In this document: positions 1 through 64,000 of the stretch, piece after piece
Position numbering within the stretch: position 1 is the first letter of the stretch
Layout: every line of letters begins with the position of its first letter
IMG/VR virus record: IMGVR_UViG_3300046004_000626
Length of the DNA: 64,000 bases
Strand: one strand, 5' to 3'
From: an uncultured virus (IMG/VR IMGVR_UViG_3300046004_000626)
Taxonomy: Duplodnaviria > Heunggongvirae > Uroviricota > Caudoviricetes
The notes under the pieces: generated by a model
What the model was told of the DNA's origin: nothing
Database searches by the model: none
The model's input: only the letters and a program-made list of their open reading frames with translations
Translations under genes and position numbers: made by a program

Positions 1-78
1 AAAATAACAGCTTCGGCTGTTATTTTTTTGACTATACTATCTACAATTAGCATAAATAATAGAAACTAGGATATTTAA

Positions 79-660
79 ATGGCCGCTGTTAAAAAACTTA
101 ACACCTCGTACACAATTGACACCACAGATGTTATCATCACAGGCAATTTAACAGTACAAGGTTCACAAACTGCAATCGAAACAACTAACACTACGTTAAA
201 AGATAATGTTATTGTTCTCAATGATGGTGAAACAGGCGCTGGCGTTACATTAGGTACTGCTGGTATTGCTGTTGCTCGTGGCTCATTAGCCAACGTTGCG
301 TTACGCTGGAATGAGTCAATTAACAAATGGGAGTTGACCAATGATGGATCGACTTACTCAGTTATAACATCGTCAACCAGTGGTAGCACAATATTAATAG
401 ATGATTTAGCTCCTGCACTTGGTGGCAATTTAAATACTAATGGCTATACAATTTTAGCAAACGTAGGAAATGTAAAATTTGGTGGTAATATACAAATTAA
501 TAATACCGCAGTTGCACCAACAGCAGTCGCTGGCGCTACTGTAGTATATGCAGCAACTCCTGGCGCTGGTGCAAGTGGAGTATATGTTGTTAATGGTGAA
601 GCCGTTAACGAAGAACTAATTACGAAAAAGCGAGCATTTGCTTTTTCAATACTATTATAG
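79..660 (+). CDS. virion structural protein (fibre/baseplate-associated)
   Basis: 193-aa Thr/Gly/Asn-rich ORF; ITGNLTVQG...DNVIVLN...ALRWNE resembles the N-terminus of the 11822 protein; TAAATA and AGGA upstream. Confidence 0.65.
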   Translation: MAAVKKLNTSYTIDTTDVIITGNLTVQGSQTAIETTNTTLKDNVIVLNDGETGAGVTLGTAGIAVARGSLANVALRWNESINKWELTNDGSTYSVITSSTSGSTILIDDLAPALGGNLNTNGYTILANVGNVKFGGNIQINNTAVAPTAVAGATVVYAATPGAGASGVYVVNGEAVNEELITKKRAFAFSILL

Positions 661-670
661 GATTAACACA

Positions 671-982
671 ATGGCAATTTCTAACACCTTATTAACAACA
701 GTGGTATCAAACGTATATGTCAGTTCAGGCAATACTGTAGTATCAGTTATGTACTTTTGCAACACAGATGCTACTGCTAAAACATTTGATTTATATGCAG
801 TGCCTAGCGGTACAACAACAATTAACAGTGACGTACAAATTTACAAAAGTGTTCAAATACAAAGTAATGATACTTTTGTTGTTGATATGGAAAAAATTGT
901 ATTAGCCAACGGTGATACATTGCGAGCCGCAGCATCAGCAAATTCAGCAATAACAGCAACAGTTAGTTACGTAGGAATGTAA
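671..982 (+). CDS. small virion structural protein
   Basis: ATG 671 after AGGA; beta-rich 103 aa, abuts the next ORF in a structural operon. Confidence 0.6.
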   Translation: MAISNTLLTTVVSNVYVSSGNTVVSVMYFCNTDATAKTFDLYAVPSGTTTINSDVQIYKSVQIQSNDTFVVDMEKIVLANGDTLRAAASANSAITATVSYVGM

Positions 983-1399
983 ATGGGACGCTTACTTAAA
1001 AATACAGTATTTAAAACAGGTAGCTATGCATTAGGTGTGCCAGTTGGATCAAGTTCAATTGGGCCAGATGTGCCAGTTGTAGGGCAAACTCGTTATAATA
1101 CTTCAACAGGCAAATTAGAATTCTATAATAGTAGTGTATGGAACGCAGTAGCTAAAGAAGGCGATGTTACTATTACTAAAGACACCCTAGCTGGTGATAA
1201 TATAGTTTCTGATTTTACTATGTCTAAAACGTATAATTCTGGACAAGAGGCACAGGTATTGGTATTTTTAAATACTGTATATCAAAATCCTGGCATTAAC
1301 TACACATTCAATGGAACAACAAATATACATTTTACAAGTGTGCCTACTGGTGGCGCAGTTATATTAGTACTACACAATATTGCAAGCACTACAGTATAG
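983..1399 (+). CDS. virion structural protein
   Basis: GQTRYNTSTGKLEFYNSSVW and VFLNTVYQNP motifs recur in the 1438 and 11822 proteins. Confidence 0.6.
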   Translation: MGRLLKNTVFKTGSYALGVPVGSSSIGPDVPVVGQTRYNTSTGKLEFYNSSVWNAVAKEGDVTITKDTLAGDNIVSDFTMSKTYNSGQEAQVLVFLNTVYQNPGINYTFNGTTNIHFTSVPTGGAVILVLHNIASTTV

Positions 1400-1437
1400 C
1401 CTGTTCCTTAGCTAAATATTAAAATAGGAGTTAGTTA

Positions 1438-4400
1438 ATGGCAATAGGTCGTGTACCCGGGGCAGCACTGTTAGGAAATCTAGATAGACAAGGTCTTGAT
1501 CTAGGCTTCACTACCAACAGTGACACATTATTACAGTTAGATTTTACTAACTTTCGTCTTGGTATCAACACGGCATCTCCCCAAGAATCATTAGAAGTTA
1601 CTGGGAACATTCTTGTAACAACCGGCAATATATTAACCTCAGCTAATTTAACATACGATATTGGTGCGACTAATAAATATTGGCGCAATATCTATAGCGG
1701 AAACCTTTATACTAGCAATATTACCAGTACAAATATCACTGGTACGTTAACCACAGCTATACAAACTAATATAACCACAGTAGGTACGTTAGGCAACCTA
1801 TCAGTCACTGGTAATATTGATGCAGGCAATATAATAAGTAATATCACCGGCAATGTAATTGGATCGGCAACTACGGTAACTGCATCAGCACAGCCAAATA
1901 TAACATCACTGGGTATATTAACTGCTCTCGATGTAACAGGTAATGTTGGTGCAGGCAATGTTAGTGGTACATATTTAACTGGTACATTACTAACTCAAGC
2001 ACAACCATACATAACATCAACAGGTATATTAACTGCTCTCGATGTAACAGGTAATGTTGGTGCAGGCAATGTCAGTGGTACATACTTAACAGGTACATTG
2101 CTAACAAGTGCTCAACCAAACATCACAACATTATCCGGTGTTACTAGCATCGGTGCAAGTGGAAGTACAGTATTAACCGGCACACTAGCGACTAATGCAC
2201 AACCTAATGTTACATCTTTAGGTACATTAATATCACTAGACGTAACAGGTAATGTTGGCGCAGGCAATGTTAGTGGTACATATCTAACTGGCACACTATT
2301 GACGGCCAGCCAAACTAATGTTACATCATTGGGCACATTATCAGCATTAACAGTCAGTGGAAATATCATTGCGCAAAGCTCTATTGTACCAACAAGTAAC
2401 ATTGCTGGTAATATTGGTTATGCCGATACATGGTGGAGTGCAGTATACGCTAATACAATTAATGCAACTAATTTAAATGGCACGATACTTACAACTAATC
2501 AACCTTATATTTCTAATTTAGGAAATATTACAGTTGATAGCATTTCCATTGGTGGAAATATTAGTATTACTGGTAATGTTAACGGAACAGACATTACTGC
2601 TAACACCATAACAGCCAACACAATCACTGGCACATTACTTACAGGCAATCAGCCTAACATAACAAATTTAAGCAACATCTCAGTTGATAGCATTTCTATT
2701 AGTGGAAATTTAGGTATCACAGGAACTACAACAGCCGGTATTATCAATGCTGATGAGATCTATGAAAGTAATATTCGTGTTGTAACTCAAGAAACTACAA
2801 TTACAGTTACTGGTGATGCTACTGGCAGTGGTAATGTTTCAAATATTGCATTAACTTTAGCAGACACTGGTGTTACTGCAGGCACATATGGTGCTGCAGA
2901 TGATGAAACATGGGATAGAATTCCTAAAATTACTGTAGACAGCAAAGGCCGCATTACAAATATTGCTAACATTACTCTTACTCAAGTCGGTAATGTAACC
3001 TTTACTGATACAACTATATCAACAGTGGCTAACTTAACAATAGCACCAACTAATGGTTATATTTTTGCTAATAGTAGTGTTATATCTGACGTTGCTGATC
3101 CAGTTAGCGCACAGGATGTAGTTACATTAAACTATCTAACAACAACATTAAGTGGTGCTGCAAATAGCCTAGTCATTGGTGATAGTCTAGTAAATCTAAT
3201 AGATGAAACTAATAATAGTAGATTAGAAATTACCCTTGATTCAGAATTAATTGCAAATATAACAGCTAATGCATCAACATTTTACAATACTGTTAATATT
3301 GGTAACATATCAATAGTTGATAACACAATTTCATCAAGTGGAAATATATACATCGATGCACAGAATACAGGCATTGTACAAATTGTTGGATCCGATGCAC
3401 TGGGCATTCCTGTTGGAAATGTAATTACTCGTCCTCTAAATCCTGAGATAGGGTACATACGTTTTAACACTGACAATGATGCTGTGGAATACTGGACTGG
3501 CGCAGAATGGACATACCCGGGCGCAGCTACAATTACATCAGAAACTGTCTACCCTGATGGACTAACTGCAAGCTATAATTTAACAACCTCGGCTACTCCA
3601 GACGGGTTGCTAGTTAGTATCAACGGTACAATGCAACAACCATTTACATCATATAATATGTCTGGTAATGTAATAACATTCACAGAAACTCCGCAAGATA
3701 CTGATATTATTGAAATTCGACATATTGTTGCTGGCGCAGTTTCTATAGGATCACTGACCTACGGACCTACGTCTAAAGTAGAATTATCTACTGGTAATGT
3801 CAATATTACCGGTAATTTAATACCAACAGCAAATGTCACATATGATCTGGGTTCTGATTCAATGTGGTGGCGCGACCTGTACATGAGTGGCAGTACTATT
3901 CATATTGGTGGTGCACTGCTTAAAGTAGTCGACAATGCATTGAGTTTTACTCCTGCGGGTAGCCCTACTCCGATTAATCTAACATCAGATGTTGATCCGA
4001 CTATACTTATTGCAAATACCACGCAGGTCAAAGCAACTGATGACTTTGTAAATGTTTCTATTGCCGGCGGCAATGTAGGTAAATTTGGCAGTGATGGGTT
4101 AACGATCACAGGAAATGTTAGTGCAGACTACATCATAGGTGATGGCAGTCAACTAACCGGCTTGCCAGCAGGGTATACTGACACAAATGTAGCGGCATAC
4201 TTACCATCTTATACAGGAAACATAAGTTCATTAACCACAGCCAACACAGCAATGAAAGGCTATGTTGATGAGCAGATTACCACTGTTACTAATTCAGTCA
4301 CCGGTGCTAATGCTGCAATAGTTACAGCCAACACAGCAATGAAAGATTATGTTGATGCAGCCAATACTATACAATCAAATGAAATTACAGCCATTAGTAA

Positions 4401-6366
4401 TAGTGTAACCGGTGCTAATACTGCAATTGTAACTGCTAACACAGCTATGAAAGGGTATGTTGATGCAATAAATTCAACTCTAACGGCCAATGCTGGAGCA
4501 CAAGCAGGCACATTAGCAACTATACAAAACAACTATGCACAATTATCGGGTGCAACATTTACTGGCGCCTTGGCCGCACCAAATATATCGTTAACATCTG
4601 CACTGGCTATATCATCTGGTGGTACAGGTGGAACAAGTACTAGTTCTGCATTAAACAATCTATTACCCAGTGGTGAAGTCAGTGGCTACGTATTAAAAAC
4701 TGCAGGTGAAGGCAGTTACTATTGGAGTGCAGAAACAGGTGGAGGCAGCGTAGTTGGTACAACTATCAGCACCAGTAGAACTTATTTTACTGCTACTTCA
4801 GGACAAACTGTATACACTGGAATCACATACACTCCGGGTGCAGGACAGTTACGCATATACATCAATGGTGTTAGACAGTTTGACAGTGCCTATACTGAAA
4901 CAAATAGTTCAGCAGTTACACTATCTACAGGAGTTACTAGCGGAACTGTAGTATTAGCAGAAGTTGACGCATATACAGATTATAATGTCTATGCTAATGC
5001 AACCTACAGTAGTCCGGTTGGAACAATTAGTTCAACTACAGTTCAAGATGCCCTGGCAGAATTAGACACAGAAAAAGCTGCACTGGCAGGAGCAGCATTC
5101 ACAGGCAACGTATCGACCAGTGGTAATCTGCGTGTTACTGATACAACACAAAGTACCGGAGAAGGAACCGGCGCACTAGTAGTCAGTGGTGGTGCAAGTT
5201 TTAGTGGAAATGTTTACATCAGCGGTAACTTACAAGTTGCTGGAACTGAAACAATATTTAATGCCAACAATCTAAGTATTGCTGACTCGCTGATATATCT
5301 AGCCGATGACAACTCCGGTGATGTATTAGATATCGGTATCGTAAGTTCGTTTACTAATCCTGGATATCAACACACTGGCTTTGTGCGTGATGCCACAGAC
5401 GGCGTTTGGAAACTATTTGCTAATGTAGCAGCAGAACCTACTACAACAATTGACTTTACTAACGCTACTTATAGTAACTTACGAATTGGCAACCTAACAT
5501 CAATTGGCGGAACATTTACAGGTAATGTCGGTGCAGATAACCTAAGTGCTACTAACTTAACCGGAACATTAACAACTGCGGCCCAGACCAATGTTACTAG
5601 TGTTGGTACATTAACTGGTTTAACAGTAAGTGGTGCTCCGGTACCTAATGCTAACGTAAGCGTAAACTTAGGTAGCACATCAGCTTGGTGGAGCATACTC
5701 TATGCAAATACACATGTCGGCTCTACTGCTACCTTCTACGGAAATATTACAGCCGGCAACGTAAGTGCTACAAATTTAGTTGGTGCAATTACTTCTAGTC
5801 AAGTTACTACTGCACTAGGATTTACTCCTTATAACAGCACAAACCCAAGTGGCTACTTAACTGGTATAACGTCAGGTCAAGTTACTACTGCACTTGGTTA
5901 CACTCCGTACAACAGTACCAATCCAAATGGTTATATCAGCGCAGTGCCAAACTCAAGCACTCAAGTTTCAAGTCTTGGTGTAGGTACAGCCGCAAGTGGA
6001 ACTAGTGGTGAAATACGTGCCACTAACAACATCACAGCTTACTACAGTTCGGACTCACGCTTAAAAGAAAATGTGCGTGACATACCCGACGCACTAGCTA
6101 AAGTTACAGCTATTGGTGGTAAACTATTCGATTGGACTGATGAATACATTGCCGATCACGGTGGCTTAGATGACTACTTTATGCGTAAAGCTGACTTTGG
6201 TGTTATAGCACAAGACGTTGAGCAGGTGTTACCCGAAGCAGTGCGCACTAGAGAAGATGGCTACTTGGCTGTTGACTATGAAAAGATGTGTGCCCTAGCG
6301 TTTGCGGCTATTAAAGAACTACAACAACAGGTCCACTTGCTAGAGCAACAAATAAAGGACAAGTAA
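1438..6366 (+). CDS. long tail fibre with C-terminal intramolecular chaperone (Peptidase S74-like), gp37-like
   Basis: 1642 aa of QPNITSLG repeats; C-terminal SDSRLKENV...GVIAQDVEQVLPEAV...VDYEK plus coiled coil is the S74 chaperone signature. Confidence 0.85.
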   Translation: MAIGRVPGAALLGNLDRQGLDLGFTTNSDTLLQLDFTNFRLGINTASPQESLEVTGNILVTTGNILTSANLTYDIGATNKYWRNIYSGNLYTSNITSTNITGTLTTAIQTNITTVGTLGNLSVTGNIDAGNIISNITGNVIGSATTVTASAQPNITSLGILTALDVTGNVGAGNVSGTYLTGTLLTQAQPYITSTGILTALDVTGNVGAGNVSGTYLTGTLLTSAQPNITTLSGVTSIGASGSTVLTGTLATNAQPNVTSLGTLISLDVTGNVGAGNVSGTYLTGTLLTASQTNVTSLGTLSALTVSGNIIAQSSIVPTSNIAGNIGYADTWWSAVYANTINATNLNGTILTTNQPYISNLGNITVDSISIGGNISITGNVNGTDITANTITANTITGTLLTGNQPNITNLSNISVDSISISGNLGITGTTTAGIINADEIYESNIRVVTQETTITVTGDATGSGNVSNIALTLADTGVTAGTYGAADDETWDRIPKITVDSKGRITNIANITLTQVGNVTFTDTTISTVANLTIAPTNGYIFANSSVISDVADPVSAQDVVTLNYLTTTLSGAANSLVIGDSLVNLIDETNNSRLEITLDSELIANITANASTFYNTVNIGNISIVDNTISSSGNIYIDAQNTGIVQIVGSDALGIPVGNVITRPLNPEIGYIRFNTDNDAVEYWTGAEWTYPGAATITSETVYPDGLTASYNLTTSATPDGLLVSINGTMQQPFTSYNMSGNVITFTETPQDTDIIEIRHIVAGAVSIGSLTYGPTSKVELSTGNVNITGNLIPTANVTYDLGSDSMWWRDLYMSGSTIHIGGALLKVVDNALSFTPAGSPTPINLTSDVDPTILIANTTQVKATDDFVNVSIAGGNVGKFGSDGLTITGNVSADYIIGDGSQLTGLPAGYTDTNVAAYLPSYTGNISSLTTANTAMKGYVDEQITTVTNSVTGANAAIVTANTAMKDYVDAANTIQSNEITAISNSVTGANTAIVTANTAMKGYVDAINSTLTANAGAQAGTLATIQNNYAQLSGATFTGALAAPNISLTSALAISSGGTGGTSTSSALNNLLPSGEVSGYVLKTAGEGSYYWSAETGGGSVVGTTISTSRTYFTATSGQTVYTGITYTPGAGQLRIYINGVRQFDSAYTETNSSAVTLSTGVTSGTVVLAEVDAYTDYNVYANATYSSPVGTISSTTVQDALAELDTEKAALAGAAFTGNVSTSGNLRVTDTTQSTGEGTGALVVSGGASFSGNVYISGNLQVAGTETIFNANNLSIADSLIYLADDNSGDVLDIGIVSSFTNPGYQHTGFVRDATDGVWKLFANVAAEPTTTIDFTNATYSNLRIGNLTSIGGTFTGNVGADNLSATNLTGTLTTAAQTNVTSVGTLTGLTVSGAPVPNANVSVNLGSTSAWWSILYANTHVGSTATFYGNITAGNVSATNLVGAITSSQVTTALGFTPYNSTNPSGYLTGITSGQVTTALGYTPYNSTNPNGYISAVPNSSTQVSSLGVGTAASGTSGEIRATNNITAYYSSDSRLKENVRDIPDALAKVTAIGGKLFDWTDEYIADHGGLDDYFMRKADFGVIAQDVEQVLPEAVRTREDGYLAVDYEKMCALAFAAIKELQQQVHLLEQQIKDK

Positions 6367-6367
6367 C

Positions 6368-7324
6368 ATGCCTTTACCATCCAGTGGTGCGATATCCTTT
6401 AACAACATCAACGTAGAACTTGGCTTAACCGCCACCGCACAGATATCATTAAATGATAGTGCGGTACGAACACTATTTGGAGTAAGCAGTGGTGCTATAG
6501 CAATGAATGTTGGCTATGGTAAGTCAAATGCGTTCTTGGCAACCATTTCATCAAATCAAACCAATTTGAATTTAAGAACTTGGGCTTTAGCGAATGGATG
6601 GGATGGTTCTACTGCCGCAACAATCACTATCGGTTCGGGAGTTTGGATTTATTCCACTTCTACGGGAACTCCTGCATTAACCACCGGAAGTTTTCCTGGC
6701 GGCTTAACTATCATTAACAATGGATTTATTGCTGGAATGGGTGGTGCTGGTGGCACGTCAACAGCACCATATACAGGTTTAGCCGGTGGAAATGCCATAA
6801 GCCTTGGTTCAATCGTGACAATAAATAATACGAATGCTTCTGCTTATATTGGCGGCGGCGGTGGTGGCGGGGGCTTTTTCCAAGGTGGTGGCGGTGCTGG
6901 CGGCGGTAACGCTGGCCAGCAAAGTGGTGGCGGAGTAGGTGGCGGCGTCGGCTCTGCCGGTACAAATGGAACAGGTGGCGCCTCAGGCGGTAAAGGTGGC
7001 GGCGCCGGCGGTGGCGGTGGTGGGCAAGCTGGTTCAGGCAAATCTACCACAGGGTATCCCGGCGGTGGCGGTGGCCGTATATTTGCCGGCTCAGGTGGTG
7101 CTGGTGGCACTGCTGGTGGTGGTGCTGGCGGTAGCGCAAATGCCGGTGGGGGCATAAGCAGCGCAGCCGTTAGCGGCGGCGGTGGTGGCGGCTGGGGGGC
7201 GGCAGGGGGTGCAGCGGCGAGTGGATATGCTGGTGGAGCAGGTGGCAAAGCAGTCGCGCTTAATGGATACACTGTTACTTGGACAAGCGGTAATACAACT
7301 CGTGTTTATGGGGCTGTATCATGA
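6368..7324 (+). CDS. gp38-like polyglycine receptor-binding adhesin
   Basis: Directly after the S74-bearing fibre; IINNGFIAGMGGAGG, many Gly runs and a ...RVYGAVS end match the T2/T6/S16 gp38 architecture. Confidence 0.75.
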   Translation: MPLPSSGAISFNNINVELGLTATAQISLNDSAVRTLFGVSSGAIAMNVGYGKSNAFLATISSNQTNLNLRTWALANGWDGSTAATITIGSGVWIYSTSTGTPALTTGSFPGGLTIINNGFIAGMGGAGGTSTAPYTGLAGGNAISLGSIVTINNTNASAYIGGGGGGGGFFQGGGGAGGGNAGQQSGGGVGGGVGSAGTNGTGGASGGKGGGAGGGGGGQAGSGKSTTGYPGGGGGRIFAGSGGAGGTAGGGAGGSANAGGGISSAAVSGGGGGGWGAAGGAAASGYAGGAGGKAVALNGYTVTWTSGNTTRVYGAVS

Positions 7325-7929
7325 GAACTGTAAATTTAGATCTAATTAAATTAGCTGATGTTGAAATTTGCCAAGAAGGTTTGGATTTTTTTAATGGTAA
7401 AAATTCATTAAATGAGCCGTTGACTGGGAAAACAGATAATGAGGTTTTCAATATAGCTTTAGAAACAGAGGACCAAGAAGCGTTGAAATGGTGGGAAAGT
7501 TTATTTAATTCAACCAATGCTTGGGATTATTGGAATGAAAGTTATGCTGTAAGTCATTATTTTATTTACAACCAAGTATTGGAAATTGAACAAAAATTTA
7601 ATACTTTAAATGAAGCAAAAAAAAATCAAAAAATCATTTATGAATCTATATTTGAAAAATACAAAAAAATGACTTCAGTCGCTTTGGTAAAATATCATGA
7701 AAATAATGATGTTGAATGGTGCGGTGTTGATTCAATAGAAACGTATGAAAATGATGGAATTTTTCAAGTGTTTAATTTATGGACTGGCACCCATATTCAA
7801 GCCAATTCAAAAATTGAAGCAATTGAAATTATCAATAACATAGTTAATGAAAATATATTTAAGCCATCAATTTTTGCTTGTTTTATAAATAAAAATCAAA
7901 TTTCATCAAATGTAAAATTGATACAATGA
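7321..7929 (+). CDS. hypothetical protein (very AT-rich)
   Basis: 202-aa ORF, ATGA overlap with the adhesin gene. Confidence 0.6.
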   Translation: MRTVNLDLIKLADVEICQEGLDFFNGKNSLNEPLTGKTDNEVFNIALETEDQEALKWWESLFNSTNAWDYWNESYAVSHYFIYNQVLEIEQKFNTLNEAKKNQKIIYESIFEKYKKMTSVALVKYHENNDVEWCGVDSIETYENDGIFQVFNLWTGTHIQANSKIEAIEIINNIVNENIFKPSIFACFINKNQISSNVKLIQ

Positions 7930-8783
7930 ATTTCATTTCACAATTTTTTTTAACCAATAAAAACAACCCATGTTTTATTGATAAAAATGGGGCACATTCA
8001 AGTGATGAAATTTTTTTATCAATTAAAAAATTTGCTAATTATTTAAAATTTTTAAATATCCAAAAGGGCAATTTTATTATTATAAAACTGCCTGATACGG
8101 CTTTTTTACCAATTGCTATATTTGGTTCAATGTGGATTGGTGCCATCCCAGTTTTAGTAGGTTCGGGGAAATGTGGCGTTGAGCATAATTTTAATACTTT
8201 AAATCAAGCCAAAAAAAAATTTGAAAATTCTTTAATCATTGCAAATGAAATAGATTATTCAAATTTCAAGCCAATTGAAACTCAATTAGATTTTGAGCAA
8301 GATTTAGAATGTATTGTTTTTCATACATCAGGCAGAACAGGCGCCCCAAAATTCATTTCGCATACGCCAAAAACATTGTTAAATGTGGGCGAATATATGG
8401 GGGATTTGCTTTTGGATACAAATGATAGAAGTTTATTTTGTGCGGAAAAAATAACACACGCATACGGTTTTGCATTATCAATTTGTGTTGCATTAAAAAA
8501 TGATATAACCGCAATTTTATTGGATGCTAGTCCATCAAAATTAAATTTATGCCATTATATAAACACATATAAGCCAAGTATTTTTGCTGGAACTCCGCGT
8601 CATTTTGAATTTATTAAAGATGAGGAATTCACAGGCGTAAGGTTGGCAGTCAATGCTGGCTTTGCACCGATTAATCAATTAAAAGGTGCGGCCTTTCTTA
8701 ATGGGGAAGGCTCCACAGAAACATTGGGGTTTTATAAAGCAAATGGAATACCATTGAAATATGATAATATAATTGCTACATAA
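7926..8783 (+). CDS. adenylate-forming (AMP-binding) enzyme fragment, C-terminally truncated
   Basis: FHTSGRTGAPK P-loop, HAYGF and GEGSTET motifs; only 285 aa, ends shortly after the GxTE motif. Confidence 0.7.
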   Translation: MNFISQFFLTNKNNPCFIDKNGAHSSDEIFLSIKKFANYLKFLNIQKGNFIIIKLPDTAFLPIAIFGSMWIGAIPVLVGSGKCGVEHNFNTLNQAKKKFENSLIIANEIDYSNFKPIETQLDFEQDLECIVFHTSGRTGAPKFISHTPKTLLNVGEYMGDLLLDTNDRSLFCAEKITHAYGFALSICVALKNDITAILLDASPSKLNLCHYINTYKPSIFAGTPRHFEFIKDEEFTGVRLAVNAGFAPINQLKGAAFLNGEGSTETLGFYKANGIPLKYDNIIAT

Positions 8784-8802
8784 TAAGATAAGACATTGCC
8801 CG

Positions 8803-8946
8803 CGTTCCGAAAGAGTAGAACAAAATAAAGTTAGACTTGTATTAGAGGCATTAAAAGCACAAATCATTGCTGGTGGATTAGATTACACAACCGCAATTGC
8901 TGAAAAGAAGATTGTAGAAGACGCTAAAGTAGCTGCAAATAGTTAG
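8803..8946 (+). pseudogene. 3' remnant of a paralogue of the 11004-11399 gene
   Basis: Translates RSERVEQNKVRLVLEALKAQIIAGGLDYTTAIAEKKIVEDAKVAANS*, matching the C-terminus of the 131-aa ORF; no evident ATG start or RBS. Confidence 0.85.
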
Positions 8947-9016
8947 GTAAAAGACTGTCTTTAAGTGTTCCTATATTATAGTTGATATTAAACGGGTGTA
9001 ATGTAAAACTTTTAGT

Positions 9017-9088
9017 TAAATACAATATAACAGAGAATAACTATGGCATTAACACAGGTAACACCGGACGTACTACATAATATACAAA
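9017..9088 (+). repeat. 72-bp direct repeat copy 1 (late promoter + RBS + first 15 codons)
   Basis: 70/72 identical to 11535-11606. Confidence 0.95.
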
Positions 9089-9795
9089 GTAATGTTACCC
9101 AAGTAGGTACTCTAAGTAACCTATCGGTCACTGGTAATATCACATCAGGTAATGTAACTGCAACTAATTTTACAGGAACTGCTAGTCTAGCAAATAATGC
9201 CAGCTTCCTTGGCGGAACAGCAGCCGCCAGTTATGCGCTAGGATCAGCAGTTACAACCGTTAGTAATTCAGTTGCTGGAGCGAATGCAGCAATAGTTACA
9301 GCCAACACCAACATGAAAGGTTATGTTGATGCAGCCAATACTATACAATCAAATGAAATCACTACAGTAAGTAGTTCAATTACGGGTGCTAATGCTGCAA
9401 TAGTTACGGCCAATACCAACATGAAAGGTTATGTTGATGGACAAATATCAACTACTAGTTCATCGATAACCACAGCCAACACCAACATGAAAGGTTATGT
9501 TGACGCAGTTACTACTGCATGGACAGCCAATGCTGGAGTACAAGCTGGTAGTATTGCTACTCTAACTAGCAATGCTGCAACACAGTCTGGACAAATTGCA
9601 AGTAAGGCTGATTTAAGTGGAGCCACATTCACTGGCAATGTTACAACCAGTGCCAACGTTAAATTCACGGGTTGGCAGATTTACGAAACTGGTACTAGTT
9701 TATATTTTGCCTACAATGGCGCAGTTAAAATGAGCCTGAACACCTCAGGTACCGTAACTGTCACTGGCGACATAGCAGGCTTTGGAACCCCGTAA
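9043..9795 (+). CDS. short tail fibre-like protein
   Basis: 250 aa; TANTNMKGYVD coiled-coil repeats shared with the 1438 fibre; late promoter upstream. Confidence 0.7.
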   Translation: MALTQVTPDVLHNIQSNVTQVGTLSNLSVTGNITSGNVTATNFTGTASLANNASFLGGTAAASYALGSAVTTVSNSVAGANAAIVTANTNMKGYVDAANTIQSNEITTVSSSITGANAAIVTANTNMKGYVDGQISTTSSSITTANTNMKGYVDAVTTAWTANAGVQAGSIATLTSNAATQSGQIASKADLSGATFTGNVTTSANVKFTGWQIYETGTSLYFAYNGAVKMSLNTSGTVTVTGDIAGFGTP

Positions 9796-10982
9796 TGCCG
9801 TTACCATCCAGTGGTGTAATTAAATTCAGTGACATCAACGTAGAACTTGGTGTTGCAGCTAACACTAGTCGCAAATTAAGTGATAGTGCTGTGCGAACCT
9901 TATTTGAAATAGCCAGCGGCCGTATTACTTTGAGCAACGGATTTGGTAAAAGTAACTTACGAACAGTGATAGCTATGTCGTCGGCTTTGGCACCGTATGT
10001 ATATGCATGGCCGTGGTCCAATGGATTCGGCGCTAAATATGCCGACCCGTCGGCAGCATTATCTTCTCCGGGATCGTTAAAGTTTACTCATTCGAGCACA
10101 GCAATAGCAGTCGTACAATCTGGAACTCCGGGAATAGTTGCATACTCTTGGTCCAGCGGATTTGGAAGTAAATATGCCGACCCAGCAACACCACCACCGA
10201 CTATTGTTACTACTATAGCCTTTACTCCTTCGGATGATGCAATAGCTGTTGCTTCCACTACAGGTATAAGGATATCTGCATACTCTTGGTCTAATACTAC
10301 TGGAGTTGGAATTAAATATGCCGATCCGGCATCGCTGCCACTTGGTGCCCGTGGGCAAGGTGTGTGCTTTAATCCGCAAGGAACTGTGCTAGCAATGGTC
10401 CAGCGGAGTTACGTCGAAGCATGGTCTTTTTCTAGTGGATTTGGCAGTAAATATACCAGTCCAACTCAGCTAGGATCAGGCAATAACCTATCAGCAATTA
10501 CCTTTAATCCGCAAGGGACTGCTCTGGCCGTTCCCGTAGCTAACATAGCACCATATATACATGTATGGGCGTGGTCCAATGGATTCGGCAGTAAATATGC
10601 CGCCCCAGCGACGCCAATAGGCTCAAACCCATTATGGTCACCCCAAGGCAGTGCATGGAACGCTACATTTAGCCCTTCAGGAAATGCTATAGCTGTTGGT
10701 CACAATCACTTCCCTTTTGTAACTGTATACGCTTGGTCCAACGGATTTGGCAGTAAATATGCCGACCCAGTGACGCCAATAAACCTCAATTACGGGATGG
10801 ACCAAGTTAGCTCCGTCGGATTTAATATTTCAGAAACCGTAATAGTGCTTTGTGCGTATCAATACCAAGGCACTGGCGGTATTATGCAGGCATACGTTTG
10901 GTCCAATGGATTCGGAGCTAAATATGCCGACCCAGCAAATGCACCTACTAATAGCTCCCGACTAGCTGTTAACTACATTTAA
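9795..10982 (+). CDS. second adhesin: shared N-terminal anchor plus beta-propeller-like repeats
   Basis: MPLPSSG...INVELG...DSAVRTLF...GKSN N-terminus shared with 6368; about seven W(S)xGFGxKYADP repeats. Confidence 0.7.
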   Translation: MPLPSSGVIKFSDINVELGVAANTSRKLSDSAVRTLFEIASGRITLSNGFGKSNLRTVIAMSSALAPYVYAWPWSNGFGAKYADPSAALSSPGSLKFTHSSTAIAVVQSGTPGIVAYSWSSGFGSKYADPATPPPTIVTTIAFTPSDDAIAVASTTGIRISAYSWSNTTGVGIKYADPASLPLGARGQGVCFNPQGTVLAMVQRSYVEAWSFSSGFGSKYTSPTQLGSGNNLSAITFNPQGTALAVPVANIAPYIHVWAWSNGFGSKYAAPATPIGSNPLWSPQGSAWNATFSPSGNAIAVGHNHFPFVTVYAWSNGFGSKYADPVTPINLNYGMDQVSSVGFNISETVIVLCAYQYQGTGGIMQAYVWSNGFGAKYADPANAPTNSSRLAVNYI

Positions 10983-11003
10983 ATTTTAATAGGAGAAATA
11001 ACC

Positions 11004-11399
11004 ATGATAGTAACACAAGATGAACATTTAGATACTTTAGTAACAAACGCATACCACAGAGAAAAGGAAGTCTATCAATACCAAATAAATGTAGACAACT
11101 ATACTGTGATGCTTACTGGTTTACCAACCGACGCTATTCCTGATAATCTAGCACAACATATTAATACAGACACGCAAAATTTACCCTGGGATATGAGTGA
11201 TGAAGATGTTCAGACAATAGCTCAATACCAATACCGTGATAAATTGCGTTCATTGTTGCGTTCTGAAAGAGTAGAGCAAAATAAAGCACGCCTAGTATTA
11301 GAAGCATTAAAGGCACAAATTATTGCTGGTGAACTAGACTATCCTACTGTAATTGCTGAAAAGAAAATAACTGAAGAGGCAAAACTTGCCGCAGTATAA
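11004..11399 (+). CDS. hypothetical protein (possible fibre assembly factor)
   Basis: 131 aa, AGGAG RBS, follows the adhesin. Confidence 0.65.
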   Translation: MIVTQDEHLDTLVTNAYHREKEVYQYQINVDNYTVMLTGLPTDAIPDNLAQHINTDTQNLPWDMSDEDVQTIAQYQYRDKLRSLLRSERVEQNKARLVLEALKAQIIAGELDYPTVIAEKKITEEAKLAAV

Positions 11400-11400
11400 T

Positions 11401-11475
11401 AAGGAATGGCACGAAATTGAAGCACTAGAAGATGATACAGTATTTGTAAACATATTTGCAGAAGGCCACATGTAA
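11401..11475 (+). pseudogene. 3' remnant of a small cupin-like gene
   Basis: Translates KEWHEIEALEDDTVFVNIFAEGHM*, a cupin-type WHEIEALED C-terminus; no ATG start or RBS in the short upstream frame. Confidence 0.6.
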
Positions 11476-11534
11476 AAATGTACTATAAATAATATTCACA
11501 GGGAAAATGATCAATATTAACCCAGCAAAAGTAG

Positions 11535-11606
11535 TAAATACACTATAACAGAGAATAACTATGGCATTAACACAGGTAACACCAGACGTACTACATAATA
11601 TACAAA
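11535..11606 (+). repeat. 72-bp direct repeat copy 2
   Basis: 70/72 identical to 9017-9088. Confidence 0.95.
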
Positions 11607-11677
11607 CAGGGTCAACTTACATAGTTACTTCAACTGGTACATCAGCCACCCAGTTATTTTGGTATGAGTTGCGCTAA
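11561..11677 (+). pseudogene. 38-aa stub of an internally deleted fibre gene
   Basis: MALTQVTPDVLHNIQ (identical to the 9043 N-terminus) fused in frame to TGSTYIVTSTGTSATQLFWYELR*. Confidence 0.65.
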
Positions 11678-11821
11678 TATAAAACTATATAAATCACCAA
11701 ACTTAAAATCTCAAATCTCAACTAAATACATATAACAAACTGTGCCAGCTCAGGGGAATATGGAACCGCCGCTACCATTCAGTTTACTATATACTAATAA
11801 TTATAAGCGGAGTTTTAACCT

Positions 11822-14800
11822 ATGGCAGTTCTAACCAGAATTAAGAATAATCAGATTACGGATTCAACGATCCTTGCTAACACCAAGATTGTTCCAGGAT
11901 CTATTGTAGGTAGCTTATTTAATGCTAATCTAACAGTAGCCAGTGATGTTACCATTACTGGTAATCTAACAGTTCAAGGTGCTAGTAGTTACCTTACTGT
12001 AGCAAGTACCAACACTTATGTTAACGATCCATTAATTGTCCTAAACAATGCGTTTACTGGAACAAACAGTTACGATGTTGGTCTAATATTCAATCGTGGT
12101 AATCAAACCAGCACAGCGTTGATTTGGAACGAAAATGATAACCAATTTGAACTCACTTATACAACTGAAACTGGCACAAGCTACGCCACTATTGACAACA
12201 GCGGATTTGCTAACTTAAAAGTTGGTAATCTTACAGTCGCTGGCATTACAACAATAGATGATATTGGCGCCGGCAATCTTACATTAACTGGCGATCTAGC
12301 AGTTAATGGCGGCGATATAACCACAACTGCCACTACATTTAATCTATTAAACACTGATGCTACTACAATCAGCGCATTTGGTGCTGCAACTACCTTGGGT
12401 ATTGGTGCATCAACTGGTACACTAACCTTAAACAATGCTACTGTAACAACACCTGGGCAAATAGTTACTACACGTGCTGGTAGTGCTACAACAGGTGATG
12501 GCCAAATTTACCTAAACGGTAGCACCAGCAATCGTATAGATTGGAACACAAACGGCACAGGTGCTCCGGCATTTACTACAAGAACCGATGGTACTAAAGT
12601 AGTTCTTTATCCTGCACTAAGTGGTAGCACAGTTGATTACGCTATTGGTATCGATTCTGCAACATTATGGACGAGCGTTCCGGAATATGGTGACTCATTT
12701 AACTTTAAATGGTATGGTGCTACAACACTAGTAGCAAACTTATCAGGTACTGGTAACTTTACAACTGTAGGAGATGTTGCTGTTAACGGTGGTGATTTAA
12801 CTACCACAGCGGCTACATTTAATTTAATTGATACAGATGCTACCACAGTAAACTTTGCTGGTGCGGCAACAACTATTGATATTGGTGCTACAACTGGCAC
12901 ACTAACGATTAACAACCCGACTGTAGTTGGCTCACAAACAACGCAGGACTTATATAATACAGTTGCTACAACACTAAACTTTGCTGGAGCAGCTACCACA
13001 TTAATAGTGGGTGCAACTACTGGCATAGCAAACATACGTAATGCAACTACCAATATTATTGGTAATGCTACTGTAGGCGGTAAACTTACAATGGGTAATA
13101 TTATTACCCTAGCTAATGGTGCGGTAATTAAAGACACGTCTGGCAATGCAGTAGCATTTGGACACAGTGCTGGTTTAACTAGTCAAGGACCTAGCTCGGT
13201 AGCTATTGGTGCGTTTGCAGGAGAGAATACACAATCAGATTATGCTGTAGCCATAGGACGTAGTGCTGGTTTAACTACTCAAGCTACAGAAACTGTTGCG
13301 GTTGGTATATATTCTGGAACTCTGCAACAAGAACAATACGCCGTAGCAGTTGGCGCTTGGGCAGGTCAATACAACCAAAGTATAGGATCGATAGCAATAG
13401 GCTATGAAGCTGCTCACAGTGAAAACGGTGATTATGCAATTTCTATAGGATACAAAGCTGGATATCTTGCTCAACCTGCTAGAACTATTGTTCTTAATGC
13501 TAGCGGAGATCAAACTAACGGCGTAGCGGCACAAACAGACAGCTTCTATGTAAACCCAATTAGAAATGCCACTGGCAACGTAGGTACATTACAATACAAT
13601 AGTGTTACTAAAGAAGTTACATACAGCTTAGACTTAACATTGGCTAATATTACCTTAACAGGTGACTTAGCAGTTAATGGTGGTGACTTAACAACTACCG
13701 CTAGCGCATTTAATTTATTAAACTCAAATGCTACTACTGTAGATGCATTTAAAGCTGCTACTGATTTAGAATTTGGTGCTACAACTGGTACATTAACAAT
13801 TAATAACCCAACTGTAGTTGGCTCACAAACAACACAAGATTTATACAACACAACAGCAACTACAGTAAATGCATTTGGTGCTGCCACTACATTAATAGTA
13901 GGCGCAACTACAGGCATTGCAAACATACGTAATGCAACTACGAATGTACTTGGTAATTTAGTAGTTGCTGGTACAATGGGTGTAACTGGTGCGGTAACAC
14001 TAACTGATGATTTAGCTGTTAATGGTGGTGATTTAACTACAAGTGCCAGCACATTTAATTTAGTTGATGCCAATGCTACTACTGTAAACTTTGCTGGTGC
14101 AGCGACTACCATTGATCTAGGTGCTACAACTGGTACATTAACAATTAATAACCCAACTGTAGTTGGCTCACAAACAACACAAGATGTATTTAATACAACT
14201 GCTACTACAGTAAATGCATTTGGTGCCGCCACTACACTAATACTTGGTGATACTTCGGGTACAGCAAACATCCGCAATGCAACTACAAACATTGAAGGTA
14301 ATGCAGTAGTTGGTGCTACACTTTCAGCAAATAGTATACAAGCAACACCAATTGGGTCAGTAACTGCAGCCTCTGGTAAATTTACATCAGTAACCGACGA
14401 ATCATTAACAGCAACTAGAGTAACATTTGCCGGTACTGGTGGAGATTTAGACGATAGCGCAAACTTGACGTTTGTTACAGACACACTATCTATTAGAAAT
14501 GTATCGATTAACGGTGAAACTAATACTATCGCTGCAGTTGGTGGCAATCTTAACTTATCAGCTAGCACCAATGTAATTGATGGCAACGGTGCGACTGTGG
14601 CAAATATTGCTGACCCTACAGATCTGCAAGATGCAGTTACATTAAGTTATTTAAACACACAAATTAACAGTGGTGTTACAAACTTACAAACAGATAATTC
14701 CGATATCACTATAACAGACAATGGTAACGTGGCAGGTGTTATCACAACTAATGTAGACGGTGTATTAGTTTCGACCATTACAACAAATTCAGCGGCATAC

Positions 14801-17800
14801 TTTACAGATTTATTAGTAATAGATGACGCTACTTCTAATGTATCCGTTGGTGGTTCATTGTTTGTTCAAACTACCAGTCAGTTTATTGGAAATGTTACAG
14901 TTGATGCTAGTGTAGGACGTGGATTCCACGTTAGCAACAGTACAGCACAGTTTGCAAAAACAGTAACATTTGATGCTAATGTAGATATTAGTGGTAACAT
15001 TAACGCAACTGATACTACACAAAGTATTAACAGTTCAACTGGTGCAATTACTACACTTGGTGGTGTTGGTATTGCTCAAAACTTAAACGTAGGTGGTGAT
15101 GTAGTTATCACAGGTAACTTGCAGGTTGATGGGTCTGTAACATCAGTTAACACAGCAACATTAGATGTTGAAGATTTAAACATCACAGTGGCTAAAGGCG
15201 CTGCAAATCCAGCAGCCGCTAACGGTGCAGGTCTAACCATAGATGGCGCCAATGCAACTATTTTATGGACTAATGCAACCCAATCAGTTAATTTTAATAA
15301 AAATATAGTTACACCGGGTGCCAATTTCACAGGCACTGTTACAGTAGCTCCGAGATTTACAGTAACGTCGTTTGATGGCAACTCTGTAACAACATTAAGT
15401 GGTAACGACATCACCACAAGTGCAACAACAGCAAACCTATTTAATACCACTGCTACCACGATAAACTTTGCAGGTGGAGCAACTGCACTTATATTAGGTA
15501 GCACAACAGGTATTGCAAATATACGTAATGCAACTACAAATATTATTGGCGCCGCTACAGTAGGTAGTACATTATCAGTCACTGGTGAAACTACGTTAAC
15601 TGCTAACTTAGCAGTTAATGGTGGAGACATTACAACCACTGCTAGTACATTTAACTTAGTAAATGCAAATGCTACAACAGTTGATGCGTTTAAAGCTGCA
15701 ACTGATTTAGAATTTGGTGCCACAAGTGGTACGTTGACTATCAATAACCCGGCAGTAGTTGGCACACAAGCAACACAAGATGTATTCAATACTAATGCTA
15801 CAACTGTAAATGCATTTGGTGCAGCAACAACACTTATAGTTGGTGCTACCACCGGTATAGCAAACATACGTAACGAAACAACAAACATTATTGGTAATGC
15901 TACAGTTGGTGGCACACTTGGTGTAACTGGCCATGTAACATTAGAAGGAGTTACATCATCTGGCGCTACTGGTACAGGTAATATAGTATTCAGTAATAGC
16001 CCAGTACTAACAACACCAAACATTGGCACACCTGGCTTTGCTAACTTATCTAATGCAACAGACTTGCCTATAAGTACAGGGGTTAGTGGACTTGCTACAG
16101 GAGTAGCTACATTCTTAGCCACCCCTTCAAGTAGTAATTTAATCACAGTAGTAACAGATGAAACTGGCACTGGTAATTTGGTATTCAGTACAAGTCCAGT
16201 ACTAACAACGCCAAACATCGGCACACCTAGTTTTGCTAACTTATCTAATGCAACCGGCTTACCGTTAACAGGTGTTACTGGCTTTGGAGCAAATGTAGCT
16301 ACATTCTTAGCAACACCATCAAGTAGTAATTTACTAGATGCTGTTACCGACGAAACAGGCACTGGTAATTTAGTATTCAGTACAAGCCCTACATTAGAAA
16401 CATCATTGGTAGCAGGTACTAGTAGCTTTGATCTAGTTAACACAACAGCCACTACAGTAAACTTTGCAGGTGCAGCAACAACATTAAGTGTTGGTGCAGC
16501 CACAGGTACTACAACGGTCAATAACGATTTAGATGTTGCATTAACAGTAACAGCACGTGATATTAACAGTACTGTAATTGGTAACGTATCTGCCGCAGCT
16601 GGTACATTTACAACTGTAACAGACACAGGCTTAACTGCAACAAGAATTACCTATGCTGGCACAGGTGGCTTATTATCTGACTCATCTGACTTTACCTTTG
16701 CATCAAACATTTTAACAGTTAAAAACTTTAGTATTAATGGTGATACCGCAGAAATTTCTGTAATTGGCGGCAGTGGTAATGTTACATTGAATCCAGATGC
16801 AGGTGGTGTAATTGATGCAACAGGCTCGTTGATATCTAATATTGCTAATCCGGTCAGCGCACAAGATGCAGTAACATTAGATTATTTAACTACTACACTG
16901 GCTTCAGCTAGTGCTACCTCTATTTTACAAAATAATACAGACGTTACTGTATCTGATTCGGGCAATGGTACAATTACAGCTAATGTTGATGCTGTTAATG
17001 TGTTTACAATATCTAATTCATCCGCTAATTTCTACAATGGATTTGTAACATTCACTGACACTACTAGCAATGTTACAATTGATGGATTAGCGTATATTTC
17101 AGGTAATGCAACAGTATCAGGTGAATTATCTGTTGCTGGACAAGTTACGTTTAGTGATACTACTGAAAGTGACTTTTCTGGCGGCGGTGCATTAAGTGTA
17201 GACGGCGGTATTAGTGCTGCTAAATCAATTACAGCAGGCGGCAACTTAACTGTCGATGGTGCTAATGTAACATTTGGTGATAATACTGTATTTTACTCAT
17301 CATATACTACAATAAACAATCAGGGTATCTACCACGAACAAGGTTCTGGCAGAAGATCTATCCAAATAAAAGCTAATGATAATACCTATGGTGGTGGCAT
17401 TGCATCAGGTGATAGCAATGGAACTTATGTATACTCGGCTACCGGAATGCAGTTTGCTACAGGAACTACATTAAGAACTAGCCTCTATCCAACAACTCTT
17501 GGTAATATTGGCGTACAAATTACACAAAACGGTAATTTGATTGCTCAAAGTGGAACAGTAAGTACAAGTATATCGACAGGTGCATTAGTTGTAGTTGGCG
17601 GTGTTGGTATTAGTGATAGCTTGTTTGTGGGTAATGGCGCAGTAATAAACGATACGCAATCGAATGAAAACTTTGTTGTTAAAGGTACAAATTCATCTAG
17701 TTTATTCTTAGCAGATAGTACTAATAATGCTGTGGTGTTTGGCGGCAACTTAACATCGGCTGTTGCCGGATCTATAGCAACATTTACCGGTTCAAGTGCA

Positions 17801-18826
17801 ATTATATTACCAGTTGGTGATGTTAGTCAACGTCCAAGTAATTCCGGTGCCACTGATGTTATAGGTATGGCACGATATAGTACATCATCCAACAATATTG
17901 AATTCTTTGATGGTACATCATGGCAAGTAGCAGGTAGCTCATTTACATTAGTTACAACAAATGCATTTACAGGTAACGGAGTTGCAACTAACTTTACATT
18001 ATCGGCGCCATCAACAACATCAGCTCTTATTGTTGCAATTAACGGAGTTGTGCAATATCCAACACTATCATATAGTGTAGGTGGAATAAACAGTGATGTA
18101 TTAACATTCACCGAAGCTCCGGCTGTTGGTGATATCATTGATGCTAGAGCATTAAGTACATCCACAACAGTATCAGCATTATCCAACGGTAATGGCTATG
18201 TACAATTTAAAGTTAATGATACCTTTGCTAACGTAATAGCCGGTACAAGCACAGTTGAAACTAGAATGAGTATTTCGGCAGCTACTGGTACAGCAACATT
18301 CATGAATGATGTTGTTATTAACGGTAACTTAACAGTCAAGGGTGATACAGCAGGTAATATTAATCTTGGTGATTCTAACACAGATAATGTTATATTCTTT
18401 GCAGACATTAATAGTAATGTTATTCCAAATGGTAACGAAGTTCATAATCTGGGCGCCACCGACAAACGTTGGGCGAATACTTATACCGATGCTCTTGTTG
18501 CTAGAATTATTGTAGCAGATCCAGCTGCAGTATCGGTGGGTACTTCGGATGTGGTGATTGATACATTTGATGCAACAGTATACAGAAGTGCAAAATATGT
18601 ATTGTCAATTTCAAATTCGTCACTAGGCGAGTATGAAACTGCTGAAGTATTAGTAGTACACAATGGCACCACTGCATACAAAAACCAATATGCTACTATG
18701 TATACAGGTACAGCAAGTTTAGGTACTATATCAGCGACGTATACTAGCGGGACAGTTGAGTTATCATACCAAGGTGCAAATGCTGGTAATGCAGTAAAAA
18801 TACAAACAACATATATTAAGGTATAA
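11822..18826 (+). CDS. giant repeat-rich tail fibre/virion protein
   Basis: 2334 aa; about five LAVNGGD(L/I)TTT modules, an AVAIG repeat block, and a C-terminal DTFDATVYRSAKY domain. Confidence 0.8.
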   Translation: MAVLTRIKNNQITDSTILANTKIVPGSIVGSLFNANLTVASDVTITGNLTVQGASSYLTVASTNTYVNDPLIVLNNAFTGTNSYDVGLIFNRGNQTSTALIWNENDNQFELTYTTETGTSYATIDNSGFANLKVGNLTVAGITTIDDIGAGNLTLTGDLAVNGGDITTTATTFNLLNTDATTISAFGAATTLGIGASTGTLTLNNATVTTPGQIVTTRAGSATTGDGQIYLNGSTSNRIDWNTNGTGAPAFTTRTDGTKVVLYPALSGSTVDYAIGIDSATLWTSVPEYGDSFNFKWYGATTLVANLSGTGNFTTVGDVAVNGGDLTTTAATFNLIDTDATTVNFAGAATTIDIGATTGTLTINNPTVVGSQTTQDLYNTVATTLNFAGAATTLIVGATTGIANIRNATTNIIGNATVGGKLTMGNIITLANGAVIKDTSGNAVAFGHSAGLTSQGPSSVAIGAFAGENTQSDYAVAIGRSAGLTTQATETVAVGIYSGTLQQEQYAVAVGAWAGQYNQSIGSIAIGYEAAHSENGDYAISIGYKAGYLAQPARTIVLNASGDQTNGVAAQTDSFYVNPIRNATGNVGTLQYNSVTKEVTYSLDLTLANITLTGDLAVNGGDLTTTASAFNLLNSNATTVDAFKAATDLEFGATTGTLTINNPTVVGSQTTQDLYNTTATTVNAFGAATTLIVGATTGIANIRNATTNVLGNLVVAGTMGVTGAVTLTDDLAVNGGDLTTSASTFNLVDANATTVNFAGAATTIDLGATTGTLTINNPTVVGSQTTQDVFNTTATTVNAFGAATTLILGDTSGTANIRNATTNIEGNAVVGATLSANSIQATPIGSVTAASGKFTSVTDESLTATRVTFAGTGGDLDDSANLTFVTDTLSIRNVSINGETNTIAAVGGNLNLSASTNVIDGNGATVANIADPTDLQDAVTLSYLNTQINSGVTNLQTDNSDITITDNGNVAGVITTNVDGVLVSTITTNSAAYFTDLLVIDDATSNVSVGGSLFVQTTSQFIGNVTVDASVGRGFHVSNSTAQFAKTVTFDANVDISGNINATDTTQSINSSTGAITTLGGVGIAQNLNVGGDVVITGNLQVDGSVTSVNTATLDVEDLNITVAKGAANPAAANGAGLTIDGANATILWTNATQSVNFNKNIVTPGANFTGTVTVAPRFTVTSFDGNSVTTLSGNDITTSATTANLFNTTATTINFAGGATALILGSTTGIANIRNATTNIIGAATVGSTLSVTGETTLTANLAVNGGDITTTASTFNLVNANATTVDAFKAATDLEFGATSGTLTINNPAVVGTQATQDVFNTNATTVNAFGAATTLIVGATTGIANIRNETTNIIGNATVGGTLGVTGHVTLEGVTSSGATGTGNIVFSNSPVLTTPNIGTPGFANLSNATDLPISTGVSGLATGVATFLATPSSSNLITVVTDETGTGNLVFSTSPVLTTPNIGTPSFANLSNATGLPLTGVTGFGANVATFLATPSSSNLLDAVTDETGTGNLVFSTSPTLETSLVAGTSSFDLVNTTATTVNFAGAATTLSVGAATGTTTVNNDLDVALTVTARDINSTVIGNVSAAAGTFTTVTDTGLTATRITYAGTGGLLSDSSDFTFASNILTVKNFSINGDTAEISVIGGSGNVTLNPDAGGVIDATGSLISNIANPVSAQDAVTLDYLTTTLASASATSILQNNTDVTVSDSGNGTITANVDAVNVFTISNSSANFYNGFVTFTDTTSNVTIDGLAYISGNATVSGELSVAGQVTFSDTTESDFSGGGALSVDGGISAAKSITAGGNLTVDGANVTFGDNTVFYSSYTTINNQGIYHEQGSGRRSIQIKANDNTYGGGIASGDSNGTYVYSATGMQFATGTTLRTSLYPTTLGNIGVQITQNGNLIAQSGTVSTSISTGALVVVGGVGISDSLFVGNGAVINDTQSNENFVVKGTNSSSLFLADSTNNAVVFGGNLTSAVAGSIATFTGSSAIILPVGDVSQRPSNSGATDVIGMARYSTSSNNIEFFDGTSWQVAGSSFTLVTTNAFTGNGVATNFTLSAPSTTSALIVAINGVVQYPTLSYSVGGINSDVLTFTEAPAVGDIIDARALSTSTTVSALSNGNGYVQFKVNDTFANVIAGTSTVETRMSISAATGTATFMNDVVINGNLTVKGDTAGNINLGDSNTDNVIFFADINSNVIPNGNEVHNLGATDKRWANTYTDALVARIIVADPAAVSVGTSDVVIDTFDATVYRSAKYVLSISNSSLGEYETAEVLVVHNGTTAYKNQYATMYTGTASLGTISATYTSGTVELSYQGANAGNAVKIQTTYIKV

Positions 18827-18832
18827 AAATTA

Positions 18833-19570
18833 ATGCTTCCTTTAGTTAAACGATATCGTAAGGATTATACTACAGAATCAATTGTAGTTGAGCGTAATTA
18901 TAATAACGGAGTTTGGCACGATACAACAGAAAATGTGCCAAACGCTATTACTAATATACAAATATCTAATCAAGCAATTGTATTGGGTAATGGATTAAGC
19001 AGACTAGATTTAAATCTATCCGTGATTAAAAATCACCACGGTGGTTTACTTGGCGCAAAAACTCTACAAAGTTATGGTTGCAATGCCTTGTATAGAGATT
19101 TTGCTCCTGATTTTCTAATAGCAACTGGTAATGAAATGATTAAAGAACTAGCGGAGAGTGCTTATATCAATGATCATATTGTATACACTAACGCCGAACA
19201 TACCTTACAATATCCTAATAAATTTTATATGATTCCGTACAATTCATATATGGATGCAGGAACCACAGCAGCATATATTGCAGCATTTGATGGACATAAA
19301 CGAATATATATGTTGGGCTTTGATCACCAATCGGGTCGTGGATTTAATAATAACGTATATGCTGGCACTGCCTGTTATCAACCGGTTAGAAGTGATGTGT
19401 TAGATACTCGCTGGATAGAAGCACGTAAGATGTTGTTTGATGTTTATAATGATGTTGAATTTATTCTAGTATCGCGTACAGGAAGAATGACTGTGTCGGA
19501 CACATGGGCAGGCTGTTTAAATTTTAGACAAGCATCATTACGCACATTTGCGTTAGAAGTGGATCTATAA
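18833..19570 (+). CDS. DUF115/MAF-like (nucleotide-sugar transferase-like) protein
   Basis: AIVLGNGLSR, YGCNALYRDF-PD and IYMLGFD motifs. Confidence 0.5.
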   Translation: MLPLVKRYRKDYTTESIVVERNYNNGVWHDTTENVPNAITNIQISNQAIVLGNGLSRLDLNLSVIKNHHGGLLGAKTLQSYGCNALYRDFAPDFLIATGNEMIKELAESAYINDHIVYTNAEHTLQYPNKFYMIPYNSYMDAGTTAAYIAAFDGHKRIYMLGFDHQSGRGFNNNVYAGTACYQPVRSDVLDTRWIEARKMLFDVYNDVEFILVSRTGRMTVSDTWAGCLNFRQASLRTFALEVDL

Positions 19571-20017
19571 TATAGATTCTAAAGTTTTAATCTTAGCAAC
19601 AACTTCTTTAAAATTAACAGTACGCCATACACCTGGATGCAAGGGTTTAGGATGATCATCCAAATTAACCCAACAATACCCTCTGTGCTCGTGATTTAAT
19701 TCAGGTACAAATTCTTCATTGACGGGTAGTAAAAACGTATGATATGAGAAATTGTTTTTATCACTGGTGAATTTTTCGATAGGTATTACTCTGGCAGAGG
19801 AAAAATCTACACCTAATTCTTCTGTAAGTTCACGATGTAGGGATTCGAGTAACTGCTCGCCACTATCGATCTTACCACCTGCTAATCCCCATGTACCTGC
19901 GTATCTACTTGAATTACGTAATAGAAAAAGATATCGATGTGTAGTTACACAATAAATGAACGTGCCGACACCTTCAATTGATTTATTTGATACTGATTCT
20001 TTTATTTTAGTTAACAT
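19565..20017 (-). CDS. NUDIX hydrolase
   Basis: Nudix box GGKIDSGEQLLESLHRELTEELG. Confidence 0.9.
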   Translation of the reverse strand: MLTKIKESVSNKSIEGVGTFIYCVTTHRYLFLLRNSSRYAGTWGLAGGKIDSGEQLLESLHRELTEELGVDFSSARVIPIEKFTSDKNNFSYHTFLLPVNEEFVPELNHEHRGYCWVNLDDHPKPLHPGVWRTVNFKEVVAKIKTLESIL

Positions 20018-20024
20018 ATTAACT

Positions 20025-20053
20025 ATTATACTACACTAACTGATAAATGTCAA
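20025..20053 (-). promoter_or_regulatory. sigma70-type early promoter
   Basis: TTGACA-17-TATAAT on the minus strand, 7 nt before the NUDIX ATG. Confidence 0.85.
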
Positions 20054-21454
20054 CTAAAGAACTAATGTCCAATTTCCGTTACGATATTCCCCTTCAAACG
20101 ATTTAACCCACTGATTGAGATTCCATTTATACTGCGTTCCAGTATTCAAATTTGACACATATTGTAACACAGTTTCGGCCGCGCTGTCAAACACCACAGT
20201 CCAGTGTGTACCATTAAATTCAATAATATCGTTGGCACCTGCTATTAAATCTAAATCATCTGTACCACGCCACGCACTTGGGCCATCAAACGCACCATTT
20301 GCAGTACTACCGATTGCATTTAATATTAAATAACGAGTACCTGTTACGGCGCTTTGTGCCAGTGCAACCGCAGTATTCTTTCGAGGATCGACAATAGCAT
20401 CGATTGCATCTAGTGTATTTGCTGGATAGGTATCGATATCCGCATTGAAAATTAATAGACTATCATCGGTTGGGTGATAGCTAACTGTACCGATAATCTC
20501 CGATACTCCGTCATTCGCTAGTAATCTAATTTGACTAATGCCTTCGACCAATGAACCGTAGACATTAACTAAATTGTGCCAATTATCTCGTGTGCCGATT
20601 TTAGTTGGAGTAGTTAACGTGGGTTCTCTTAAGGTTTCTACGTCTTGTATTTTAAGCAAGGTAAGCGTGTTGCCAATTAATAAAACTCCGTAGTCCAAGG
20701 GAGTATAATACATACGAGTACCCATTAGATTATCTTCGGTGTAAGCAGCAGAGTTTAAATCACCCTGTGCATCATGTATATTTGCAATAATTTTTTGTAT
20801 AACACCCAGCTTTTTAACTTTGGCGGGCGGGCTAATCCAAATAGGCAATTTAAATGTCAGTGTAGCAACATCAATTTGATTTTCAGTGCCCACAGGTATT
20901 GCCCGGCTTGACCAATTAGGGCTATCTAAATATATAACACTTAAACTTGTCCAGTCGATATAATTGTCTGTACTTTGTATTTCTAAACCTGGATTAAATA
21001 ACGGTAATATTTGTTCAATCAATTGTAATTTTTGTTTAGTATTACTAGTCCATATATCTAATTTTAATTCTAATGTATATGGCACAGGCATTATGCGTTC
21101 GATAGTAAATGCGTTACCTTGTGTTTGTTCGTAGGTATCTGTATCTGAATCATATTTACGTTGACGTATACTCATATTATTAACGTAAGTTGGGCTCTGT
21201 ACACGATCTCTATCGTAGGTTAATCCGCTGATATATGTAGCCATTGCTGGCACAGTCTGCATAGTGTTTTCACTATTGTTTGCTAAAATTGCCGCAACTT
21301 GTCTGCTACCATCTGCATAATAAACTGGTACACGTTGTAGAGTTTTGCTACCAGTGCGATCCTGTCCAAACTCAACTTCGTAGCCGCTCATTATTCTAAT
21401 GAATTGTACTACAAAGCGTTCAATTTGACCATCATAAAAATATTGACTGCTCAT
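20054..21454 (-). CDS. gp15: tail sheath stabiliser/terminator, gp15-like
   Basis: YFYDGQIERF, VPVYYA, MPVPYTL...QLIEQILPLFNP motifs. Confidence 0.8.
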   Translation of the reverse strand: MSSQYFYDGQIERFVVQFIRIMSGYEVEFGQDRTGSKTLQRVPVYYADGSRQVAAILANNSENTMQTVPAMATYISGLTYDRDRVQSPTYVNNMSIRQRKYDSDTDTYEQTQGNAFTIERIMPVPYTLELKLDIWTSNTKQKLQLIEQILPLFNPGLEIQSTDNYIDWTSLSVIYLDSPNWSSRAIPVGTENQIDVATLTFKLPIWISPPAKVKKLGVIQKIIANIHDAQGDLNSAAYTEDNLMGTRMYYTPLDYGVLLIGNTLTLLKIQDVETLREPTLTTPTKIGTRDNWHNLVNVYGSLVEGISQIRLLANDGVSEIIGTVSYHPTDDSLLIFNADIDTYPANTLDAIDAIVDPRKNTAVALAQSAVTGTRYLILNAIGSTANGAFDGPSAWRGTDDLDLIAGANDIIEFNGTHWTVVFDSAAETVLQYVSNLNTGTQYKWNLNQWVKSFEGEYRNGNWTLVL

Positions 21455-22995
21455 TAGTTATCCGCCAAAGGTGAAAGTATGTCAGATAAACCCTGACGTT
21501 CCGGTGTTACTTTACTGTAAACTGTGTATTCTAGCATATCGTTACTAGATAGTGTATTTGTGATGGTAAATGACACATTTCCAGCAGTATTTGCTACAGT
21601 ATTGGTAATATGTGTGCCATTTAATGTAGTTTTTACGCCATGTGTGCTAACATACGCAATTTTTGTTACAACTGTCTTAGTTGACATATTAAATGATAAT
21701 GTTTTTGCGTTGCCCGCCGGAGTGTAAGAGGTAGCAACACGAATTGCGTCCCAACCAAGTCCGCCACTATATGTGGCATTTATATTATTAACAAAACCAC
21801 TACGTTGAGTTGTATTATCTAATCCCGGTGTTAGGTTAGTGCGTACAGAATCCTCAATTTTAATCCAACGTTTAGAATCGTACCGGAATAGTCTGTTAGG
21901 AACATAATCTAAGCGTAGGTAGTAATCGCCAACGGCTGGAGTAGACGGAAACGCAATTCCTGCACTAACCGCCAATCCGTTTGGCGGCAAACCTGTACTT
22001 GTTAAGTATCCTTGTACTTTAGCAGTAGATGTAATAGCTACATTTGGTAAATTATTAGTATCAACTGGCAAGGTATAAATGGTACTAGTGTCATATCCAC
22101 TTAGTGGCACTTCGGCTTCTGCCCGAGCAATAATAGCATCGTTAACCGCAGTATACTTGTCGTAGGTGCTTAATAAATCACCAATTGGTGTATTGTTATC
22201 ATCGCCACTGCTGATGTTTTGTGTAATGTCTTTGTATTCTTGACTATCGACCAGCGGAGCAACTTTAACACGCCATAAATGCGGATACCATGTTTGACTA
22301 AATCCTTCTGCCGCACGTGTAGCATCTTGCACAACGTAATAACGTTTTAGCGCACTGGGTAAATCATCGTCTAATGGATAAAAGTCTTTTAAATGTGGTA
22401 GTTCCATTACGTCGCCTACCATAATCTTACGACCTAGTGTTTCAACCATATCGTTCAAATGAAATACCATAAACATAGTATCTCCAGTTAAGAACAAACC
22501 AAACTGACTTAGGTCAAAATCATTGTCGTTCATGCGATAAACACTGCGCATAGTGTAGACACTAGTGTCGTACTTACGATCTCTATTTTCTAAAAACAAT
22601 AGGTCTTGTATATTTTTCACACTTTCATTAGCATAACTAGGCTGTGTTGCATCAGGATAGACGGCAATGGTTGCACCAGACCCAACAATAGCTGTGGTGC
22701 TTGCTGATAATGTAATAGTTGTGCTAGTCTTTGCAATGACTGTTGCGCCAGCAGGAATATTAGTACCCGCAACAAACATACCACGGGTTACAGCCGATGT
22801 ATTAGCAAATACTAATTGGGTGCCAGGCGAACCCTGCGCTGCCGAAGTAGTAATGCTGGTGCCTTGTTCGATTGGACCAAGATACTTGTGAATATTAATA
22901 TCAACGCCGCCAACAGTAAACATCTCACTGATTCTGCGGTCGAAGAATTTATAATCATTTCCCTTATTTGGGCGGTACATGCTTAATCTTGGCAT
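21454..22995 (-). CDS. gp14: neck protein, gp14-like
   Basis: GGVDINIHKYLG, LSQFGLF and GDVMEL motifs; adjacent to the gp15-like gene. Confidence 0.65.
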   Translation of the reverse strand: MPRLSMYRPNKGNDYKFFDRRISEMFTVGGVDINIHKYLGPIEQGTSITTSAAQGSPGTQLVFANTSAVTRGMFVAGTNIPAGATVIAKTSTTITLSASTTAIVGSGATIAVYPDATQPSYANESVKNIQDLLFLENRDRKYDTSVYTMRSVYRMNDNDFDLSQFGLFLTGDTMFMVFHLNDMVETLGRKIMVGDVMELPHLKDFYPLDDDLPSALKRYYVVQDATRAAEGFSQTWYPHLWRVKVAPLVDSQEYKDITQNISSGDDNNTPIGDLLSTYDKYTAVNDAIIARAEAEVPLSGYDTSTIYTLPVDTNNLPNVAITSTAKVQGYLTSTGLPPNGLAVSAGIAFPSTPAVGDYYLRLDYVPNRLFRYDSKRWIKIEDSVRTNLTPGLDNTTQRSGFVNNINATYSGGLGWDAIRVATSYTPAGNAKTLSFNMSTKTVVTKIAYVSTHGVKTTLNGTHITNTVANTAGNVSFTITNTLSSNDMLEYTVYSKVTPERQGLSDILSPLADN

Positions 22996-23029
22996 TACAT
23001 AGTCCTGTATATCTAATATTTAGCTTAGA

Positions 23030-23058
23030 TTGACATAGCTGCAAATAGATGCTATACT
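23030..23058 (+). promoter_or_regulatory. sigma70-type early promoter
   Basis: TTGACA-17-TATACT, 6 nt before ATG 23065. Confidence 0.85.
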
Positions 23059-23064
23059 TGCTTT

Positions 23065-23331
23065 ATGAATGAAATACAATCAAGTTTAGATTGGCCAGAA
23101 GTGCAGACTGCATTAGAAGCGCCATTACATAAAATGAAAAAGTACACGCACGAAATGTGGAACATCAGTCATAATATTGGACTAATGGTTAAAGATATAA
23201 GTAAAGAAGAAATCAATTGTCGTAGACACCAAAAGCAGACTAGACTACATAAAGAATTAGTTGACAAAGTCAATGAAGAGATAGCAAACTATGAACGTAT
23301 GATAACGTTTGCAGTTCTACTGGCAGGATGA
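23065..23331 (+). CDS. hypothetical protein
   Basis: 88-aa helical ORF directly after an early promoter. Confidence 0.65.
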   Translation: MNEIQSSLDWPEVQTALEAPLHKMKKYTHEMWNISHNIGLMVKDISKEEINCRRHQKQTRLHKELVDKVNEEIANYERMITFAVLLAG

Positions 23332-23333
23332 GC

Positions 23334-23362
23334 TTGACAAATACAACAAATGGCTGTATAAT
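23334..23362 (+). promoter_or_regulatory. sigma70-type early promoter
   Basis: TTGACA-17-TATAAT with extended TG. Confidence 0.85.
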
Positions 23363-23394
23363 GCTATATATAAACTATTAACAAGGAAGAACAG

Positions 23395-24588
23395 ATGGCT
23401 ATTAAAATTGACGGAGCAAAGAAAAAAGCTAAGACAGCAACACGTGATCCAATTTTTGCAGATGAGAAAGCTGTTGGTAGTGAGCCAGTTTGGGATACCG
23501 AACGTGCGTTAAAGTTTACAGATGAAGAGTTTGATCACGAGATGCGCAAGAGCTTGCGCTATTACAACTATTTCTATTCTAGCAAAGAGCTTAAAAAGTA
23601 TTTGGTCGAGTGGTTAAAACAGACAGCAGGCGTTGCTCATAAACTAGATGCTGTAACTATTACACGTTTTGCTAAAAGCACAGACGGTTACACTCCGTTA
23701 ACTGCGCCTGCGCTGATTAAAGCACACAGTAAGGGTATGCCATTGCGTGAACGTGAAATCAAATACATTATTGGTGCCGTAACTAAAGCATTAGCATTGG
23801 ATGATAACGATGTTAAGGTACTTGAAGAAATAACAGATAAAACCAAACCAGCAGTTAAGGTGCCTACTATTCAGGACCGTATGAATGAGATTATGAAAAC
23901 TCATATCTTGCACTTCGAAGAACTTGAAGATAGTTTGTACGAAGGTAAGACTGTAGAACCTAAAGCATACGAATACCTAAGTGGTAAAGGCGTACCACAG
24001 GCAATGCTAGGTAAAATACAGGCTGTGTTTGAACGTCGTTATGCTGAAATTACAGAAGCTAAGTCAACAAGCGACGAAGACTTAAAAGAAGCATACAGCT
24101 ATATGAAAGCGGCAGACTGGAAACGTTATGATGCTTTCTATACTCGATTGTTTGACGGCATTGCACAGTATGGACAGGTTAAGAAAGCAACTAAGAAAGC
24201 GGCAGTGCGTAAGCCTCCGCAAAAAGAAAAACTTATTGCTAAACTCAAGTATGCTAAAAACGATACTACCAATAAACTAGTATCAATCAACCCAGTTGAC
24301 ATCATAGGCGCCACCGAGCTTTGGGTCTACAATATTAAGACACGTAAACTAGGCAAATACATAGCAGAAGATATGGGTGGTGCACTTGGTGTTAAAGGTA
24401 CTGCTATAACAGGTTTTAACGAGTCTACAAGCGTACAAAAAACTTTACGTAAGCCAGAGGTGCAGCTAAAAGAATTCTTAGCCGCGGGCAAGATTGAATT
24501 GCGTAAGTTCTTAGACAATATCAAAGCAACTGATATTAAACTAAATGGACGTATCAACCTTGATACTATTTTACTCAAAGTAGCATAA
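23395..24588 (+). CDS. conserved hypothetical myovirus protein
   Basis: 397 aa, AAGGA RBS; C-terminal KTLRKPE...LNGRIN motif. Confidence 0.75.
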   Translation: MAIKIDGAKKKAKTATRDPIFADEKAVGSEPVWDTERALKFTDEEFDHEMRKSLRYYNYFYSSKELKKYLVEWLKQTAGVAHKLDAVTITRFAKSTDGYTPLTAPALIKAHSKGMPLREREIKYIIGAVTKALALDDNDVKVLEEITDKTKPAVKVPTIQDRMNEIMKTHILHFEELEDSLYEGKTVEPKAYEYLSGKGVPQAMLGKIQAVFERRYAEITEAKSTSDEDLKEAYSYMKAADWKRYDAFYTRLFDGIAQYGQVKKATKKAAVRKPPQKEKLIAKLKYAKNDTTNKLVSINPVDIIGATELWVYNIKTRKLGKYIAEDMGGALGVKGTAITGFNESTSVQKTLRKPEVQLKEFLAAGKIELRKFLDNIKATDIKLNGRINLDTILLKVA

Positions 24589-24597
24589 ACATTAAAA

Positions 24598-24635
24598 GTC
24601 ATCCTGTTAGTGCTAAATATACGAAACAGGATGAT
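24598..24635 (+). promoter_or_regulatory. RBS-sequestering hairpin with late promoter (TAAATA) in its loop
   Basis: GTCATCCTGTT pairs with AACAGGATGAT, which contains the AGGA RBS; CTAAATA at 24613-24619. Confidence 0.75.
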
Positions 24636-24640
24636 TTCAC

Positions 24641-25525
24641 ATGGCAACAGCAACAGGTAATTTAACCGCAAATCTCAGTCTAACTACAGACAGTTTATAC
24701 AATCCAGTTACCGGTACAGGTGCTGGGCATATTGCTTATGATGCAACTCCGCTGATACCAGAGAATCAACAACGCAACGATATCATTGATTACATTCGTC
24801 TACGATTAGGTGATCAAATTGTTGATGTCGAAGCAGATAAAGAACATTACGACATGGGTATTAAGCAGGCCTTTATACGTTATCGTCAACGCAGTTCAAA
24901 CGCAGTAGAAGAAAGCTATGCGTTCTTAGATTTACAACCAGAAACACAAGAATACATATTACCACGTGAGATTATGGACGTTAGACAAATATTTCGTCGT
25001 GGTATCGGTAGTGTAACAGGTACTACAGCTAGTCAATTTGAACCATTTGCAAGTGGATATTTAAACACTTATATGTTAGTGGCAGGACGAGTAGGTGGAC
25101 TTGCTAACTACGAATTGTTTACACAATACCAAGAGCTAGCAATGACTATGTTTGGTGGCTACATGAACTTTACGTTCAATAAAGCAACTAAAAAATTAAC
25201 AGTATTGCGCAAACAACCTTGGCAAGGACCAAACTCTACTGCGGTAGAAAGTGTTGCGTTATGGGTATACAATGTTAAACCTGATAATATGTTGTTAAAC
25301 GATCCGCAGGTATATCCGTGGATACAAGACTATGCTTATGCATTGGTGATGATGAGTATAGGTCAAGCACGTGAGAAATTTGCTACTATTGCTGGTCCAC
25401 AAGGCGGTGGCAGTTTAAATGGTGCAGCACTTAAAGCAGAAGGACAGGCATTGCTAGATAAACTTGATGCTGAAATATCAACTTATGCCGACGGCGGCAC
25501 CCCTTTAACTTGGATAACTGGTTAA
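24641..25525 (+). CDS. gp13: neck protein, gp13-like
   Basis: YIRLRLGD-IVDVE, WIQDYA-A, KFATIAGPQGG-SLNG motifs. Confidence 0.8.
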   Translation: MATATGNLTANLSLTTDSLYNPVTGTGAGHIAYDATPLIPENQQRNDIIDYIRLRLGDQIVDVEADKEHYDMGIKQAFIRYRQRSSNAVEESYAFLDLQPETQEYILPREIMDVRQIFRRGIGSVTGTTASQFEPFASGYLNTYMLVAGRVGGLANYELFTQYQELAMTMFGGYMNFTFNKATKKLTVLRKQPWQGPNSTAVESVALWVYNVKPDNMLLNDPQVYPWIQDYAYALVMMSIGQAREKFATIAGPQGGGSLNGAALKAEGQALLDKLDAEISTYADGGTPLTWITG

Positions 25526-25533
25526 ATCAATAA

Positions 25534-25562
25534 TTGACACCTGGCAATAAAAAAAGTATAAT
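25534..25562 (+). promoter_or_regulatory. sigma70-type early promoter
   Basis: TTGACA-17-TATAAT. Confidence 0.85.
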
Positions 25563-25586
25563 ATACTATATACAGAAAGGAATAGT

Positions 25587-26252
25587 ATGATTATATCAGT
25601 GACAGGCTTCATCGGTTCAGGCAAGGACACAATCGCAGATTACCTAGTAGCAGAGCACGGCTTTAAACGTGAGAGCTTTGCTGGCACACTCAAAGATGCA
25701 GTTGCAACAGTATTTGGTTGGGACCGTGAACTATTAGAAGGACGCAGTGCAGAAGGCAGAGCCTGGCGCGAACGAGTAGATCCATGGTGGGCCAAACGCT
25801 TAAAAATGCCAAAACTAACTCCACGTTGGGTACTGCAAAACTGGGGCACGGAAGTATGTCGTCAAGGTTTCCATACTGATATATGGATAGCAAGTCTAGA
25901 AAATAAACTACGTAAAACAAACGAAGACATTGTGATTTCGGATTGTCGCTTTCCCAATGAAATTAAAATGATTAAGAATCTGGGTGGCAAAACAGTACGT
26001 GTTAAACGTGGCAATGAACCTGAATGGTACAATGCTGCTAAGACTGTAAATGCTGGTATGAAAAAGATTGGCTGGGCATTAGGTAAAAGTGAGTTAGATC
26101 GCTTAGGCATCCACCCAAGTGAATATGCCTGGATTGGTACTAAGTTTGATGTTACTGTGACTAACGATGGTAGCATAGATGAATTGTATGCTAGCACCGA
26201 AGAATTGATTATATCAGAAATCCGGAGTCAAATCACCCTGAGTCCAACCTAG
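25587..26252 (+). CDS. gp1: deoxynucleoside monophosphate kinase
   Basis: GFIGSGKDT P-loop, TPRWVLQNWGTE, ISDCRFPNE and HPSE motifs. Confidence 0.9.
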   Translation: MIISVTGFIGSGKDTIADYLVAEHGFKRESFAGTLKDAVATVFGWDRELLEGRSAEGRAWRERVDPWWAKRLKMPKLTPRWVLQNWGTEVCRQGFHTDIWIASLENKLRKTNEDIVISDCRFPNEIKMIKNLGGKTVRVKRGNEPEWYNAAKTVNAGMKKIGWALGKSELDRLGIHPSEYAWIGTKFDVTVTNDGSIDELYASTEELIISEIRSQITLSPT

Positions 26253-26564
26253 GCCTTCTTTAACAATGGTAATTTGACAATTTGCGCATATTGTTCTTAG
26301 ATTGAACAGCGAATTATTTTTTAAATTACCATCGATATAATATACGCTGAGTTGTTCTTTATACTTGGCCTTAAAGCCACATTTTTCGCAGTGTGGCTTT
26401 TTCTTATACCCAGCAAGCATCCATGTCGGTTTTTGTGGTACTAGCTTTCTGTTCTTTCTAATACAGCCGCTGCATCTTGTTCGAAAATGAGTTACTCCAT
26501 CGCGCTTATAATTAATTGCTGCGGGGTTTCTGGTACAACTTTGGCATAAGGGGCGAAATTCCAT
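26214..26564 (-). CDS. Zn-finger/degenerate HNH-like protein
   Basis: Four CxxC pairs; YIDGNLKNN...NLRTICANC; TATAAATA (26569-26576, minus strand) 4 nt before the ATG. Confidence 0.7.
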   Translation of the reverse strand: MEFRPLCQSCTRNPAAINYKRDGVTHFRTRCSGCIRKNRKLVPQKPTWMLAGYKKKPHCEKCGFKAKYKEQLSVYYIDGNLKNNSLFNLRTICANCQITIVKEGLGWTQGDLTPDF

Positions 26565-26663
26565 ACAGTATTTATAGTAAACCTTTGCCAAAGGCACCTT
26601 AATAGACTATATTTTGATAATACTGATAAATATTTTAAAGTATTATAATATAAGGATACTAAA

Positions 26664-29600
26664 ATGGCATCATTAATTTCCCCAGGCGTATCGGTTTCGA
26701 TTATAGACGAAAGCCAATACCAACCAACCGCAACTGGTACAGTTGCTTATGTATTATTGGCTACAGACCAAGATAAAATAAATCCAGATGGCACAGTTGC
26801 TACTTACACAACAAAAGCAAATGCTGGTAAATTAATTAAACTTACAAGTCAACGTGAATTAGTCGCAGGCTTTGGTAGTGTTAATTTTCAAGTTGATTCT
26901 AGCGATAATCCAATTCATGCACACGAATTAAATGAATATGGTTTACTTGCAGCATACAGTGCATTAGGTGTGTCTAATCAAATATACGTTCAACGTGCTG
27001 ATGTTAACCTATCTGAGTTAGCTGGTACAAGTATCCGCCCAACAGGCACTGCTTCGGATGGTACATATTGGTTAGATGTAAGTGCTTCTGGTACTAACTG
27101 GGGTATTACTGAATGGAGTGAAGACACCACAGGATTTACATTACAAAATCCATTAGTAATTACTGATACTGCACAATTGAGTGGCAGTGTTCCGTTAGCT
27201 TCAGTAGGAACAATCGGTAGCTATGCGGTTAATACAACAACAACATCTAATCCAGTTTATTTTAAACGTTATGATAATACCTGGGTATTAGTTGGTAGCG
27301 ATGCATGGAAGACAGCAATTCCTACTGTTGTGGGTACAGTGTCTAACCCAACAACATTGACAACTAGTCAAAAAATGGTCATTAACGGCGTTAATGTGTC
27401 TATGACAAGTACCACTGTTACTCAAGCGGCAGCTGATATTGCCGGTGCGTCTATTCCAGGTGTTACTGCAACAGTTAACAGTGTTGGTCAACTTGAAATT
27501 AGAGCTAACAGTCTAGCTAGAAGTAACGGAGTTACAGCGGATGGTAAATTAACTATTGCTAAAGGTACTACAATTTCTGTACCAGCTCCGGATTGTGCTG
27601 CAAACTTAGGAATAATTAGTAGCAATGTTTCTGTTACAAGTGTAACATTAAATGGTCCAACAATCACATTTGATACGTATCGTAATGCTCCTGCGTGGAG
27701 AACCAGTGATGTTACACCTCGTCCAGCCGGCAGTGTGTGGTTCAAAACATCTGCTACAGGTAACGGAGCAAACTGGGGTATTAAAAAATATAATGCTCTA
27801 TTAGAATCATGGGAATTACAAGCCGCGCCATTGTATGCTAGCGATACTGATGCAATCAATGGTTTAGATTTAGTTGGCGGCGGTGGCCAATTGGGTGTTG
27901 GTACATTGTATGTTAAATACGACACTTTAGGTGCAACAACTGCTACATTTAAACCATATGTTAAAAATGTAACTGGTATTGTAAAAATAACAGGTACAAC
28001 TGCTGGCGGTTCATTTACATATGATGCAAATGATGCATTTATTATGGAAGTTAGTGTACCAGGTTCAACTCTAACAGAATCTGCAACTATTAATTTAAGC
28101 AGTACAACAGCTACAAGTTTAGTAGCTGATATATTGGCCGCAGGTTTAACAAATATTGCAGCAGCAATTGAAACTTCTGGCGCAGTTAGCATTAGTCATC
28201 TTGCTGGCGGTACAATTAAATTCACACAAACATCAGGTACTCCATTACTTGATGCAGGTTTAACAACTGCTGCCAATATGCAAACAATAACAGCAGGTAG
28301 TGTTTACTTGGCTAGTCCGTTTACTCCGTTGACTTATACATACTCAACAACTGCTCCATACAGCAATCCAGCTGATGGTACATTATGGTATTATAATTCA
28401 GCAATCGAAGTTGATATTATGGTTAACGACGGTAGTGGCTGGGTAGGTTATCAAAATCTAGCAAATGATGCACGTGGTTATGATTTAACAGCAACAGATC
28501 CACTAGGTCCTATCTTAGCAGCAAGTAAACCAACTACACAGGTTAGTGGTGCCCAATTACAACCAGGTGATTTATGGATTGATACTAGCGACTTAGAAAA
28601 CTATCCAGTAATTTATCGTTATACAGATGTAGCTGGTGTGTGGGAATTGATTGATAATACAGATCAAGTTAGTGCAGACGGCATACTATTTGCAGATGCA
28701 CGCTGGGGTGTTGATGGTACAGAAGATCCAATCGTTGATACAATTCCGAGCATTGTTGATTTAGCATCAAGCGATTATATAGATTCAGATTGCCCTGACT
28801 ATCAATTGTATCCTCGTGGTACATTGCTATTCAATACACGTCGTAGCGGTTACGGTGTAAAACGTTTCGAAAGCACATATTTTGCAGATGATCTTAATCC
28901 TCCAGCAGAAGTGGGCACATGGGTAAGTAACAGTGGCGTTGATCAAAACTTAGTTCCTTACTTTGGGCATAAAGCAGTTCGCAACGTTATTGTTGAAGCT
29001 ATGAAATCTGCAATTGAATCAAGCACTGCATTACGTGAAGAACAAGTACAGTTTAACTTAATTTGCGCTCCTGGTTATCCTGAACTAATCACTAACATGA
29101 TTACTTTAAATAACGATCGTAAACAAACTGCATTTATTATTGGTGACAGTCCACTTACATTAAATTCAGCTTCAACACAAATTGAAGCCTGGGCAAGCAA
29201 TCAAAATCTTGCTGCAGATAATGGCATAAACGGATTAGTAAGCACAAGTGAATATGTAGGTGTGTTCTACCCAAGCGGTCTAGGTACAGATTTAGGTGGT
29301 GAAAGTGTTGTAGTTCCTCCAAGTCATATGATGTTACGTACAATGATCCGTAGCGATAATGTTAGCTATCCATGGTTTGCACCAGCTGGCGTACGTCGTG
29401 GTTTAATTGACAACGTTAGCTCAATTGGTTATGTTGATACAACTGATGGTAATGCATTCCGTAGCATTGGTGTTACTGCTGGGTTACGTGATGTATTATA
29501 TGCACAAAAAGTTAACCCATTAACAGTATTACCAGGTGTTGGTTTAGTTAACTACGGTCAAAAAACTCGCGCGGCATCAACAAGTGCAATGGATCGCATT

Positions 29601-29912
29601 AATGTTGCTCGTTTAGTATGTTACCTACGTAAAGTATTAGATGAAGTTGCTCGTCCGTTCATATTTGAACCAAACGATACAATTACACGTAACCAAGTTA
29701 AACAAGCATTTGAATCAGTACTTAATGATGTAGTTGCTAAACGTGGTATCTACGATTACTTAGTAGTTTGCGATACAACTAACAATACACCAGATCGTAT
29801 TGACCGTAACGAATTGTACATCGATATTGCAATTGAGCCAGTTAAAGCAATTGAATTCATCTACATTCCAGTACGTTTGAAAAATACAGGTGCTATTGCA
29901 GCAGGGTTATAA
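26664..29912 (+). CDS. gp18: contractile tail sheath protein
   Basis: SPGVSV N-terminus; PWFAPAG-RRG, RINVARL, FEPND-ITR and CD-TNNTP motifs. Confidence 0.95.
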   Translation: MASLISPGVSVSIIDESQYQPTATGTVAYVLLATDQDKINPDGTVATYTTKANAGKLIKLTSQRELVAGFGSVNFQVDSSDNPIHAHELNEYGLLAAYSALGVSNQIYVQRADVNLSELAGTSIRPTGTASDGTYWLDVSASGTNWGITEWSEDTTGFTLQNPLVITDTAQLSGSVPLASVGTIGSYAVNTTTTSNPVYFKRYDNTWVLVGSDAWKTAIPTVVGTVSNPTTLTTSQKMVINGVNVSMTSTTVTQAAADIAGASIPGVTATVNSVGQLEIRANSLARSNGVTADGKLTIAKGTTISVPAPDCAANLGIISSNVSVTSVTLNGPTITFDTYRNAPAWRTSDVTPRPAGSVWFKTSATGNGANWGIKKYNALLESWELQAAPLYASDTDAINGLDLVGGGGQLGVGTLYVKYDTLGATTATFKPYVKNVTGIVKITGTTAGGSFTYDANDAFIMEVSVPGSTLTESATINLSSTTATSLVADILAAGLTNIAAAIETSGAVSISHLAGGTIKFTQTSGTPLLDAGLTTAANMQTITAGSVYLASPFTPLTYTYSTTAPYSNPADGTLWYYNSAIEVDIMVNDGSGWVGYQNLANDARGYDLTATDPLGPILAASKPTTQVSGAQLQPGDLWIDTSDLENYPVIYRYTDVAGVWELIDNTDQVSADGILFADARWGVDGTEDPIVDTIPSIVDLASSDYIDSDCPDYQLYPRGTLLFNTRRSGYGVKRFESTYFADDLNPPAEVGTWVSNSGVDQNLVPYFGHKAVRNVIVEAMKSAIESSTALREEQVQFNLICAPGYPELITNMITLNNDRKQTAFIIGDSPLTLNSASTQIEAWASNQNLAADNGINGLVSTSEYVGVFYPSGLGTDLGGESVVVPPSHMMLRTMIRSDNVSYPWFAPAGVRRGLIDNVSSIGYVDTTDGNAFRSIGVTAGLRDVLYAQKVNPLTVLPGVGLVNYGQKTRAASTSAMDRINVARLVCYLRKVLDEVARPFIFEPNDTITRNQVKQAFESVLNDVVAKRGIYDYLVVCDTTNNTPDRIDRNELYIDIAIEPVKAIEFIYIPVRLKNTGAIAAGL

Positions 29913-29996
29913 TTAATAAAGTATGTATATAATGGGGAAGGCGACTTCCCCAGTTATGTACTAAGAAAGAACTAAATATATAAAAGGAATACTAAG

Positions 29997-30614
29997 ATGG
30001 CAACATCATCATTAAGCAAGTTTACCGTACCGCTAAGTACAAACCAAAGTGCAAGTGCGCAAGGTTTGTTAATGCCTAAATTAAAGTTCCGCTTTCGCGT
30101 AACATTTGAGAATTTTGGTGTTAGTCAACCATCAACTGAGTTAACTAAACAGGTTATGGATTTTAAACGTCCAACATTAAGTTTTGAAGAAATCTTAATT
30201 CCTGTATATAACAGTAAAGTTTACCTTGCTGGCAAACCAACCTGGGACGCTGTTACCTGCAACCTACGTGATGATGCATCTGGCGAAGTTAGCAAACGTG
30301 TTGGTGAGCAACTACAAAAACAATTCGACTTTATGGAACAAGCTAGTGCTTCTAGTGGTATTGACTATAAATTCGTTACACGTTGGGAAGCCTTAGATGG
30401 TGGCAATGGCGCAAGTGAGCCAACAATCCTTGAATCATGGGAAATGTATGGTTGCTACTTGTCAAGTGCAGACTACGGTGATTCTAACTATGGTACAAAT
30501 GATCCAATGACAATTGCATTAACAATTCGTTATGATAATGCTGTTCAAACTCCAGTTGGTACAGGTGTTGGTAGTGTTGTTGCAAGAACATTAGGTACTA
30601 CAATTACTGGTTAA
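29997..30614 (+). CDS. gp19: tail tube protein
   Basis: Follows the sheath gene; FRFRV, YLAGK-TW, W-MYGC and IRYD motifs. Confidence 0.85.
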   Translation: MATSSLSKFTVPLSTNQSASAQGLLMPKLKFRFRVTFENFGVSQPSTELTKQVMDFKRPTLSFEEILIPVYNSKVYLAGKPTWDAVTCNLRDDASGEVSKRVGEQLQKQFDFMEQASASSGIDYKFVTRWEALDGGNGASEPTILESWEMYGCYLSSADYGDSNYGTNDPMTIALTIRYDNAVQTPVGTGVGSVVARTLGTTITG

Positions 30615-30637
30615 TACCCGTAAATGAAACAACTTAA

Positions 30638-30667
30638 AAGCTCGGTTAATTACCGGGCTTTTTTTTG
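30638..30667 (+). terminator. intrinsic terminator
   Basis: AAAGCTCGGT-TAATT-ACCGGGCTTT followed by a T run. Confidence 0.8.
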
Positions 30668-30696
30668 GCGATAAATAATATAAATGGATAGAACAA

Positions 30697-31728
30697 ATGG
30701 CAGCCGGATTCTTTAACCAATTATTAACACAAATAAGCACAGGCGATGAAATAAAAGACTGGCAACATGCCTCTAAAACTTTTGTTGATGGATTATATAG
30801 ACTTAGTCCTAAAATTGGAACAATGTTCCATGTGTTTATTGATATTAATCCAAATATTAAACCTGGTGATAATACTGAAATTGGCATAATGGCAAAAACA
30901 GTTACGTTACCTAAATTTACTGTACAAAATAAAGTATTAAATGCCTACAATAGAAAAATTATTCATCAAGAACGAATTAACTATGACCCGATTAGCTTTA
31001 CATTTCATGATGATAGTTCTAATGTAGTCCGTGACTTTTGGCAGGGATACTACCAGTATTATTATAGAGACTGGGAACAACAAGAACAGGTATATAAACA
31101 AGAATCTAAATATAAAAAACGTACTTCACAAAATTGGGGATTTAGCCCAGTGGCTAATGGCACAGGTGCACCTAATTATATCACAGCTATTCGAATTTAT
31201 AGTCTACATCAGAAATCATTTAGCAGTTATATTTTAATAAATCCAACAATACAAAGTTTTGCACATGGGCAACATACTGCTGGGGATTATAGTCCTATGG
31301 AACATAGTATGACTGTAGCATATGAAGCAATTCATTATGAATCGGGCCCAGTTGCCAGTGGCAAAGTGCAGGGGTTCGCACAGGTACATTACGATAAGTC
31401 AGCTAGCCCGTTGTCAAGTTTAGGCGGCGGTACAACTAGCATACTTGGACAGGGTGGATTAGTGCAAGGTATTGGTGATGTTTTAACTAACCTAGGCAGC
31501 GGCAACTTCGGCGCTGCGGCATTGGGTGCATTACGCACAGGATCCAATTTTAAAAATACTAATATTAAAAATGTAGCTTCGGCAGAACTTAAACAAACTG
31601 CAATGAATATACTTCGTGGACAGAATACACAGAGCACAGTATTTGTACCGACTATATCAAGTGTACAAACGGGATTAGCTAAAGCAATAACACCTGCAAC
31701 AAGAAAATCCTCGGGCAACATGAATTAA
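30697..31728 (+). CDS. tube-fold baseplate/tail tube initiator-like protein
   Basis: VTLPKF, YDPISFTFHDD and MTVAYE tube-like motifs. Confidence 0.6.
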   Translation: MAAGFFNQLLTQISTGDEIKDWQHASKTFVDGLYRLSPKIGTMFHVFIDINPNIKPGDNTEIGIMAKTVTLPKFTVQNKVLNAYNRKIIHQERINYDPISFTFHDDSSNVVRDFWQGYYQYYYRDWEQQEQVYKQESKYKKRTSQNWGFSPVANGTGAPNYITAIRIYSLHQKSFSSYILINPTIQSFAHGQHTAGDYSPMEHSMTVAYEAIHYESGPVASGKVQGFAQVHYDKSASPLSSLGGGTTSILGQGGLVQGIGDVLTNLGSGNFGAAALGALRTGSNFKNTNIKNVASAELKQTAMNILRGQNTQSTVFVPTISSVQTGLAKAITPATRKSSGNMN

Positions 31729-31737
31729 AGGAATAAT

Positions 31738-32103
31738 ATGTCAGTAACTGGAAATTTACCACCAAGCGTTGATACAAATAGTACAACGACTTACTTTAAT
31801 AATTTTTTTAATCCTAACTTTACAATCGGTCAAAATGCCGACGATGCTATAGTGGGATATTTTCAAACCGTGACAGGCAATAAAGAAAGTGGATCAGCAC
31901 TAGCCGCATCTGTTATCTACACTGCACAAACACAAGGTATCGATCCAATGACAATACTTGATGAATTTCGCAAATTAAATAAAAATGAACTTAATGCATA
32001 TCTAACAATGTTTCTTAACTTAAATAGAGTTAATACTAGTTTATTAGGACTTAGCAATAGTCCGCAACTAAACAAATACATAGCACGATCTATCCTTGCA
32101 TAA
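31738..32103 (+). CDS. hypothetical structural protein
   Basis: 121 aa, AAGGA RBS. Confidence 0.65.
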   Translation: MSVTGNLPPSVDTNSTTTYFNNFFNPNFTIGQNADDAIVGYFQTVTGNKESGSALAASVIYTAQTQGIDPMTILDEFRKLNKNELNAYLTMFLNLNRVNTSLLGLSNSPQLNKYIARSILA

Positions 32104-32213
32104 TGAATATCACAGAATAGTGTAAATACTGCGGAACGACAACTAATAAAGGTAATTATTCGCGTTGGCACAACACAAATTGTAAAGGATATAGAGATGG
32201 CAAAGTATGCTAG
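32103..32213 (+). pseudogene. remnant of a deleted homing endonuclease gene
   Basis: One frame reads MNITE*CKYCGTTTNKGNYSRWHNTNCKGYRDGKVC*; CxxCG...NxxRWHxxNCK is a C-terminal Zn-finger type of phage homing endonucleases. Confidence 0.65.
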
Positions 32214-32628
32214 CGGAAAATATATTATAAAAAATCCAGAAAAATATATAGGAAAACGAGCACCCACTTATCGGAGTAGTTGGGAATTCACATTTATGTG
32301 TTTTGCTGATAATAACCCATCTGTTATTAACTGGGCTAGTGAAGCAATTACTATTCCATATCGCAATCCAGTAACTGGCAAGAATACAGTGTATATTCCA
32401 GATTTTCTTGTAGTCTATTTAGATGCAAATCAACAACGTCATACTGAACTTATTGAAATTAAACCTAGCAAAGAAACAACAATGGAAGCAGCTAAAAGCT
32501 ATCGTGACAAACTATCAGTAGCTATTAACCTAGCTAAATGGGCTATGGCAGATCAATGGGCTAAATCACACGGTATGCGTTTTAGAGTAGTATCAGAATT
32601 TGATATTTTTAAAAACGTTAAACGTTAG
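32197..32628 (+). CDS. gp4: head completion nuclease (TnsA-like)
   Basis: NPEKYIG, YRSSWE, WASE, YIPDF and IEIKP motifs. Confidence 0.9.
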   Translation: MAKYASGKYIIKNPEKYIGKRAPTYRSSWEFTFMCFADNNPSVINWASEAITIPYRNPVTGKNTVYIPDFLVVYLDANQQRHTELIEIKPSKETTMEAAKSYRDKLSVAINLAKWAMADQWAKSHGMRFRVVSEFDIFKNVKR

Positions 32629-32633
32629 ATACT

Positions 32634-33599
32634 ATGCAACGAATCAAATTAAAAACAGTTGAAATAATATACGGTCATCGGTGCAATCTTAGTTGTCGTG
32701 GTTGCTCTAGTGGATCCGACTTCATTAAAGATTCTCAATTTGATCCAACAATAGAATCAATATACAAAAGTATAGAAGATCTTAGTAAGTATGTTGACCC
32801 AGAATCAATAGATCTCATTGGCGGCGAATTGTTCCTATATTGGGATAAAGTACAGCTTATAGTTAAAAAAATCCGAGAATACTATCCGACTACCGTGATC
32901 TGTTTGTTAACCAATGGCCTACTAATAGATAAATTTAAAAAACCATTATTATCACTATGTGAAACTTATCACCCATGCAATGTAGATATAACTGATCATT
33001 TTACATTATTTTCGCGAGATGTAATTGCAAAGAAATATCATGCTAAATTAGATAAATTCGTAGAGAACTTAGCCGCTGACAAGGTATCGTCTATACCATT
33101 GACGCTTGATGTAACTTGGTTAAAAAATAATAAAGATGCTGTAACAGCAACTAATTTACATAAATTATCATCATGGGCGGAAATATATCACGTAAACTCA
33201 AATACTGTCCAAGTTTCAAGGCTCGCAGAATTCAAAGCCGGATATTTTGAAATTGATGGATTATTGAAACCATATGCCACAAATGATCCTGCGGGCTCGT
33301 ATGCTAATGGTTGCGGTATGCCGCATTGTCATGCACTTGTTGATTCTAAGTTATACAAATGTAGCTGGTTTTTAGTAATGCCATATCTATTAAAAATTAA
33401 AGGACAACTCGATGATCCGGACTGGCAAAAATATTTAAAATACAAGCCGATAGATTTAACTAATACAACTCCTGAAGAGCTTGAACATTTTTATATTACA
33501 AGTAGTCGAGAAATTGGATTATGTGATGTGTGCAATAACAATCAGAGCACTAACATACGACAAACAAAATATAATGTTATACCAATACACAATAAATAG
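32634..33599 (+). CDS. radical SAM protein
   Basis: CNLSCRGC (CxxxCxxC), GGE and TNG motifs, C-terminal Cys cluster. Confidence 0.85.
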   Translation: MQRIKLKTVEIIYGHRCNLSCRGCSSGSDFIKDSQFDPTIESIYKSIEDLSKYVDPESIDLIGGELFLYWDKVQLIVKKIREYYPTTVICLLTNGLLIDKFKKPLLSLCETYHPCNVDITDHFTLFSRDVIAKKYHAKLDKFVENLAADKVSSIPLTLDVTWLKNNKDAVTATNLHKLSSWAEIYHVNSNTVQVSRLAEFKAGYFEIDGLLKPYATNDPAGSYANGCGMPHCHALVDSKLYKCSWFLVMPYLLKIKGQLDDPDWQKYLKYKPIDLTNTTPEELEHFYITSSREIGLCDVCNNNQSTNIRQTKYNVIPIHNK

Positions 33600-33605
33600 T
33601 TTACT

Positions 33606-34115
33606 ATGACAAAAAAACTTGAAGAACTCTTTAACCTTGCTCCTACTGAAGAAGCTACCGTAGACGACGCAACCACCACAATTGAAGAAAATAGAGCACT
33701 CATTGAAGAAATGGATCTTACTATTGATAAAATTGATGCGGCACTGCCACACGTCAACGATCTAGATGTAACTGATAAAGAACTAGATGAGTTAAGTGAC
33801 CTAGCTAAAGACAAGTTTCAAGACCTAATGGATTTAGGTATGAATGTTGAAGCACGCTTTAGCGGGCATATCTTAGCCACAGCGGGTACATTGCTAGGAC
33901 ATGCAATCACTGCTAAACAGGCTAAGATTGATAGAAAGATACGTACAATTGATCTACAACTTAAAAAGATGCGATTAGATCAGCAGGCAGCAAAAGATGC
34001 TAGTAAGACAGATGGTGATAAGTTACTTGATGCGGTAGATGGTACTAGCGGTGGTGTAGTGCTTGATAGAAACGCCTTACTAGCACAGATACTAGGCAAA
34101 AGCAAGCCAGATTAA
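33606..34115 (+). CDS. helical late protein, possibly terminase small subunit
   Basis: 169 aa, C-terminal DRNALL; TAAATA 7 nt upstream. Confidence 0.45.
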   Translation: MTKKLEELFNLAPTEEATVDDATTTIEENRALIEEMDLTIDKIDAALPHVNDLDVTDKELDELSDLAKDKFQDLMDLGMNVEARFSGHILATAGTLLGHAITAKQAKIDRKIRTIDLQLKKMRLDQQAAKDASKTDGDKLLDAVDGTSGGVVLDRNALLAQILGKSKPD

Positions 34116-34157
34116 AACAGCAATTTTGAATAAATAACTGTAAGGATATATAAAACT

Positions 34158-34763
34158 ATGAAGAATTTTCTACAACATTTAACTGAAAGTCACAAGACCT
34201 ATGAGTTTCGCATTAAAATTGCTAACATTGACCCAGCTGAAAAACTAGCAGTATTGGAAGCAGCACTTGATGCATATGGCTTAGAAAGTATGAGTAAAGC
34301 TAAACGTTTACCAATTCAGCCTAGTGATATTGATTTTCCAAGTATGGCAAACTGTCAAATTTATTTGATGGATGTTGTACTTACATATCCAGTTAACGAA
34401 GCACAACTACGTGCCATTGTTAGCGAGCGTGCAGGCATTCCACAGGCAAGCATTGTAGTAGTAAGTCCGCATCACCCAGAAGAACAACGTCGTTGGAATT
34501 TAGAAGGCAACGATGTGCGTGAATTCAAAAAAGGTGAAGCAGTATTAGATAAAGAATACTCACATGATGAATGTGCCTGCGGCGAAGAAGCTAGTAAAGC
34601 ATACAGTCAAGGTAGTTTTCTTAAAGAATTAAACAAAGTTAAGTTTGAAATTGCTGGCAATGAACCGGCAGATGGTAAAACAACAAATGATTTACCACAA
34701 GGAACACAAAGCCCAGTGGGCTCAGTACAAAATAAAATACCAAGCCCAGTTAAAGGAAAATAA
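34158..34763 (+). CDS. hypothetical protein, candidate internal head protein
   Basis: N-terminus MKNFLQHLTE resembles the T4 capsid-targeting sequence. Confidence 0.55.
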   Translation: MKNFLQHLTESHKTYEFRIKIANIDPAEKLAVLEAALDAYGLESMSKAKRLPIQPSDIDFPSMANCQIYLMDVVLTYPVNEAQLRAIVSERAGIPQASIVVVSPHHPEEQRRWNLEGNDVREFKKGEAVLDKEYSHDECACGEEASKAYSQGSFLKELNKVKFEIAGNEPADGKTTNDLPQGTQSPVGSVQNKIPSPVKGK

Positions 34764-34767
34764 TAAA

Positions 34768-36765
34768 ATGAGCAACAACATCTACAACATCTTAGGCAAG
34801 TTAAAAGGCATTTCTGATACTGCCGCACCAACGCCAGATACAGAAGCTACTACAGTCTACGAAAGCGTAGATGCACGTGGTAGTATCACCGAAGCAGTTA
34901 AAAGTTTAGAAGCAAAATATCAAACTTTTAAAGAAGCTGCCGCTAAACCAGACTTCTTAGACTTAGATAAAGATGGCGACAAGAAAGAGCCAATGAAGCA
35001 AGCTGTTAAGGAAAAAAAAGCTGAACCTTTTAGTAGCGACGACTACGATGAATACGGTGTACGTCACTCCTCATCTTTTAATCAACCACCTAAGAAAGCA
35101 GTTAAAGATAAAAACAATGCCAAAGGTGCGTTTAAAGATATGTTTGGCGGTGATGCAAACGACCTAACTAGCAAATTAAAAATTAAAGAAGGAATGGATG
35201 ATTTAACTGACTTAGATAGCTATCAATTTGCTGATCCAGATACAGATACTAGTATTGATCCAGCAAGTGCTAAAAAATCTGCGGCAGAAAAACGCCGTCG
35301 CTTACAAGATATTGAAGATCGTCGAGCAGAAAAAGACGACTGGTTTAGCGGTAAAGATGCAGAGCCAAATGTTCGTATTCATCAAGCAACATATCAAGAT
35401 GAGCCAGAAGAGTTAGACGAATTAACTACAGCTACAGGTGGAGTTGTCACTAAGCAAGGTAATGTAACCACGCACAAAGGTAAAAAATATGGCGGTGAAG
35501 AAGAACAAGACCGTCGTGAAAAAGATATTATGGATCGTAAAAGCCGTTACAACGTAGTTGATGTAGGCGACGATGAAGATTACGAGATAAACGAAGGCAC
35601 CGAGTTTAAAGATGCTGGCAAAATTAAAAATTCTGCTCCTGCTATGAAAAAAGCTAAACTTGCTAAAATTAAAGAAGGTCGAGTAATGGAAGAAACTGAT
35701 TACTTCTATGAACAAGTTGCCAAAGCATTATGTGAAAAGAATCCTAATTTAAACACAGCAGACAGCGAATTTGAAATGGCTGTGCGTAAAGAAATGGTAG
35801 CACAAGGTATCCAACCTAACCGTGCTAGAAACATTCTTTTAATGGACGAAGATTTCTTAGGTGACGTAGCAACATCATATAGCCACTACTGTAAAGAAGT
35901 TGCTGAGTGCGGTGCTCCAATGAATAGTCACTTGGGTGGTATATCAGAATTAGATGAAATTGCAGCATTAGCTGGATTGCCTGCTCCTGTTGCCGAAACT
36001 GATGTAGCACAAGAAATTGGATTAGAAAGATCTAGCTTAGAAGAGTTAGACGAAAGTTCAATTAATGAAGCTGCAAGCCGTAAAGACTTCCGTATGGTAG
36101 CAGATTTAATTAAAAATATTCCAGATGAGGCTAAACGTAAAGAGTTAGCACAACATCACGCTGATATATTTAAACAGCAAAACCCACGCTTCAGCCATGA
36201 TAAATTCTATGCTGCCGCAGGTGTTGTTGAAGCTGAATTACTACCTAATCCACCAGCTGAAATTAATGTTGATATGGATTCCTTACCAGAAGCAGAAATG
36301 GCAGAAGGCAATGAATTCTCAGGCGCATTAGCAGCTGCTAAGGCAAGTGGTGCTAAAGAGTTCGAAGTTGCTGGTAAACGTTACACAGTTAAAGAAGATA
36401 TTAATGTCAACATTACTGCTAACGGTCAAGAAGATGCACTTAACTTATTCCGTAAACTAGCAGGCATGGAACAAGTTACAGCACAACCAGTAATACAAGC
36501 AGTTGAATTACCACAAGATGCAGAATCAGCTATTGCACAAGGTATGATTGATGCAGTTGATGAAGAACGTGATCCAGAATACGTAAACAGTCCACGCGAA
36601 CAAACAGCTGGCATTGATGCTGCTATTCCAAGCGGCAATGATTTACATGCTACTAAACGTGCTTACAAAATTGCACAGCCAGGTGACAATCCGATGGCAG
36701 TTGCAGAAGCTAAAGATACTAGCTGGAGCAAATATACTAGCTTGTTAAAAGGTCTAACAAAATGA
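34768..36765 (+). CDS. large acidic protein, candidate prohead core/internal protein
   Basis: ATG 34768 after AAGGA; very E/D/K-rich; DLDKDGD EF-hand-like loop. Confidence 0.6.
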   Translation: MSNNIYNILGKLKGISDTAAPTPDTEATTVYESVDARGSITEAVKSLEAKYQTFKEAAAKPDFLDLDKDGDKKEPMKQAVKEKKAEPFSSDDYDEYGVRHSSSFNQPPKKAVKDKNNAKGAFKDMFGGDANDLTSKLKIKEGMDDLTDLDSYQFADPDTDTSIDPASAKKSAAEKRRRLQDIEDRRAEKDDWFSGKDAEPNVRIHQATYQDEPEELDELTTATGGVVTKQGNVTTHKGKKYGGEEEQDRREKDIMDRKSRYNVVDVGDDEDYEINEGTEFKDAGKIKNSAPAMKKAKLAKIKEGRVMEETDYFYEQVAKALCEKNPNLNTADSEFEMAVRKEMVAQGIQPNRARNILLMDEDFLGDVATSYSHYCKEVAECGAPMNSHLGGISELDEIAALAGLPAPVAETDVAQEIGLERSSLEELDESSINEAASRKDFRMVADLIKNIPDEAKRKELAQHHADIFKQQNPRFSHDKFYAAAGVVEAELLPNPPAEINVDMDSLPEAEMAEGNEFSGALAAAKASGAKEFEVAGKRYTVKEDINVNITANGQEDALNLFRKLAGMEQVTAQPVIQAVELPQDAESAIAQGMIDAVDEERDPEYVNSPREQTAGIDAAIPSGNDLHATKRAYKIAQPGDNPMAVAEAKDTSWSKYTSLLKGLTK

Positions 36766-37067
36766 GTTCAGACTTATTAAAAAAATATGCGATGATTGTT
36801 GAAAACGGTAGTTCATTAGAACAGCCAGTCCAAGAAGCACTTTGGGATGATGAAGGCACTAGCCACGCGGCTGATCTAATAGATCAACTCGAGGAAGCAT
36901 TATCGGAAGCGGTTAGAATTGCGAATCAACTTGAATCTACTAAAGAAGTAGGTAATGTTGTTGGTGCATACACTCGCCCGTGGCTTGAAGCATTTTTGCG
37001 TAGTAATAGTCAAACAGGTTCTGTAACTGATCTACGTGGTAGACTAGAAGAAGACGACGAATATTAA
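36762..37067 (+). CDS. hypothetical acidic protein
   Basis: 101 aa, ATGA overlap. Confidence 0.6.
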   Translation: MSSDLLKKYAMIVENGSSLEQPVQEALWDDEGTSHAADLIDQLEEALSEAVRIANQLESTKEVGNVVGAYTRPWLEAFLRSNSQTGSVTDLRGRLEEDDEY

Positions 37068-37068
37068 A

Positions 37069-37410
37069 ATGAAAACATTACGCGAATATATTGAGCAACT
37101 TGCTGAGGCCACTATGGACCCAGAAACACAAAATATGCTGAATATAGCAAAGGCTAAGTATCCCGATGCAAATAATGATGATTTTGGCGCATTAGCAACA
37201 TTAGTACGTAAAGCAAACAAACACAGTATGTCTGATATTAAAACGCTTGGTGCAGAAAATGATGCAGAAGAAGCAGACATTGATCAATTAGAAATTGAAA
37301 ATGATAGTGAAGAATTAGCAATTGATGCAAATAGTGATAAACTTGACGCACTTACAGATGAGCTTGAACAGTTACGTAAACAAATAGCTACACTAACAGG
37401 CAAATACTAA
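37069..37410 (+). CDS. hypothetical acidic coiled-coil protein
   Basis: 113 aa, starts MKTLREYIEQLAE. Confidence 0.6.
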   Translation: MKTLREYIEQLAEATMDPETQNMLNIAKAKYPDANNDDFGALATLVRKANKHSMSDIKTLGAENDAEEADIDQLEIENDSEELAIDANSDKLDALTDELEQLRKQIATLTGKY

Positions 37411-37763
37411 TGAAAATTAATGAAATAGTTACTGAAGGTGATGTTAGAACGGGTTCTAAAAATGCCCTTCCTAATCTTCAGTCTTTCCCTCATTTAGATA
37501 ACAACGCTAACCCATACCTAGCCTACCGCTTTGGTATTGAGCTAGCCGGCGCACCTGATGTAGACGCTGATCAACGTGCCGGCACCGGCAGTGACTTTGT
37601 AACAGTAGGTTACAGCGATGCCGACGATAAAATTATTGCTCACGCAGCTAAGAAGTTTGGACTTAAACGTAAAACGCATGGCGGCAAAGACAGTGTCGAG
37701 TCCAGCAAAGTAAACAAAGTCAGTCCTGTAGCCGCGCCAAAGAAAAACAAATACGGTGTTTAA
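37410..37763 (+). CDS. hypothetical protein
   Basis: 117 aa, starts MKINEIVTE. Confidence 0.65.
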   Translation: MKINEIVTEGDVRTGSKNALPNLQSFPHLDNNANPYLAYRFGIELAGAPDVDADQRAGTGSDFVTVGYSDADDKIIAHAAKKFGLKRKTHGGKDSVESSKVNKVSPVAAPKKNKYGV

Positions 37764-38064
37764 ACAATATTCCATTCGTACACAAGACTATTCTCAGGAC
37801 ACTATTCCTGATGCTGTACTTGACTCTGCCGATCCTATACATGAAATGAAAGCACTTGCTGGATTAAATGGATCTGGACTAGGCGGGCTAGCACAGCTAC
37901 AAGAATATACTGCTAGCCAAACTAGCGACGAAGGTAGTAACTGTAGCGTTACTGCTGACGAAAAAATAAAATACCAACAACAAAACAACGTAAAGCCAGG
38001 AACACCCGAGTGGTTCCGTTTATGGTTTTCTAAGCCTTATTTGACAGGCGAATCTCCTTTCTAA
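37756..38064 (+). CDS. hypothetical protein
   Basis: 102 aa, GTG start; KPGTPEWFRLWF motif. Confidence 0.6.
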   Translation: MFKQYSIRTQDYSQDTIPDAVLDSADPIHEMKALAGLNGSGLGGLAQLQEYTASQTSDEGSNCSVTADEKIKYQQQNNVKPGTPEWFRLWFSKPYLTGESPF

Positions 38065-38077
38065 CATAAGTATTTGT

Positions 38078-39640
38078 ATGGCTAAATCACTTGAAGGCGT
38101 ACTTGTAAAACGTGCGCACCAAACAGAAACCTTTACCGAACAGCAAATCTTAGAGTTTGCTCGTTGTGCTGACCCTATTACCGGGCCAGAATACTTTATG
38201 AGTAACTATTTCTATATACAGCATCCTACTAAAGGTCGTATGTTGTACCAACCATTTGATTATCAAAAACGTTTAATTGAAACATATCACAACTATCGTT
38301 TTAGCATATCATTAATGCCGCGACAAACAGGCAAATCAACATCTGCTGCAGGCTACTTGCTATGGTACGCTATGTTTGTACCAGATAGTACTATCCTAAT
38401 TGCCGCACACAAATACACAGGTTCACAAGAAATTATGGCTCGTATACGTTATGCATACGAGCTGTGTCCCGACTTTATACGTGCCGGTGCCACAAGCTAC
38501 AACAAAGGTAGTATAGACTTTGAAAATGGCAGTAGAATTAACTCATCAACTACAACAGAAAATACCGGCCGGGGTATGTCTATTTCATTATTATATTGCG
38601 ATGAGTTTGCGTTTGTGCGCAGTACCATTGGCCGTGAATTCTGGACTTCTATTAGTCCTACACTAGCAACAGGTGGTAAATGTATTATCACATCAACACC
38701 TAATTCAGATGAAGACCAATTTGCTACCTTATGGAAAGGAGCCAACAAATGCATCGACGAATTTGGCAATGCCACTGAATTAGGAGTTAATGGGTTTAAA
38801 TCATTCCGTAGCTTCTGGCGCGAACATCCGGATAGAGATGATAAATGGGCCGCAGAACAGCGTAGTCAATTAGGTGACGAACGTTTCCGTCGTGAAATGG
38901 ATTGTGAATTTATTATCTGGGACGAAACATTAATTAATCCAGGACATTTAATTGAAATGGACGGAATTGACCCAATTGAACGACAAGGTCAAATACGTTG
39001 GTATAAAAAACCTAGCCCAACAAACACTTATCTTGTAGCATTGGATCCTAGTCTTGGTACAGGTGGTGATCCTGCGGCAATACAAATATTTGAATTGCCT
39101 AGCTTTATGCAAGTAGGAGAATGGCAACACAATCGCACACCAATACAGCAACAAATCGGTATATTACGAGAAATCACACGCTATCTGGCAGAAACAATAC
39201 CAGTAAACAACATTTACTACAGTATGGAAAACAACACAATAGGTGAAGCGGCACTAATAACAGTAGCCGAAATGGGCGAGGAAAATATCAAAGGAACATT
39301 CTTAAATGAACCTAAGGCTATGGGCTCTGGCAGACGCTATCGTAAAGGATTTAATACTACAAACAAAAGCAAAATATCAGCTTGTTCTAAGTTAAAAAAT
39401 CTAATAGAAACCAAACGTATGACTATTGCTAGTAAGAACCTAATATCAGAATTAAAAACATTTGTAGCAACTGGATCAAGTTTTGCGGCTAAGCCCGGCG
39501 AAACAGATGACTTGGTGATGAGCCTGGTGTTAATAGTACGTATGGCAATGCTACTACAAACATATGATGCAACACTTGACAATGCAATGCGCGATACACT
39601 TGATGATTTTATCGAGCCAATGCCATTCATAATGTTCTAA
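38078..39640 (+). CDS. gp17: terminase large subunit
   Basis: PRQTGKS Walker A, LLYCDEFAF Walker B, ITSTPN, and nuclease ALDPSLG / TDDLVM motifs; no intron seen. Confidence 0.95.
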   Translation: MAKSLEGVLVKRAHQTETFTEQQILEFARCADPITGPEYFMSNYFYIQHPTKGRMLYQPFDYQKRLIETYHNYRFSISLMPRQTGKSTSAAGYLLWYAMFVPDSTILIAAHKYTGSQEIMARIRYAYELCPDFIRAGATSYNKGSIDFENGSRINSSTTTENTGRGMSISLLYCDEFAFVRSTIGREFWTSISPTLATGGKCIITSTPNSDEDQFATLWKGANKCIDEFGNATELGVNGFKSFRSFWREHPDRDDKWAAEQRSQLGDERFRREMDCEFIIWDETLINPGHLIEMDGIDPIERQGQIRWYKKPSPTNTYLVALDPSLGTGGDPAAIQIFELPSFMQVGEWQHNRTPIQQQIGILREITRYLAETIPVNNIYYSMENNTIGEAALITVAEMGEENIKGTFLNEPKAMGSGRRYRKGFNTTNKSKISACSKLKNLIETKRMTIASKNLISELKTFVATGSSFAAKPGETDDLVMSLVLIVRMAMLLQTYDATLDNAMRDTLDDFIEPMPFIMF

Positions 39641-39655
39641 TTGAATAAATACAAT

Positions 39656-41632
39656 ATGAGAGAAATTAATAAAATATCTGAAGCATTGTTTGAAAAGATC
39701 CGTGATAGGTTTGAAGATGTTAGCTTAGGCGATGAAAATGCCAAGGCAACACAAAACCCAGAAGATGCACGTTTTTTCAACTTTGATTATACAGTTGATG
39801 GTACAAGCCACGGTAATATAACAATTAGCGTTATTGATGAAACTTCACTTAAAATATACTTTAGTAAAAATATCAGCAGTGACTTAGATGAAGAAGAAAA
39901 AGCTAAATGGTATGGCTTTTTAAGAGAGCTACGTGAGTTTGCTAAACGTAATCTATTGAGCTTTGAGCCACGTGATATTACACGTAGTACACTAAAACAC
40001 CGTGACTTACAACAAGTAAGCAAATCAGACAGCACATATAGTAAAGATGAAGTCATCGGTGAAAGCAGAATGCACGGCACAAGTCGTAGCAGTTACGAGC
40101 AAGATGGCAACGTGAAGATTATTGTACGTCACAGCGACAGAGTAGACCCAGAGCAACGTGGCGCACGTAGTCGCAAAATTAAAGCATTGTTTGTTGAAAC
40201 AACAGACGGTGAGCGTTTCAAATTACCATACAACAATTTAAGATACGCACGTGCTATGGCACGCCACGTATCGGAAGGCGGTAATGTTAATGATGATTTC
40301 GGTCAACACATTACTAAAGTAGCAGAAGAATGTAGTAAACTACGCCCATTTAAATCACAAATGGTACGTAGAACATTTGAAGATGCCGAAACACAAGCTA
40401 TGGTGGAAGCGGCATTTGAATATCATGGTTTATTGAATGACACTCTAAAAAGAATGAGCGGACGTAAGGGTTACGCTGCTTGCAAAGAAAGTTTCCAGAT
40501 GGATGAACAAACTCTAATGGATGACTTTGACGTTGATAGTATGCGTGAGCGTTTCGTTAGAAAAACTTACAATGACGCAACTGATTCGGCACTACCAATT
40601 GTACAAAAGGCATATAATATGAAAAAATCTAATAAATTCGCACAACAATTTGAATCATGGGCTACTAATGTAGCTGAAGGTACATGGGCTACACCAGAAG
40701 GTGAAGAACAAGTTACTAAACTAATCGATTTACTAATGGAACCACTTATTGTTGGTGTAGATGCTACTAATGCTACCAGCGCATTATACAACTTAATTGG
40801 CGACGATGTATTGTTTGATCAGTTAGAGTCACTAGCAGACCAAGACCCAGAAGCTGATGCACGTGATGTAGTTATGGATTGGGTACAAGAAAATATGCCA
40901 GAAATCTACGGTAAAGTTATGAACGAAATCGGCGACGTAGAGCCAGCCGATCAGACAGTTGATGAAGGTGGTGACGACATGGAATTTGATCGTGACCTTG
41001 ACGAACCTGATCAAGAATATGGTAGCGATTTAGAATTTGACCAAGATCGTGACAACCCAGATCAGTTTAATCGTGGAATGAGCGAAGGCGAATACGATGA
41101 AGACCAAGTTGAATCAATCCAAACAGCAATTATTCGTAGAATTACAAGCAACATTAGGCAACACCAAGAACTATTAATGAAAGCAGGCCCAGATGGTGTT
41201 ATGAATGCTGCACGTGATGTAGCATCATTCCACGCACCGATGGAAGAATTAGGCTCAAGTGATATTAGTGCTATGGTCCGTCAAGTATATAACGAAGTGG
41301 GCGTAGAATATCCAGAAATGAACGAAGGACGTATGAAAGAAGTTGACATGGATCTTACAGAACTATCAGATGAAGAATTTCAGGCAAAGTATAACAAATC
41401 TAAAGAAGAAATGAAAGCGGCATTAGCAGAAGGTTACGAAGATCACGTTAACAAAGATGAAAAATTAAAACGTATGGGCGCAAAACCATTAAGCTTCAAA
41501 GACAAACTTAAAACTATCCCTCATGGTATCAAGGCAATAGCTAAAGATGAACCAGAAGACGATGTGTCATTATACAATAAACAATTTGATGAAGATATCG
41601 CACAAATGCGTAAAATAGCAGGGCTACAATAA
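39656..41632 (+). CDS. conserved hypothetical late protein with acidic C-terminal half
   Basis: Long ORF; TAAATA 4 nt before ATG 39656. Confidence 0.7.
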   Translation: MREINKISEALFEKIRDRFEDVSLGDENAKATQNPEDARFFNFDYTVDGTSHGNITISVIDETSLKIYFSKNISSDLDEEEKAKWYGFLRELREFAKRNLLSFEPRDITRSTLKHRDLQQVSKSDSTYSKDEVIGESRMHGTSRSSYEQDGNVKIIVRHSDRVDPEQRGARSRKIKALFVETTDGERFKLPYNNLRYARAMARHVSEGGNVNDDFGQHITKVAEECSKLRPFKSQMVRRTFEDAETQAMVEAAFEYHGLLNDTLKRMSGRKGYAACKESFQMDEQTLMDDFDVDSMRERFVRKTYNDATDSALPIVQKAYNMKKSNKFAQQFESWATNVAEGTWATPEGEEQVTKLIDLLMEPLIVGVDATNATSALYNLIGDDVLFDQLESLADQDPEADARDVVMDWVQENMPEIYGKVMNEIGDVEPADQTVDEGGDDMEFDRDLDEPDQEYGSDLEFDQDRDNPDQFNRGMSEGEYDEDQVESIQTAIIRRITSNIRQHQELLMKAGPDGVMNAARDVASFHAPMEELGSSDISAMVRQVYNEVGVEYPEMNEGRMKEVDMDLTELSDEEFQAKYNKSKEEMKAALAEGYEDHVNKDEKLKRMGAKPLSFKDKLKTIPHGIKAIAKDEPEDDVSLYNKQFDEDIAQMRKIAGLQ

Positions 41633-41649
41633 TAACAAATTAGTTTTAT

Positions 41650-41678
41650 AAAAAGGCATTTTTTAATGCCTTTTTTCT
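41650..41678 (+). terminator. intrinsic terminator
   Basis: AAAAGGCATT...AATGCCTTTT hairpin with T run. Confidence 0.7.
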
Positions 41679-41696
41679 TGAGTAATAAATATTTGT

Positions 41697-42722
41697 ATGC
41701 ATAAATTAACAAAATTTTTCTGGCAGGTATATTTAAATAGACCATGGGCAGACAGAAGTGTGCCTATCATTGAAATAGAAGATGTAATTGCACTTAACTT
41801 TAATAGTATGTTTGATCGTAACTATGCATTTATGGGTACTGATCAATTAATATATCAAGTTGATAAAATAGGCGAAGGCAAACGTTTTCTTTTTGTATTC
41901 GAAGACGGTTGTAATCCGATTCTGTCAGGCGGCATAGAAATTGTCAAGTTGATTATTAAAAAATACAATCTTACTACCGAAACCTGTGTTATGTTCTGTA
42001 GAGATGATTTAGATATACCCAATGTAACTATACTCAAACATGACAGCATACAAATGTGGATAAATGTATTATATCCAACTATTAAAGACATACCTATGTC
42101 TACTAATCGATTTACTAAGAAATTTGCCGCATGGTTTCACCGAGGCACGTTTTATCGATTACAAATAGCTCGACAATTGTTTACTCACTATAGAGAAGAC
42201 TCGTACATATCATATCAAGAACGTGGTATGCTGGTTGATCTACCATTTCGTAAACACTTCGAAGATGATATAGCCTGGGCCGACGCCAATACACCTATTG
42301 TATATGATCAACTATTTCCAATGCGAGTATACAGTCATGACATGATAGTAGGTGCCGGCCGTAAACCGTATCATGATTATTTTATGGAAATTGTTGTAGA
42401 AACAGACTGTGTGAGTAATACATGGATCACAGAAAAAGCAATTAAGAATTTATATATAGGTCGACCATTCATTATGATGTCAGGCGCACACAGCCTAACA
42501 CGGTTACAACAAGCAGGATTTAAAACATTTAGCCCATGGTTTGATGAAAGTTATGACCAAATTGAAAATAATTATCAGCGATTTGAAGCTATTAAACAAG
42601 AAATAGATCGTATAGCTACATTTTCCTTAGACGAGCTTAACAGTATATTCCAAGAAATGTTGCCAACAATAGAGTATAATAGACATCATTATTTAAAATT
42701 AGTATCATCCCACAATAAATGA
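41697..42722 (+). CDS. glycosyltransferase-like protein (ET...TEK family), paralogue 1
   Basis: IVVET...ITEK...RPFI...GFKTF...DESYD motif shared with 46171 and 56114; GT10-like call is inference. Confidence 0.5.
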   Translation: MHKLTKFFWQVYLNRPWADRSVPIIEIEDVIALNFNSMFDRNYAFMGTDQLIYQVDKIGEGKRFLFVFEDGCNPILSGGIEIVKLIIKKYNLTTETCVMFCRDDLDIPNVTILKHDSIQMWINVLYPTIKDIPMSTNRFTKKFAAWFHRGTFYRLQIARQLFTHYREDSYISYQERGMLVDLPFRKHFEDDIAWADANTPIVYDQLFPMRVYSHDMIVGAGRKPYHDYFMEIVVETDCVSNTWITEKAIKNLYIGRPFIMMSGAHSLTRLQQAGFKTFSPWFDESYDQIENNYQRFEAIKQEIDRIATFSLDELNSIFQEMLPTIEYNRHHYLKLVSSHNK

Positions 42723-43513
42723 GCACAATAGTACTAGCAGGTGACAGTTGGGGTATCGGTGTATTCGGTGGCACTGGCAGTGACTACGGTCCTTTAGGTA
42801 TCGGCCCAGCATCTATACTACAAGAACACGGGCACACTGTGATTAATATAAGCAAAGCCGGTGGCTCGAATTGGTTACAACTTGATCGTATGGAAGGTAA
42901 TTGGAACAATACAGGCAGGTCTTTATATGGGCATTCTCACAGTGACGAATATAAAGAAATTGCCTGGGATACTGTGGATTATATTGTATTCCTGCAAACA
43001 GATATATTTAGAGAACACTATCTATATGTCAAGAAACCGCCCGATGCTGAATTCACACAGTGGAAAGAATTAGAGCATACGTTTGTTGATTCTTTATTGA
43101 AATACGATAGTTTAGATGATATGATTGCTGATTATTTTTCTAAATTCTATACTAAATTAAATGAAATTGCTCTGCAACATAATGTACAGGTATTAATGTT
43201 AGGGTGTTGGGGTCAACTACACCCGAGTATTGAACAATATAGTAATTTAACATCTGTAGTACCTAGTGCCACTAAATTATTAATACCTAATCTATTAGAA
43301 GATGTATATCTAAGCGACCCAGAATGGTATAGCCAACTAGCAGATACTCCAGAATTCATGCAGAAATTTGGCACAGAATTTAAGCCAATGTCTATTGTAG
43401 CCGCTGAGAAATTGGATCTTATATATAGTAATTGGAAAGAAGTACACCCAGACATTGTAGGATACAGTAAACTAATAGATGAGCTACTCCCATATTTTGG
43501 TAAAAATATCTAA
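42719..43513 (+). CDS. SGNH/GDSL-fold protein
   Basis: N-terminal AGDSW, NISKAGGSN block and C-terminal VHP. Confidence 0.65.
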   Translation: MSTIVLAGDSWGIGVFGGTGSDYGPLGIGPASILQEHGHTVINISKAGGSNWLQLDRMEGNWNNTGRSLYGHSHSDEYKEIAWDTVDYIVFLQTDIFREHYLYVKKPPDAEFTQWKELEHTFVDSLLKYDSLDDMIADYFSKFYTKLNEIALQHNVQVLMLGCWGQLHPSIEQYSNLTSVVPSATKLLIPNLLEDVYLSDPEWYSQLADTPEFMQKFGTEFKPMSIVAAEKLDLIYSNWKEVHPDIVGYSKLIDELLPYFGKNI

Positions 43514-43522
43514 ACTTTTTAC

Positions 43523-43551
43523 TTGACCTTGCTATCAATATAACGTATTAT
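43523..43551 (+). promoter_or_regulatory. probable sigma70-type promoter
   Basis: TTGACC-17-TATTAT upstream of gp32. Confidence 0.55.
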
Positions 43552-43635
43552 TAATGCATAGGTGATAAATACTATTGTAGGTAGCGGGAAGTTACTTATA
43601 TTAAGACCAACTTAAAACAACAGGAGAAACACATC

Positions 43636-44676
43636 ATGGCAACATCATTAGCAGAAATCAGAGCAAAGTTACAAGCGCAAGACACACGTAGTTCAGGTAA
43701 ATCATCCACAGGCGGCGGCGACAACGCAATCTATGCACACTGGAATATTGACGAAGGTGCAACAGCACGTATCCGTTTCTTACCAGATGCAGATCCAAAA
43801 AACACATTCTTCTGGGTTGAACGTAATATGATCAACTTAGAGTTCGCTGGCATTAAAGGCCAAACAGACAGTAAAAAAACAACAGTACAAGTACCATGTG
43901 TTGAGATGTGGGGTGAATCATGCCCGATCCTAGCAGAAGTACGTACATGGTTTAAAGATCCAAGTTTAGAAGAAATGGGTCGTAAATACTGGAAAAAGAA
44001 ATCATACTTATTCCAAGGCTTTGTACGTGAAAATCCATTGAAAGATGATAAGACTCCAGAAAATCCAATTCGTCGCTTTATCATTAGCCCACAGATTTTT
44101 AACTTGGTTAAATCAGCATTGATGGATCCAGAGTTAGAAAACTTGCCAACTGACTATGCAGGTGGTTTGGACTTTACTGCTACTAAAACAAGTAAAGGTG
44201 GTTATGCTGACTACAGTACTTCAAAATGGTCACGTAAAGAATCTGCATTAACTGTAGACGAAGCAGAAGCAATTGAGAAGTTTGGTTTATATAACCTTGC
44301 TGACTTCTTGCCTAAACGTCCAAACGAAGCAGAGCTTAAAATCATGAAAGAAATGTTTGAAGCAAGTGTTGATGGTCAACCATATGATGAAGAAAAATGG
44401 GGTGCGTACTTTAAACCACGCGGTTCATACACATCAAATGCTCCTGCAACGACTACTGCGGCTAGTGATGTAGCAGCTCAACCGGCAGACCGTGCAGTTG
44501 TTTCTGAGCATGTTGAAAGTGCTCCGGTGGCAATTGCTCCAGTAGCAGATGCTCCGTTTGATACTGATGAAGTAGAAGTTAGTGCTCCAACAGCACCAAT
44601 AGCTACTCCGGCAGCTGGCGGACAACGTGCTGAAGACATTTTAGCAATGATTCGCAATCGTCAGAAAACTGCTTAA
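43636..44676 (+). CDS. gp32: single-stranded DNA-binding protein
   Basis: RIRFLP, CPI, KYWKKKSY and GGYADYSTSKW motifs, acidic tail. Confidence 0.9.
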   Translation: MATSLAEIRAKLQAQDTRSSGKSSTGGGDNAIYAHWNIDEGATARIRFLPDADPKNTFFWVERNMINLEFAGIKGQTDSKKTTVQVPCVEMWGESCPILAEVRTWFKDPSLEEMGRKYWKKKSYLFQGFVRENPLKDDKTPENPIRRFIISPQIFNLVKSALMDPELENLPTDYAGGLDFTATKTSKGGYADYSTSKWSRKESALTVDEAEAIEKFGLYNLADFLPKRPNEAELKIMKEMFEASVDGQPYDEEKWGAYFKPRGSYTSNAPATTTAASDVAAQPADRAVVSEHVESAPVAIAPVADAPFDTDEVEVSAPTAPIATPAAGGQRAEDILAMIRNRQKTA

Positions 44677-44683
44677 TTGATAA

Positions 44684-44718
44684 AAGAGTAGGGATAGTTT
44701 AAGTACTATCCCTCTTTT
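44684..44718 (+). terminator. probable intrinsic terminator
   Basis: AGGGATAGT...ACTATCCCT stem followed by CTTTT. Confidence 0.65.
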
Positions 44719-44724
44719 CTAAAA

Positions 44725-45345
44725 ATGAAAATAGCAATTACTGGCACTACCTCAGGTTTAGGGTTAGCATTAAAAGAACATCTATTGCTTAACCATAATG
44801 TCTTGTCAATTGACAAACCGATAGTTAATTTAAGCACACTATCCGATCTACAAACTGTTGATTTATCCGGAGTTGATGTATTAATCAACAATGCCGGTCA
44901 TAGTCACGGCGGAGGCAAGGGTATACTAACTCATGATATAGAAGCTTGGACTGATATACTCGATGTCAACCTTCGGGCACCAATTTATCTAACACAGAAA
45001 TTTATTCAACAAAATCCCACAGGTAAAATTATCTTTATTACTAGCAGAGCGGTTGAATCTTCATTAGGCGGCGATAGCATTTATTCCGCAAGTAAAGCTG
45101 GGCTAACTACATTCATACAATGTATGCGTGATGAATTAAAAAATTCTAATTACCGATTAATAGAAATCCGCCCGGGTAGGATTAAAACATCATTTGCTAA
45201 GAATAGAAGAATACACGATGATCAAACTGTTAATTCTTTTTATGATACTAGACAACATATGACTGTTGACGAACTAGTAAAAGTAATCGATTCAGCAATT
45301 GAATTGGATTATATAGAAACAATAACTCTCACTAAGAATGCATAA
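44725..45345 (+). CDS. short-chain dehydrogenase/reductase
   Basis: TGTTSGLG, NNAG and YSASK motifs. Confidence 0.9.
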   Translation: MKIAITGTTSGLGLALKEHLLLNHNVLSIDKPIVNLSTLSDLQTVDLSGVDVLINNAGHSHGGGKGILTHDIEAWTDILDVNLRAPIYLTQKFIQQNPTGKIIFITSRAVESSLGGDSIYSASKAGLTTFIQCMRDELKNSNYRLIEIRPGRIKTSFAKNRRIHDDQTVNSFYDTRQHMTVDELVKVIDSAIELDYIETITLTKNA

Positions 45346-46180
45346 GTCTCCATTCATCGTAGTAAGATACCCAAGTGGCGGAGCTGGTAGATTTCTATCG
45401 ACTGCACTTCAATTAAGTAATGATATTGCTCATTGGGAGTCATCCATTGAAGCAATAAAGGGCACAGATAAGTTTGCTGAATCATATGTTAATTACGTTG
45501 ATTCAAAGTTCCCCGTTGATTTAACCTATCATTTACGATTAGAACCTGATTTACCATATCGCTCGGATTTTTACAGCGGCACATACGATCGAGGCACGCA
45601 GGTATCTTTTGAAGAATATAATCAATTGCTTGTTGATGGCCACGATGATTATTATTTTGATAATGTACAGGCAAATAAAAAAGTTAATTTAATATTACAT
45701 AAATCTGAGATACCTCAATTTATGTCAGGCAGTATTTTTGTTAATGTAATTATCACGTCAGAACGTGCTAGAGCATGGGTCGAGCAAATGGTATGGTCAA
45801 AACACTATTATGTCGAAGCACCTATGCTAATTAGACAATTACAACATGATCCTGCATACTGCAACCCAAAAAGAAAAGAGCTAGTAAAACAATTCTTCAC
45901 TGGCAATGCTGTGATACAAGTTGATAGTATTGATGAATTTAAGATGATTAATATTTCCCAAAATCCAGAATTTAATTTATTTTCTAGTACAGAAACTTTG
46001 TATCAACACCCAAGCAATCAACTAGTGAATAATTTAGTATTTGATCTTGATAATATATTCTCTATAGACACTGTAATTGATAATATAGAACAAATTACAC
46101 AAAGTAGTTCACTGGCAATGCCCGATAAAGATTTGTTAAGCAAAATTTATAATATATGGTGGAGTAGAAATTGCAAATAA
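45338..46180 (+). CDS. hypothetical protein with sulfotransferase-like N-terminal loop
   Basis: YPSGGAGRFLS motif, related to FTPFAGGKFIS of 47144. Confidence 0.4.
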   Translation: MHKSPFIVVRYPSGGAGRFLSTALQLSNDIAHWESSIEAIKGTDKFAESYVNYVDSKFPVDLTYHLRLEPDLPYRSDFYSGTYDRGTQVSFEEYNQLLVDGHDDYYFDNVQANKKVNLILHKSEIPQFMSGSIFVNVIITSERARAWVEQMVWSKHYYVEAPMLIRQLQHDPAYCNPKRKELVKQFFTGNAVIQVDSIDEFKMINISQNPEFNLFSSTETLYQHPSNQLVNNLVFDLDNIFSIDTVIDNIEQITQSSSLAMPDKDLLSKIYNIWWSRNCK

Positions 46181-47151
46181 CACAATATCAACTCTTACCC
46201 GAATCAGCAATCGACTTTGCCGGCCTACCAGCCAGGTTTCAATTGCTTGATCACCTTGGTGGATTTGACGTAGATAATTGTAATGCGGTATTAGATAGTA
46301 TAAACGATTACGCAGGTGCGCAGGGCAAACAATACGACATTCAATATCATAATGTTTTATCGCAGGCGGTTCATGCTAATTATTCAAATTTAAATATTCG
46401 GTTTTCATCAGAGTATCAGCATACATTAAATTTCTCACACTTTACTAATATTAAATTAGTCGATAAAGAAAAAGATTTTAAGAACTTTGTATGTTCTTTT
46501 AATGGGTCCGAACATATATCGCGACAATTGTTAACATCGGCACTACATAAATTTGGTTGGTTTACACCTGAATACAATACTAAAAATTTCTCCACATATA
46601 AAGATCGAATCGATGGTAATATAATTGCGTGTTTTGAATCTAGTCTAGATGAACGATTTTATAGAAAATTTATCATAGCAGATGGTGCTGATGCGGACGA
46701 GTTTTATAATAATATCTATTCAATTGACTATACACGCTATAATCATAAACGTAATATAAAAATACTATTAGACAAGATAAATCAATCATTTATACAAATA
46801 GTATCGGAAACAATGGCAACCAGCAACGTACCGTTTGTTACCGAAAAGTTTTTATATCCAGTAGTAGGTAAATCTTTATGGCTAGGTTATAGTCAACCGG
46901 GCTGGCACCGGCATTTAGCTGAAATATACGGATTTAAACTATTCACTACAATATTTAATTATGACTTTGACTCAATTACCAATCCAGTTGTTCGATTAGT
47001 AGAACTTCTAAGTATGTTATCAAAGTTTGGTCATTTGACCACTGCCGATTGGCATGATTTATATCTATTAGAAAAAGACACGGTTGATTATAATTATGAT
47101 TGGTACATGAGTAAACATTACCTAACACAACTAGAGAAATTCAATGGTTAA
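46171..47151 (+). CDS. glycosyltransferase-like protein (ET...TEK family), paralogue 2
   Basis: IVSET...FVTEK...GFKLF...YDFD. Confidence 0.5.
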   Translation: MQITQYQLLPESAIDFAGLPARFQLLDHLGGFDVDNCNAVLDSINDYAGAQGKQYDIQYHNVLSQAVHANYSNLNIRFSSEYQHTLNFSHFTNIKLVDKEKDFKNFVCSFNGSEHISRQLLTSALHKFGWFTPEYNTKNFSTYKDRIDGNIIACFESSLDERFYRKFIIADGADADEFYNNIYSIDYTRYNHKRNIKILLDKINQSFIQIVSETMATSNVPFVTEKFLYPVVGKSLWLGYSQPGWHRHLAEIYGFKLFTTIFNYDFDSITNPVVRLVELLSMLSKFGHLTTADWHDLYLLEKDTVDYNYDWYMSKHYLTQLEKFNG

Positions 47152-47938
47152 TTTCGACAGCACAAATCCAGTTATTATACAATTTACACCATTTGCCGGC
47201 GGCAAATTTATAAGCAATTGTTTATCATTGAGTAAGTATGCTGTACCGCAGGATACTCGTGCTGCTGAATATTTGATTAATAGTCCCAATGATTATCAGT
47301 TTAGACTAGAGACTGCATTAAATTCGCTAGCACCGAGGCATGACATGCTAAATTGGATATCAATGTATGAATATGGCGATGCTGACATATATGGACCGGT
47401 CCAGGAACTATGGAGAACAGGTAGCCCAACTATTAATTATATAAATTCACTCACCGAGCAGCTATCAAAATCAAATTTAAAATTCTTCATTTGCTCTCAT
47501 AGAGGTCCGGGCGAGGTATTAAATTTGCTTAAAGTGTGGCCTAATGCCACTGTGATAATGTTAAAAAATTATAGAAAATTCTTTGATATTGCAGCAAAAC
47601 TAAAAACATCAAATCTACAACCGATTGAATCATACGCAGGTAATTATTGTAAAGAAAAATACAATATACTAAAAGGACACGATTGGCCAACCTGGGAACA
47701 ATTTGAAAATGATAATTACATAACTGACAACGATGAAATGCAAAAATTCTATCTGTGGCATCTTGTAAAAAATAAAAAAATAGTTGTTGATGTGGACTCG
47801 ACTATTTTTGCTGCAGAATTGTTTATCAGCAATATGCAACAGTTATATACTCAACTAGGATTCGATGACTTTGATCCTAGTGCAATTGGTAAATTTTGGA
47901 AAAGATATATGTCATTACATGTAGACATAGCAGTATAA
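47144..47938 (+). CDS. hypothetical protein with sulfotransferase-like N-terminal loop
   Basis: FTPFAGGKFISNCL and KGHDWPTWEQF motifs. Confidence 0.4.
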   Translation: MVNFDSTNPVIIQFTPFAGGKFISNCLSLSKYAVPQDTRAAEYLINSPNDYQFRLETALNSLAPRHDMLNWISMYEYGDADIYGPVQELWRTGSPTINYINSLTEQLSKSNLKFFICSHRGPGEVLNLLKVWPNATVIMLKNYRKFFDIAAKLKTSNLQPIESYAGNYCKEKYNILKGHDWPTWEQFENDNYITDNDEMQKFYLWHLVKNKKIVVDVDSTIFAAELFISNMQQLYTQLGFDDFDPSAIGKFWKRYMSLHVDIAV

Positions 47939-47950
47939 TTCATGTAAAAT
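47922..47950 (+). promoter_or_regulatory. probable sigma70-type promoter for uvsX
   Basis: TAGACA-17-TAAAAT with extended TG. Confidence 0.55.
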
Positions 47951-47980
47951 AAACTTAATACACACTCAAAGGAAAACATT

Positions 47981-49081
47981 ATGGCAAAACCATTCGACAT
48001 TAGTAAATTTAGAAAATCAATTACCAAATCAATTGATGGGTTAGGTATTGGCTTTAACGATCCTACAGATTGGATCAGTACAGGCAACTACACATTAAAC
48101 TATCTATTAAGCGGAGACTTTAATAAAGGCATTCCTATGGGTAAGGTAACTGTGTTTGCTGGTGAATCGGGTGCAGGAAAATCATTTATCTGTTCGGGTA
48201 ATATTGTACGTCATGCACAGGAGCAAGGCATTTATGTTATTTTAATTGATACAGAAAACGCACTTGACGAAGCATGGCTACACGCATTGGGTGTAGATAC
48301 AGACGAAAGTAAACTGCTTAAACTTAACATGGCTATGATTGATGATGTGGCTAAAGTTATCAGTGACTTTGTTAAAGAGTATCGTACCCTTCCAGAAGAA
48401 GACCGTCCTAAAGTATTGTTTGTTCTGGACAGTTTAGGAATGATGTTAACTCCGACAGACGTTAACCAGTTTGAAGCAGGTGAAATGAAAGGTGATATGG
48501 GTCGTAAACCTAAAGCACTAACAGCACTTGTACGTAACTGTGTGAACATGTTTGGTACATTAAACTTAGGTCTAGTAGCAACTAACCATACGTATGCGTC
48601 ACAGGATATGTTTGACCCAGATGACAAGATTAGTGGCGGTCAAGGCTTTATCTATGCTTCAAGTATTGTTGTAGCTATGCGTAAACTTAAACTTAAAACA
48701 GACGCTGACGGTAATAAGACCACAACAGTTAACGGTATCCGTGCCGCTTGTAAGATTATGAAGACACGATATGCTAAACCGTTTGAGAGTGTACAAGTAG
48801 AGATTCCATATGAAACTGGTATGAGTCCTTATTCAGGTATGGTAGATATGTTAGAAGCTAAAAACATGCTGAAAAAAGAAGGCAACAGTTTAGTCTACAC
48901 ACTAGCAGACGGGGTTGTTATTAAAAAATTCCGTAAAGCATGGGAACGTAATGAAGATGAGTGTCTAGATAAAGTAATGAAAGAAATTTCAACTAATGTG
49001 CATTTGCTAAGTACAAAAGCTACCGACGTAGCAGACGAAGATTTATCTGAAAACCAAGTACTTGAACAAGGGACTGAATAA
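47981..49081 (+). CDS. uvsX: RecA-like recombinase
   Basis: GESGAGKS, IDTENA, LDSLG, TNHTY and SGG motifs. Confidence 0.95.
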   Translation: MAKPFDISKFRKSITKSIDGLGIGFNDPTDWISTGNYTLNYLLSGDFNKGIPMGKVTVFAGESGAGKSFICSGNIVRHAQEQGIYVILIDTENALDEAWLHALGVDTDESKLLKLNMAMIDDVAKVISDFVKEYRTLPEEDRPKVLFVLDSLGMMLTPTDVNQFEAGEMKGDMGRKPKALTALVRNCVNMFGTLNLGLVATNHTYASQDMFDPDDKISGGQGFIYASSIVVAMRKLKLKTDADGNKTTTVNGIRAACKIMKTRYAKPFESVQVEIPYETGMSPYSGMVDMLEAKNMLKKEGNSLVYTLADGVVIKKFRKAWERNEDECLDKVMKEISTNVHLLSTKATDVADEDLSENQVLEQGTE

Positions 49082-49311
49082 TGAGTTTAGAAATTGATTT
49101 GTTAAGTGAAATGTGGCTTACTACTAAGGAATATATTTCACAAAAAGATCGACAGGCAGTAGCAGATCATGTGGTTAATGTAGTTGCTGATCACAGCATT
49201 ACAGAAGCAGATTTGAAAAAGTTTGGCGGTACCGATGCATACCTTAGACGTGCTGTGGAAGAATATCTAGGCGAAGAAGCCGAACCTGAAAACGACTACG
49301 ACGACGAGTAA
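49081..49311 (+). CDS. hypothetical protein
   Basis: 76 aa between uvsX and uvsY. Confidence 0.65.
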   Translation: MSLEIDLLSEMWLTTKEYISQKDRQAVADHVVNVVADHSITEADLKKFGGTDAYLRRAVEEYLGEEAEPENDYDDE

Positions 49312-49313
49312 GT

Positions 49314-49772
49314 ATGTGGTATAACCGAGTAGTACAAAATATTGGCGCATTGCCTGACTTCATTGACTACTATAGTAATGAGCTAGCACAGGCTAAAAAT
49401 GAAGTTAAGGTACACGGCAATATTGAAAAAGGCCTAGCTACTTTACCCGGAGTTACAGAGCAACGTTTCAATCAGTTACAGGAGATTGAAGCGGTGCTTA
49501 ACTTTCTCAACATCAAACTTCGTAAAATCCGTCAGGACCACTACAAAAAGTATCTTGAAGCCTATGCACGTGCGCTGACCAGTCGCGATGCTGAAAAGTA
49601 TGTCGATGGTGAAAGCGAAGTTATTGATATGGAAACCATCATTAACGAAGTAGCCTTACTGCGTAATAAATGGCTAGGCATTATGAAAGGTTTGGAAGCA
49701 AAATCATACATGATTGGACATATTGTTAGACTGCGCACAGCAGGAATGGAAGATGCAACAGTTAATCAATAA
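49314..49772 (+). CDS. uvsY: recombination mediator
   Basis: Helical 152 aa; KYVDGE, KGLEAKSY and LRTAG motifs; near uvsX. Confidence 0.8.
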   Translation: MWYNRVVQNIGALPDFIDYYSNELAQAKNEVKVHGNIEKGLATLPGVTEQRFNQLQEIEAVLNFLNIKLRKIRQDHYKKYLEAYARALTSRDAEKYVDGESEVIDMETIINEVALLRNKWLGIMKGLEAKSYMIGHIVRLRTAGMEDATVNQ

Positions 49773-50019
49773 CGTAGACGAACTGTTAGCACAGTGGGAA
49801 GAGATTAAATACGTTTCTTCTCATATTGGCCCAAACGATAATATTGACATATTGGATTATATGAATCGTAAAGGTCAACTCATACACTATTCACAAGAAT
49901 TACGATTTGCGAGATTAAGTAATAACACAATAGACGAAGCTGACTATACTGCAAAATTTATAGAAGCATACACTACTTTCAGCAAAGACTTTATTTTTAG
50001 GATATTAAAAAATGGCTAG
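49753..50019 (+). CDS. hypothetical protein
   Basis: ATG 49753 after AGGA; overlaps both neighbours. Confidence 0.5.
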   Translation: MQQLINNVDELLAQWEEIKYVSSHIGPNDNIDILDYMNRKGQLIHYSQELRFARLSNNTIDEADYTAKFIEAYTTFSKDFIFRILKNG

Positions 50020-50905
50020 ACATGCACTTAAGGTATTAAATCAACTTAGGGAGTATGATAGCTTTCTTGATAGTTTACATACGATTGTAGATATGGGCTG
50101 TGGAACAGGTGAAGACATCACTTGGTGGGCAACATTAGTATCACGCGACGATCCTCCTCGCCCTTATAATTATAATTGTTATGCAGTTGATCGTGATGCT
50201 GCTAAACTTGGTCAAATACCGTCGTTTGCTAATATTCGACCAATCAACAGAGATTTTACTGCACGATGTATTCCAGTACAAGCTGACCTAGTATGGTCGC
50301 ATGATAGTCTGCAATATAGTACTAATCCAATCGAAACATTACGAGTATGGAACGAACAGATGAATGTCAATGCTATGCTAGTATTGAGCATTCCGCAACA
50401 TAGCGGCGTAGCAGATAACAAATATTATAGTCGAACACACAGCGGGTGTTTTTATAACTTTACTCCAACTAGTTTAATTTATATGTTGGCAGTAAATGGA
50501 TTTGACTGCAAGGATGCTTACCTACTTAAATCATTTAATGACCCATGGATACACATAGCAGTATACAAATCAGACATTGCTCCTATGGATGCAACTAACA
50601 CAACGTGGTATGATCTAATTGATCTGGGTTTATTAAATCCGACTGTGGTCGATTCGATAACTCAATATGGGTATCTACGACAGGAAGATATATTATATCC
50701 GTGGCTAGATAAAGAAAATTATTTTATCGATTATGTAAGTCAATGGACTGAAATTCCAGAAGAAGCTACTCGCACATTTGATGGAGTTATTAATATATCT
50801 ACACCATCGGACAAGCAGACTATCAAGCAGGCAAACATAATTAAAAAAACTAAGATTACCAAGCCAGTTGGCATCTTGCGCCCACCTAAGAAAAAATATG
50901 ATTAA
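50012..50905 (+). CDS. class I SAM-dependent methyltransferase
   Basis: IVDMGCGTG and DLVWSHDSLQY motifs. Confidence 0.8.
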   Translation: MARHALKVLNQLREYDSFLDSLHTIVDMGCGTGEDITWWATLVSRDDPPRPYNYNCYAVDRDAAKLGQIPSFANIRPINRDFTARCIPVQADLVWSHDSLQYSTNPIETLRVWNEQMNVNAMLVLSIPQHSGVADNKYYSRTHSGCFYNFTPTSLIYMLAVNGFDCKDAYLLKSFNDPWIHIAVYKSDIAPMDATNTTWYDLIDLGLLNPTVVDSITQYGYLRQEDILYPWLDKENYFIDYVSQWTEIPEEATRTFDGVINISTPSDKQTIKQANIIKKTKITKPVGILRPPKKKYD

Positions 50906-51662
50906 TCGAGTTGTACTTGTAACTGGTGGATTTGACTGCTTGCATAGCGGACATATAGAATATTTCAAAGCAGCTAAAGCATTAGGTAATATACTAGTCG
51001 TTGGCGTAAACAGTGATGCCTGGGTAGCTCGAAAGAAAGGCCGTGCATTTATGCCTAGTATCGAGCGGATTGCTATTATCGAAAACTTAAAAATGGTTGA
51101 TCATTGTATATTGTTTGATGATAATGACGGCACGGCTATTGAAGCAATTAATAATGTTAAACTAATGTATCCAAACAGCCATATAGTATTTGCCAATGGC
51201 GGCGATAGAACCCAAGACAATATTCCTGAGATGAAGTGCAAGGATGTAGAATTTGTATTTGGTGTCGGCGGCATGGAAAAGCGTAATAGTAGCAGTTGGA
51301 TATTAGATGAATGGAAAGCGCCTAAAACTGAGCGAGAATGGGGTTATTATCGTGTATTACATGACGTTTTGGGCTTAAAAGTCAAAGAATTAACCATTAA
51401 TCCCGGTAAGCACCTAAGTATGCAGAAACATTATAATAGATCTGAATTATGGTTTGTTGCAGACGGCCAAGCAACCGTAGGCGAATATAGTCGTGTTTAC
51501 CCAACTACTATTCAAACACCGCATCTAAATAAACATTCAACTCATCGCATACCGGAAGAACAGTGGCATCAATTGGCTAACCCTTACAACAAACCCTGTC
51601 GTATAATTGAAATACAATACGGTGACTTCTGCGTCGAAGATGACATCGAGCGTAAAGAATAA
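50898..51662 (+). CDS. cytidylyltransferase-like domain fused to a mannose-6-P isomerase type II-like cupin
   Basis: GGFDCLHSGH, VGVNSD, FANGGDR; then REWGYY...LSMQKH...RSELW...IEIQYG...EDDIER. Confidence 0.9.
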   Translation: MINRVVLVTGGFDCLHSGHIEYFKAAKALGNILVVGVNSDAWVARKKGRAFMPSIERIAIIENLKMVDHCILFDDNDGTAIEAINNVKLMYPNSHIVFANGGDRTQDNIPEMKCKDVEFVFGVGGMEKRNSSSWILDEWKAPKTEREWGYYRVLHDVLGLKVKELTINPGKHLSMQKHYNRSELWFVADGQATVGEYSRVYPTTIQTPHLNKHSTHRIPEEQWHQLANPYNKPCRIIEIQYGDFCVEDDIERKE

Positions 51663-51672
51663 TAAATACAAT

Positions 51673-53091
51673 ATGCGCGAATTTATTAACCTTATTGACA
51701 ATCTTTTTGAAGTAACTATATCTAAATACGGCCCCGGTGAACAGTTTCTCATTAGTGATAGTATACACGGACAAAAATTTTCTGCGGAATTATCTCGACA
51801 GGGAATTGACACCGGTGGTTATATTGAATTGATTGATCCCGCTACAGTATCCGAGTTTGATGCTACACTACAACTTGGTCGAGGGCAGGATCAATATGCT
51901 TTTAAAAATGACAAGGGCCAAACATGGCTAGTAGTTGGTAGCAATTCGGCTATTCAAAATCCTTTAGTACATTATACAGCTTCAGGCGCCGAAAAACCTA
52001 AAGTAGCCAATAAAGGTGAAATTGCCGAGGGCATCCTGGGCGCCGCTATGTTTGCTAAATTTACCAAACGTCGAGGTAATGAAAACATAGCAACAGTTAC
52101 ACCTGATGATATTGCAAGTATTTTAAGTCAATTAAAACTGACCGGAGAAGATACATATCAAGTTACTGTAAATGATGCAAATAGTCAAATTTCAGATACT
52201 ATTTCTTTTATACTTAAATTAAAAACTGGTCCGTATAAAGATCTAATGGATCCTGCAAAACGCAGTTTGGTTACTAGCGAGTTTTTAAGTGCAGCTGCGT
52301 ATGTTAACAGTCCAATGGCTGAACGCTATAGTAAATATTTTTATCTAAACGGCAAAGCAGATGAAATTAATATAGTAGCAGATGGCGCCGCCAGTGAAAC
52401 TGATAAAAAAACAGATGTATGGGTTGGAGTGAAAGAAACCAGCGGGCAAATGCGCTATTTAAGACTTAACACTAGTCTTAAAATTGGTGGAATTAAACAA
52501 TTTGGCCAAGTAGGCGGCGCTGATATGACGTCGATGATTAAATTATGGAATTACTTTGGTATCGACGTTAGTAAATATACTCAACAATTTAATACTTTAA
52601 ATAGAGAGAACCAATTTGAAGCGTTGGCCTACATTTATAAGTTAGTAACAGAAGAATTAGCTAGAAATTTAATGGGTGATAATGATACCAAAGAAGCACA
52701 ATTTGTTGATATCTTAGCACATGCTATTACTCATTTTGCTACATTAGGCGATCCTAGTGTAGAACTAGTCGACTTTAACAAAGGCGGTTTTAAAATTTTA
52801 CGATTTAAAAATCTTAGAGATAAATTAAGCAAAGTTAACTTAACAGCTACATATCTTGGCGGTAAAGCCAGACCAGAGATTATTATACACGACGTTACTA
52901 ATCCTAAACGTATATTATTGCATATACGAGTTAAGATTGAAACTTTAAAATCGGGGAATATCTATATAAGAAGCGTTATTGAAAAAGGTAAATTGCTTGA
53001 AGAAATAACTATGGTACAGCAACGTGCCTGGGATGATCAAAGCAGAGATCTAAGAAGTACTTCTATAAAAGTTCCCAGACAAAAACGTTGA
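51673..53091 (+). CDS. hypothetical late protein, possible PD-(D/E)xK fold
   Basis: TAAATA 4 nt before the ATG; NKGEIAE...KTDV...SLK. Confidence 0.5.
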   Translation: MREFINLIDNLFEVTISKYGPGEQFLISDSIHGQKFSAELSRQGIDTGGYIELIDPATVSEFDATLQLGRGQDQYAFKNDKGQTWLVVGSNSAIQNPLVHYTASGAEKPKVANKGEIAEGILGAAMFAKFTKRRGNENIATVTPDDIASILSQLKLTGEDTYQVTVNDANSQISDTISFILKLKTGPYKDLMDPAKRSLVTSEFLSAAAYVNSPMAERYSKYFYLNGKADEINIVADGAASETDKKTDVWVGVKETSGQMRYLRLNTSLKIGGIKQFGQVGGADMTSMIKLWNYFGIDVSKYTQQFNTLNRENQFEALAYIYKLVTEELARNLMGDNDTKEAQFVDILAHAITHFATLGDPSVELVDFNKGGFKILRFKNLRDKLSKVNLTATYLGGKARPEIIIHDVTNPKRILLHIRVKIETLKSGNIYIRSVIEKGKLLEEITMVQQRAWDDQSRDLRSTSIKVPRQKR

Positions 53092-53116
53092 CATCTAAGT
53101 AATCCTATGTTATAAT
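53088..53116 (+). promoter_or_regulatory. sigma70-type early promoter
   Basis: TTGACA-17-TATAAT with extended TG. Confidence 0.85.
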
Positions 53117-53147
53117 AGTATTTTAAATAATAACTTAGGTACATACT

Positions 53148-53417
53148 ATGTCAAAAAAGATAGCGTCAGTTGAAAAATACAACATTGATAACTGTGATGC
53201 CGTATTTGGTGGCAACCGATTCCAATTAATTTTAGCCGCAGGTGTACGTGGGCACGAAATTGCAAAGACTCGTGTTATTGCTGCACGCAATGCAGGATCA
53301 ACTACAGCGCAACCTAAATATGAAAATCTTCCTACTGTGCAGGCACTACTAGATGTTGAAGCAGGCACCTGTGGTGTAGAATATTTAACTAAAGTTGGCA
53401 AGCAAATAAGACAATAA
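53148..53417 (+). CDS. rpoZ: RNA polymerase omega subunit-like protein
   Basis: GNRFQLILAAGVRGHEI...PTVQALLDVEAG aligns with the omega consensus GNRFDLVLVAARRARQ...KxTVxALREIxxG. Confidence 0.75.
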   Translation: MSKKIASVEKYNIDNCDAVFGGNRFQLILAAGVRGHEIAKTRVIAARNAGSTTAQPKYENLPTVQALLDVEAGTCGVEYLTKVGKQIRQ

Positions 53418-53424
53418 TTTATCT

Positions 53425-53501
53425 GGGCCTTTAGCTCAGTTGGTTAGAGCGTCCGACTCATAATCGGAATGTCACTGGTTCAAGTCCAGTAAGGCCCACC
53501 A
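53425..53501 (+). tRNA. tRNA-Ile2(CAT)
   Basis: Cloverleaf, CAT anticodon, ileX-like acceptor and T arms, CCA. Confidence 0.85.
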
Positions 53502-53507
53502 AACACT

Positions 53508-53582
53508 CCGGTGTTAGTTAAATGGATATAACAGGGGATTTCTACTCCCTAGTTGGGGGTTCGATTCCCTCACGCCGGACCA
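53508..53582 (+). tRNA. tRNA-Arg(TCT)
   Basis: Anticodon arm GGGGA-TTTCTAC-TCCCT, CCA. Confidence 0.9.
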
Positions 53583-53605
53583 GTAATATAACATAAGGAA
53601 ATAAG

Positions 53606-53803
53606 ATGTCAGATTTGAATGAATACGATTACGAACAAGCAATGGCAGAGTTTTTAGCCAATGGCGGACAGATACAACAAATTGCCCGTGGTGTACAAAG
53701 TGAAACAGCAACAACTAACTTCTGGGGCGCACCGAAGAAGAAAGCCGCAGTAGAAGCAGTAACTGAACTTGGTACTGCTGGAATTGACGTAATTGACGAT
53801 TAA
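53606..53803 (+). CDS. small hypothetical protein
   Basis: 65 aa, TAAGGA RBS; EFLANGGQIQQI motif. Confidence 0.7.
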   Translation: MSDLNEYDYEQAMAEFLANGGQIQQIARGVQSETATTNFWGAPKKKAAVEAVTELGTAGIDVIDD

Positions 53804-53856
53804 CTTGGTATTTTATACCGTATTAAAAATAAAAGATAAATAAATTAACAAAGAGG

Positions 53857-53885
53857 TTGACAGTCTGATAAATAGACTGTATACT
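53857..53885 (+). promoter_or_regulatory. sigma70-type promoter with palindromic spacer containing TAAATA
   Basis: TTGACA-17-TATACT; ACAGTCT-GATAAAT-AGACTGT inverted repeat. Confidence 0.85.
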
Positions 53886-53928
53886 AGTTGTTATAGTAAC
53901 AAATTAATTAAAGGAATGCGAAAGCAAA

Positions 53929-54060
53929 ATGTTTAACCAGCTACATCAATTTACAATATCGAAACAAGTGTCAGCACTTGCCACGATGTCTTATTGGTCA
54001 GCGATTGAGACATTAGGCAATGATCGCACACCGAATAGTATCTATGGGGATCTTAGTTAA
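53929..54060 (+). CDS. putative attenuator leader peptide (43 aa)
   Basis: MFNQLHQFTISKQVSALATMSYWSAIETLGNDRTPNSIYGDLS*; AAGGA at 53911-53915; lies between promoter and terminator. Confidence 0.7.
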   Translation: MFNQLHQFTISKQVSALATMSYWSAIETLGNDRTPNSIYGDLS

Positions 54061-54101
54061 CGTTTATATATAATATAAGTGAATTTTAATTAAGAACCCT
54101 A
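54045..54101 (+). promoter_or_regulatory. antiterminator hairpin
   Basis: TGGGGATCTTAGTTAA (54045-54060) pairs with TTAATTAAGAACCCTA (54086-54101): one mismatch, two G-U pairs. Confidence 0.75.
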
Positions 54102-54133
54102 GAGCAGAAATGTTACTAGGGTTTTTTGTTTTT
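54093..54133 (+). terminator. intrinsic terminator (attenuator)
   Basis: AACCCTAG-AGCA-GAAA-TGTT-A-CTAGGGTT followed by TTTTGTTTTT. Confidence 0.9.
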
Positions 54134-54146
54134 AAGAAGACGAAAA

Positions 54147-54275
54147 ATGGATAAAAAAGAAATTGTTCAAAAGCCGACTCCAGAACAAAGGATAGTGGTA
54201 CTAGAACAAAAATTAGAAAGAGTAACAAAACTATTAACAGAAAATGCTAATCTTTTGAAAAAACTTTCTAAGTAG
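54147..54275 (+). CDS. small coiled-coil protein (42 aa)
   Basis: MDKKEIVQKPTPEQRIVVLEQKLERVTKLLTENANLLKKLSK*; weak RBS. Confidence 0.5.
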   Translation: MDKKEIVQKPTPEQRIVVLEQKLERVTKLLTENANLLKKLSK

Positions 54276-54282
54276 TAGCAGT

Positions 54283-54378
54283 ACGTGTTACGCGAAACGA
54301 GATCGCAGCCTGCACGTTAACTAGGCAAATGGGCGGACTAGAGGATGGCATGTTCTTATGTGAACAGAAAATTCTAGT
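54283..54378 (+). ncRNA. putative pseudoknotted structured RNA
   Basis: ACGTGT/GCACGT loop pairing; GCGA/TCGC, GCCT/AGGC, ACTAGAG/TTCTAGT and TGTTC/GAACA stems. Confidence 0.5.
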
Positions 54379-54461
54379 TATAATAAAGTACATTAATCGG
54401 CAACTAGGTCCCATGCAACGTGGACTATGTCTTAGGCGAGTAATTAGTGTGCTTTATTATA
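54379..54461 (+). ncRNA. putative structured RNA closed by a 19-bp stem
   Basis: TATAATAAAGTACATTAAT / ATTAGTGTGCTTTATTATA with two G-U pairs and a branched interior. Confidence 0.55.
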
Positions 54462-54484
54462 CGCATTCATATGAGTGCGGTTAA

Positions 54485-54562
54485 CTCTCGTTCGCCTAGT
54501 CTGGTATGGCACTTGCTTTGGGAGCAAGAAGAACGTAGGTTCGAATCCTACACGAGAGACCA
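54485..54562 (+). tRNA. tRNA-Pro(TGG)
   Basis: CTTGC-TTTGGGA-GCAAG, CCA. Confidence 0.9.
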
Positions 54563-54568
54563 ATTTAA

Positions 54569-54652
54569 GGGTGATGAGCAGCATTGGCGACTGCAGCAGA
54601 CTGTAAATCTGTGTCCACTGGAAACTAGGTTCGACTCCTAGATCACCCACCA
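54569..54652 (+). tRNA. tRNA-Tyr(GTA)
   Basis: GCAGA-CTGTAAA-TCTGT, long variable arm, CCA. Confidence 0.9.
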
Positions 54653-54657
54653 AGTTT

Positions 54658-54733
54658 GGGACGGTAGCTCATTTGGAAGAGCAAGATGCTTTTAACGTCG
54701 AGGTGGTGGGATCGTAGCCCACCCGTCCTACCA
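54658..54733 (+). tRNA. tRNA-Lys(TTT)
   Basis: GATG-CTTTTAA-CGTC; atypical T-loop ATCGTAG; CCA. Confidence 0.85.
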
Positions 54734-54735
54734 AT

Positions 54736-54810
54736 GTTGACTATAGTGTAGCGGCAACACTCAGGATTGTGATTCCTGCATTATGGGTTCGACCCCCATT
54801 AGTCAACCCA
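54736..54810 (+). tRNA. tRNA-His(GTG) copy 1
   Basis: CAGGA-TTGTGAT-TCCTG; encoded G-1:C73; CCA. Confidence 0.9.
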
Positions 54811-54821
54811 ACAAATTTTAA

Positions 54822-54896
54822 GGCCGATTCGTATAATGGTTATTACACGGGATTGTCCATCCTGCTACGAGAGTTCGATTCTCTCATCGGTCGCCA
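54822..54896 (+). tRNA. tRNA-Asp(GTC)
   Basis: CGGGA-TTGTCCA-TCCTG; G73; CCA. Confidence 0.9.
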
Positions 54897-54902
54897 AGTT
54901 AT

Positions 54903-54976
54903 TCCGGTGTAGTATAATGGCAGTGCGGCGGTCTCCAAAACCGTTAGTGGGGGTTCGATTCCCTCCACCGGAGCCA
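54903..54976 (+). tRNA. tRNA-Trp(CCA)
   Basis: GCGGT-CTCCAAA-ACCGT; CCA end. Confidence 0.9.
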
Positions 54977-54990
54977 GTTTCAAATAGTGG

Positions 54991-55019
54991 TTGACAGCAA
55001 ATATCAAAAATGCTACACT
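54991..55019 (+). promoter_or_regulatory. sigma70-type promoter inside the tRNA array
   Basis: TTGACA-17-TACACT with extended TG. Confidence 0.75.
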
Positions 55020-55044
55020 ATATAGATAGTAACAAATAAGTAAA

Positions 55045-55190
55045 TGGAAGAAAGCCGTAACAATATGTATTCGAGGTTAGGAGAGTACGGCAAACCGTCC
55101 AAGGGTAGCTGATGCCTGTGGTGAAACTCCACCGTTGAAATCAGTCATGATTCTGCACATGATAACAGGCCTGTACTGGCCGCAGAACTT
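55045..55190 (+). ncRNA. putative multi-stem structured RNA
   Basis: GCCGTA/TACGGC, GCTGAT/ATCAGT, GTGG-TGAAACT-CCAC and TTCTGC/GCAGAA stems. Confidence 0.4.
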
Positions 55191-55194
55191 TTAT

Positions 55195-55269
55195 CGCGGG
55201 GTGGGGAAGTGGCAACCCGTCGGGCTCATAACCCGAAGATCGGCAGTTCGAATCTGTCCTCCGCAACCA
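55195..55269 (+). tRNA. initiator tRNA-fMet(CAT)
   Basis: C1:A72 mismatch, GGG/CCC anticodon stem, CCA. Confidence 0.95.
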
Positions 55270-55285
55270 ATATAGGAGAAGTAAC

Positions 55286-55447
55286 ATGGCAGTGAAAAAA
55301 GCAAATCCAATGCAGACACGCACAGGTAAACCACGTTTAGGTCCATTAAACCTAACACAATTAAATACCATGTTAGAAAAGACTAGTAAGAAAAAGGATC
55401 AAGCAAAGATCCGTAGTCGTATTAGAATATTAGAAGCACGTAAGTAA
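55286..55447 (+). CDS. small highly basic protein (53 aa)
   Basis: AGGAGA RBS; MAVKKANPMQTRTGKPRLGPLNLTQLNTMLEKTSKKKDQAKIRSRIRILEARK*. Confidence 0.75.
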   Translation: MAVKKANPMQTRTGKPRLGPLNLTQLNTMLEKTSKKKDQAKIRSRIRILEARK

Positions 55448-55458
55448 AAGTTTTAACC

Positions 55459-55543
55459 GCCGGCTTGCGCAGAGTGGGATTGCACCTGACTTGTAATCAG
55501 GCTTCGTAAGATAGAGAGTGTTCGATTCACTCAGCCGGCACCA
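55459..55543 (+). tRNA. tRNA-Thr(TGT), atypical long variable region
   Basis: CCTGA-CTTGTAA-TCAGG; GCCGGCT/AGCCGGC acceptor; 85 nt; CCA. Confidence 0.8.
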
Positions 55544-55548
55544 GTAAT

Positions 55549-55623
55549 GCAGCTATCGTCTATCGGTTAGGACATCGGGTTTTCATCCCGGCAAGCGGGG
55601 TTCGATTCCCCGTAGCTGTACCA
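55549..55623 (+). tRNA. tRNA-Glu(TTC)
   Basis: TCGGG-TTTTCAT-CCCGG; CCA. Confidence 0.9.
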
Positions 55624-55630
55624 GTAATAT

Positions 55631-55715
55631 GCCTCTGTGGTGGAATTGGTATACACGCTGGTCTTAGAAGCCGGTGCTTAACAGCGTGAGAGTTCGAGTC
55701 TCTCCTAAGGCACCA
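55631..55715 (+). tRNA. tRNA-Leu(TAG)
   Basis: CTGGT-CTTAGAA-GCCGG; two acceptor-stem mismatches; CCA. Confidence 0.85.
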
Positions 55716-55722
55716 GTAATAT

Positions 55723-55807
55723 GCGAGTGTGGTGAAATTGGTATACACAAGGGACTTAAAATCCCTCGCCGCAGGGCATGTCGGTTCAAGTCCGACCATT
55801 CGCACCA
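55723..55807 (+). tRNA. tRNA-Leu(TAA)
   Basis: AGGGA-CTTAAAA-TCCCT; CCA. Confidence 0.9.
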
Positions 55808-55811
55808 ACAT

Positions 55812-55885
55812 GCGGGATTAGTTTAATGGCAAAACTGGAGTTTTCCAAACTTCTGTCATCAGTTCGATTCTGATATCCCGCTCCA
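55812..55885 (+). tRNA. tRNA-Gly(TCC)
   Basis: GGAGT-TTTCCAA-ACTTC; U73; CCA. Confidence 0.9.
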
Positions 55886-55898
55886 AACACTAGCTTTA

Positions 55899-56093
55899 CA
55901 CTTTGCGCTTTATCGAAAGTGGGTAATTGGCAATACCATAGCGCCAAGGCACACACGATGGTCTAGACCATGCCACAAGTCCCATTGCCGGGAGCCTTGA
56001 AAGTATCGTGGGTTATTTGTTGTTATATCCAAAAGATAACAGCTGGACAGGGTAACTACTCAGTTCTGGGCTAGGTGGTGCTAGTAGCAGAAC
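55899..56093 (+). ncRNA. putative double-pseudoknot structured RNA
   Basis: CACTTT/AAAGTG stem whose loop GCGCT pairs with AGCGC; TGTTAT/ATAACA stem whose loop TCCA pairs with TGGA; GTTCTG/CAGAAC stem. Confidence 0.5.
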
Positions 56094-56113
56094 ACTTACA
56101 CTAAGACTATTAT

Positions 56114-57145
56114 ATGAATCCAAAAAAATCAAATCCTTACCCGGAACTCGACACGTTGATATCAGACCAGGTTGATTTGGTTAGTAATTATCATGGACGA
56201 TATAATAATAAAACAACAAAAAAATATATAATTTATTCATGTCTAGGTGAAGCTACTAGAAATGATCAAATTGAAAACATGTTAAAACGCTATCAACATT
56301 GTCGAGTTGCTATAGTTACCACAAGAGATTATCCCGAAGAGTTCAGTCAAACTTATGATTGCAAGTTTTTTAAAATACCATCGGCCTATGCATACTATAC
56401 AACAGAGATGCCGCAGGTACCAGTTAACTTCGATAGAACATTTGAAAAACTATTATTAAGTTTAAACAATCGTGCCGCGTGGCCAAGGCAAGCGTTATAT
56501 CAGTTTATGTTGAAATTTAATCTATTAGATCGGTGTTACTTTAGTTATTTGATGCAGGATCGTTTTGGTGTTAACGATAGTAAAACTATATATAATACTC
56601 TAAACGATACAATCGGCAATGGTAAACGATGGTATAACTTAGATTTAGATATGGAACAGGCCTATCAAAAATTACCATATAAAATAGATAATTTTGTTAA
56701 TAATGATTGGGGTCCAGGAAACATCGAGTATTACGAAAAAAGTTTTTGTTCCTTTGTCAATGAAACATATATAAGCGAAAACTATAATGTATTTTTTACA
56801 GAAAAAACTATGAAACCATTGGCATACGGACATCCGATGTTATTGTTTAGCAGTGCTGGTGCACTAGCAGAATTAAAAAAATTAGGATTTGAAACATATA
56901 GTTCTATATTTGATGAGAGTTATGATAGTGTTGATGTGCCTCAACTAAGATTTGAGCTATTACTTAAACAATTACTTGATCTTTTTAACCAATCACAGGG
57001 AACATTAAATTCAATGTATACAAAAATTAAACCTGTATTGGAATATAATCATAATTACTTTTGGAACGGATTACATCAAAAATACCTCAATGATGTTGCC
57101 CATGTTCGAGAACAAATCAGTGATTATTTTAATCACAATATATAG
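56114..57145 (+). CDS. glycosyltransferase-like protein (ET...TEK family), paralogue 3
   Basis: FVNET...FFTEK...GHPM...GFETY...DESYD. Confidence 0.5.
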   Translation: MNPKKSNPYPELDTLISDQVDLVSNYHGRYNNKTTKKYIIYSCLGEATRNDQIENMLKRYQHCRVAIVTTRDYPEEFSQTYDCKFFKIPSAYAYYTTEMPQVPVNFDRTFEKLLLSLNNRAAWPRQALYQFMLKFNLLDRCYFSYLMQDRFGVNDSKTIYNTLNDTIGNGKRWYNLDLDMEQAYQKLPYKIDNFVNNDWGPGNIEYYEKSFCSFVNETYISENYNVFFTEKTMKPLAYGHPMLLFSSAGALAELKKLGFETYSSIFDESYDSVDVPQLRFELLLKQLLDLFNQSQGTLNSMYTKIKPVLEYNHNYFWNGLHQKYLNDVAHVREQISDYFNHNI

Positions 57146-57166
57146 CATTAAATATTAAAGTTTTAC

Positions 57167-57242
57167 GGGGGTGTAGCTCAGTTGGGAGAGCGCATGCTTT
57201 GCAAGCATGATGTCGCAAGTTCGATCCTTGTCACCTCCACCA
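57167..57242 (+). tRNA. tRNA-Ala(TGC)
   Basis: CATGC-TTTGCAA-GCATG; G3:U70; CCA. Confidence 0.95.
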
Positions 57243-57253
57243 AAATTTTAGTA

Positions 57254-57301
57254 GTATCGAACTTGCGACTAAGTATGTTCATATAACAGAGAGTTCGATA
57301 T
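57254..57301 (+). promoter_or_regulatory. hairpin occluding the HNH start, with TAAGTA late-promoter variant in the loop
   Basis: GTATCGAACTT pairs with GAGTTCGATAT (overlaps ATG 57300); TAAGTA at 57270-57275. Confidence 0.7.
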
Positions 57302-57941
57302 GAAAATTTGTCCTAAATGTAAAAAAGAGCACTCACTAAACGGAATATTTTGTAGTAGAAGTTGTGCTAATAGTAGAGTGTTTAGTGATGAGTCAAAAGA
57401 AAAGAAAAGATTAGCAAATACTAAATTTTATAATTCGTTATCCGATGAAGGAAAGCGGCTTAGATTTGAACAAAATAAATCTAAATATGATTATGAAGAT
57501 CAACAACGAAGAGCAAAAGAAACTAAGTTGTTAAAATCATGGAATCGTCCGCACGAAGAAATGAGTAGAGAAGCTCTTAAACGTCGAGTATTGCATGAAA
57601 GTAATTATCAATGTAAAGAATGTGGAATAGGTGAAGAGTGGCAGGGTAAACAGTTAGTTTTAGAATTAGATCACATTGATGGTAACAATCAAAACAACAA
57701 GCCTGAAAACTTAAGAATATTGTGTCCTAATTGTCATAGTCAAACACACACATTTAGAGCAAGAAATATTAAAATCAATAGAATACATGTTGATTTAGTA
57801 GAATTAGAAAAAAATTTAAGAATCTACATGTATGCAACACCTGCGTTACGGGCTATGGGATTATCTAATAGTGCTAAACGTATCAGGCTTGCAAACGAAA
57901 TTTTAGATAAGATCAATTCCGGTCAAGCAAACACGGTGTAG
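57300..57941 (+). CDS. free-standing HNH homing endonuclease
   Basis: LELDHIDGNNQNNKPENLRILCPNCHSQT; N-terminal CPKC...FCSRSC Zn finger; located in the tRNA array. Confidence 0.9.
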   Translation: MKICPKCKKEHSLNGIFCSRSCANSRVFSDESKEKKRLANTKFYNSLSDEGKRLRFEQNKSKYDYEDQQRRAKETKLLKSWNRPHEEMSREALKRRVLHESNYQCKECGIGEEWQGKQLVLELDHIDGNNQNNKPENLRILCPNCHSQTHTFRARNIKINRIHVDLVELEKNLRIYMYATPALRAMGLSNSAKRIRLANEILDKINSGQANTV

Positions 57942-57993
57942 GCGGTGGACTGTTAATCCATGAAGGTTGGTTCGATTCCAACGACCGGAGCCA
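57918..57993 (+). tRNA. tRNA-Asn(GTT)
   Basis: GTGGA-CTGTTAA-TCCAT; G73; CCA; overlaps the HNH 3' end. Confidence 0.85.
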
Positions 57994-58021
57994 CATTTTA
58001 TACGGATAGTGTCATTTTTAT

Positions 58022-58096
58022 ACCCGATTAGCTCAGTGGTAGAGCAATCGCTTGATAAGCGATAGGTGAGTGGATCGTTACCACTATCGGGTACCA
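58022..58096 (+). tRNA. tRNA-Ile(GAT)
   Basis: ATCGC-TTGATAA-GCGAT; atypical T-loop ATCGTTA; CCA. Confidence 0.9.
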
Positions 58097-58232
58097 AGTA
58101 TCTTTAACCGGTATGGGTTTAGGGGCAAACAGCGACCCGTAGTATTTTAACAAAACCCTAGTATTAAAAAGCTGTCAGACAAGGATAAGATAACAGCGCA
58201 AGCTGAAGACTAATGCGGTGACTTGTCAACTC

Positions 58233-58320
58233 GGAAGTTACTGAGGTCGGCTCCTCACACAGTCTTGAAAACTGTAGTTACCAGGAATGGTAAATCGTTC
58301 GATGCGATTAACTTCCGCCA
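58233..58320 (+). tRNA. tRNA-Ser(TGA), non-canonical (8/4-type) fold
   Basis: ACAGT-CTTGAAA-ACTGT; acceptor GGAAGTTA/TAACTTCC; long V-arm; G73; CCA. Confidence 0.8.
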
Positions 58321-58325
58321 AACAC

Positions 58326-58354
58326 TTGACACTGTTGATACACGGTGTTATAAT
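58326..58354 (+). promoter_or_regulatory. sigma70-type promoter inside the tRNA array
   Basis: TTGACA-17-TATAAT with extended TG. Confidence 0.85.
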
Positions 58355-58374
58355 AGTTGTATAGTAAGAAATTA

Positions 58375-58464
58375 GGAGAGTTGGCCGAGTGGTCGAAGGC
58401 AGCGGCTTGCTAAGCCGTCCTCCCAGTAATGGGAGCATAGGTTCGAATCCTATACTCTCCGCCA
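58375..58464 (+). tRNA. tRNA-Ser(GCT)
   Basis: GCGGC-TTGCTAA-GCCGT; long V-arm; CCA. Confidence 0.95.
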
Positions 58465-58646
58465 GAAGCTAATCGAGGACACCTCTTAACAATGTGCAAC
58501 ATCAAGCGTGGATTTACACGTGAATCCCATAGACGTATGGGACTACGATTTTCCGGGAGGACAACTCCCAACTCATTCTTATATCAAATTGCCAGATACC
58601 TAAAGTATCATGTATATAAATAGGGCTGATAGCATAAAGGAATTAT

Positions 58647-59108
58647 ATGATTACAGATGAACAAATTAAGAAAGACATACATGATTGGGCAGTCTATGTA
58701 GGCTTGCCGCAAAAAAGTTTAAGCGGACTATCAGTTTGCCCGTTTGCTAAAGCTAGTATGGATTTATACGAAGTACAAATTGTTGATAATGTTACATCAA
58801 TTGTTCCTCCTAACAAAGACTTTGAATTAATTGTATATGTAATTAGATCTGCAATTACAGTTGAAGAATTAAATAAAGCCTGTGCAACATTGAAAGAACA
58901 AAACCCATTAATAGAATACCTGCCAGATCATAGCACAAGAAATACTTATATCGGCGAAGCACAAACCAACAATGGCAAACATAATTTAATATTGTGTCAG
59001 CCAATGGATAAGCTGTTAGCGGCAAGAAATAAAATAGCTAAAACTAATTATTATAAATTTTGGGATGCCGAATATCTCAATGAAATATTTGGTAAAAGCA
59101 TTAATTAA
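58647..59108 (+). CDS. hypothetical protein (CPFA motif)
   Basis: 153 aa; TATAAATA and AAGGA upstream. Confidence 0.65.
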   Translation: MITDEQIKKDIHDWAVYVGLPQKSLSGLSVCPFAKASMDLYEVQIVDNVTSIVPPNKDFELIVYVIRSAITVEELNKACATLKEQNPLIEYLPDHSTRNTYIGEAQTNNGKHNLILCQPMDKLLAARNKIAKTNYYKFWDAEYLNEIFGKSIN

Positions 59109-59123
59109 CTACAGGAGCATTAT

Positions 59124-59228
59124 ATGTTATTTCTAATTTTAAAGAGTGCAGTAGTTGTTACACTAGCATTTTGCGCATTGATTTTAGAAGTATTTGTATT
59201 AGTGTGGATAGCAAACAAACTAAAATAG
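59124..59228 (+). CDS. small membrane peptide (34 aa)
   Basis: AGGAG RBS; MLFLILKSAVVVTLAFCALILEVFVLVWIANKLK*. Confidence 0.6.
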   Translation: MLFLILKSAVVVTLAFCALILEVFVLVWIANKLK

Positions 59229-59235
59229 TTTAATT

Positions 59236-59309
59236 GCTCTTATAGTATAAAGGCATTACGCTACATTGGTAATGTAGTAACTCCGGTTCGATACCGGGTA
59301 GGAGCACCA
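59236..59309 (+). tRNA. tRNA-Thr(GGT)
   Basis: CTACA-TTGGTAA-TGTAG; CCA. Confidence 0.9.
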
Positions 59310-59314
59310 GTAAT

Positions 59315-59390
59315 ACCCTCTTCGCCAAGCTGGTAAGGCAACAGGTTTTGATCCTGTCATTCGGTGGTTCGAGTCCATCAGGGGGTGCCA
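59315..59390 (+). tRNA. tRNA-Gln(TTG)
   Basis: ACAGG-TTTTGAT-CCTGT; CCA. Confidence 0.9.
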
Positions 59391-59396
59391 AACAAT

Positions 59397-59473
59397 GTAT
59401 GTGTGTAGCTGAATGGATAAGCTGCGGATTGCAACCCCGTATTATGCAGGTTCGACCCCTGTCACATACTCCA
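59397..59473 (+). tRNA. tRNA-Cys(GCA)
   Basis: Loop TTGCAAC; GTATGTG/CACATAC acceptor; U73; CCA. Confidence 0.85.
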
Positions 59474-59483
59474 CTTTCAATAT

Positions 59484-59560
59484 AGAGATGTAGCATAGTG
59501 GCCTAATGCACTTGCTCCATACGCAAGCTACCGTAGGTTCAAATCCTACCATCTCTACCA
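59484..59560 (+). tRNA. tRNA-Met(CAT), elongator type, with C33
   Basis: CTTGC-TCCATAC-GCAAG; CCA. Confidence 0.8.
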
Positions 59561-59561
59561 C

Positions 59562-59640
59562 GCCCCCATAGCTCAGTCTGGACTAGAGCATAACGCTACG
59601 AACGTTAGTGTCGGAGGTTCGAATCCTTCTGGGGGCTCCA
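59562..59640 (+). tRNA. tRNA-Arg(ACG)
   Basis: TAACG-CTACGAA-CGTTA; CCA. Confidence 0.9.
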
Positions 59641-59649
59641 AATAAAATG

Positions 59650-59713
59650 TTACTGAGCAGTAATATTTGCCGTCAAACCCGGCTAAATCAGTTCAAATAT
59701 TACTGAGCAGTAA
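59650..59713. repeat. two copies of the palindrome TTACTG-AG-CAGTAA, 50 bp apart
   Basis: Identical 14-mers at 59650-59663 and 59700-59713. Confidence 0.85.
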
Positions 59714-59722
59714 GATTAAAAT

Positions 59723-59796
59723 GCGGATATAGTATAGTGGTAATACACGACCTTGCCAAGGTTGAATCACGAGTTCGAACCTCGTTATCCGCTCCA
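59723..59796 (+). tRNA. tRNA-Gly(GCC)
   Basis: CGACC-TTGCCAA-GGTTG; U73; CCA. Confidence 0.9.
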
Positions 59797-59803
59797 GTTC
59801 GAT

Positions 59804-59880
59804 GGTAACCATAGTGTAAAGGTTTAGCACCCGACTCTGTGAAAGTCGTAGAATGGGATCGTTACCCATTGGTTACCCCA
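59804..59880 (+). tRNA. tRNA-His(GTG) copy 2
   Basis: CGACT-CTGTGAA-AGTCG; encoded G-1:C73; T-loop ATCGTTA; CCA. Confidence 0.85.
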
Positions 59881-59881
59881 C

Positions 59882-59910
59882 TTGACATTTTGGTAGAATG
59901 ATAGTATAAT
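59882..59910 (+). promoter_or_regulatory. sigma70-type early promoter
   Basis: TTGACA-17-TATAAT, 6 nt before ATG 59917. Confidence 0.85.
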
Positions 59911-59916
59911 ACACAC

Positions 59917-60165
59917 ATGGATAAAGAACAACAATTAGCCTGGGACATACTAAGTACGCCTAACAATGCGGACTTTAAGGAGTATCGCAGGACGCATCGG
60001 ATGACGTGGTTAACTAAAACACGCAAAGTCTTATTGATCGGTGACATGGATACAGCACACATCATAAGTTGCATTAATATGTTAGAACGATTAGAACAAC
60101 AATATACATTAGCCTATGGTGGCTTAATTGATGAACTAAGAAAACGTGGAGAGCATTATGAGTAA
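59917..60165 (+). CDS. hypothetical protein
   Basis: 82 aa; DMDTAHIISCINML...ELRKR motif. Confidence 0.65.
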   Translation: MDKEQQLAWDILSTPNNADFKEYRRTHRMTWLTKTRKVLLIGDMDTAHIISCINMLERLEQQYTLAYGGLIDELRKRGEHYE

Positions 60166-60499
60166 ATTTGAATGGGACTTTTTTAGTAAAGTACCCGAGC
60201 ACACTCGTGGTGCTTTAGAACGTTACTTCTTATATGCTTTTGAACCTGGCAGTTTTGTAAAAGCTGTTCTTTGTAATGATTTATATAGCAGTGTAGCACG
60301 TGCTGATACATGGAACAAACAAGCATTAGCAGATATTGTCTCTTGGATTGCTAAAAACGCACCAGAAGGTAGTTGGGGACATGAAGACTACTACAAAGAA
60401 TGGATCAACAAAGGCCCAGCGTATGAAAAGTTTCAAAAGAGTCTAGTATGGGAAACTTTAAACGCAGACCATACTGAAATAAAGGAACAAGATTGGTGA
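60158..60499 (+). CDS. hypothetical protein
   Basis: PGSFVKAVLCNDL...AP-GSWG motif; GGAG RBS. Confidence 0.7.
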   Translation: MSKFEWDFFSKVPEHTRGALERYFLYAFEPGSFVKAVLCNDLYSSVARADTWNKQALADIVSWIAKNAPEGSWGHEDYYKEWINKGPAYEKFQKSLVWETLNADHTEIKEQDW

Positions 60500-60654
60500 A
60501 ACAGAAACCAAAATGGGTCGAGACTCGTGAACGCCTTAACCAATTGGGCCAAGAACCTGTAGTCTTTATCGGCAAAATGGGAGTTGCTGGTGTTATAGAT
60601 GGTAAGTTGCCCAATGGTGAAGTGTATCATAGGAATATTAGGAAGAAACGATGA
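60496..60654 (+). CDS. small hypothetical protein (52 aa)
   Basis: GTG start overlapping the upstream TGA; fills the gap exactly; KMGVAGVIDGKLPNG. Confidence 0.55.
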   Translation: MKQKPKWVETRERLNQLGQEPVVFIGKMGVAGVIDGKLPNGEVYHRNIRKKR

Positions 60655-60908
60655 CATACTACTGTGAGCTGCCCAACGATAAAAATATAATACGTACAAT
60701 GAACGGACCCAGAGTAGTTGGGCGTTACGTAATAGTTACTAGTAGCATTATCCCAGTGGGTCTTACGTTTGCGTCAAAAAACATTGTAGGTGACAACTCC
60801 GATCATGTGATGCAATGGTATAAGAATCGAGAGCACGAAAACTTAACATTGTCCAAGGAAGAACGAGAAGCACTAACTTTTCAAATATTAAAAAGTGAGA
60901 CATGGTAG
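60651..60908 (+). CDS. hypothetical protein
   Basis: 85 aa, ATGA overlap. Confidence 0.55.
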   Translation: MTYYCELPNDKNIIRTMNGPRVVGRYVIVTSSIIPVGLTFASKNIVGDNSDHVMQWYKNREHENLTLSKEEREALTFQILKSETW

Positions 60909-61291
60909 TGGACTTTACAATCAACCCAGACTACATGTGTAGTGTAACTATTTACAATGAATGGAACACTTATACTCAAAACGGCCGTGAGCCAACTGCT
61001 GAAGAATTAATATTAATCTTACAAGGCAAAGGCAAGTGTAGTACTACAAGTTCGGAGGATCACCCGGAGTTTATTAAACTACGTGAGCAGTTAGGTGAAC
61101 TAGGTTACATTCGTATTCAACGCAGTTGGTGGAATGGAGACGAAGTCTTAAAGCCGTTTACGCTTAACGGAAGAAAATTTAAAGTAGGAGCACAGTTTAG
61201 TAGTGGTAGTGCAATGAGCACACACCTTGCTGTACGTGCTAAACACCCAGAATTATATAAGGATGAATACGATGATGAAACCGTGGATTGA
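60902..61291 (+). CDS. hypothetical protein
   Basis: 129 aa; DHPEF-KLR...WWNGD-VLKPF motif. Confidence 0.65.
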   Translation: MVVDFTINPDYMCSVTIYNEWNTYTQNGREPTAEELILILQGKGKCSTTSSEDHPEFIKLREQLGELGYIRIQRSWWNGDEVLKPFTLNGRKFKVGAQFSSGSAMSTHLAVRAKHPELYKDEYDDETVD

Positions 61292-61691
61292 AAATATCAG
61301 TCTTGATGATGTACGTAAAGGATATCATTACGACCCGGGTTTCAACAGTATGTTAATCCAGATCGTAGATCCTGGTACTGAATTCCCTACACCTAAGTAT
61401 AACTTTCGTACAGTGCGCCAGTTCTACTTCTTAGATGTAGAAGAAAGCGATAGCGAAAAGTTTTACTATGAGGCAGCAATTACCAACGCTGATGCCAAGG
61501 GTATTGCAGAAGCATTAAAAGAAGCATGGGAACAAAGTATGAATGTAGTAGTACACTGCCATATGGGTGTAGCACGTAGTGGTGCAGTGGCAGAGGTAGG
61601 GCATATGATTGGGTTTAGAGATACAGAGAAATACCGTATCCCAAACCTGATGGTCAAACATAAATTAATGTATTACTTGGATTTAGTCTAG
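61272..61691 (+). CDS. protein tyrosine/dual-specificity phosphatase-like protein
   Basis: VHCHMGVARSGA (HCxxGxxRS). Confidence 0.8.
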   Translation: MMKPWIENISLDDVRKGYHYDPGFNSMLIQIVDPGTEFPTPKYNFRTVRQFYFLDVEESDSEKFYYEAAITNADAKGIAEALKEAWEQSMNVVVHCHMGVARSGAVAEVGHMIGFRDTEKYRIPNLMVKHKLMYYLDLV

Positions 61692-61717
61692 TAGTAAATA
61701 CAATATAAGGGCAGTAT

Positions 61718-62188
61718 ATGAAAAAACTGAATTTCGATGAAGTGCGTGATTTTATCAATGCACAAAGTACAGAAACAAAAATCTACATTGGCGGCGACAG
61801 TACACGTTTTCGTAAAAACGGACAATGGCATGCAGAATATACCTTAGCAGTTGTGGTGCACATTGACGGTAAACACGGTTGTAAAATCTTTGGTGAAAGT
61901 TCAACAGAAGTAGACTACGACCAAAAACGTAATCGTCCGAGTATGCGCCTAATGAACGAAGTGTACAAAATTTCAGAACTGTACTTGAAACTACACGAAG
62001 TATTAGAAGGTCGTGATGTTGCTGTACACTTAGACATCAACCCAAACGAAGCTCACGGTTCAAGCTGTGTTGTAACACAGGCAATAGGTTACATTCGCGG
62101 AACATGCAATGTTATTCCAATGGTTAAACCAAACGCATGGGCTGCAAGTTACGCGGCTGATAGATTGCATCACGTATTAGCAGCATAA
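61718..62188 (+). CDS. RNase H-like YkuK-family protein
   Basis: IYIGGDS, RLMNEV, VHLDIN and KP-AWAASYAAD motifs. Confidence 0.8.
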   Translation: MKKLNFDEVRDFINAQSTETKIYIGGDSTRFRKNGQWHAEYTLAVVVHIDGKHGCKIFGESSTEVDYDQKRNRPSMRLMNEVYKISELYLKLHEVLEGRDVAVHLDINPNEAHGSSCVVTQAIGYIRGTCNVIPMVKPNAWAASYAADRLHHVLAA

Positions 62189-62209
62189 TTTAATTATATA
62201 AGGATTAAC

Positions 62210-62887
62210 ATGGATTATAAAATAGCAGACATTGGCCTAGCGGCTTGGGGACACAAAGAAATTGCAATTGCTGAAACAGAAATGCCAGGCCTAATGGCAA
62301 TTCGTAAAGAATTAGAAGATTCGCAACCACTTAAAGGAGCACGTATCACAGGGTCATCACACATGACTATTCAAACTGCGGTACTGGTACAAACTCTTGT
62401 GGCATTAGGCGCAGAAGTACGTTGGGCAAGTTGTAATATTTTTTCAACACAAGACCATGCCGCGGCTGCACTAGCTGATCAAGGTATTCCTGTTTTTGCT
62501 TGGAAAGGCGAAACAGAAGATGAATACTGGTGGTGCTTAGAACAAACAGTTGCAGGTCCAGATGGTTGGCGCCCTAACATGTTGTTAGATGATGGGCATG
62601 ACCTAACTTGGTATATCCATGTTAACTATCCAGAACTATTAGCAGACATCCGTGGTGTAACAGAAGAAACTACTACAGGTATCTATAAAATTAACGAAGC
62701 TATTGCCAACGGTACTCCGTTAATGACTGTGGTCAATACTATGATTGGCGCCGCTAACGCCAATATGAAAAGGTTGCTGAAACCTTTTCATATTGGCGCA
62801 GAGCTAACTACATTAAATCAAACACAAGCAGATTATATTGGTGTTCCAGTTGTTAGACCATTCAAACCTGATACGTATAGATATTGA
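62210..62887 (+). pseudogene. ahcY: internally deleted but in-frame S-adenosylhomocysteine hydrolase
   Basis: [33 protein letters not shown] and EETTTG, then a jump to the C-terminal QADYIGV...PFKPDTYRY; 225 aa, no NAD-binding domain. Confidence 0.85.
62758..62798. repeat. 18-bp perfect inverted repeat at the ahcY deletion junction
   Basis: CGCCAATATGAAAAGGTT-GCTGA-AACCTTTTCATATTGGCG. Confidence 0.95.
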
Positions 62888-62916
62888 TTGACAACACAGT
62901 CGTTTGGTAGTATAAT
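62888..62916 (+). promoter_or_regulatory. sigma70-type early promoter
   Basis: TTGACA-17-TATAAT. Confidence 0.85.
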
Positions 62917-62939
62917 AATACATTAATAAGGAGAGCGAC

Positions 62940-63818
62940 ATGCGTTTAGCAATAGCATCAGATATACATTTGGAGTTTGGCAGTTTGGAGCTGACCAACG
63001 ACTCTGATGCCGATGTCTTAATCCTAGCCGGTGATATCTGTATGGCTCGTGACTTTGAAATCACCGAGACCAAACGAGCAGAACGTTACTTTGCTTTCTT
63101 TGAACAAGTATCAAACGAGTTTGCTAAAGTTATCTACATTTTGGGTAATCACGAACACTACAACGGTGATGTTGCTTACAGCTACGGTATTCTTAAACGT
63201 CACCTAGCTAAGTTTCCTAACATACAGGTCATGGACAAGGAAACACTTGAATTAGAGGATGTTACCTTTGTCTGTGCTACTATGTGGACCAGTATGAACG
63301 ATGAGGATCCTGTTACTCTACACGCTGTCAAAGACATGATGAATGACTTCCGCAATGTTAAGAACAGTCTCAGAATGATAGCACGTACAGTACCGTTGTA
63401 TGATGATGGTGAGTATAATGTGGATCGTAAGGTCATAGGGCATAAGGTCAAAGAAGAGCCAGCTAAGTTTAGTCCACAGGACAGCGTCGATGATCACAAG
63501 CAGGCCTTAGACTATATTAACCATGTGTTGATGAATGATGACACTAAGAAGTATGTAGTAGTCACACATCACACACCTAGCTGGCAGAGCTGTGCACCTA
63601 AATGGTTAGGTGATCGGGTTATGAACGGTGCGTTCCATACTGAACTTGGTGACTTCATAGCCTATCGCCCGCAGATTAAGTTATGGGTACACGGGCATAC
63701 ACACGATGCGTTTGACTATGTCTTAGGTGAAACACGTGTAGTATGTAACCCACGCGGTTATATAGGACATGAAATGCAAGCCGACAGCTTCCAATTGAAA
63801 TACATTGATTTGTTGTAA
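62940..63818 (+). CDS. calcineurin-like metallophosphoesterase
   Basis: SDIH, AGD, GNHE, THH and HGHTH motifs. Confidence 0.9.
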   Translation: MRLAIASDIHLEFGSLELTNDSDADVLILAGDICMARDFEITETKRAERYFAFFEQVSNEFAKVIYILGNHEHYNGDVAYSYGILKRHLAKFPNIQVMDKETLELEDVTFVCATMWTSMNDEDPVTLHAVKDMMNDFRNVKNSLRMIARTVPLYDDGEYNVDRKVIGHKVKEEPAKFSPQDSVDDHKQALDYINHVLMNDDTKKYVVVTHHTPSWQSCAPKWLGDRVMNGAFHTELGDFIAYRPQIKLWVHGHTHDAFDYVLGETRVVCNPRGYIGHEMQADSFQLKYIDLL

Positions 63819-63950
63819 AAATACAACATCTTGCACTAATTTTACCAAAAAGTATATCAAAAAGCCACAGTTTATTGACTTCTCTTTATAAATAACTTAC
63901 ACTGATAGTATAACATATTAGTGTTATCCATTAAAAGGAGAAGTATCGTA

Positions 63951-64000
63951 ATGAAGAAAATTTTATTAGCAACATTATTAGCAAGTATGTACTCTACAGC
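63951..64000 (+). CDS. partial ORF with signal peptide (runs off the window)
   Basis: AGGAG RBS; MKKILLATLLASMYST... Confidence 0.6.
   Translation, partial: MKKILLATLLASMYST

Follow-up and report, generated by a model that had tools for sequence, protein, structure and literature searches.

The window, a 64,000-nucleotide stretch of DNA, derives from a 178-kb uncultured freshwater myovirus (genome 177,658 bp). At the locus considered here its + strand carries, in order, a promoter (53857-53885), a leader ORF (53929-54060), a terminator (54096-54133), a small ORF, a structured RNA and six tRNA genes. The anatomy set out in the original prediction, in which a promoter, a 43-codon ORF and a strong terminator precede tRNA genes, is real, and the element that would be regulatory is only ~280 nt long.

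Promoter and 5' leader

The promoter is of the sigma-70 type (TTGACA-17-TATACT), and its earlier placement at 53857-53885 holds: it is near-consensus, with 11 of 12 matches, and both the -35 and -10 hexamers are retained in all 17 distinct aligned sequences. Just 5' of the -35 hexamer lies an A+T-rich block (53825-53853) which is near-invariant in the aligned relatives and may act as an UP element. The 5' leader (53886-53928) contains a Shine-Dalgarno-like AAGGA (53911-53915), 13 nt ahead of the ATG and conserved in the alignments; in relatives L029 and L013 it is replaced by a purine-rich motif at ordinary spacing. Promoter and Shine-Dalgarno motif alike conform to those of E. coli.

Two potential pairings of this region may be mentioned. 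The 5' leader sequence TAGTAACA (53894-53901) can pair with TGTTACTA (54111-54118) in the 3' arm of the terminator, but this is treated as chance, since the alignments show that it is not kept in relatives with different terminator loops. The start region pairs with 54008-54033 in the minimum-energy fold of the window; relative L010 has a matching double change here (TGCGA/TCGCA to TACGA/TCGTA), which three other relatives with CGT lack.

Conservation of the module and downstream genes

The leader module was found at 22 of the 23 loci located via the neighbouring gene, and a pattern search supplied additional loci; the 21 distinct relative sequences from these sources that reach the terminator all keep the module. 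The leader region has no DNA match among GenBank phages, and the neighbouring protein, of 494 aa, is only distantly related to those of sequenced phages. No paralogues of the leader were found within the same genome, and the remaining four promoter units of the tRNA region are without a comparable leader.

Downstream of the terminator, the small ORF, the structured RNA, the six tRNA genes and the next promoter are all present as first described. The small ORF (ORF2, 54147-54275) encodes a coiled-coil-like protein of 42 aa with no family match. It is absent from several relatives (e.g. L005/7, L013-15 and L017-21), in which the terminator adjoins the structured RNA. The latter (54276-54484), which lies upstream of tRNA-Pro and has no Rfam match, contains a long-range helix between 54378-54391 and 54447-54460, with compensatory changes in relative L202, and a conserved hairpin in which two of 14 sequences have UA in place of AU. 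TATAAT-like motifs at 54378 and 54452 were considered as internal promoters and rejected, because they form the two arms of the helix that covaries in L202; no promoter-like site of at least 9/12 was found on the + strand between 54134 and 54485. The tRNA genes occupy 54485-54976 and specify Pro(UGG), Tyr(GUA), Lys(UUU), His(GUG), Asp(GUC) and Trp(CCA). They are followed by the next sigma-70-type promoter, TTGACA-17-TACACT (54991-55019). In relatives, tRNA genes follow the leader in all 17 scanned, with tRNA-Pro first in 15.

The leader ORF

The leader ORF (53929-54060) has 43 codons, as first called. The frame, with its ATG, is open in 23 of 23 distinct sequences, the two alternative frames being open in 2 and 0 of them. 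All seven indel events read in the ORF alignment columns are multiples of three, while the untranslated parts of the same alignment have gaps of 1, 5 and 7 nt. Variable codon columns number 18, 19 and 22 at positions 1, 2 and 3, respectively, and nonsynonymous changes compare with synonymous ones as 16 vs 4, 10 vs 2, 18 vs 2 and 8 vs 0. The peptide drifts freely, at near-neutral rates, except in a block that is frozen at the nucleotide level also. In this core, YW.AI is invariant and S, E, D, R and P are at least 90% conserved among 30 family members; residues beyond the Pro are free to vary and the tail of the ORF is variable.

The peptide has no match in Pfam or PHROG, no tblastn match in GenBank phages and no usable Atlas match. 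The idea that it is a small repressor of the Xre-type HTH family was rejected, since HTH_19 of Pfam was matched at E 0.26 in just one of 14 family members scanned and AlphaFold2 predicts a single helix of moderate confidence (residues 2-30, mean pLDDT 65.5). As the frame is kept, the variable residues drift and nearly every amino acid is present, the leader, which is presumably translated, appears from these comparisons to behave as a regulatory ORF and not as a protein with a sequence-dependent job.

Within the ORF lies a hairpin (53995-54033) in which TGGTCAGCGATT (53995-54006) pairs with GATCGCACACCG (54022-54033) around a variable loop. Its 10 pairs are formed in 22 of 22 sequences in the RNAalifold consensus, and its arms coincide with codons frozen at all three positions. 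The changes seen in it are one-sided only (GC to GU in four sequences, UG to UA in two) and none is two-sided. It may serve as a pause or timing hairpin.

A frozen core of this kind raises the alternative that the leader is a specific sensor, in which the response to a particular ligand, factor or condition comes either from the invariant core, while the nascent peptide occupies the ribosomal tunnel, or from the in-ORF hairpin. A ribosome stall or polymerase pause would then set the choice between terminator and antiterminator in a manner like that of TnaC or SecM. The invariant and near-invariant residues, the freedom of those after the Pro, the frozen synonymous sites and the hairpin paired throughout while the remaining peptide drifts would all accord with this. 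On the other hand, the Pro is missing from three representatives and D or R is changed in others, the hairpin lacks the two-sided pair changes that would prove its structure, and the invariance of the core at synonymous sites is partly ascertainment, because the pattern searches used the core motif itself. Together with the modelling of variant B described below, these points make a specific sensor improbable.

Codon and amino-acid coverage

The composition of the leader was correctly described at the outset: it uses 19 of the 20 amino acids (Cys being absent) and 32 distinct codons, including three for Ile and four for Ser, with no run of one amino acid. The commonest residue is Ser, at 6 of 43 and spread over four codons, so that a regulatory run of codons for one amino acid is not found. 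The supposed abundance of G/C-ending codons is nothing unusual, GC3 being 0.37 as against 0.29 ± 0.09, a value as high as which is found in 18.5% of the phage's own 43-codon windows. By comparison, only 2.4% of these windows reach 32 distinct codons and 6.7% attain 19 amino acids.

The 36 distinct family peptides contain all 20 amino acids in 24 cases and 19 in the other 12, Cys being missing from 11. Equal-sized windows of the phage's own proteome contain a mean of 15.8-16.5 amino acids, with a probability of 0.05-0.13 of reaching 19 or more. Column shuffles matched the observed coverage in 0 of 2000 trials, or in 8 of 2000 for 10 sequences at no more than 60% identity. Under a null that retains the changed positions, individual P values ran from 0.013 to 1.0, with a Fisher combination of 0.003 for sequences that are not independent. 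The conserved 35-residue core alone already holds 19 amino acids; since most of the coverage is thus inherited from one core, selection on coverage is only moderately evidenced. The leader may plausibly sense tRNAs in general.

The terminator

The intrinsic terminator (54096-54133) consists of an 11-bp stem with one bulge, a GAAA loop and TTTTTTGTTTTT. Its strength, asserted originally, is confirmed: the stem (54096-54122) with the T-run to 54133 has a folding energy of -14.5 kcal/mol, and the structure covaries in relatives, with 91.9% of cells paired, five pairs changed on both sides and 0 of 500 shuffles reaching the covariation score. Of the 20 candidates on this strand of the whole genome (177,658 bp) it is among the top three, and no other strong intrinsic terminator lies inside the tRNA region. 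RNA-library reads bridge it in metatranscriptome contigs from three runs of one sample and one run of another study, contigs which resolve neither the 3' ends of transcripts nor their levels.

The competing hairpin

The 5' arm of the competing, or antiterminator, hairpin (54042-54060) is formed by the last six codons of the ORF and its TAA. An apical A+U-rich part follows (54061-54085), whose sequence is specific to each variant while the hairpin is kept, and the 3' arm (54086-54104) has 54096-54104 in common with the 5' arm of the terminator. As regards the 16-nt pairing with the terminator arm that had been claimed, 16 of the 18 positions of 54043-54060 can indeed pair with 54086-54103, but ten of these pairs fall on the flank 54086-54095. 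The pairs that compete with the terminator in the window are only those of GGGG (54046-49) with CCCU (54097-54100), across an A.A mismatch, and a few beyond. In the minimum-energy fold, this 10-bp helix with the flank is present together with an intact terminator beside it.

Among relatives, the ORF contains the 5' arm of this hairpin in all 21 sequences reaching the terminator, across four unrelated ORF tails: A, NSIYGDLS; B, HNEGLS or NRKGLS; C, SNCIRVREGWDGY; and D, GFVGVLS or GCEGVLS. Every variant sets a G-run opposite the terminator sequence AACCC, although the reading frames differ. Compensatory changes are present, with U-A replaced by C-G in variant D and one position being G.U, G-C or A-U among members. 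Over the 21 sequences, 89.9% of cells are paired, four pairs are changed on both sides and none of 500 shuffles attains the covariation score; slid registers are just 61% or 67% paired. The pairing of the 3' part of the ORF with the 5' arm of the terminator is in this way conserved throughout, and its recurrence in ~20 related lake phages suggests, on comparative grounds, that the last codons of the ORF and the start of the terminator form a translation-sensing switch.

These structures could also be read otherwise. The leader may belong to a small early gene of the ordinary kind, ended by a terminator of its own, and the long hairpin would stabilize the 3' end or be a processing site for RNase III; the tRNAs would then be expressed by constitutive leaky read-through or from unrecognized phage promoters, and the overlap with the terminator would have no regulatory meaning. 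The coexistence of the two hairpins in the window, where the terminator is not out-competed, is consistent with such a gene, as are the bridging of the terminator by RNA-library contigs and the length of the competing hairpin in several relatives, where 17-21 near-continuous base pairs make it the size of an RNase III substrate. What an ordinary gene leaves unexplained is the location of the 5' arm inside the ORF in every sequence despite four different tails, the equilibrium loss of the terminator to the hairpin in variants B, C and D, and a peptide that drifts near-neutrally in a kept frame and yet covers 19-20 amino acids. It is a possible account, albeit a doubtful one.

Equilibrium competition and the modelled ribosome

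At equilibrium, the probability that the terminator is complete is 0.16-0.32 for variant B, 0.000-0.001 for C and 0.05-0.14 for D. Medians for shuffled tails of these variants are 0.68-0.79, with no more than 6 of 200 shuffles as low as the observed value. Tail variant A, which comprises the window and ten others, has values of 0.60-0.79, with 191, 88 and 41 of 200 shuffles giving values no higher than that observed; for the window itself the probability is 0.72 and 191 of 200 shuffled tails lie at or below it. The mutual exclusion of the two hairpins originally proposed therefore holds only in part for the window, where the predicted competition is weak; in variants B, C and D the hairpin is predicted to out-compete the terminator. 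The number of terminator-arm bases sequestered in the nascent fold was not above that of shuffled tails (58 to 400 of 500 being as high), and only hairpin energy and full-length competition stand out against shuffles.

When the whole leader was modelled with a ribosome at the stop codon, the probability of the terminator rose from 0.03-0.17 to 0.67-0.79 for variant B, from 0.13-0.16 to 0.79 for D and from 0.016 to 0.56 for one of three C sequences; in the two other C sequences the terminator stayed suppressed despite the ribosome (0.016 and 0.001). The modelled ribosome thus restores the terminator (0.56-0.79) in eight of ten B, C and D sequences. In the window the change is merely from 0.54 to 0.72, and this copy is predicted to be a weak, terminator-biased switch.

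That the antiterminator arm would be exposed by a ribosome stalled at the conserved Pro was rejected as a general rule: in variant B, once the Pro codon is placed in the P site of the modelled ribosome, the arm is masked and the terminator restored (0.68-0.79), and three representatives have no Pro. In that variant a stall at the Pro would accordingly not free the arm, which counts against the specific sensor introduced above.

A proposed model for attenuation and its significance

Our preferred reading, to which we give a probability of roughly 0.5, is that the element is a ribosome-mediated transcription attenuator, governing read-through from an early sigma-70-type promoter into the structured RNA and tRNA block. 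RNA polymerase would start at ~53892 and transcribe the 43-codon leader, the last codons of which (54042-54060) could pair with 54086-54104, including the first nine bases of the terminator stem. If the tail of the ORF were free of ribosomes as 54086-54104 emerged, the long hairpin would form, the terminator would not, and transcription would continue into ORF2, the structured RNA and the tRNA genes. A ribosome keeping pace, located on the last codons or the stop, would instead mask the 5' arm, so that the terminator would form and transcription would stop. By this logic, transcription of the tRNA genes would go up whenever ribosomes were slowed or blocked on the leader, and since hardly an amino acid is missing from the leader, scarcity of almost any charged tRNA could hold the ribosome back. 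The parts, their conservation and covariation and the switch predicted at equilibrium in relatives are what the sequences show; from these we infer that the leader is translated, that its translation is coupled to transcription and that it responds to tRNA supply.

Attenuation can be taken further, in line with the original prediction, to a pan-aminoacyl-tRNA sensor and an inducible counter-defence. With nearly all amino acids and ~32 different codons in the leader, depletion or cleavage of almost any host tRNA would delay the pioneer ribosome, favour the antiterminator and switch on the phage tRNAs, whose supply would then be demand-driven. The tRNAs for Pro, Tyr, Lys, His, Asp and Trp would appear first and the rest of the array by run-on, and the switch might operate at a late stage of infection or once an anticodon nuclease has struck. 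The counter-defence idea would follow solely from the identity of the downstream tRNAs, and we consider this extended version unlikely.

Read-through might instead be set by a protein. A phage or host factor, such as one of the small RNA-polymerase-binding proteins of the adjacent genes, would then control the terminator temporally and the ORF would be incidental. The neighbouring ORF 53606-53803 does match the RNAP-binding domain of SutA (E 9.3e-8, above Pfam's cut-off), and a weak resemblance to the omega subunit, Rpb6, is seen in ORF 53148-53417 (E 0.0049). We know of no role for SutA as an antiterminator, however, and a factor acting at the terminator would explain neither why the alternative pairing is conserved nor why the frame stays open, which makes this explanation very improbable.

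To our knowledge, how phages control their own tRNA genes is essentially unknown, and no control of this translation-sensing kind has yet been described for them. These genes are now regarded as more than supplements to codon usage, a further role ascribed to them being to make good the host tRNAs that infection or defence nucleases destroy (PMC11464382, PMC11555353, PMC10264068). If the present reading is correct, a conserved leader-ORF attenuator would be the first regulatory logic proposed for phage tRNA genes, a feedback loop linking the supply of tRNA to the movement of ribosomes. As the element is small, at ~280 nt, and its natural variants range from weak to strong, it is directly testable and might provide a compact reporter of translation stress.

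Comparison with known systems

In phages T4 and T5, tRNA clusters lie among small ORFs, promoters and small stable RNAs. The phage described here likewise divides its tRNA genes among several short transcription units, in which small ORFs and stable RNAs of unassigned kind are interspersed, but it has no detectable similarity to GenBank phages in DNA or leader peptide, and we know of no leader-peptide attenuator described for the T4 or T5 regions. T-box riboswitches also tie the choice between terminator and antiterminator to the status of tRNA. No T-box match to Rfam was obtained in 52500-60500 at E up to 1, where the only hits were tRNAs and spurious antisense matches, and the putative sensor here is a translated ORF, not a tRNA-binding RNA. 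In nascent-peptide arrest leaders (SecM, TnaC and Erm), conservation of the peptide is expected to end at the stall site. The phage leader has a conserved core with free tails behind it; however, its conservation is also at the nucleotide level and the Pro is absent from three representatives.

In the pyrBI attenuator of E. coli, a ribosome close behind the polymerase prevents formation of the terminator hairpin, such that coupling leads to read-through. This leader ORF is similarly without a regulatory codon run and reads how closely the ribosome trails RNA polymerase. In the phage, by contrast, 36 nt separate the stop codon from the stem, and the opposite logic is predicted.

The leaders of ermK, bmrCD, vmlR and msrD/mef are ribosome-stalling attenuators of antibiotic-resistance genes. 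Like the switch proposed here, they detect a general slowing of translation by way of a short leader ORF, and termination at an intrinsic terminator is thereby relieved. They respond, however, to drug-bound ribosomes at defined codons, whereas the leader studied here belongs to a phage, has no known inducer and has tRNA genes downstream. Attenuation of this type is treated in PMC4335068.

The attenuators of the enterobacterial amino-acid operons (trp, his, thr, ilv, leu and phe) likewise have a promoter-proximal short ORF and an intrinsic terminator, together with a competing hairpin, built in part from the terminator's 5' arm, that has its own 5' arm in, or just past, the end of the ORF. In these too, a ribosome at the stop codon favours termination, and the distance from stop to terminator end (~73 nt here) is similar to that of the trp leader. 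They differ in that no 1:2-type pairing, of the sort that brings about termination when translation is absent, was found in the phage leader, so that absence of translation should give read-through, and in that the genes regulated would be tRNAs and a structured RNA, in a phage, with a weak antiterminator in the window. The phage leader also lacks a run of codons for a single amino acid and contains 19-20 amino acids instead; if it works as proposed, classical attenuation would be extended from the sensing of one amino acid by a run of its codons to the sensing of translation as a whole, by a leader that draws on the entire code.

Organisation and conservation of the module

Ahead of a block of phage tRNA genes lies a module that is real, conserved and regulatory, and that is best read as a variant of leader-peptide attenuation. 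It comprises, on the + strand, a promoter (TTGACA-17-TATACT, 53857-53885), a leader ORF (53929-54060), an intrinsic terminator (stem 54096-54122, T-run to 54133), a small ORF termed ORF2 (54147-54275) and a structured RNA of ~200 nt (54276-54484), which lies between ORF2 and tRNA-Pro. Six tRNAs follow downstream, and the next promoter is found at 54991. The original prediction placed the promoter, leader ORF, terminator and downstream genes correctly, and its anatomy was mostly right. The terminator, which is the only strong one of intrinsic type within the tRNA region, ranks in the top three by strength among 20 candidates on the same strand of the genome.

With the neighbouring 65-aa ORF as bait, 23 loci were recovered, and the leader region is present in 22 of them, with DNA identities of 71-96%. 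Further loci came from pattern searches, giving a final set of 23 distinct ORFs and 21 distinct sequences extending to the terminator. Both promoter hexamers are retained throughout the first alignment (17 sequences). tRNA genes lie downstream in 17/17 loci scanned, the first being tRNA-Pro(UGG) in 15; where enough downstream sequence was available (13 loci, by reading), tRNA-Lys and tRNA-Asp are present in all and tRNA-Tyr in 11. Several relatives lack ORF2, and there the terminator adjoins the structured RNA.

Within the structured RNA, 54378-54391 forms a long-range helix with 54447-54460, for which one relative, L202, shows compensatory changes; a conserved hairpin lies immediately 5' of tRNA-Pro. 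Two TATAAT-like motifs in this interval were rejected as promoters, the motifs being helix arms. In five related loci (L182, L185, L200, L202 and L203), the structured RNA is separated from tRNA-Pro by an additional element of ~80 nt, whose ends match and which has a T-arm-like GGTTCGA(T/G)TCC; ARAGORN makes no tRNA call for it.

An alternative pairing between leader and terminator

The end of the leader ORF had been proposed to pair over 16 nt with the 5' arm of the terminator. The extent of this pairing holds, as 16 of the 18 positions of 54043-54060 pair with 54086-54103; ten of these pairs, however, involve the flank at 54086-54095 rather than the terminator itself. The description of the two hairpins as mutually exclusive was overstated for the window's allele, whose minimum-energy fold stacks the helix beside an intact terminator. 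Competition with the terminator in the window is confined to the G-run at 54046-54049 and a few pairs past an A.A mismatch.

The alternative pairing is nevertheless real, and in most variants strong. Four unrelated ORF tails occur among the relatives: NSIYGDLS (variant A, that of the window), HNEGLS or NRKGLS (variant B), SNCIRVREGWDGY (variant C) and GFVGVLS or GCEGVLS (variant D). All four place a G-run of the ORF 3' part opposite the terminator AACCC, in a reading frame that differs with each variant (TAT GGG GAT, GAG GGT, AGG GTT, GGG GTC), which argues for a constraint on the RNA and not on the protein. In variant D the U-A beside the mismatch has become C-G and the mismatch is closed, giving a continuous helix of 13 bp. 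At one antiterminator position, the window has G.U, two related loci (L057 and L058) have G-C and five others have A-U.

The search for covariation in related phages showed a conserved module in which both helices covary. Across the 21-sequence alignment, 89.9% of antiterminator cells are paired, compared with 61% and 67% after shifting the partner one column to either side, and four pairs have changed on both sides. For the terminator, 91.9% are paired and five pairs have changed on both sides. Neither covariation score was reached by any of 500 shuffles.

Competition between the two hairpins

Competition was expressed as P(terminator), the equilibrium probability of the complete terminator when its stem has just been transcribed. 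This is 0.16-0.32 in variant B (n=5), 0.000-0.001 in variant C (n=3), 0.05 and 0.14 in the two variant D sequences, and 0.60-0.79 in variant A (n=11, including the window at 0.72). Dinucleotide-shuffled ORF tails have medians of 0.68-0.79. In variants B, C and D just 0-6 of 200 shuffles are as low as the real value, while variant A is indistinguishable from its shuffles (191, 88 and 41 of 200 at or below the observed value). For the nascent transcript, hairpin energy is distinctive, with only 0-6 of 500 shuffles reaching so low a value; how many terminator-arm bases are paired upstream is not distinctive, being matched by 58-400 of 500 shuffles.

A ribosome was then represented as an unpaired 27-nt footprint on the folded whole leader. 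When placed at the stop codon, it raises P(terminator) from 0.03-0.17 to 0.67-0.79 in variant B and from 0.13-0.16 to 0.79 in variant D. One variant C sequence rises from 0.016 to 0.56; the other two remain at or below 0.016, because their stop codon sits in the hairpin loop. Variant A changes little (window, 0.54 to 0.72). With the footprint far upstream, at codon 10, the antiterminated state persists in all variant B, C and D sequences, and these relatives are thermodynamically bistable. Thus, the modelling indicates that the family encodes a switch of the predicted polarity, off with a ribosome at the stop and on with one stalled upstream, whereas the window's allele is weak and biased towards termination. 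The weakness of the switch in the window itself counts against the attenuator reading.

The leader reading frame

The ATG and open frame are kept in all 23 sequences, the other two frames being open in 2 and 0. In the nucleotide alignment, each of the seven indel events read within the ORF is a multiple of three in length, whereas gaps of 1, 5 and 7 nt occur in the 5' leader and the loops. Up to codon 35, variable columns number 18, 19 and 22 at codon positions 1, 2 and 3, and pairwise nonsynonymous to synonymous changes are 16 to 4, 10 to 2, 18 to 2 and 8 to 0; amino acids at the variable positions are therefore hardly constrained. Judged from these comparisons, the ORF looks like a regulatory frame and not a protein with a job. 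The leader peptide has no known family, fold or annotation in profile, structure-prediction and database searches. Searched by profile, 1.84 billion representative proteins yielded only 15 clusters, 14 of them true peptides of 39-66 aa; within the core, Y, W, A and I are invariant among 30 aligned members, and the Pro is missing from three representatives.

The exception is one block, TGG TCA GCG ATT ... GAT CGC ACA CCG, which is frozen at every codon position, the third included. In 22/22 sequences it is able to fold into a hairpin (53995-54006 with 54022-54033), in which changes are only one-sided and pair-preserving. Two of the searches used this motif, so some of the invariance reflects ascertainment; the set found via the neighbouring gene nevertheless shows it as well. 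The Shine-Dalgarno and start region (53913-53937) pairs with mid-ORF 54008-54033 in the window's minimum-energy fold. This pairing, for which one relative (L010) shows a matching double change and three others do not, could restrict initiation to the first ribosome.

Amino-acid and codon coverage

The leader does, as was claimed, use 19 amino acids and 32 codons, including three Ile and four Ser codons. The full set of 20 amino acids is present in 24 of the 36 distinct family peptides (39-66 aa); the other 12 have 19, the absent residue being Cys in 11 and Phe in one. Compared with the phage's own ORFs this diversity is high: protein windows of 41-48 residues average 15.8-16.5 amino acids, reaching 19 in 5-13% and 20 in 0.7-2%, and leaders have 30-35 distinct codons against 26.3 +/- 2.9.

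Much of this coverage is inherited, since 19 amino acids are represented within the conserved first 35 residues. Shuffling residues within columns never reproduced the observed 30 of 30 sequences with at least 19 (mean 21.3, 0/2000), and for ten sequences at no more than 60% identity 8 of 2000 shuffles matched the observed coverage. When each diverged sequence keeps its changed positions and only the replacements are redrawn, null means are 17.4-19.2, compared with 19-20 observed; the P values for single sequences (0.013-1.0) combine by Fisher's method to 0.003, albeit across related sequences. Cys occurs in 11 different alignment columns and His in six, and by reading, lineages without the usual His carry one elsewhere. 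The evidence that coverage has been kept beyond inheritance is moderate, given the relatedness of the sequences and one His shift that stems from the alignment.

The phage and its tRNA region

The window is part of a single contig of 177,658 bp, which is that of a large myovirus, as it encodes a tail sheath, a large terminase and a UvsX-like recombinase. No close relative was found among GenBank phages. The same region occurs on ~40 IMG/VR and metagenome contigs, and public runs with it are labelled as freshwater or lake metagenomes. The 26 tRNA genes, all on the + strand, span 53425-59880, and an HNH endonuclease gene (57300-57941, +) lies within the array between tRNA-Ala and tRNA-Asn.

Immediately upstream of the leader promoter, the 65-aa ORF (53606-53803, +) matches the SutA RNA-polymerase-binding domain (PF20661; E 9.3e-8, 31.8 bits, cut-off 29.3); this SutA-like phage protein, encoded within the tRNA region, is kept in 23 related contigs. 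An 89-aa ORF (53148-53417, +), with a perfect consensus promoter upstream (53088-53116) and tRNA-Met and tRNA-Arg downstream, bears a weak resemblance to Rpb6, the omega subunit of RNA polymerase (E 0.0049, below cut-off). Just 3' of tRNA-Gly(UCC), at 55886-56096 (+), metatranscriptome contigs reach depths of ~690-3100, compared with 53-105 over the leader and tRNAs. This points to a highly abundant RNA of ~200 nt, for which Rfam gave no match.

Proposed mechanism and relation to known attenuators

We infer that the leader would be translated by a ribosome trailing the polymerase, and that the timing of this ribosome would decide whether the terminator forms. If it reached the last codons in time, 54042-54060 would be masked and the terminator would form; if it were late, whatever the cause, the hairpin of this segment with 54086-54104 would form and transcription would pass on through ORF2 and the structured RNA to the tRNAs. 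Transcription might run further along the array, because the region lacks another strong terminator. More speculatively, the conserved hairpin within the ORF may hold the polymerase in a pause while the ribosome catches up. Against this mechanism, the remaining transcription units of the tRNA region are not headed by a leader of this kind, and the terminator is bridged by contigs from RNA libraries (one freshwater sample with three runs, and a further study), although these carry no transcript ends, strands or levels and may include DNA carry-over.

That the module senses translation or tRNA supply is plausible and has comparative support, but is unproven. The counter-defence role suggested for the tRNA block is speculative, its sole basis being the identity of the downstream tRNAs. 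Among the titles and abstract openings retrieved from open full-text literature, outside which subscription-only work such as the older T4/T5 tRNA-region papers falls, none reports an attenuator ahead of tRNA genes in a phage. At the stop codon the proposed switch follows the logic of trp-type attenuators. Unlike these, however, the leader has no codon run and samples codons almost completely, read-through would be the default without translation, and the cargo is tRNAs.
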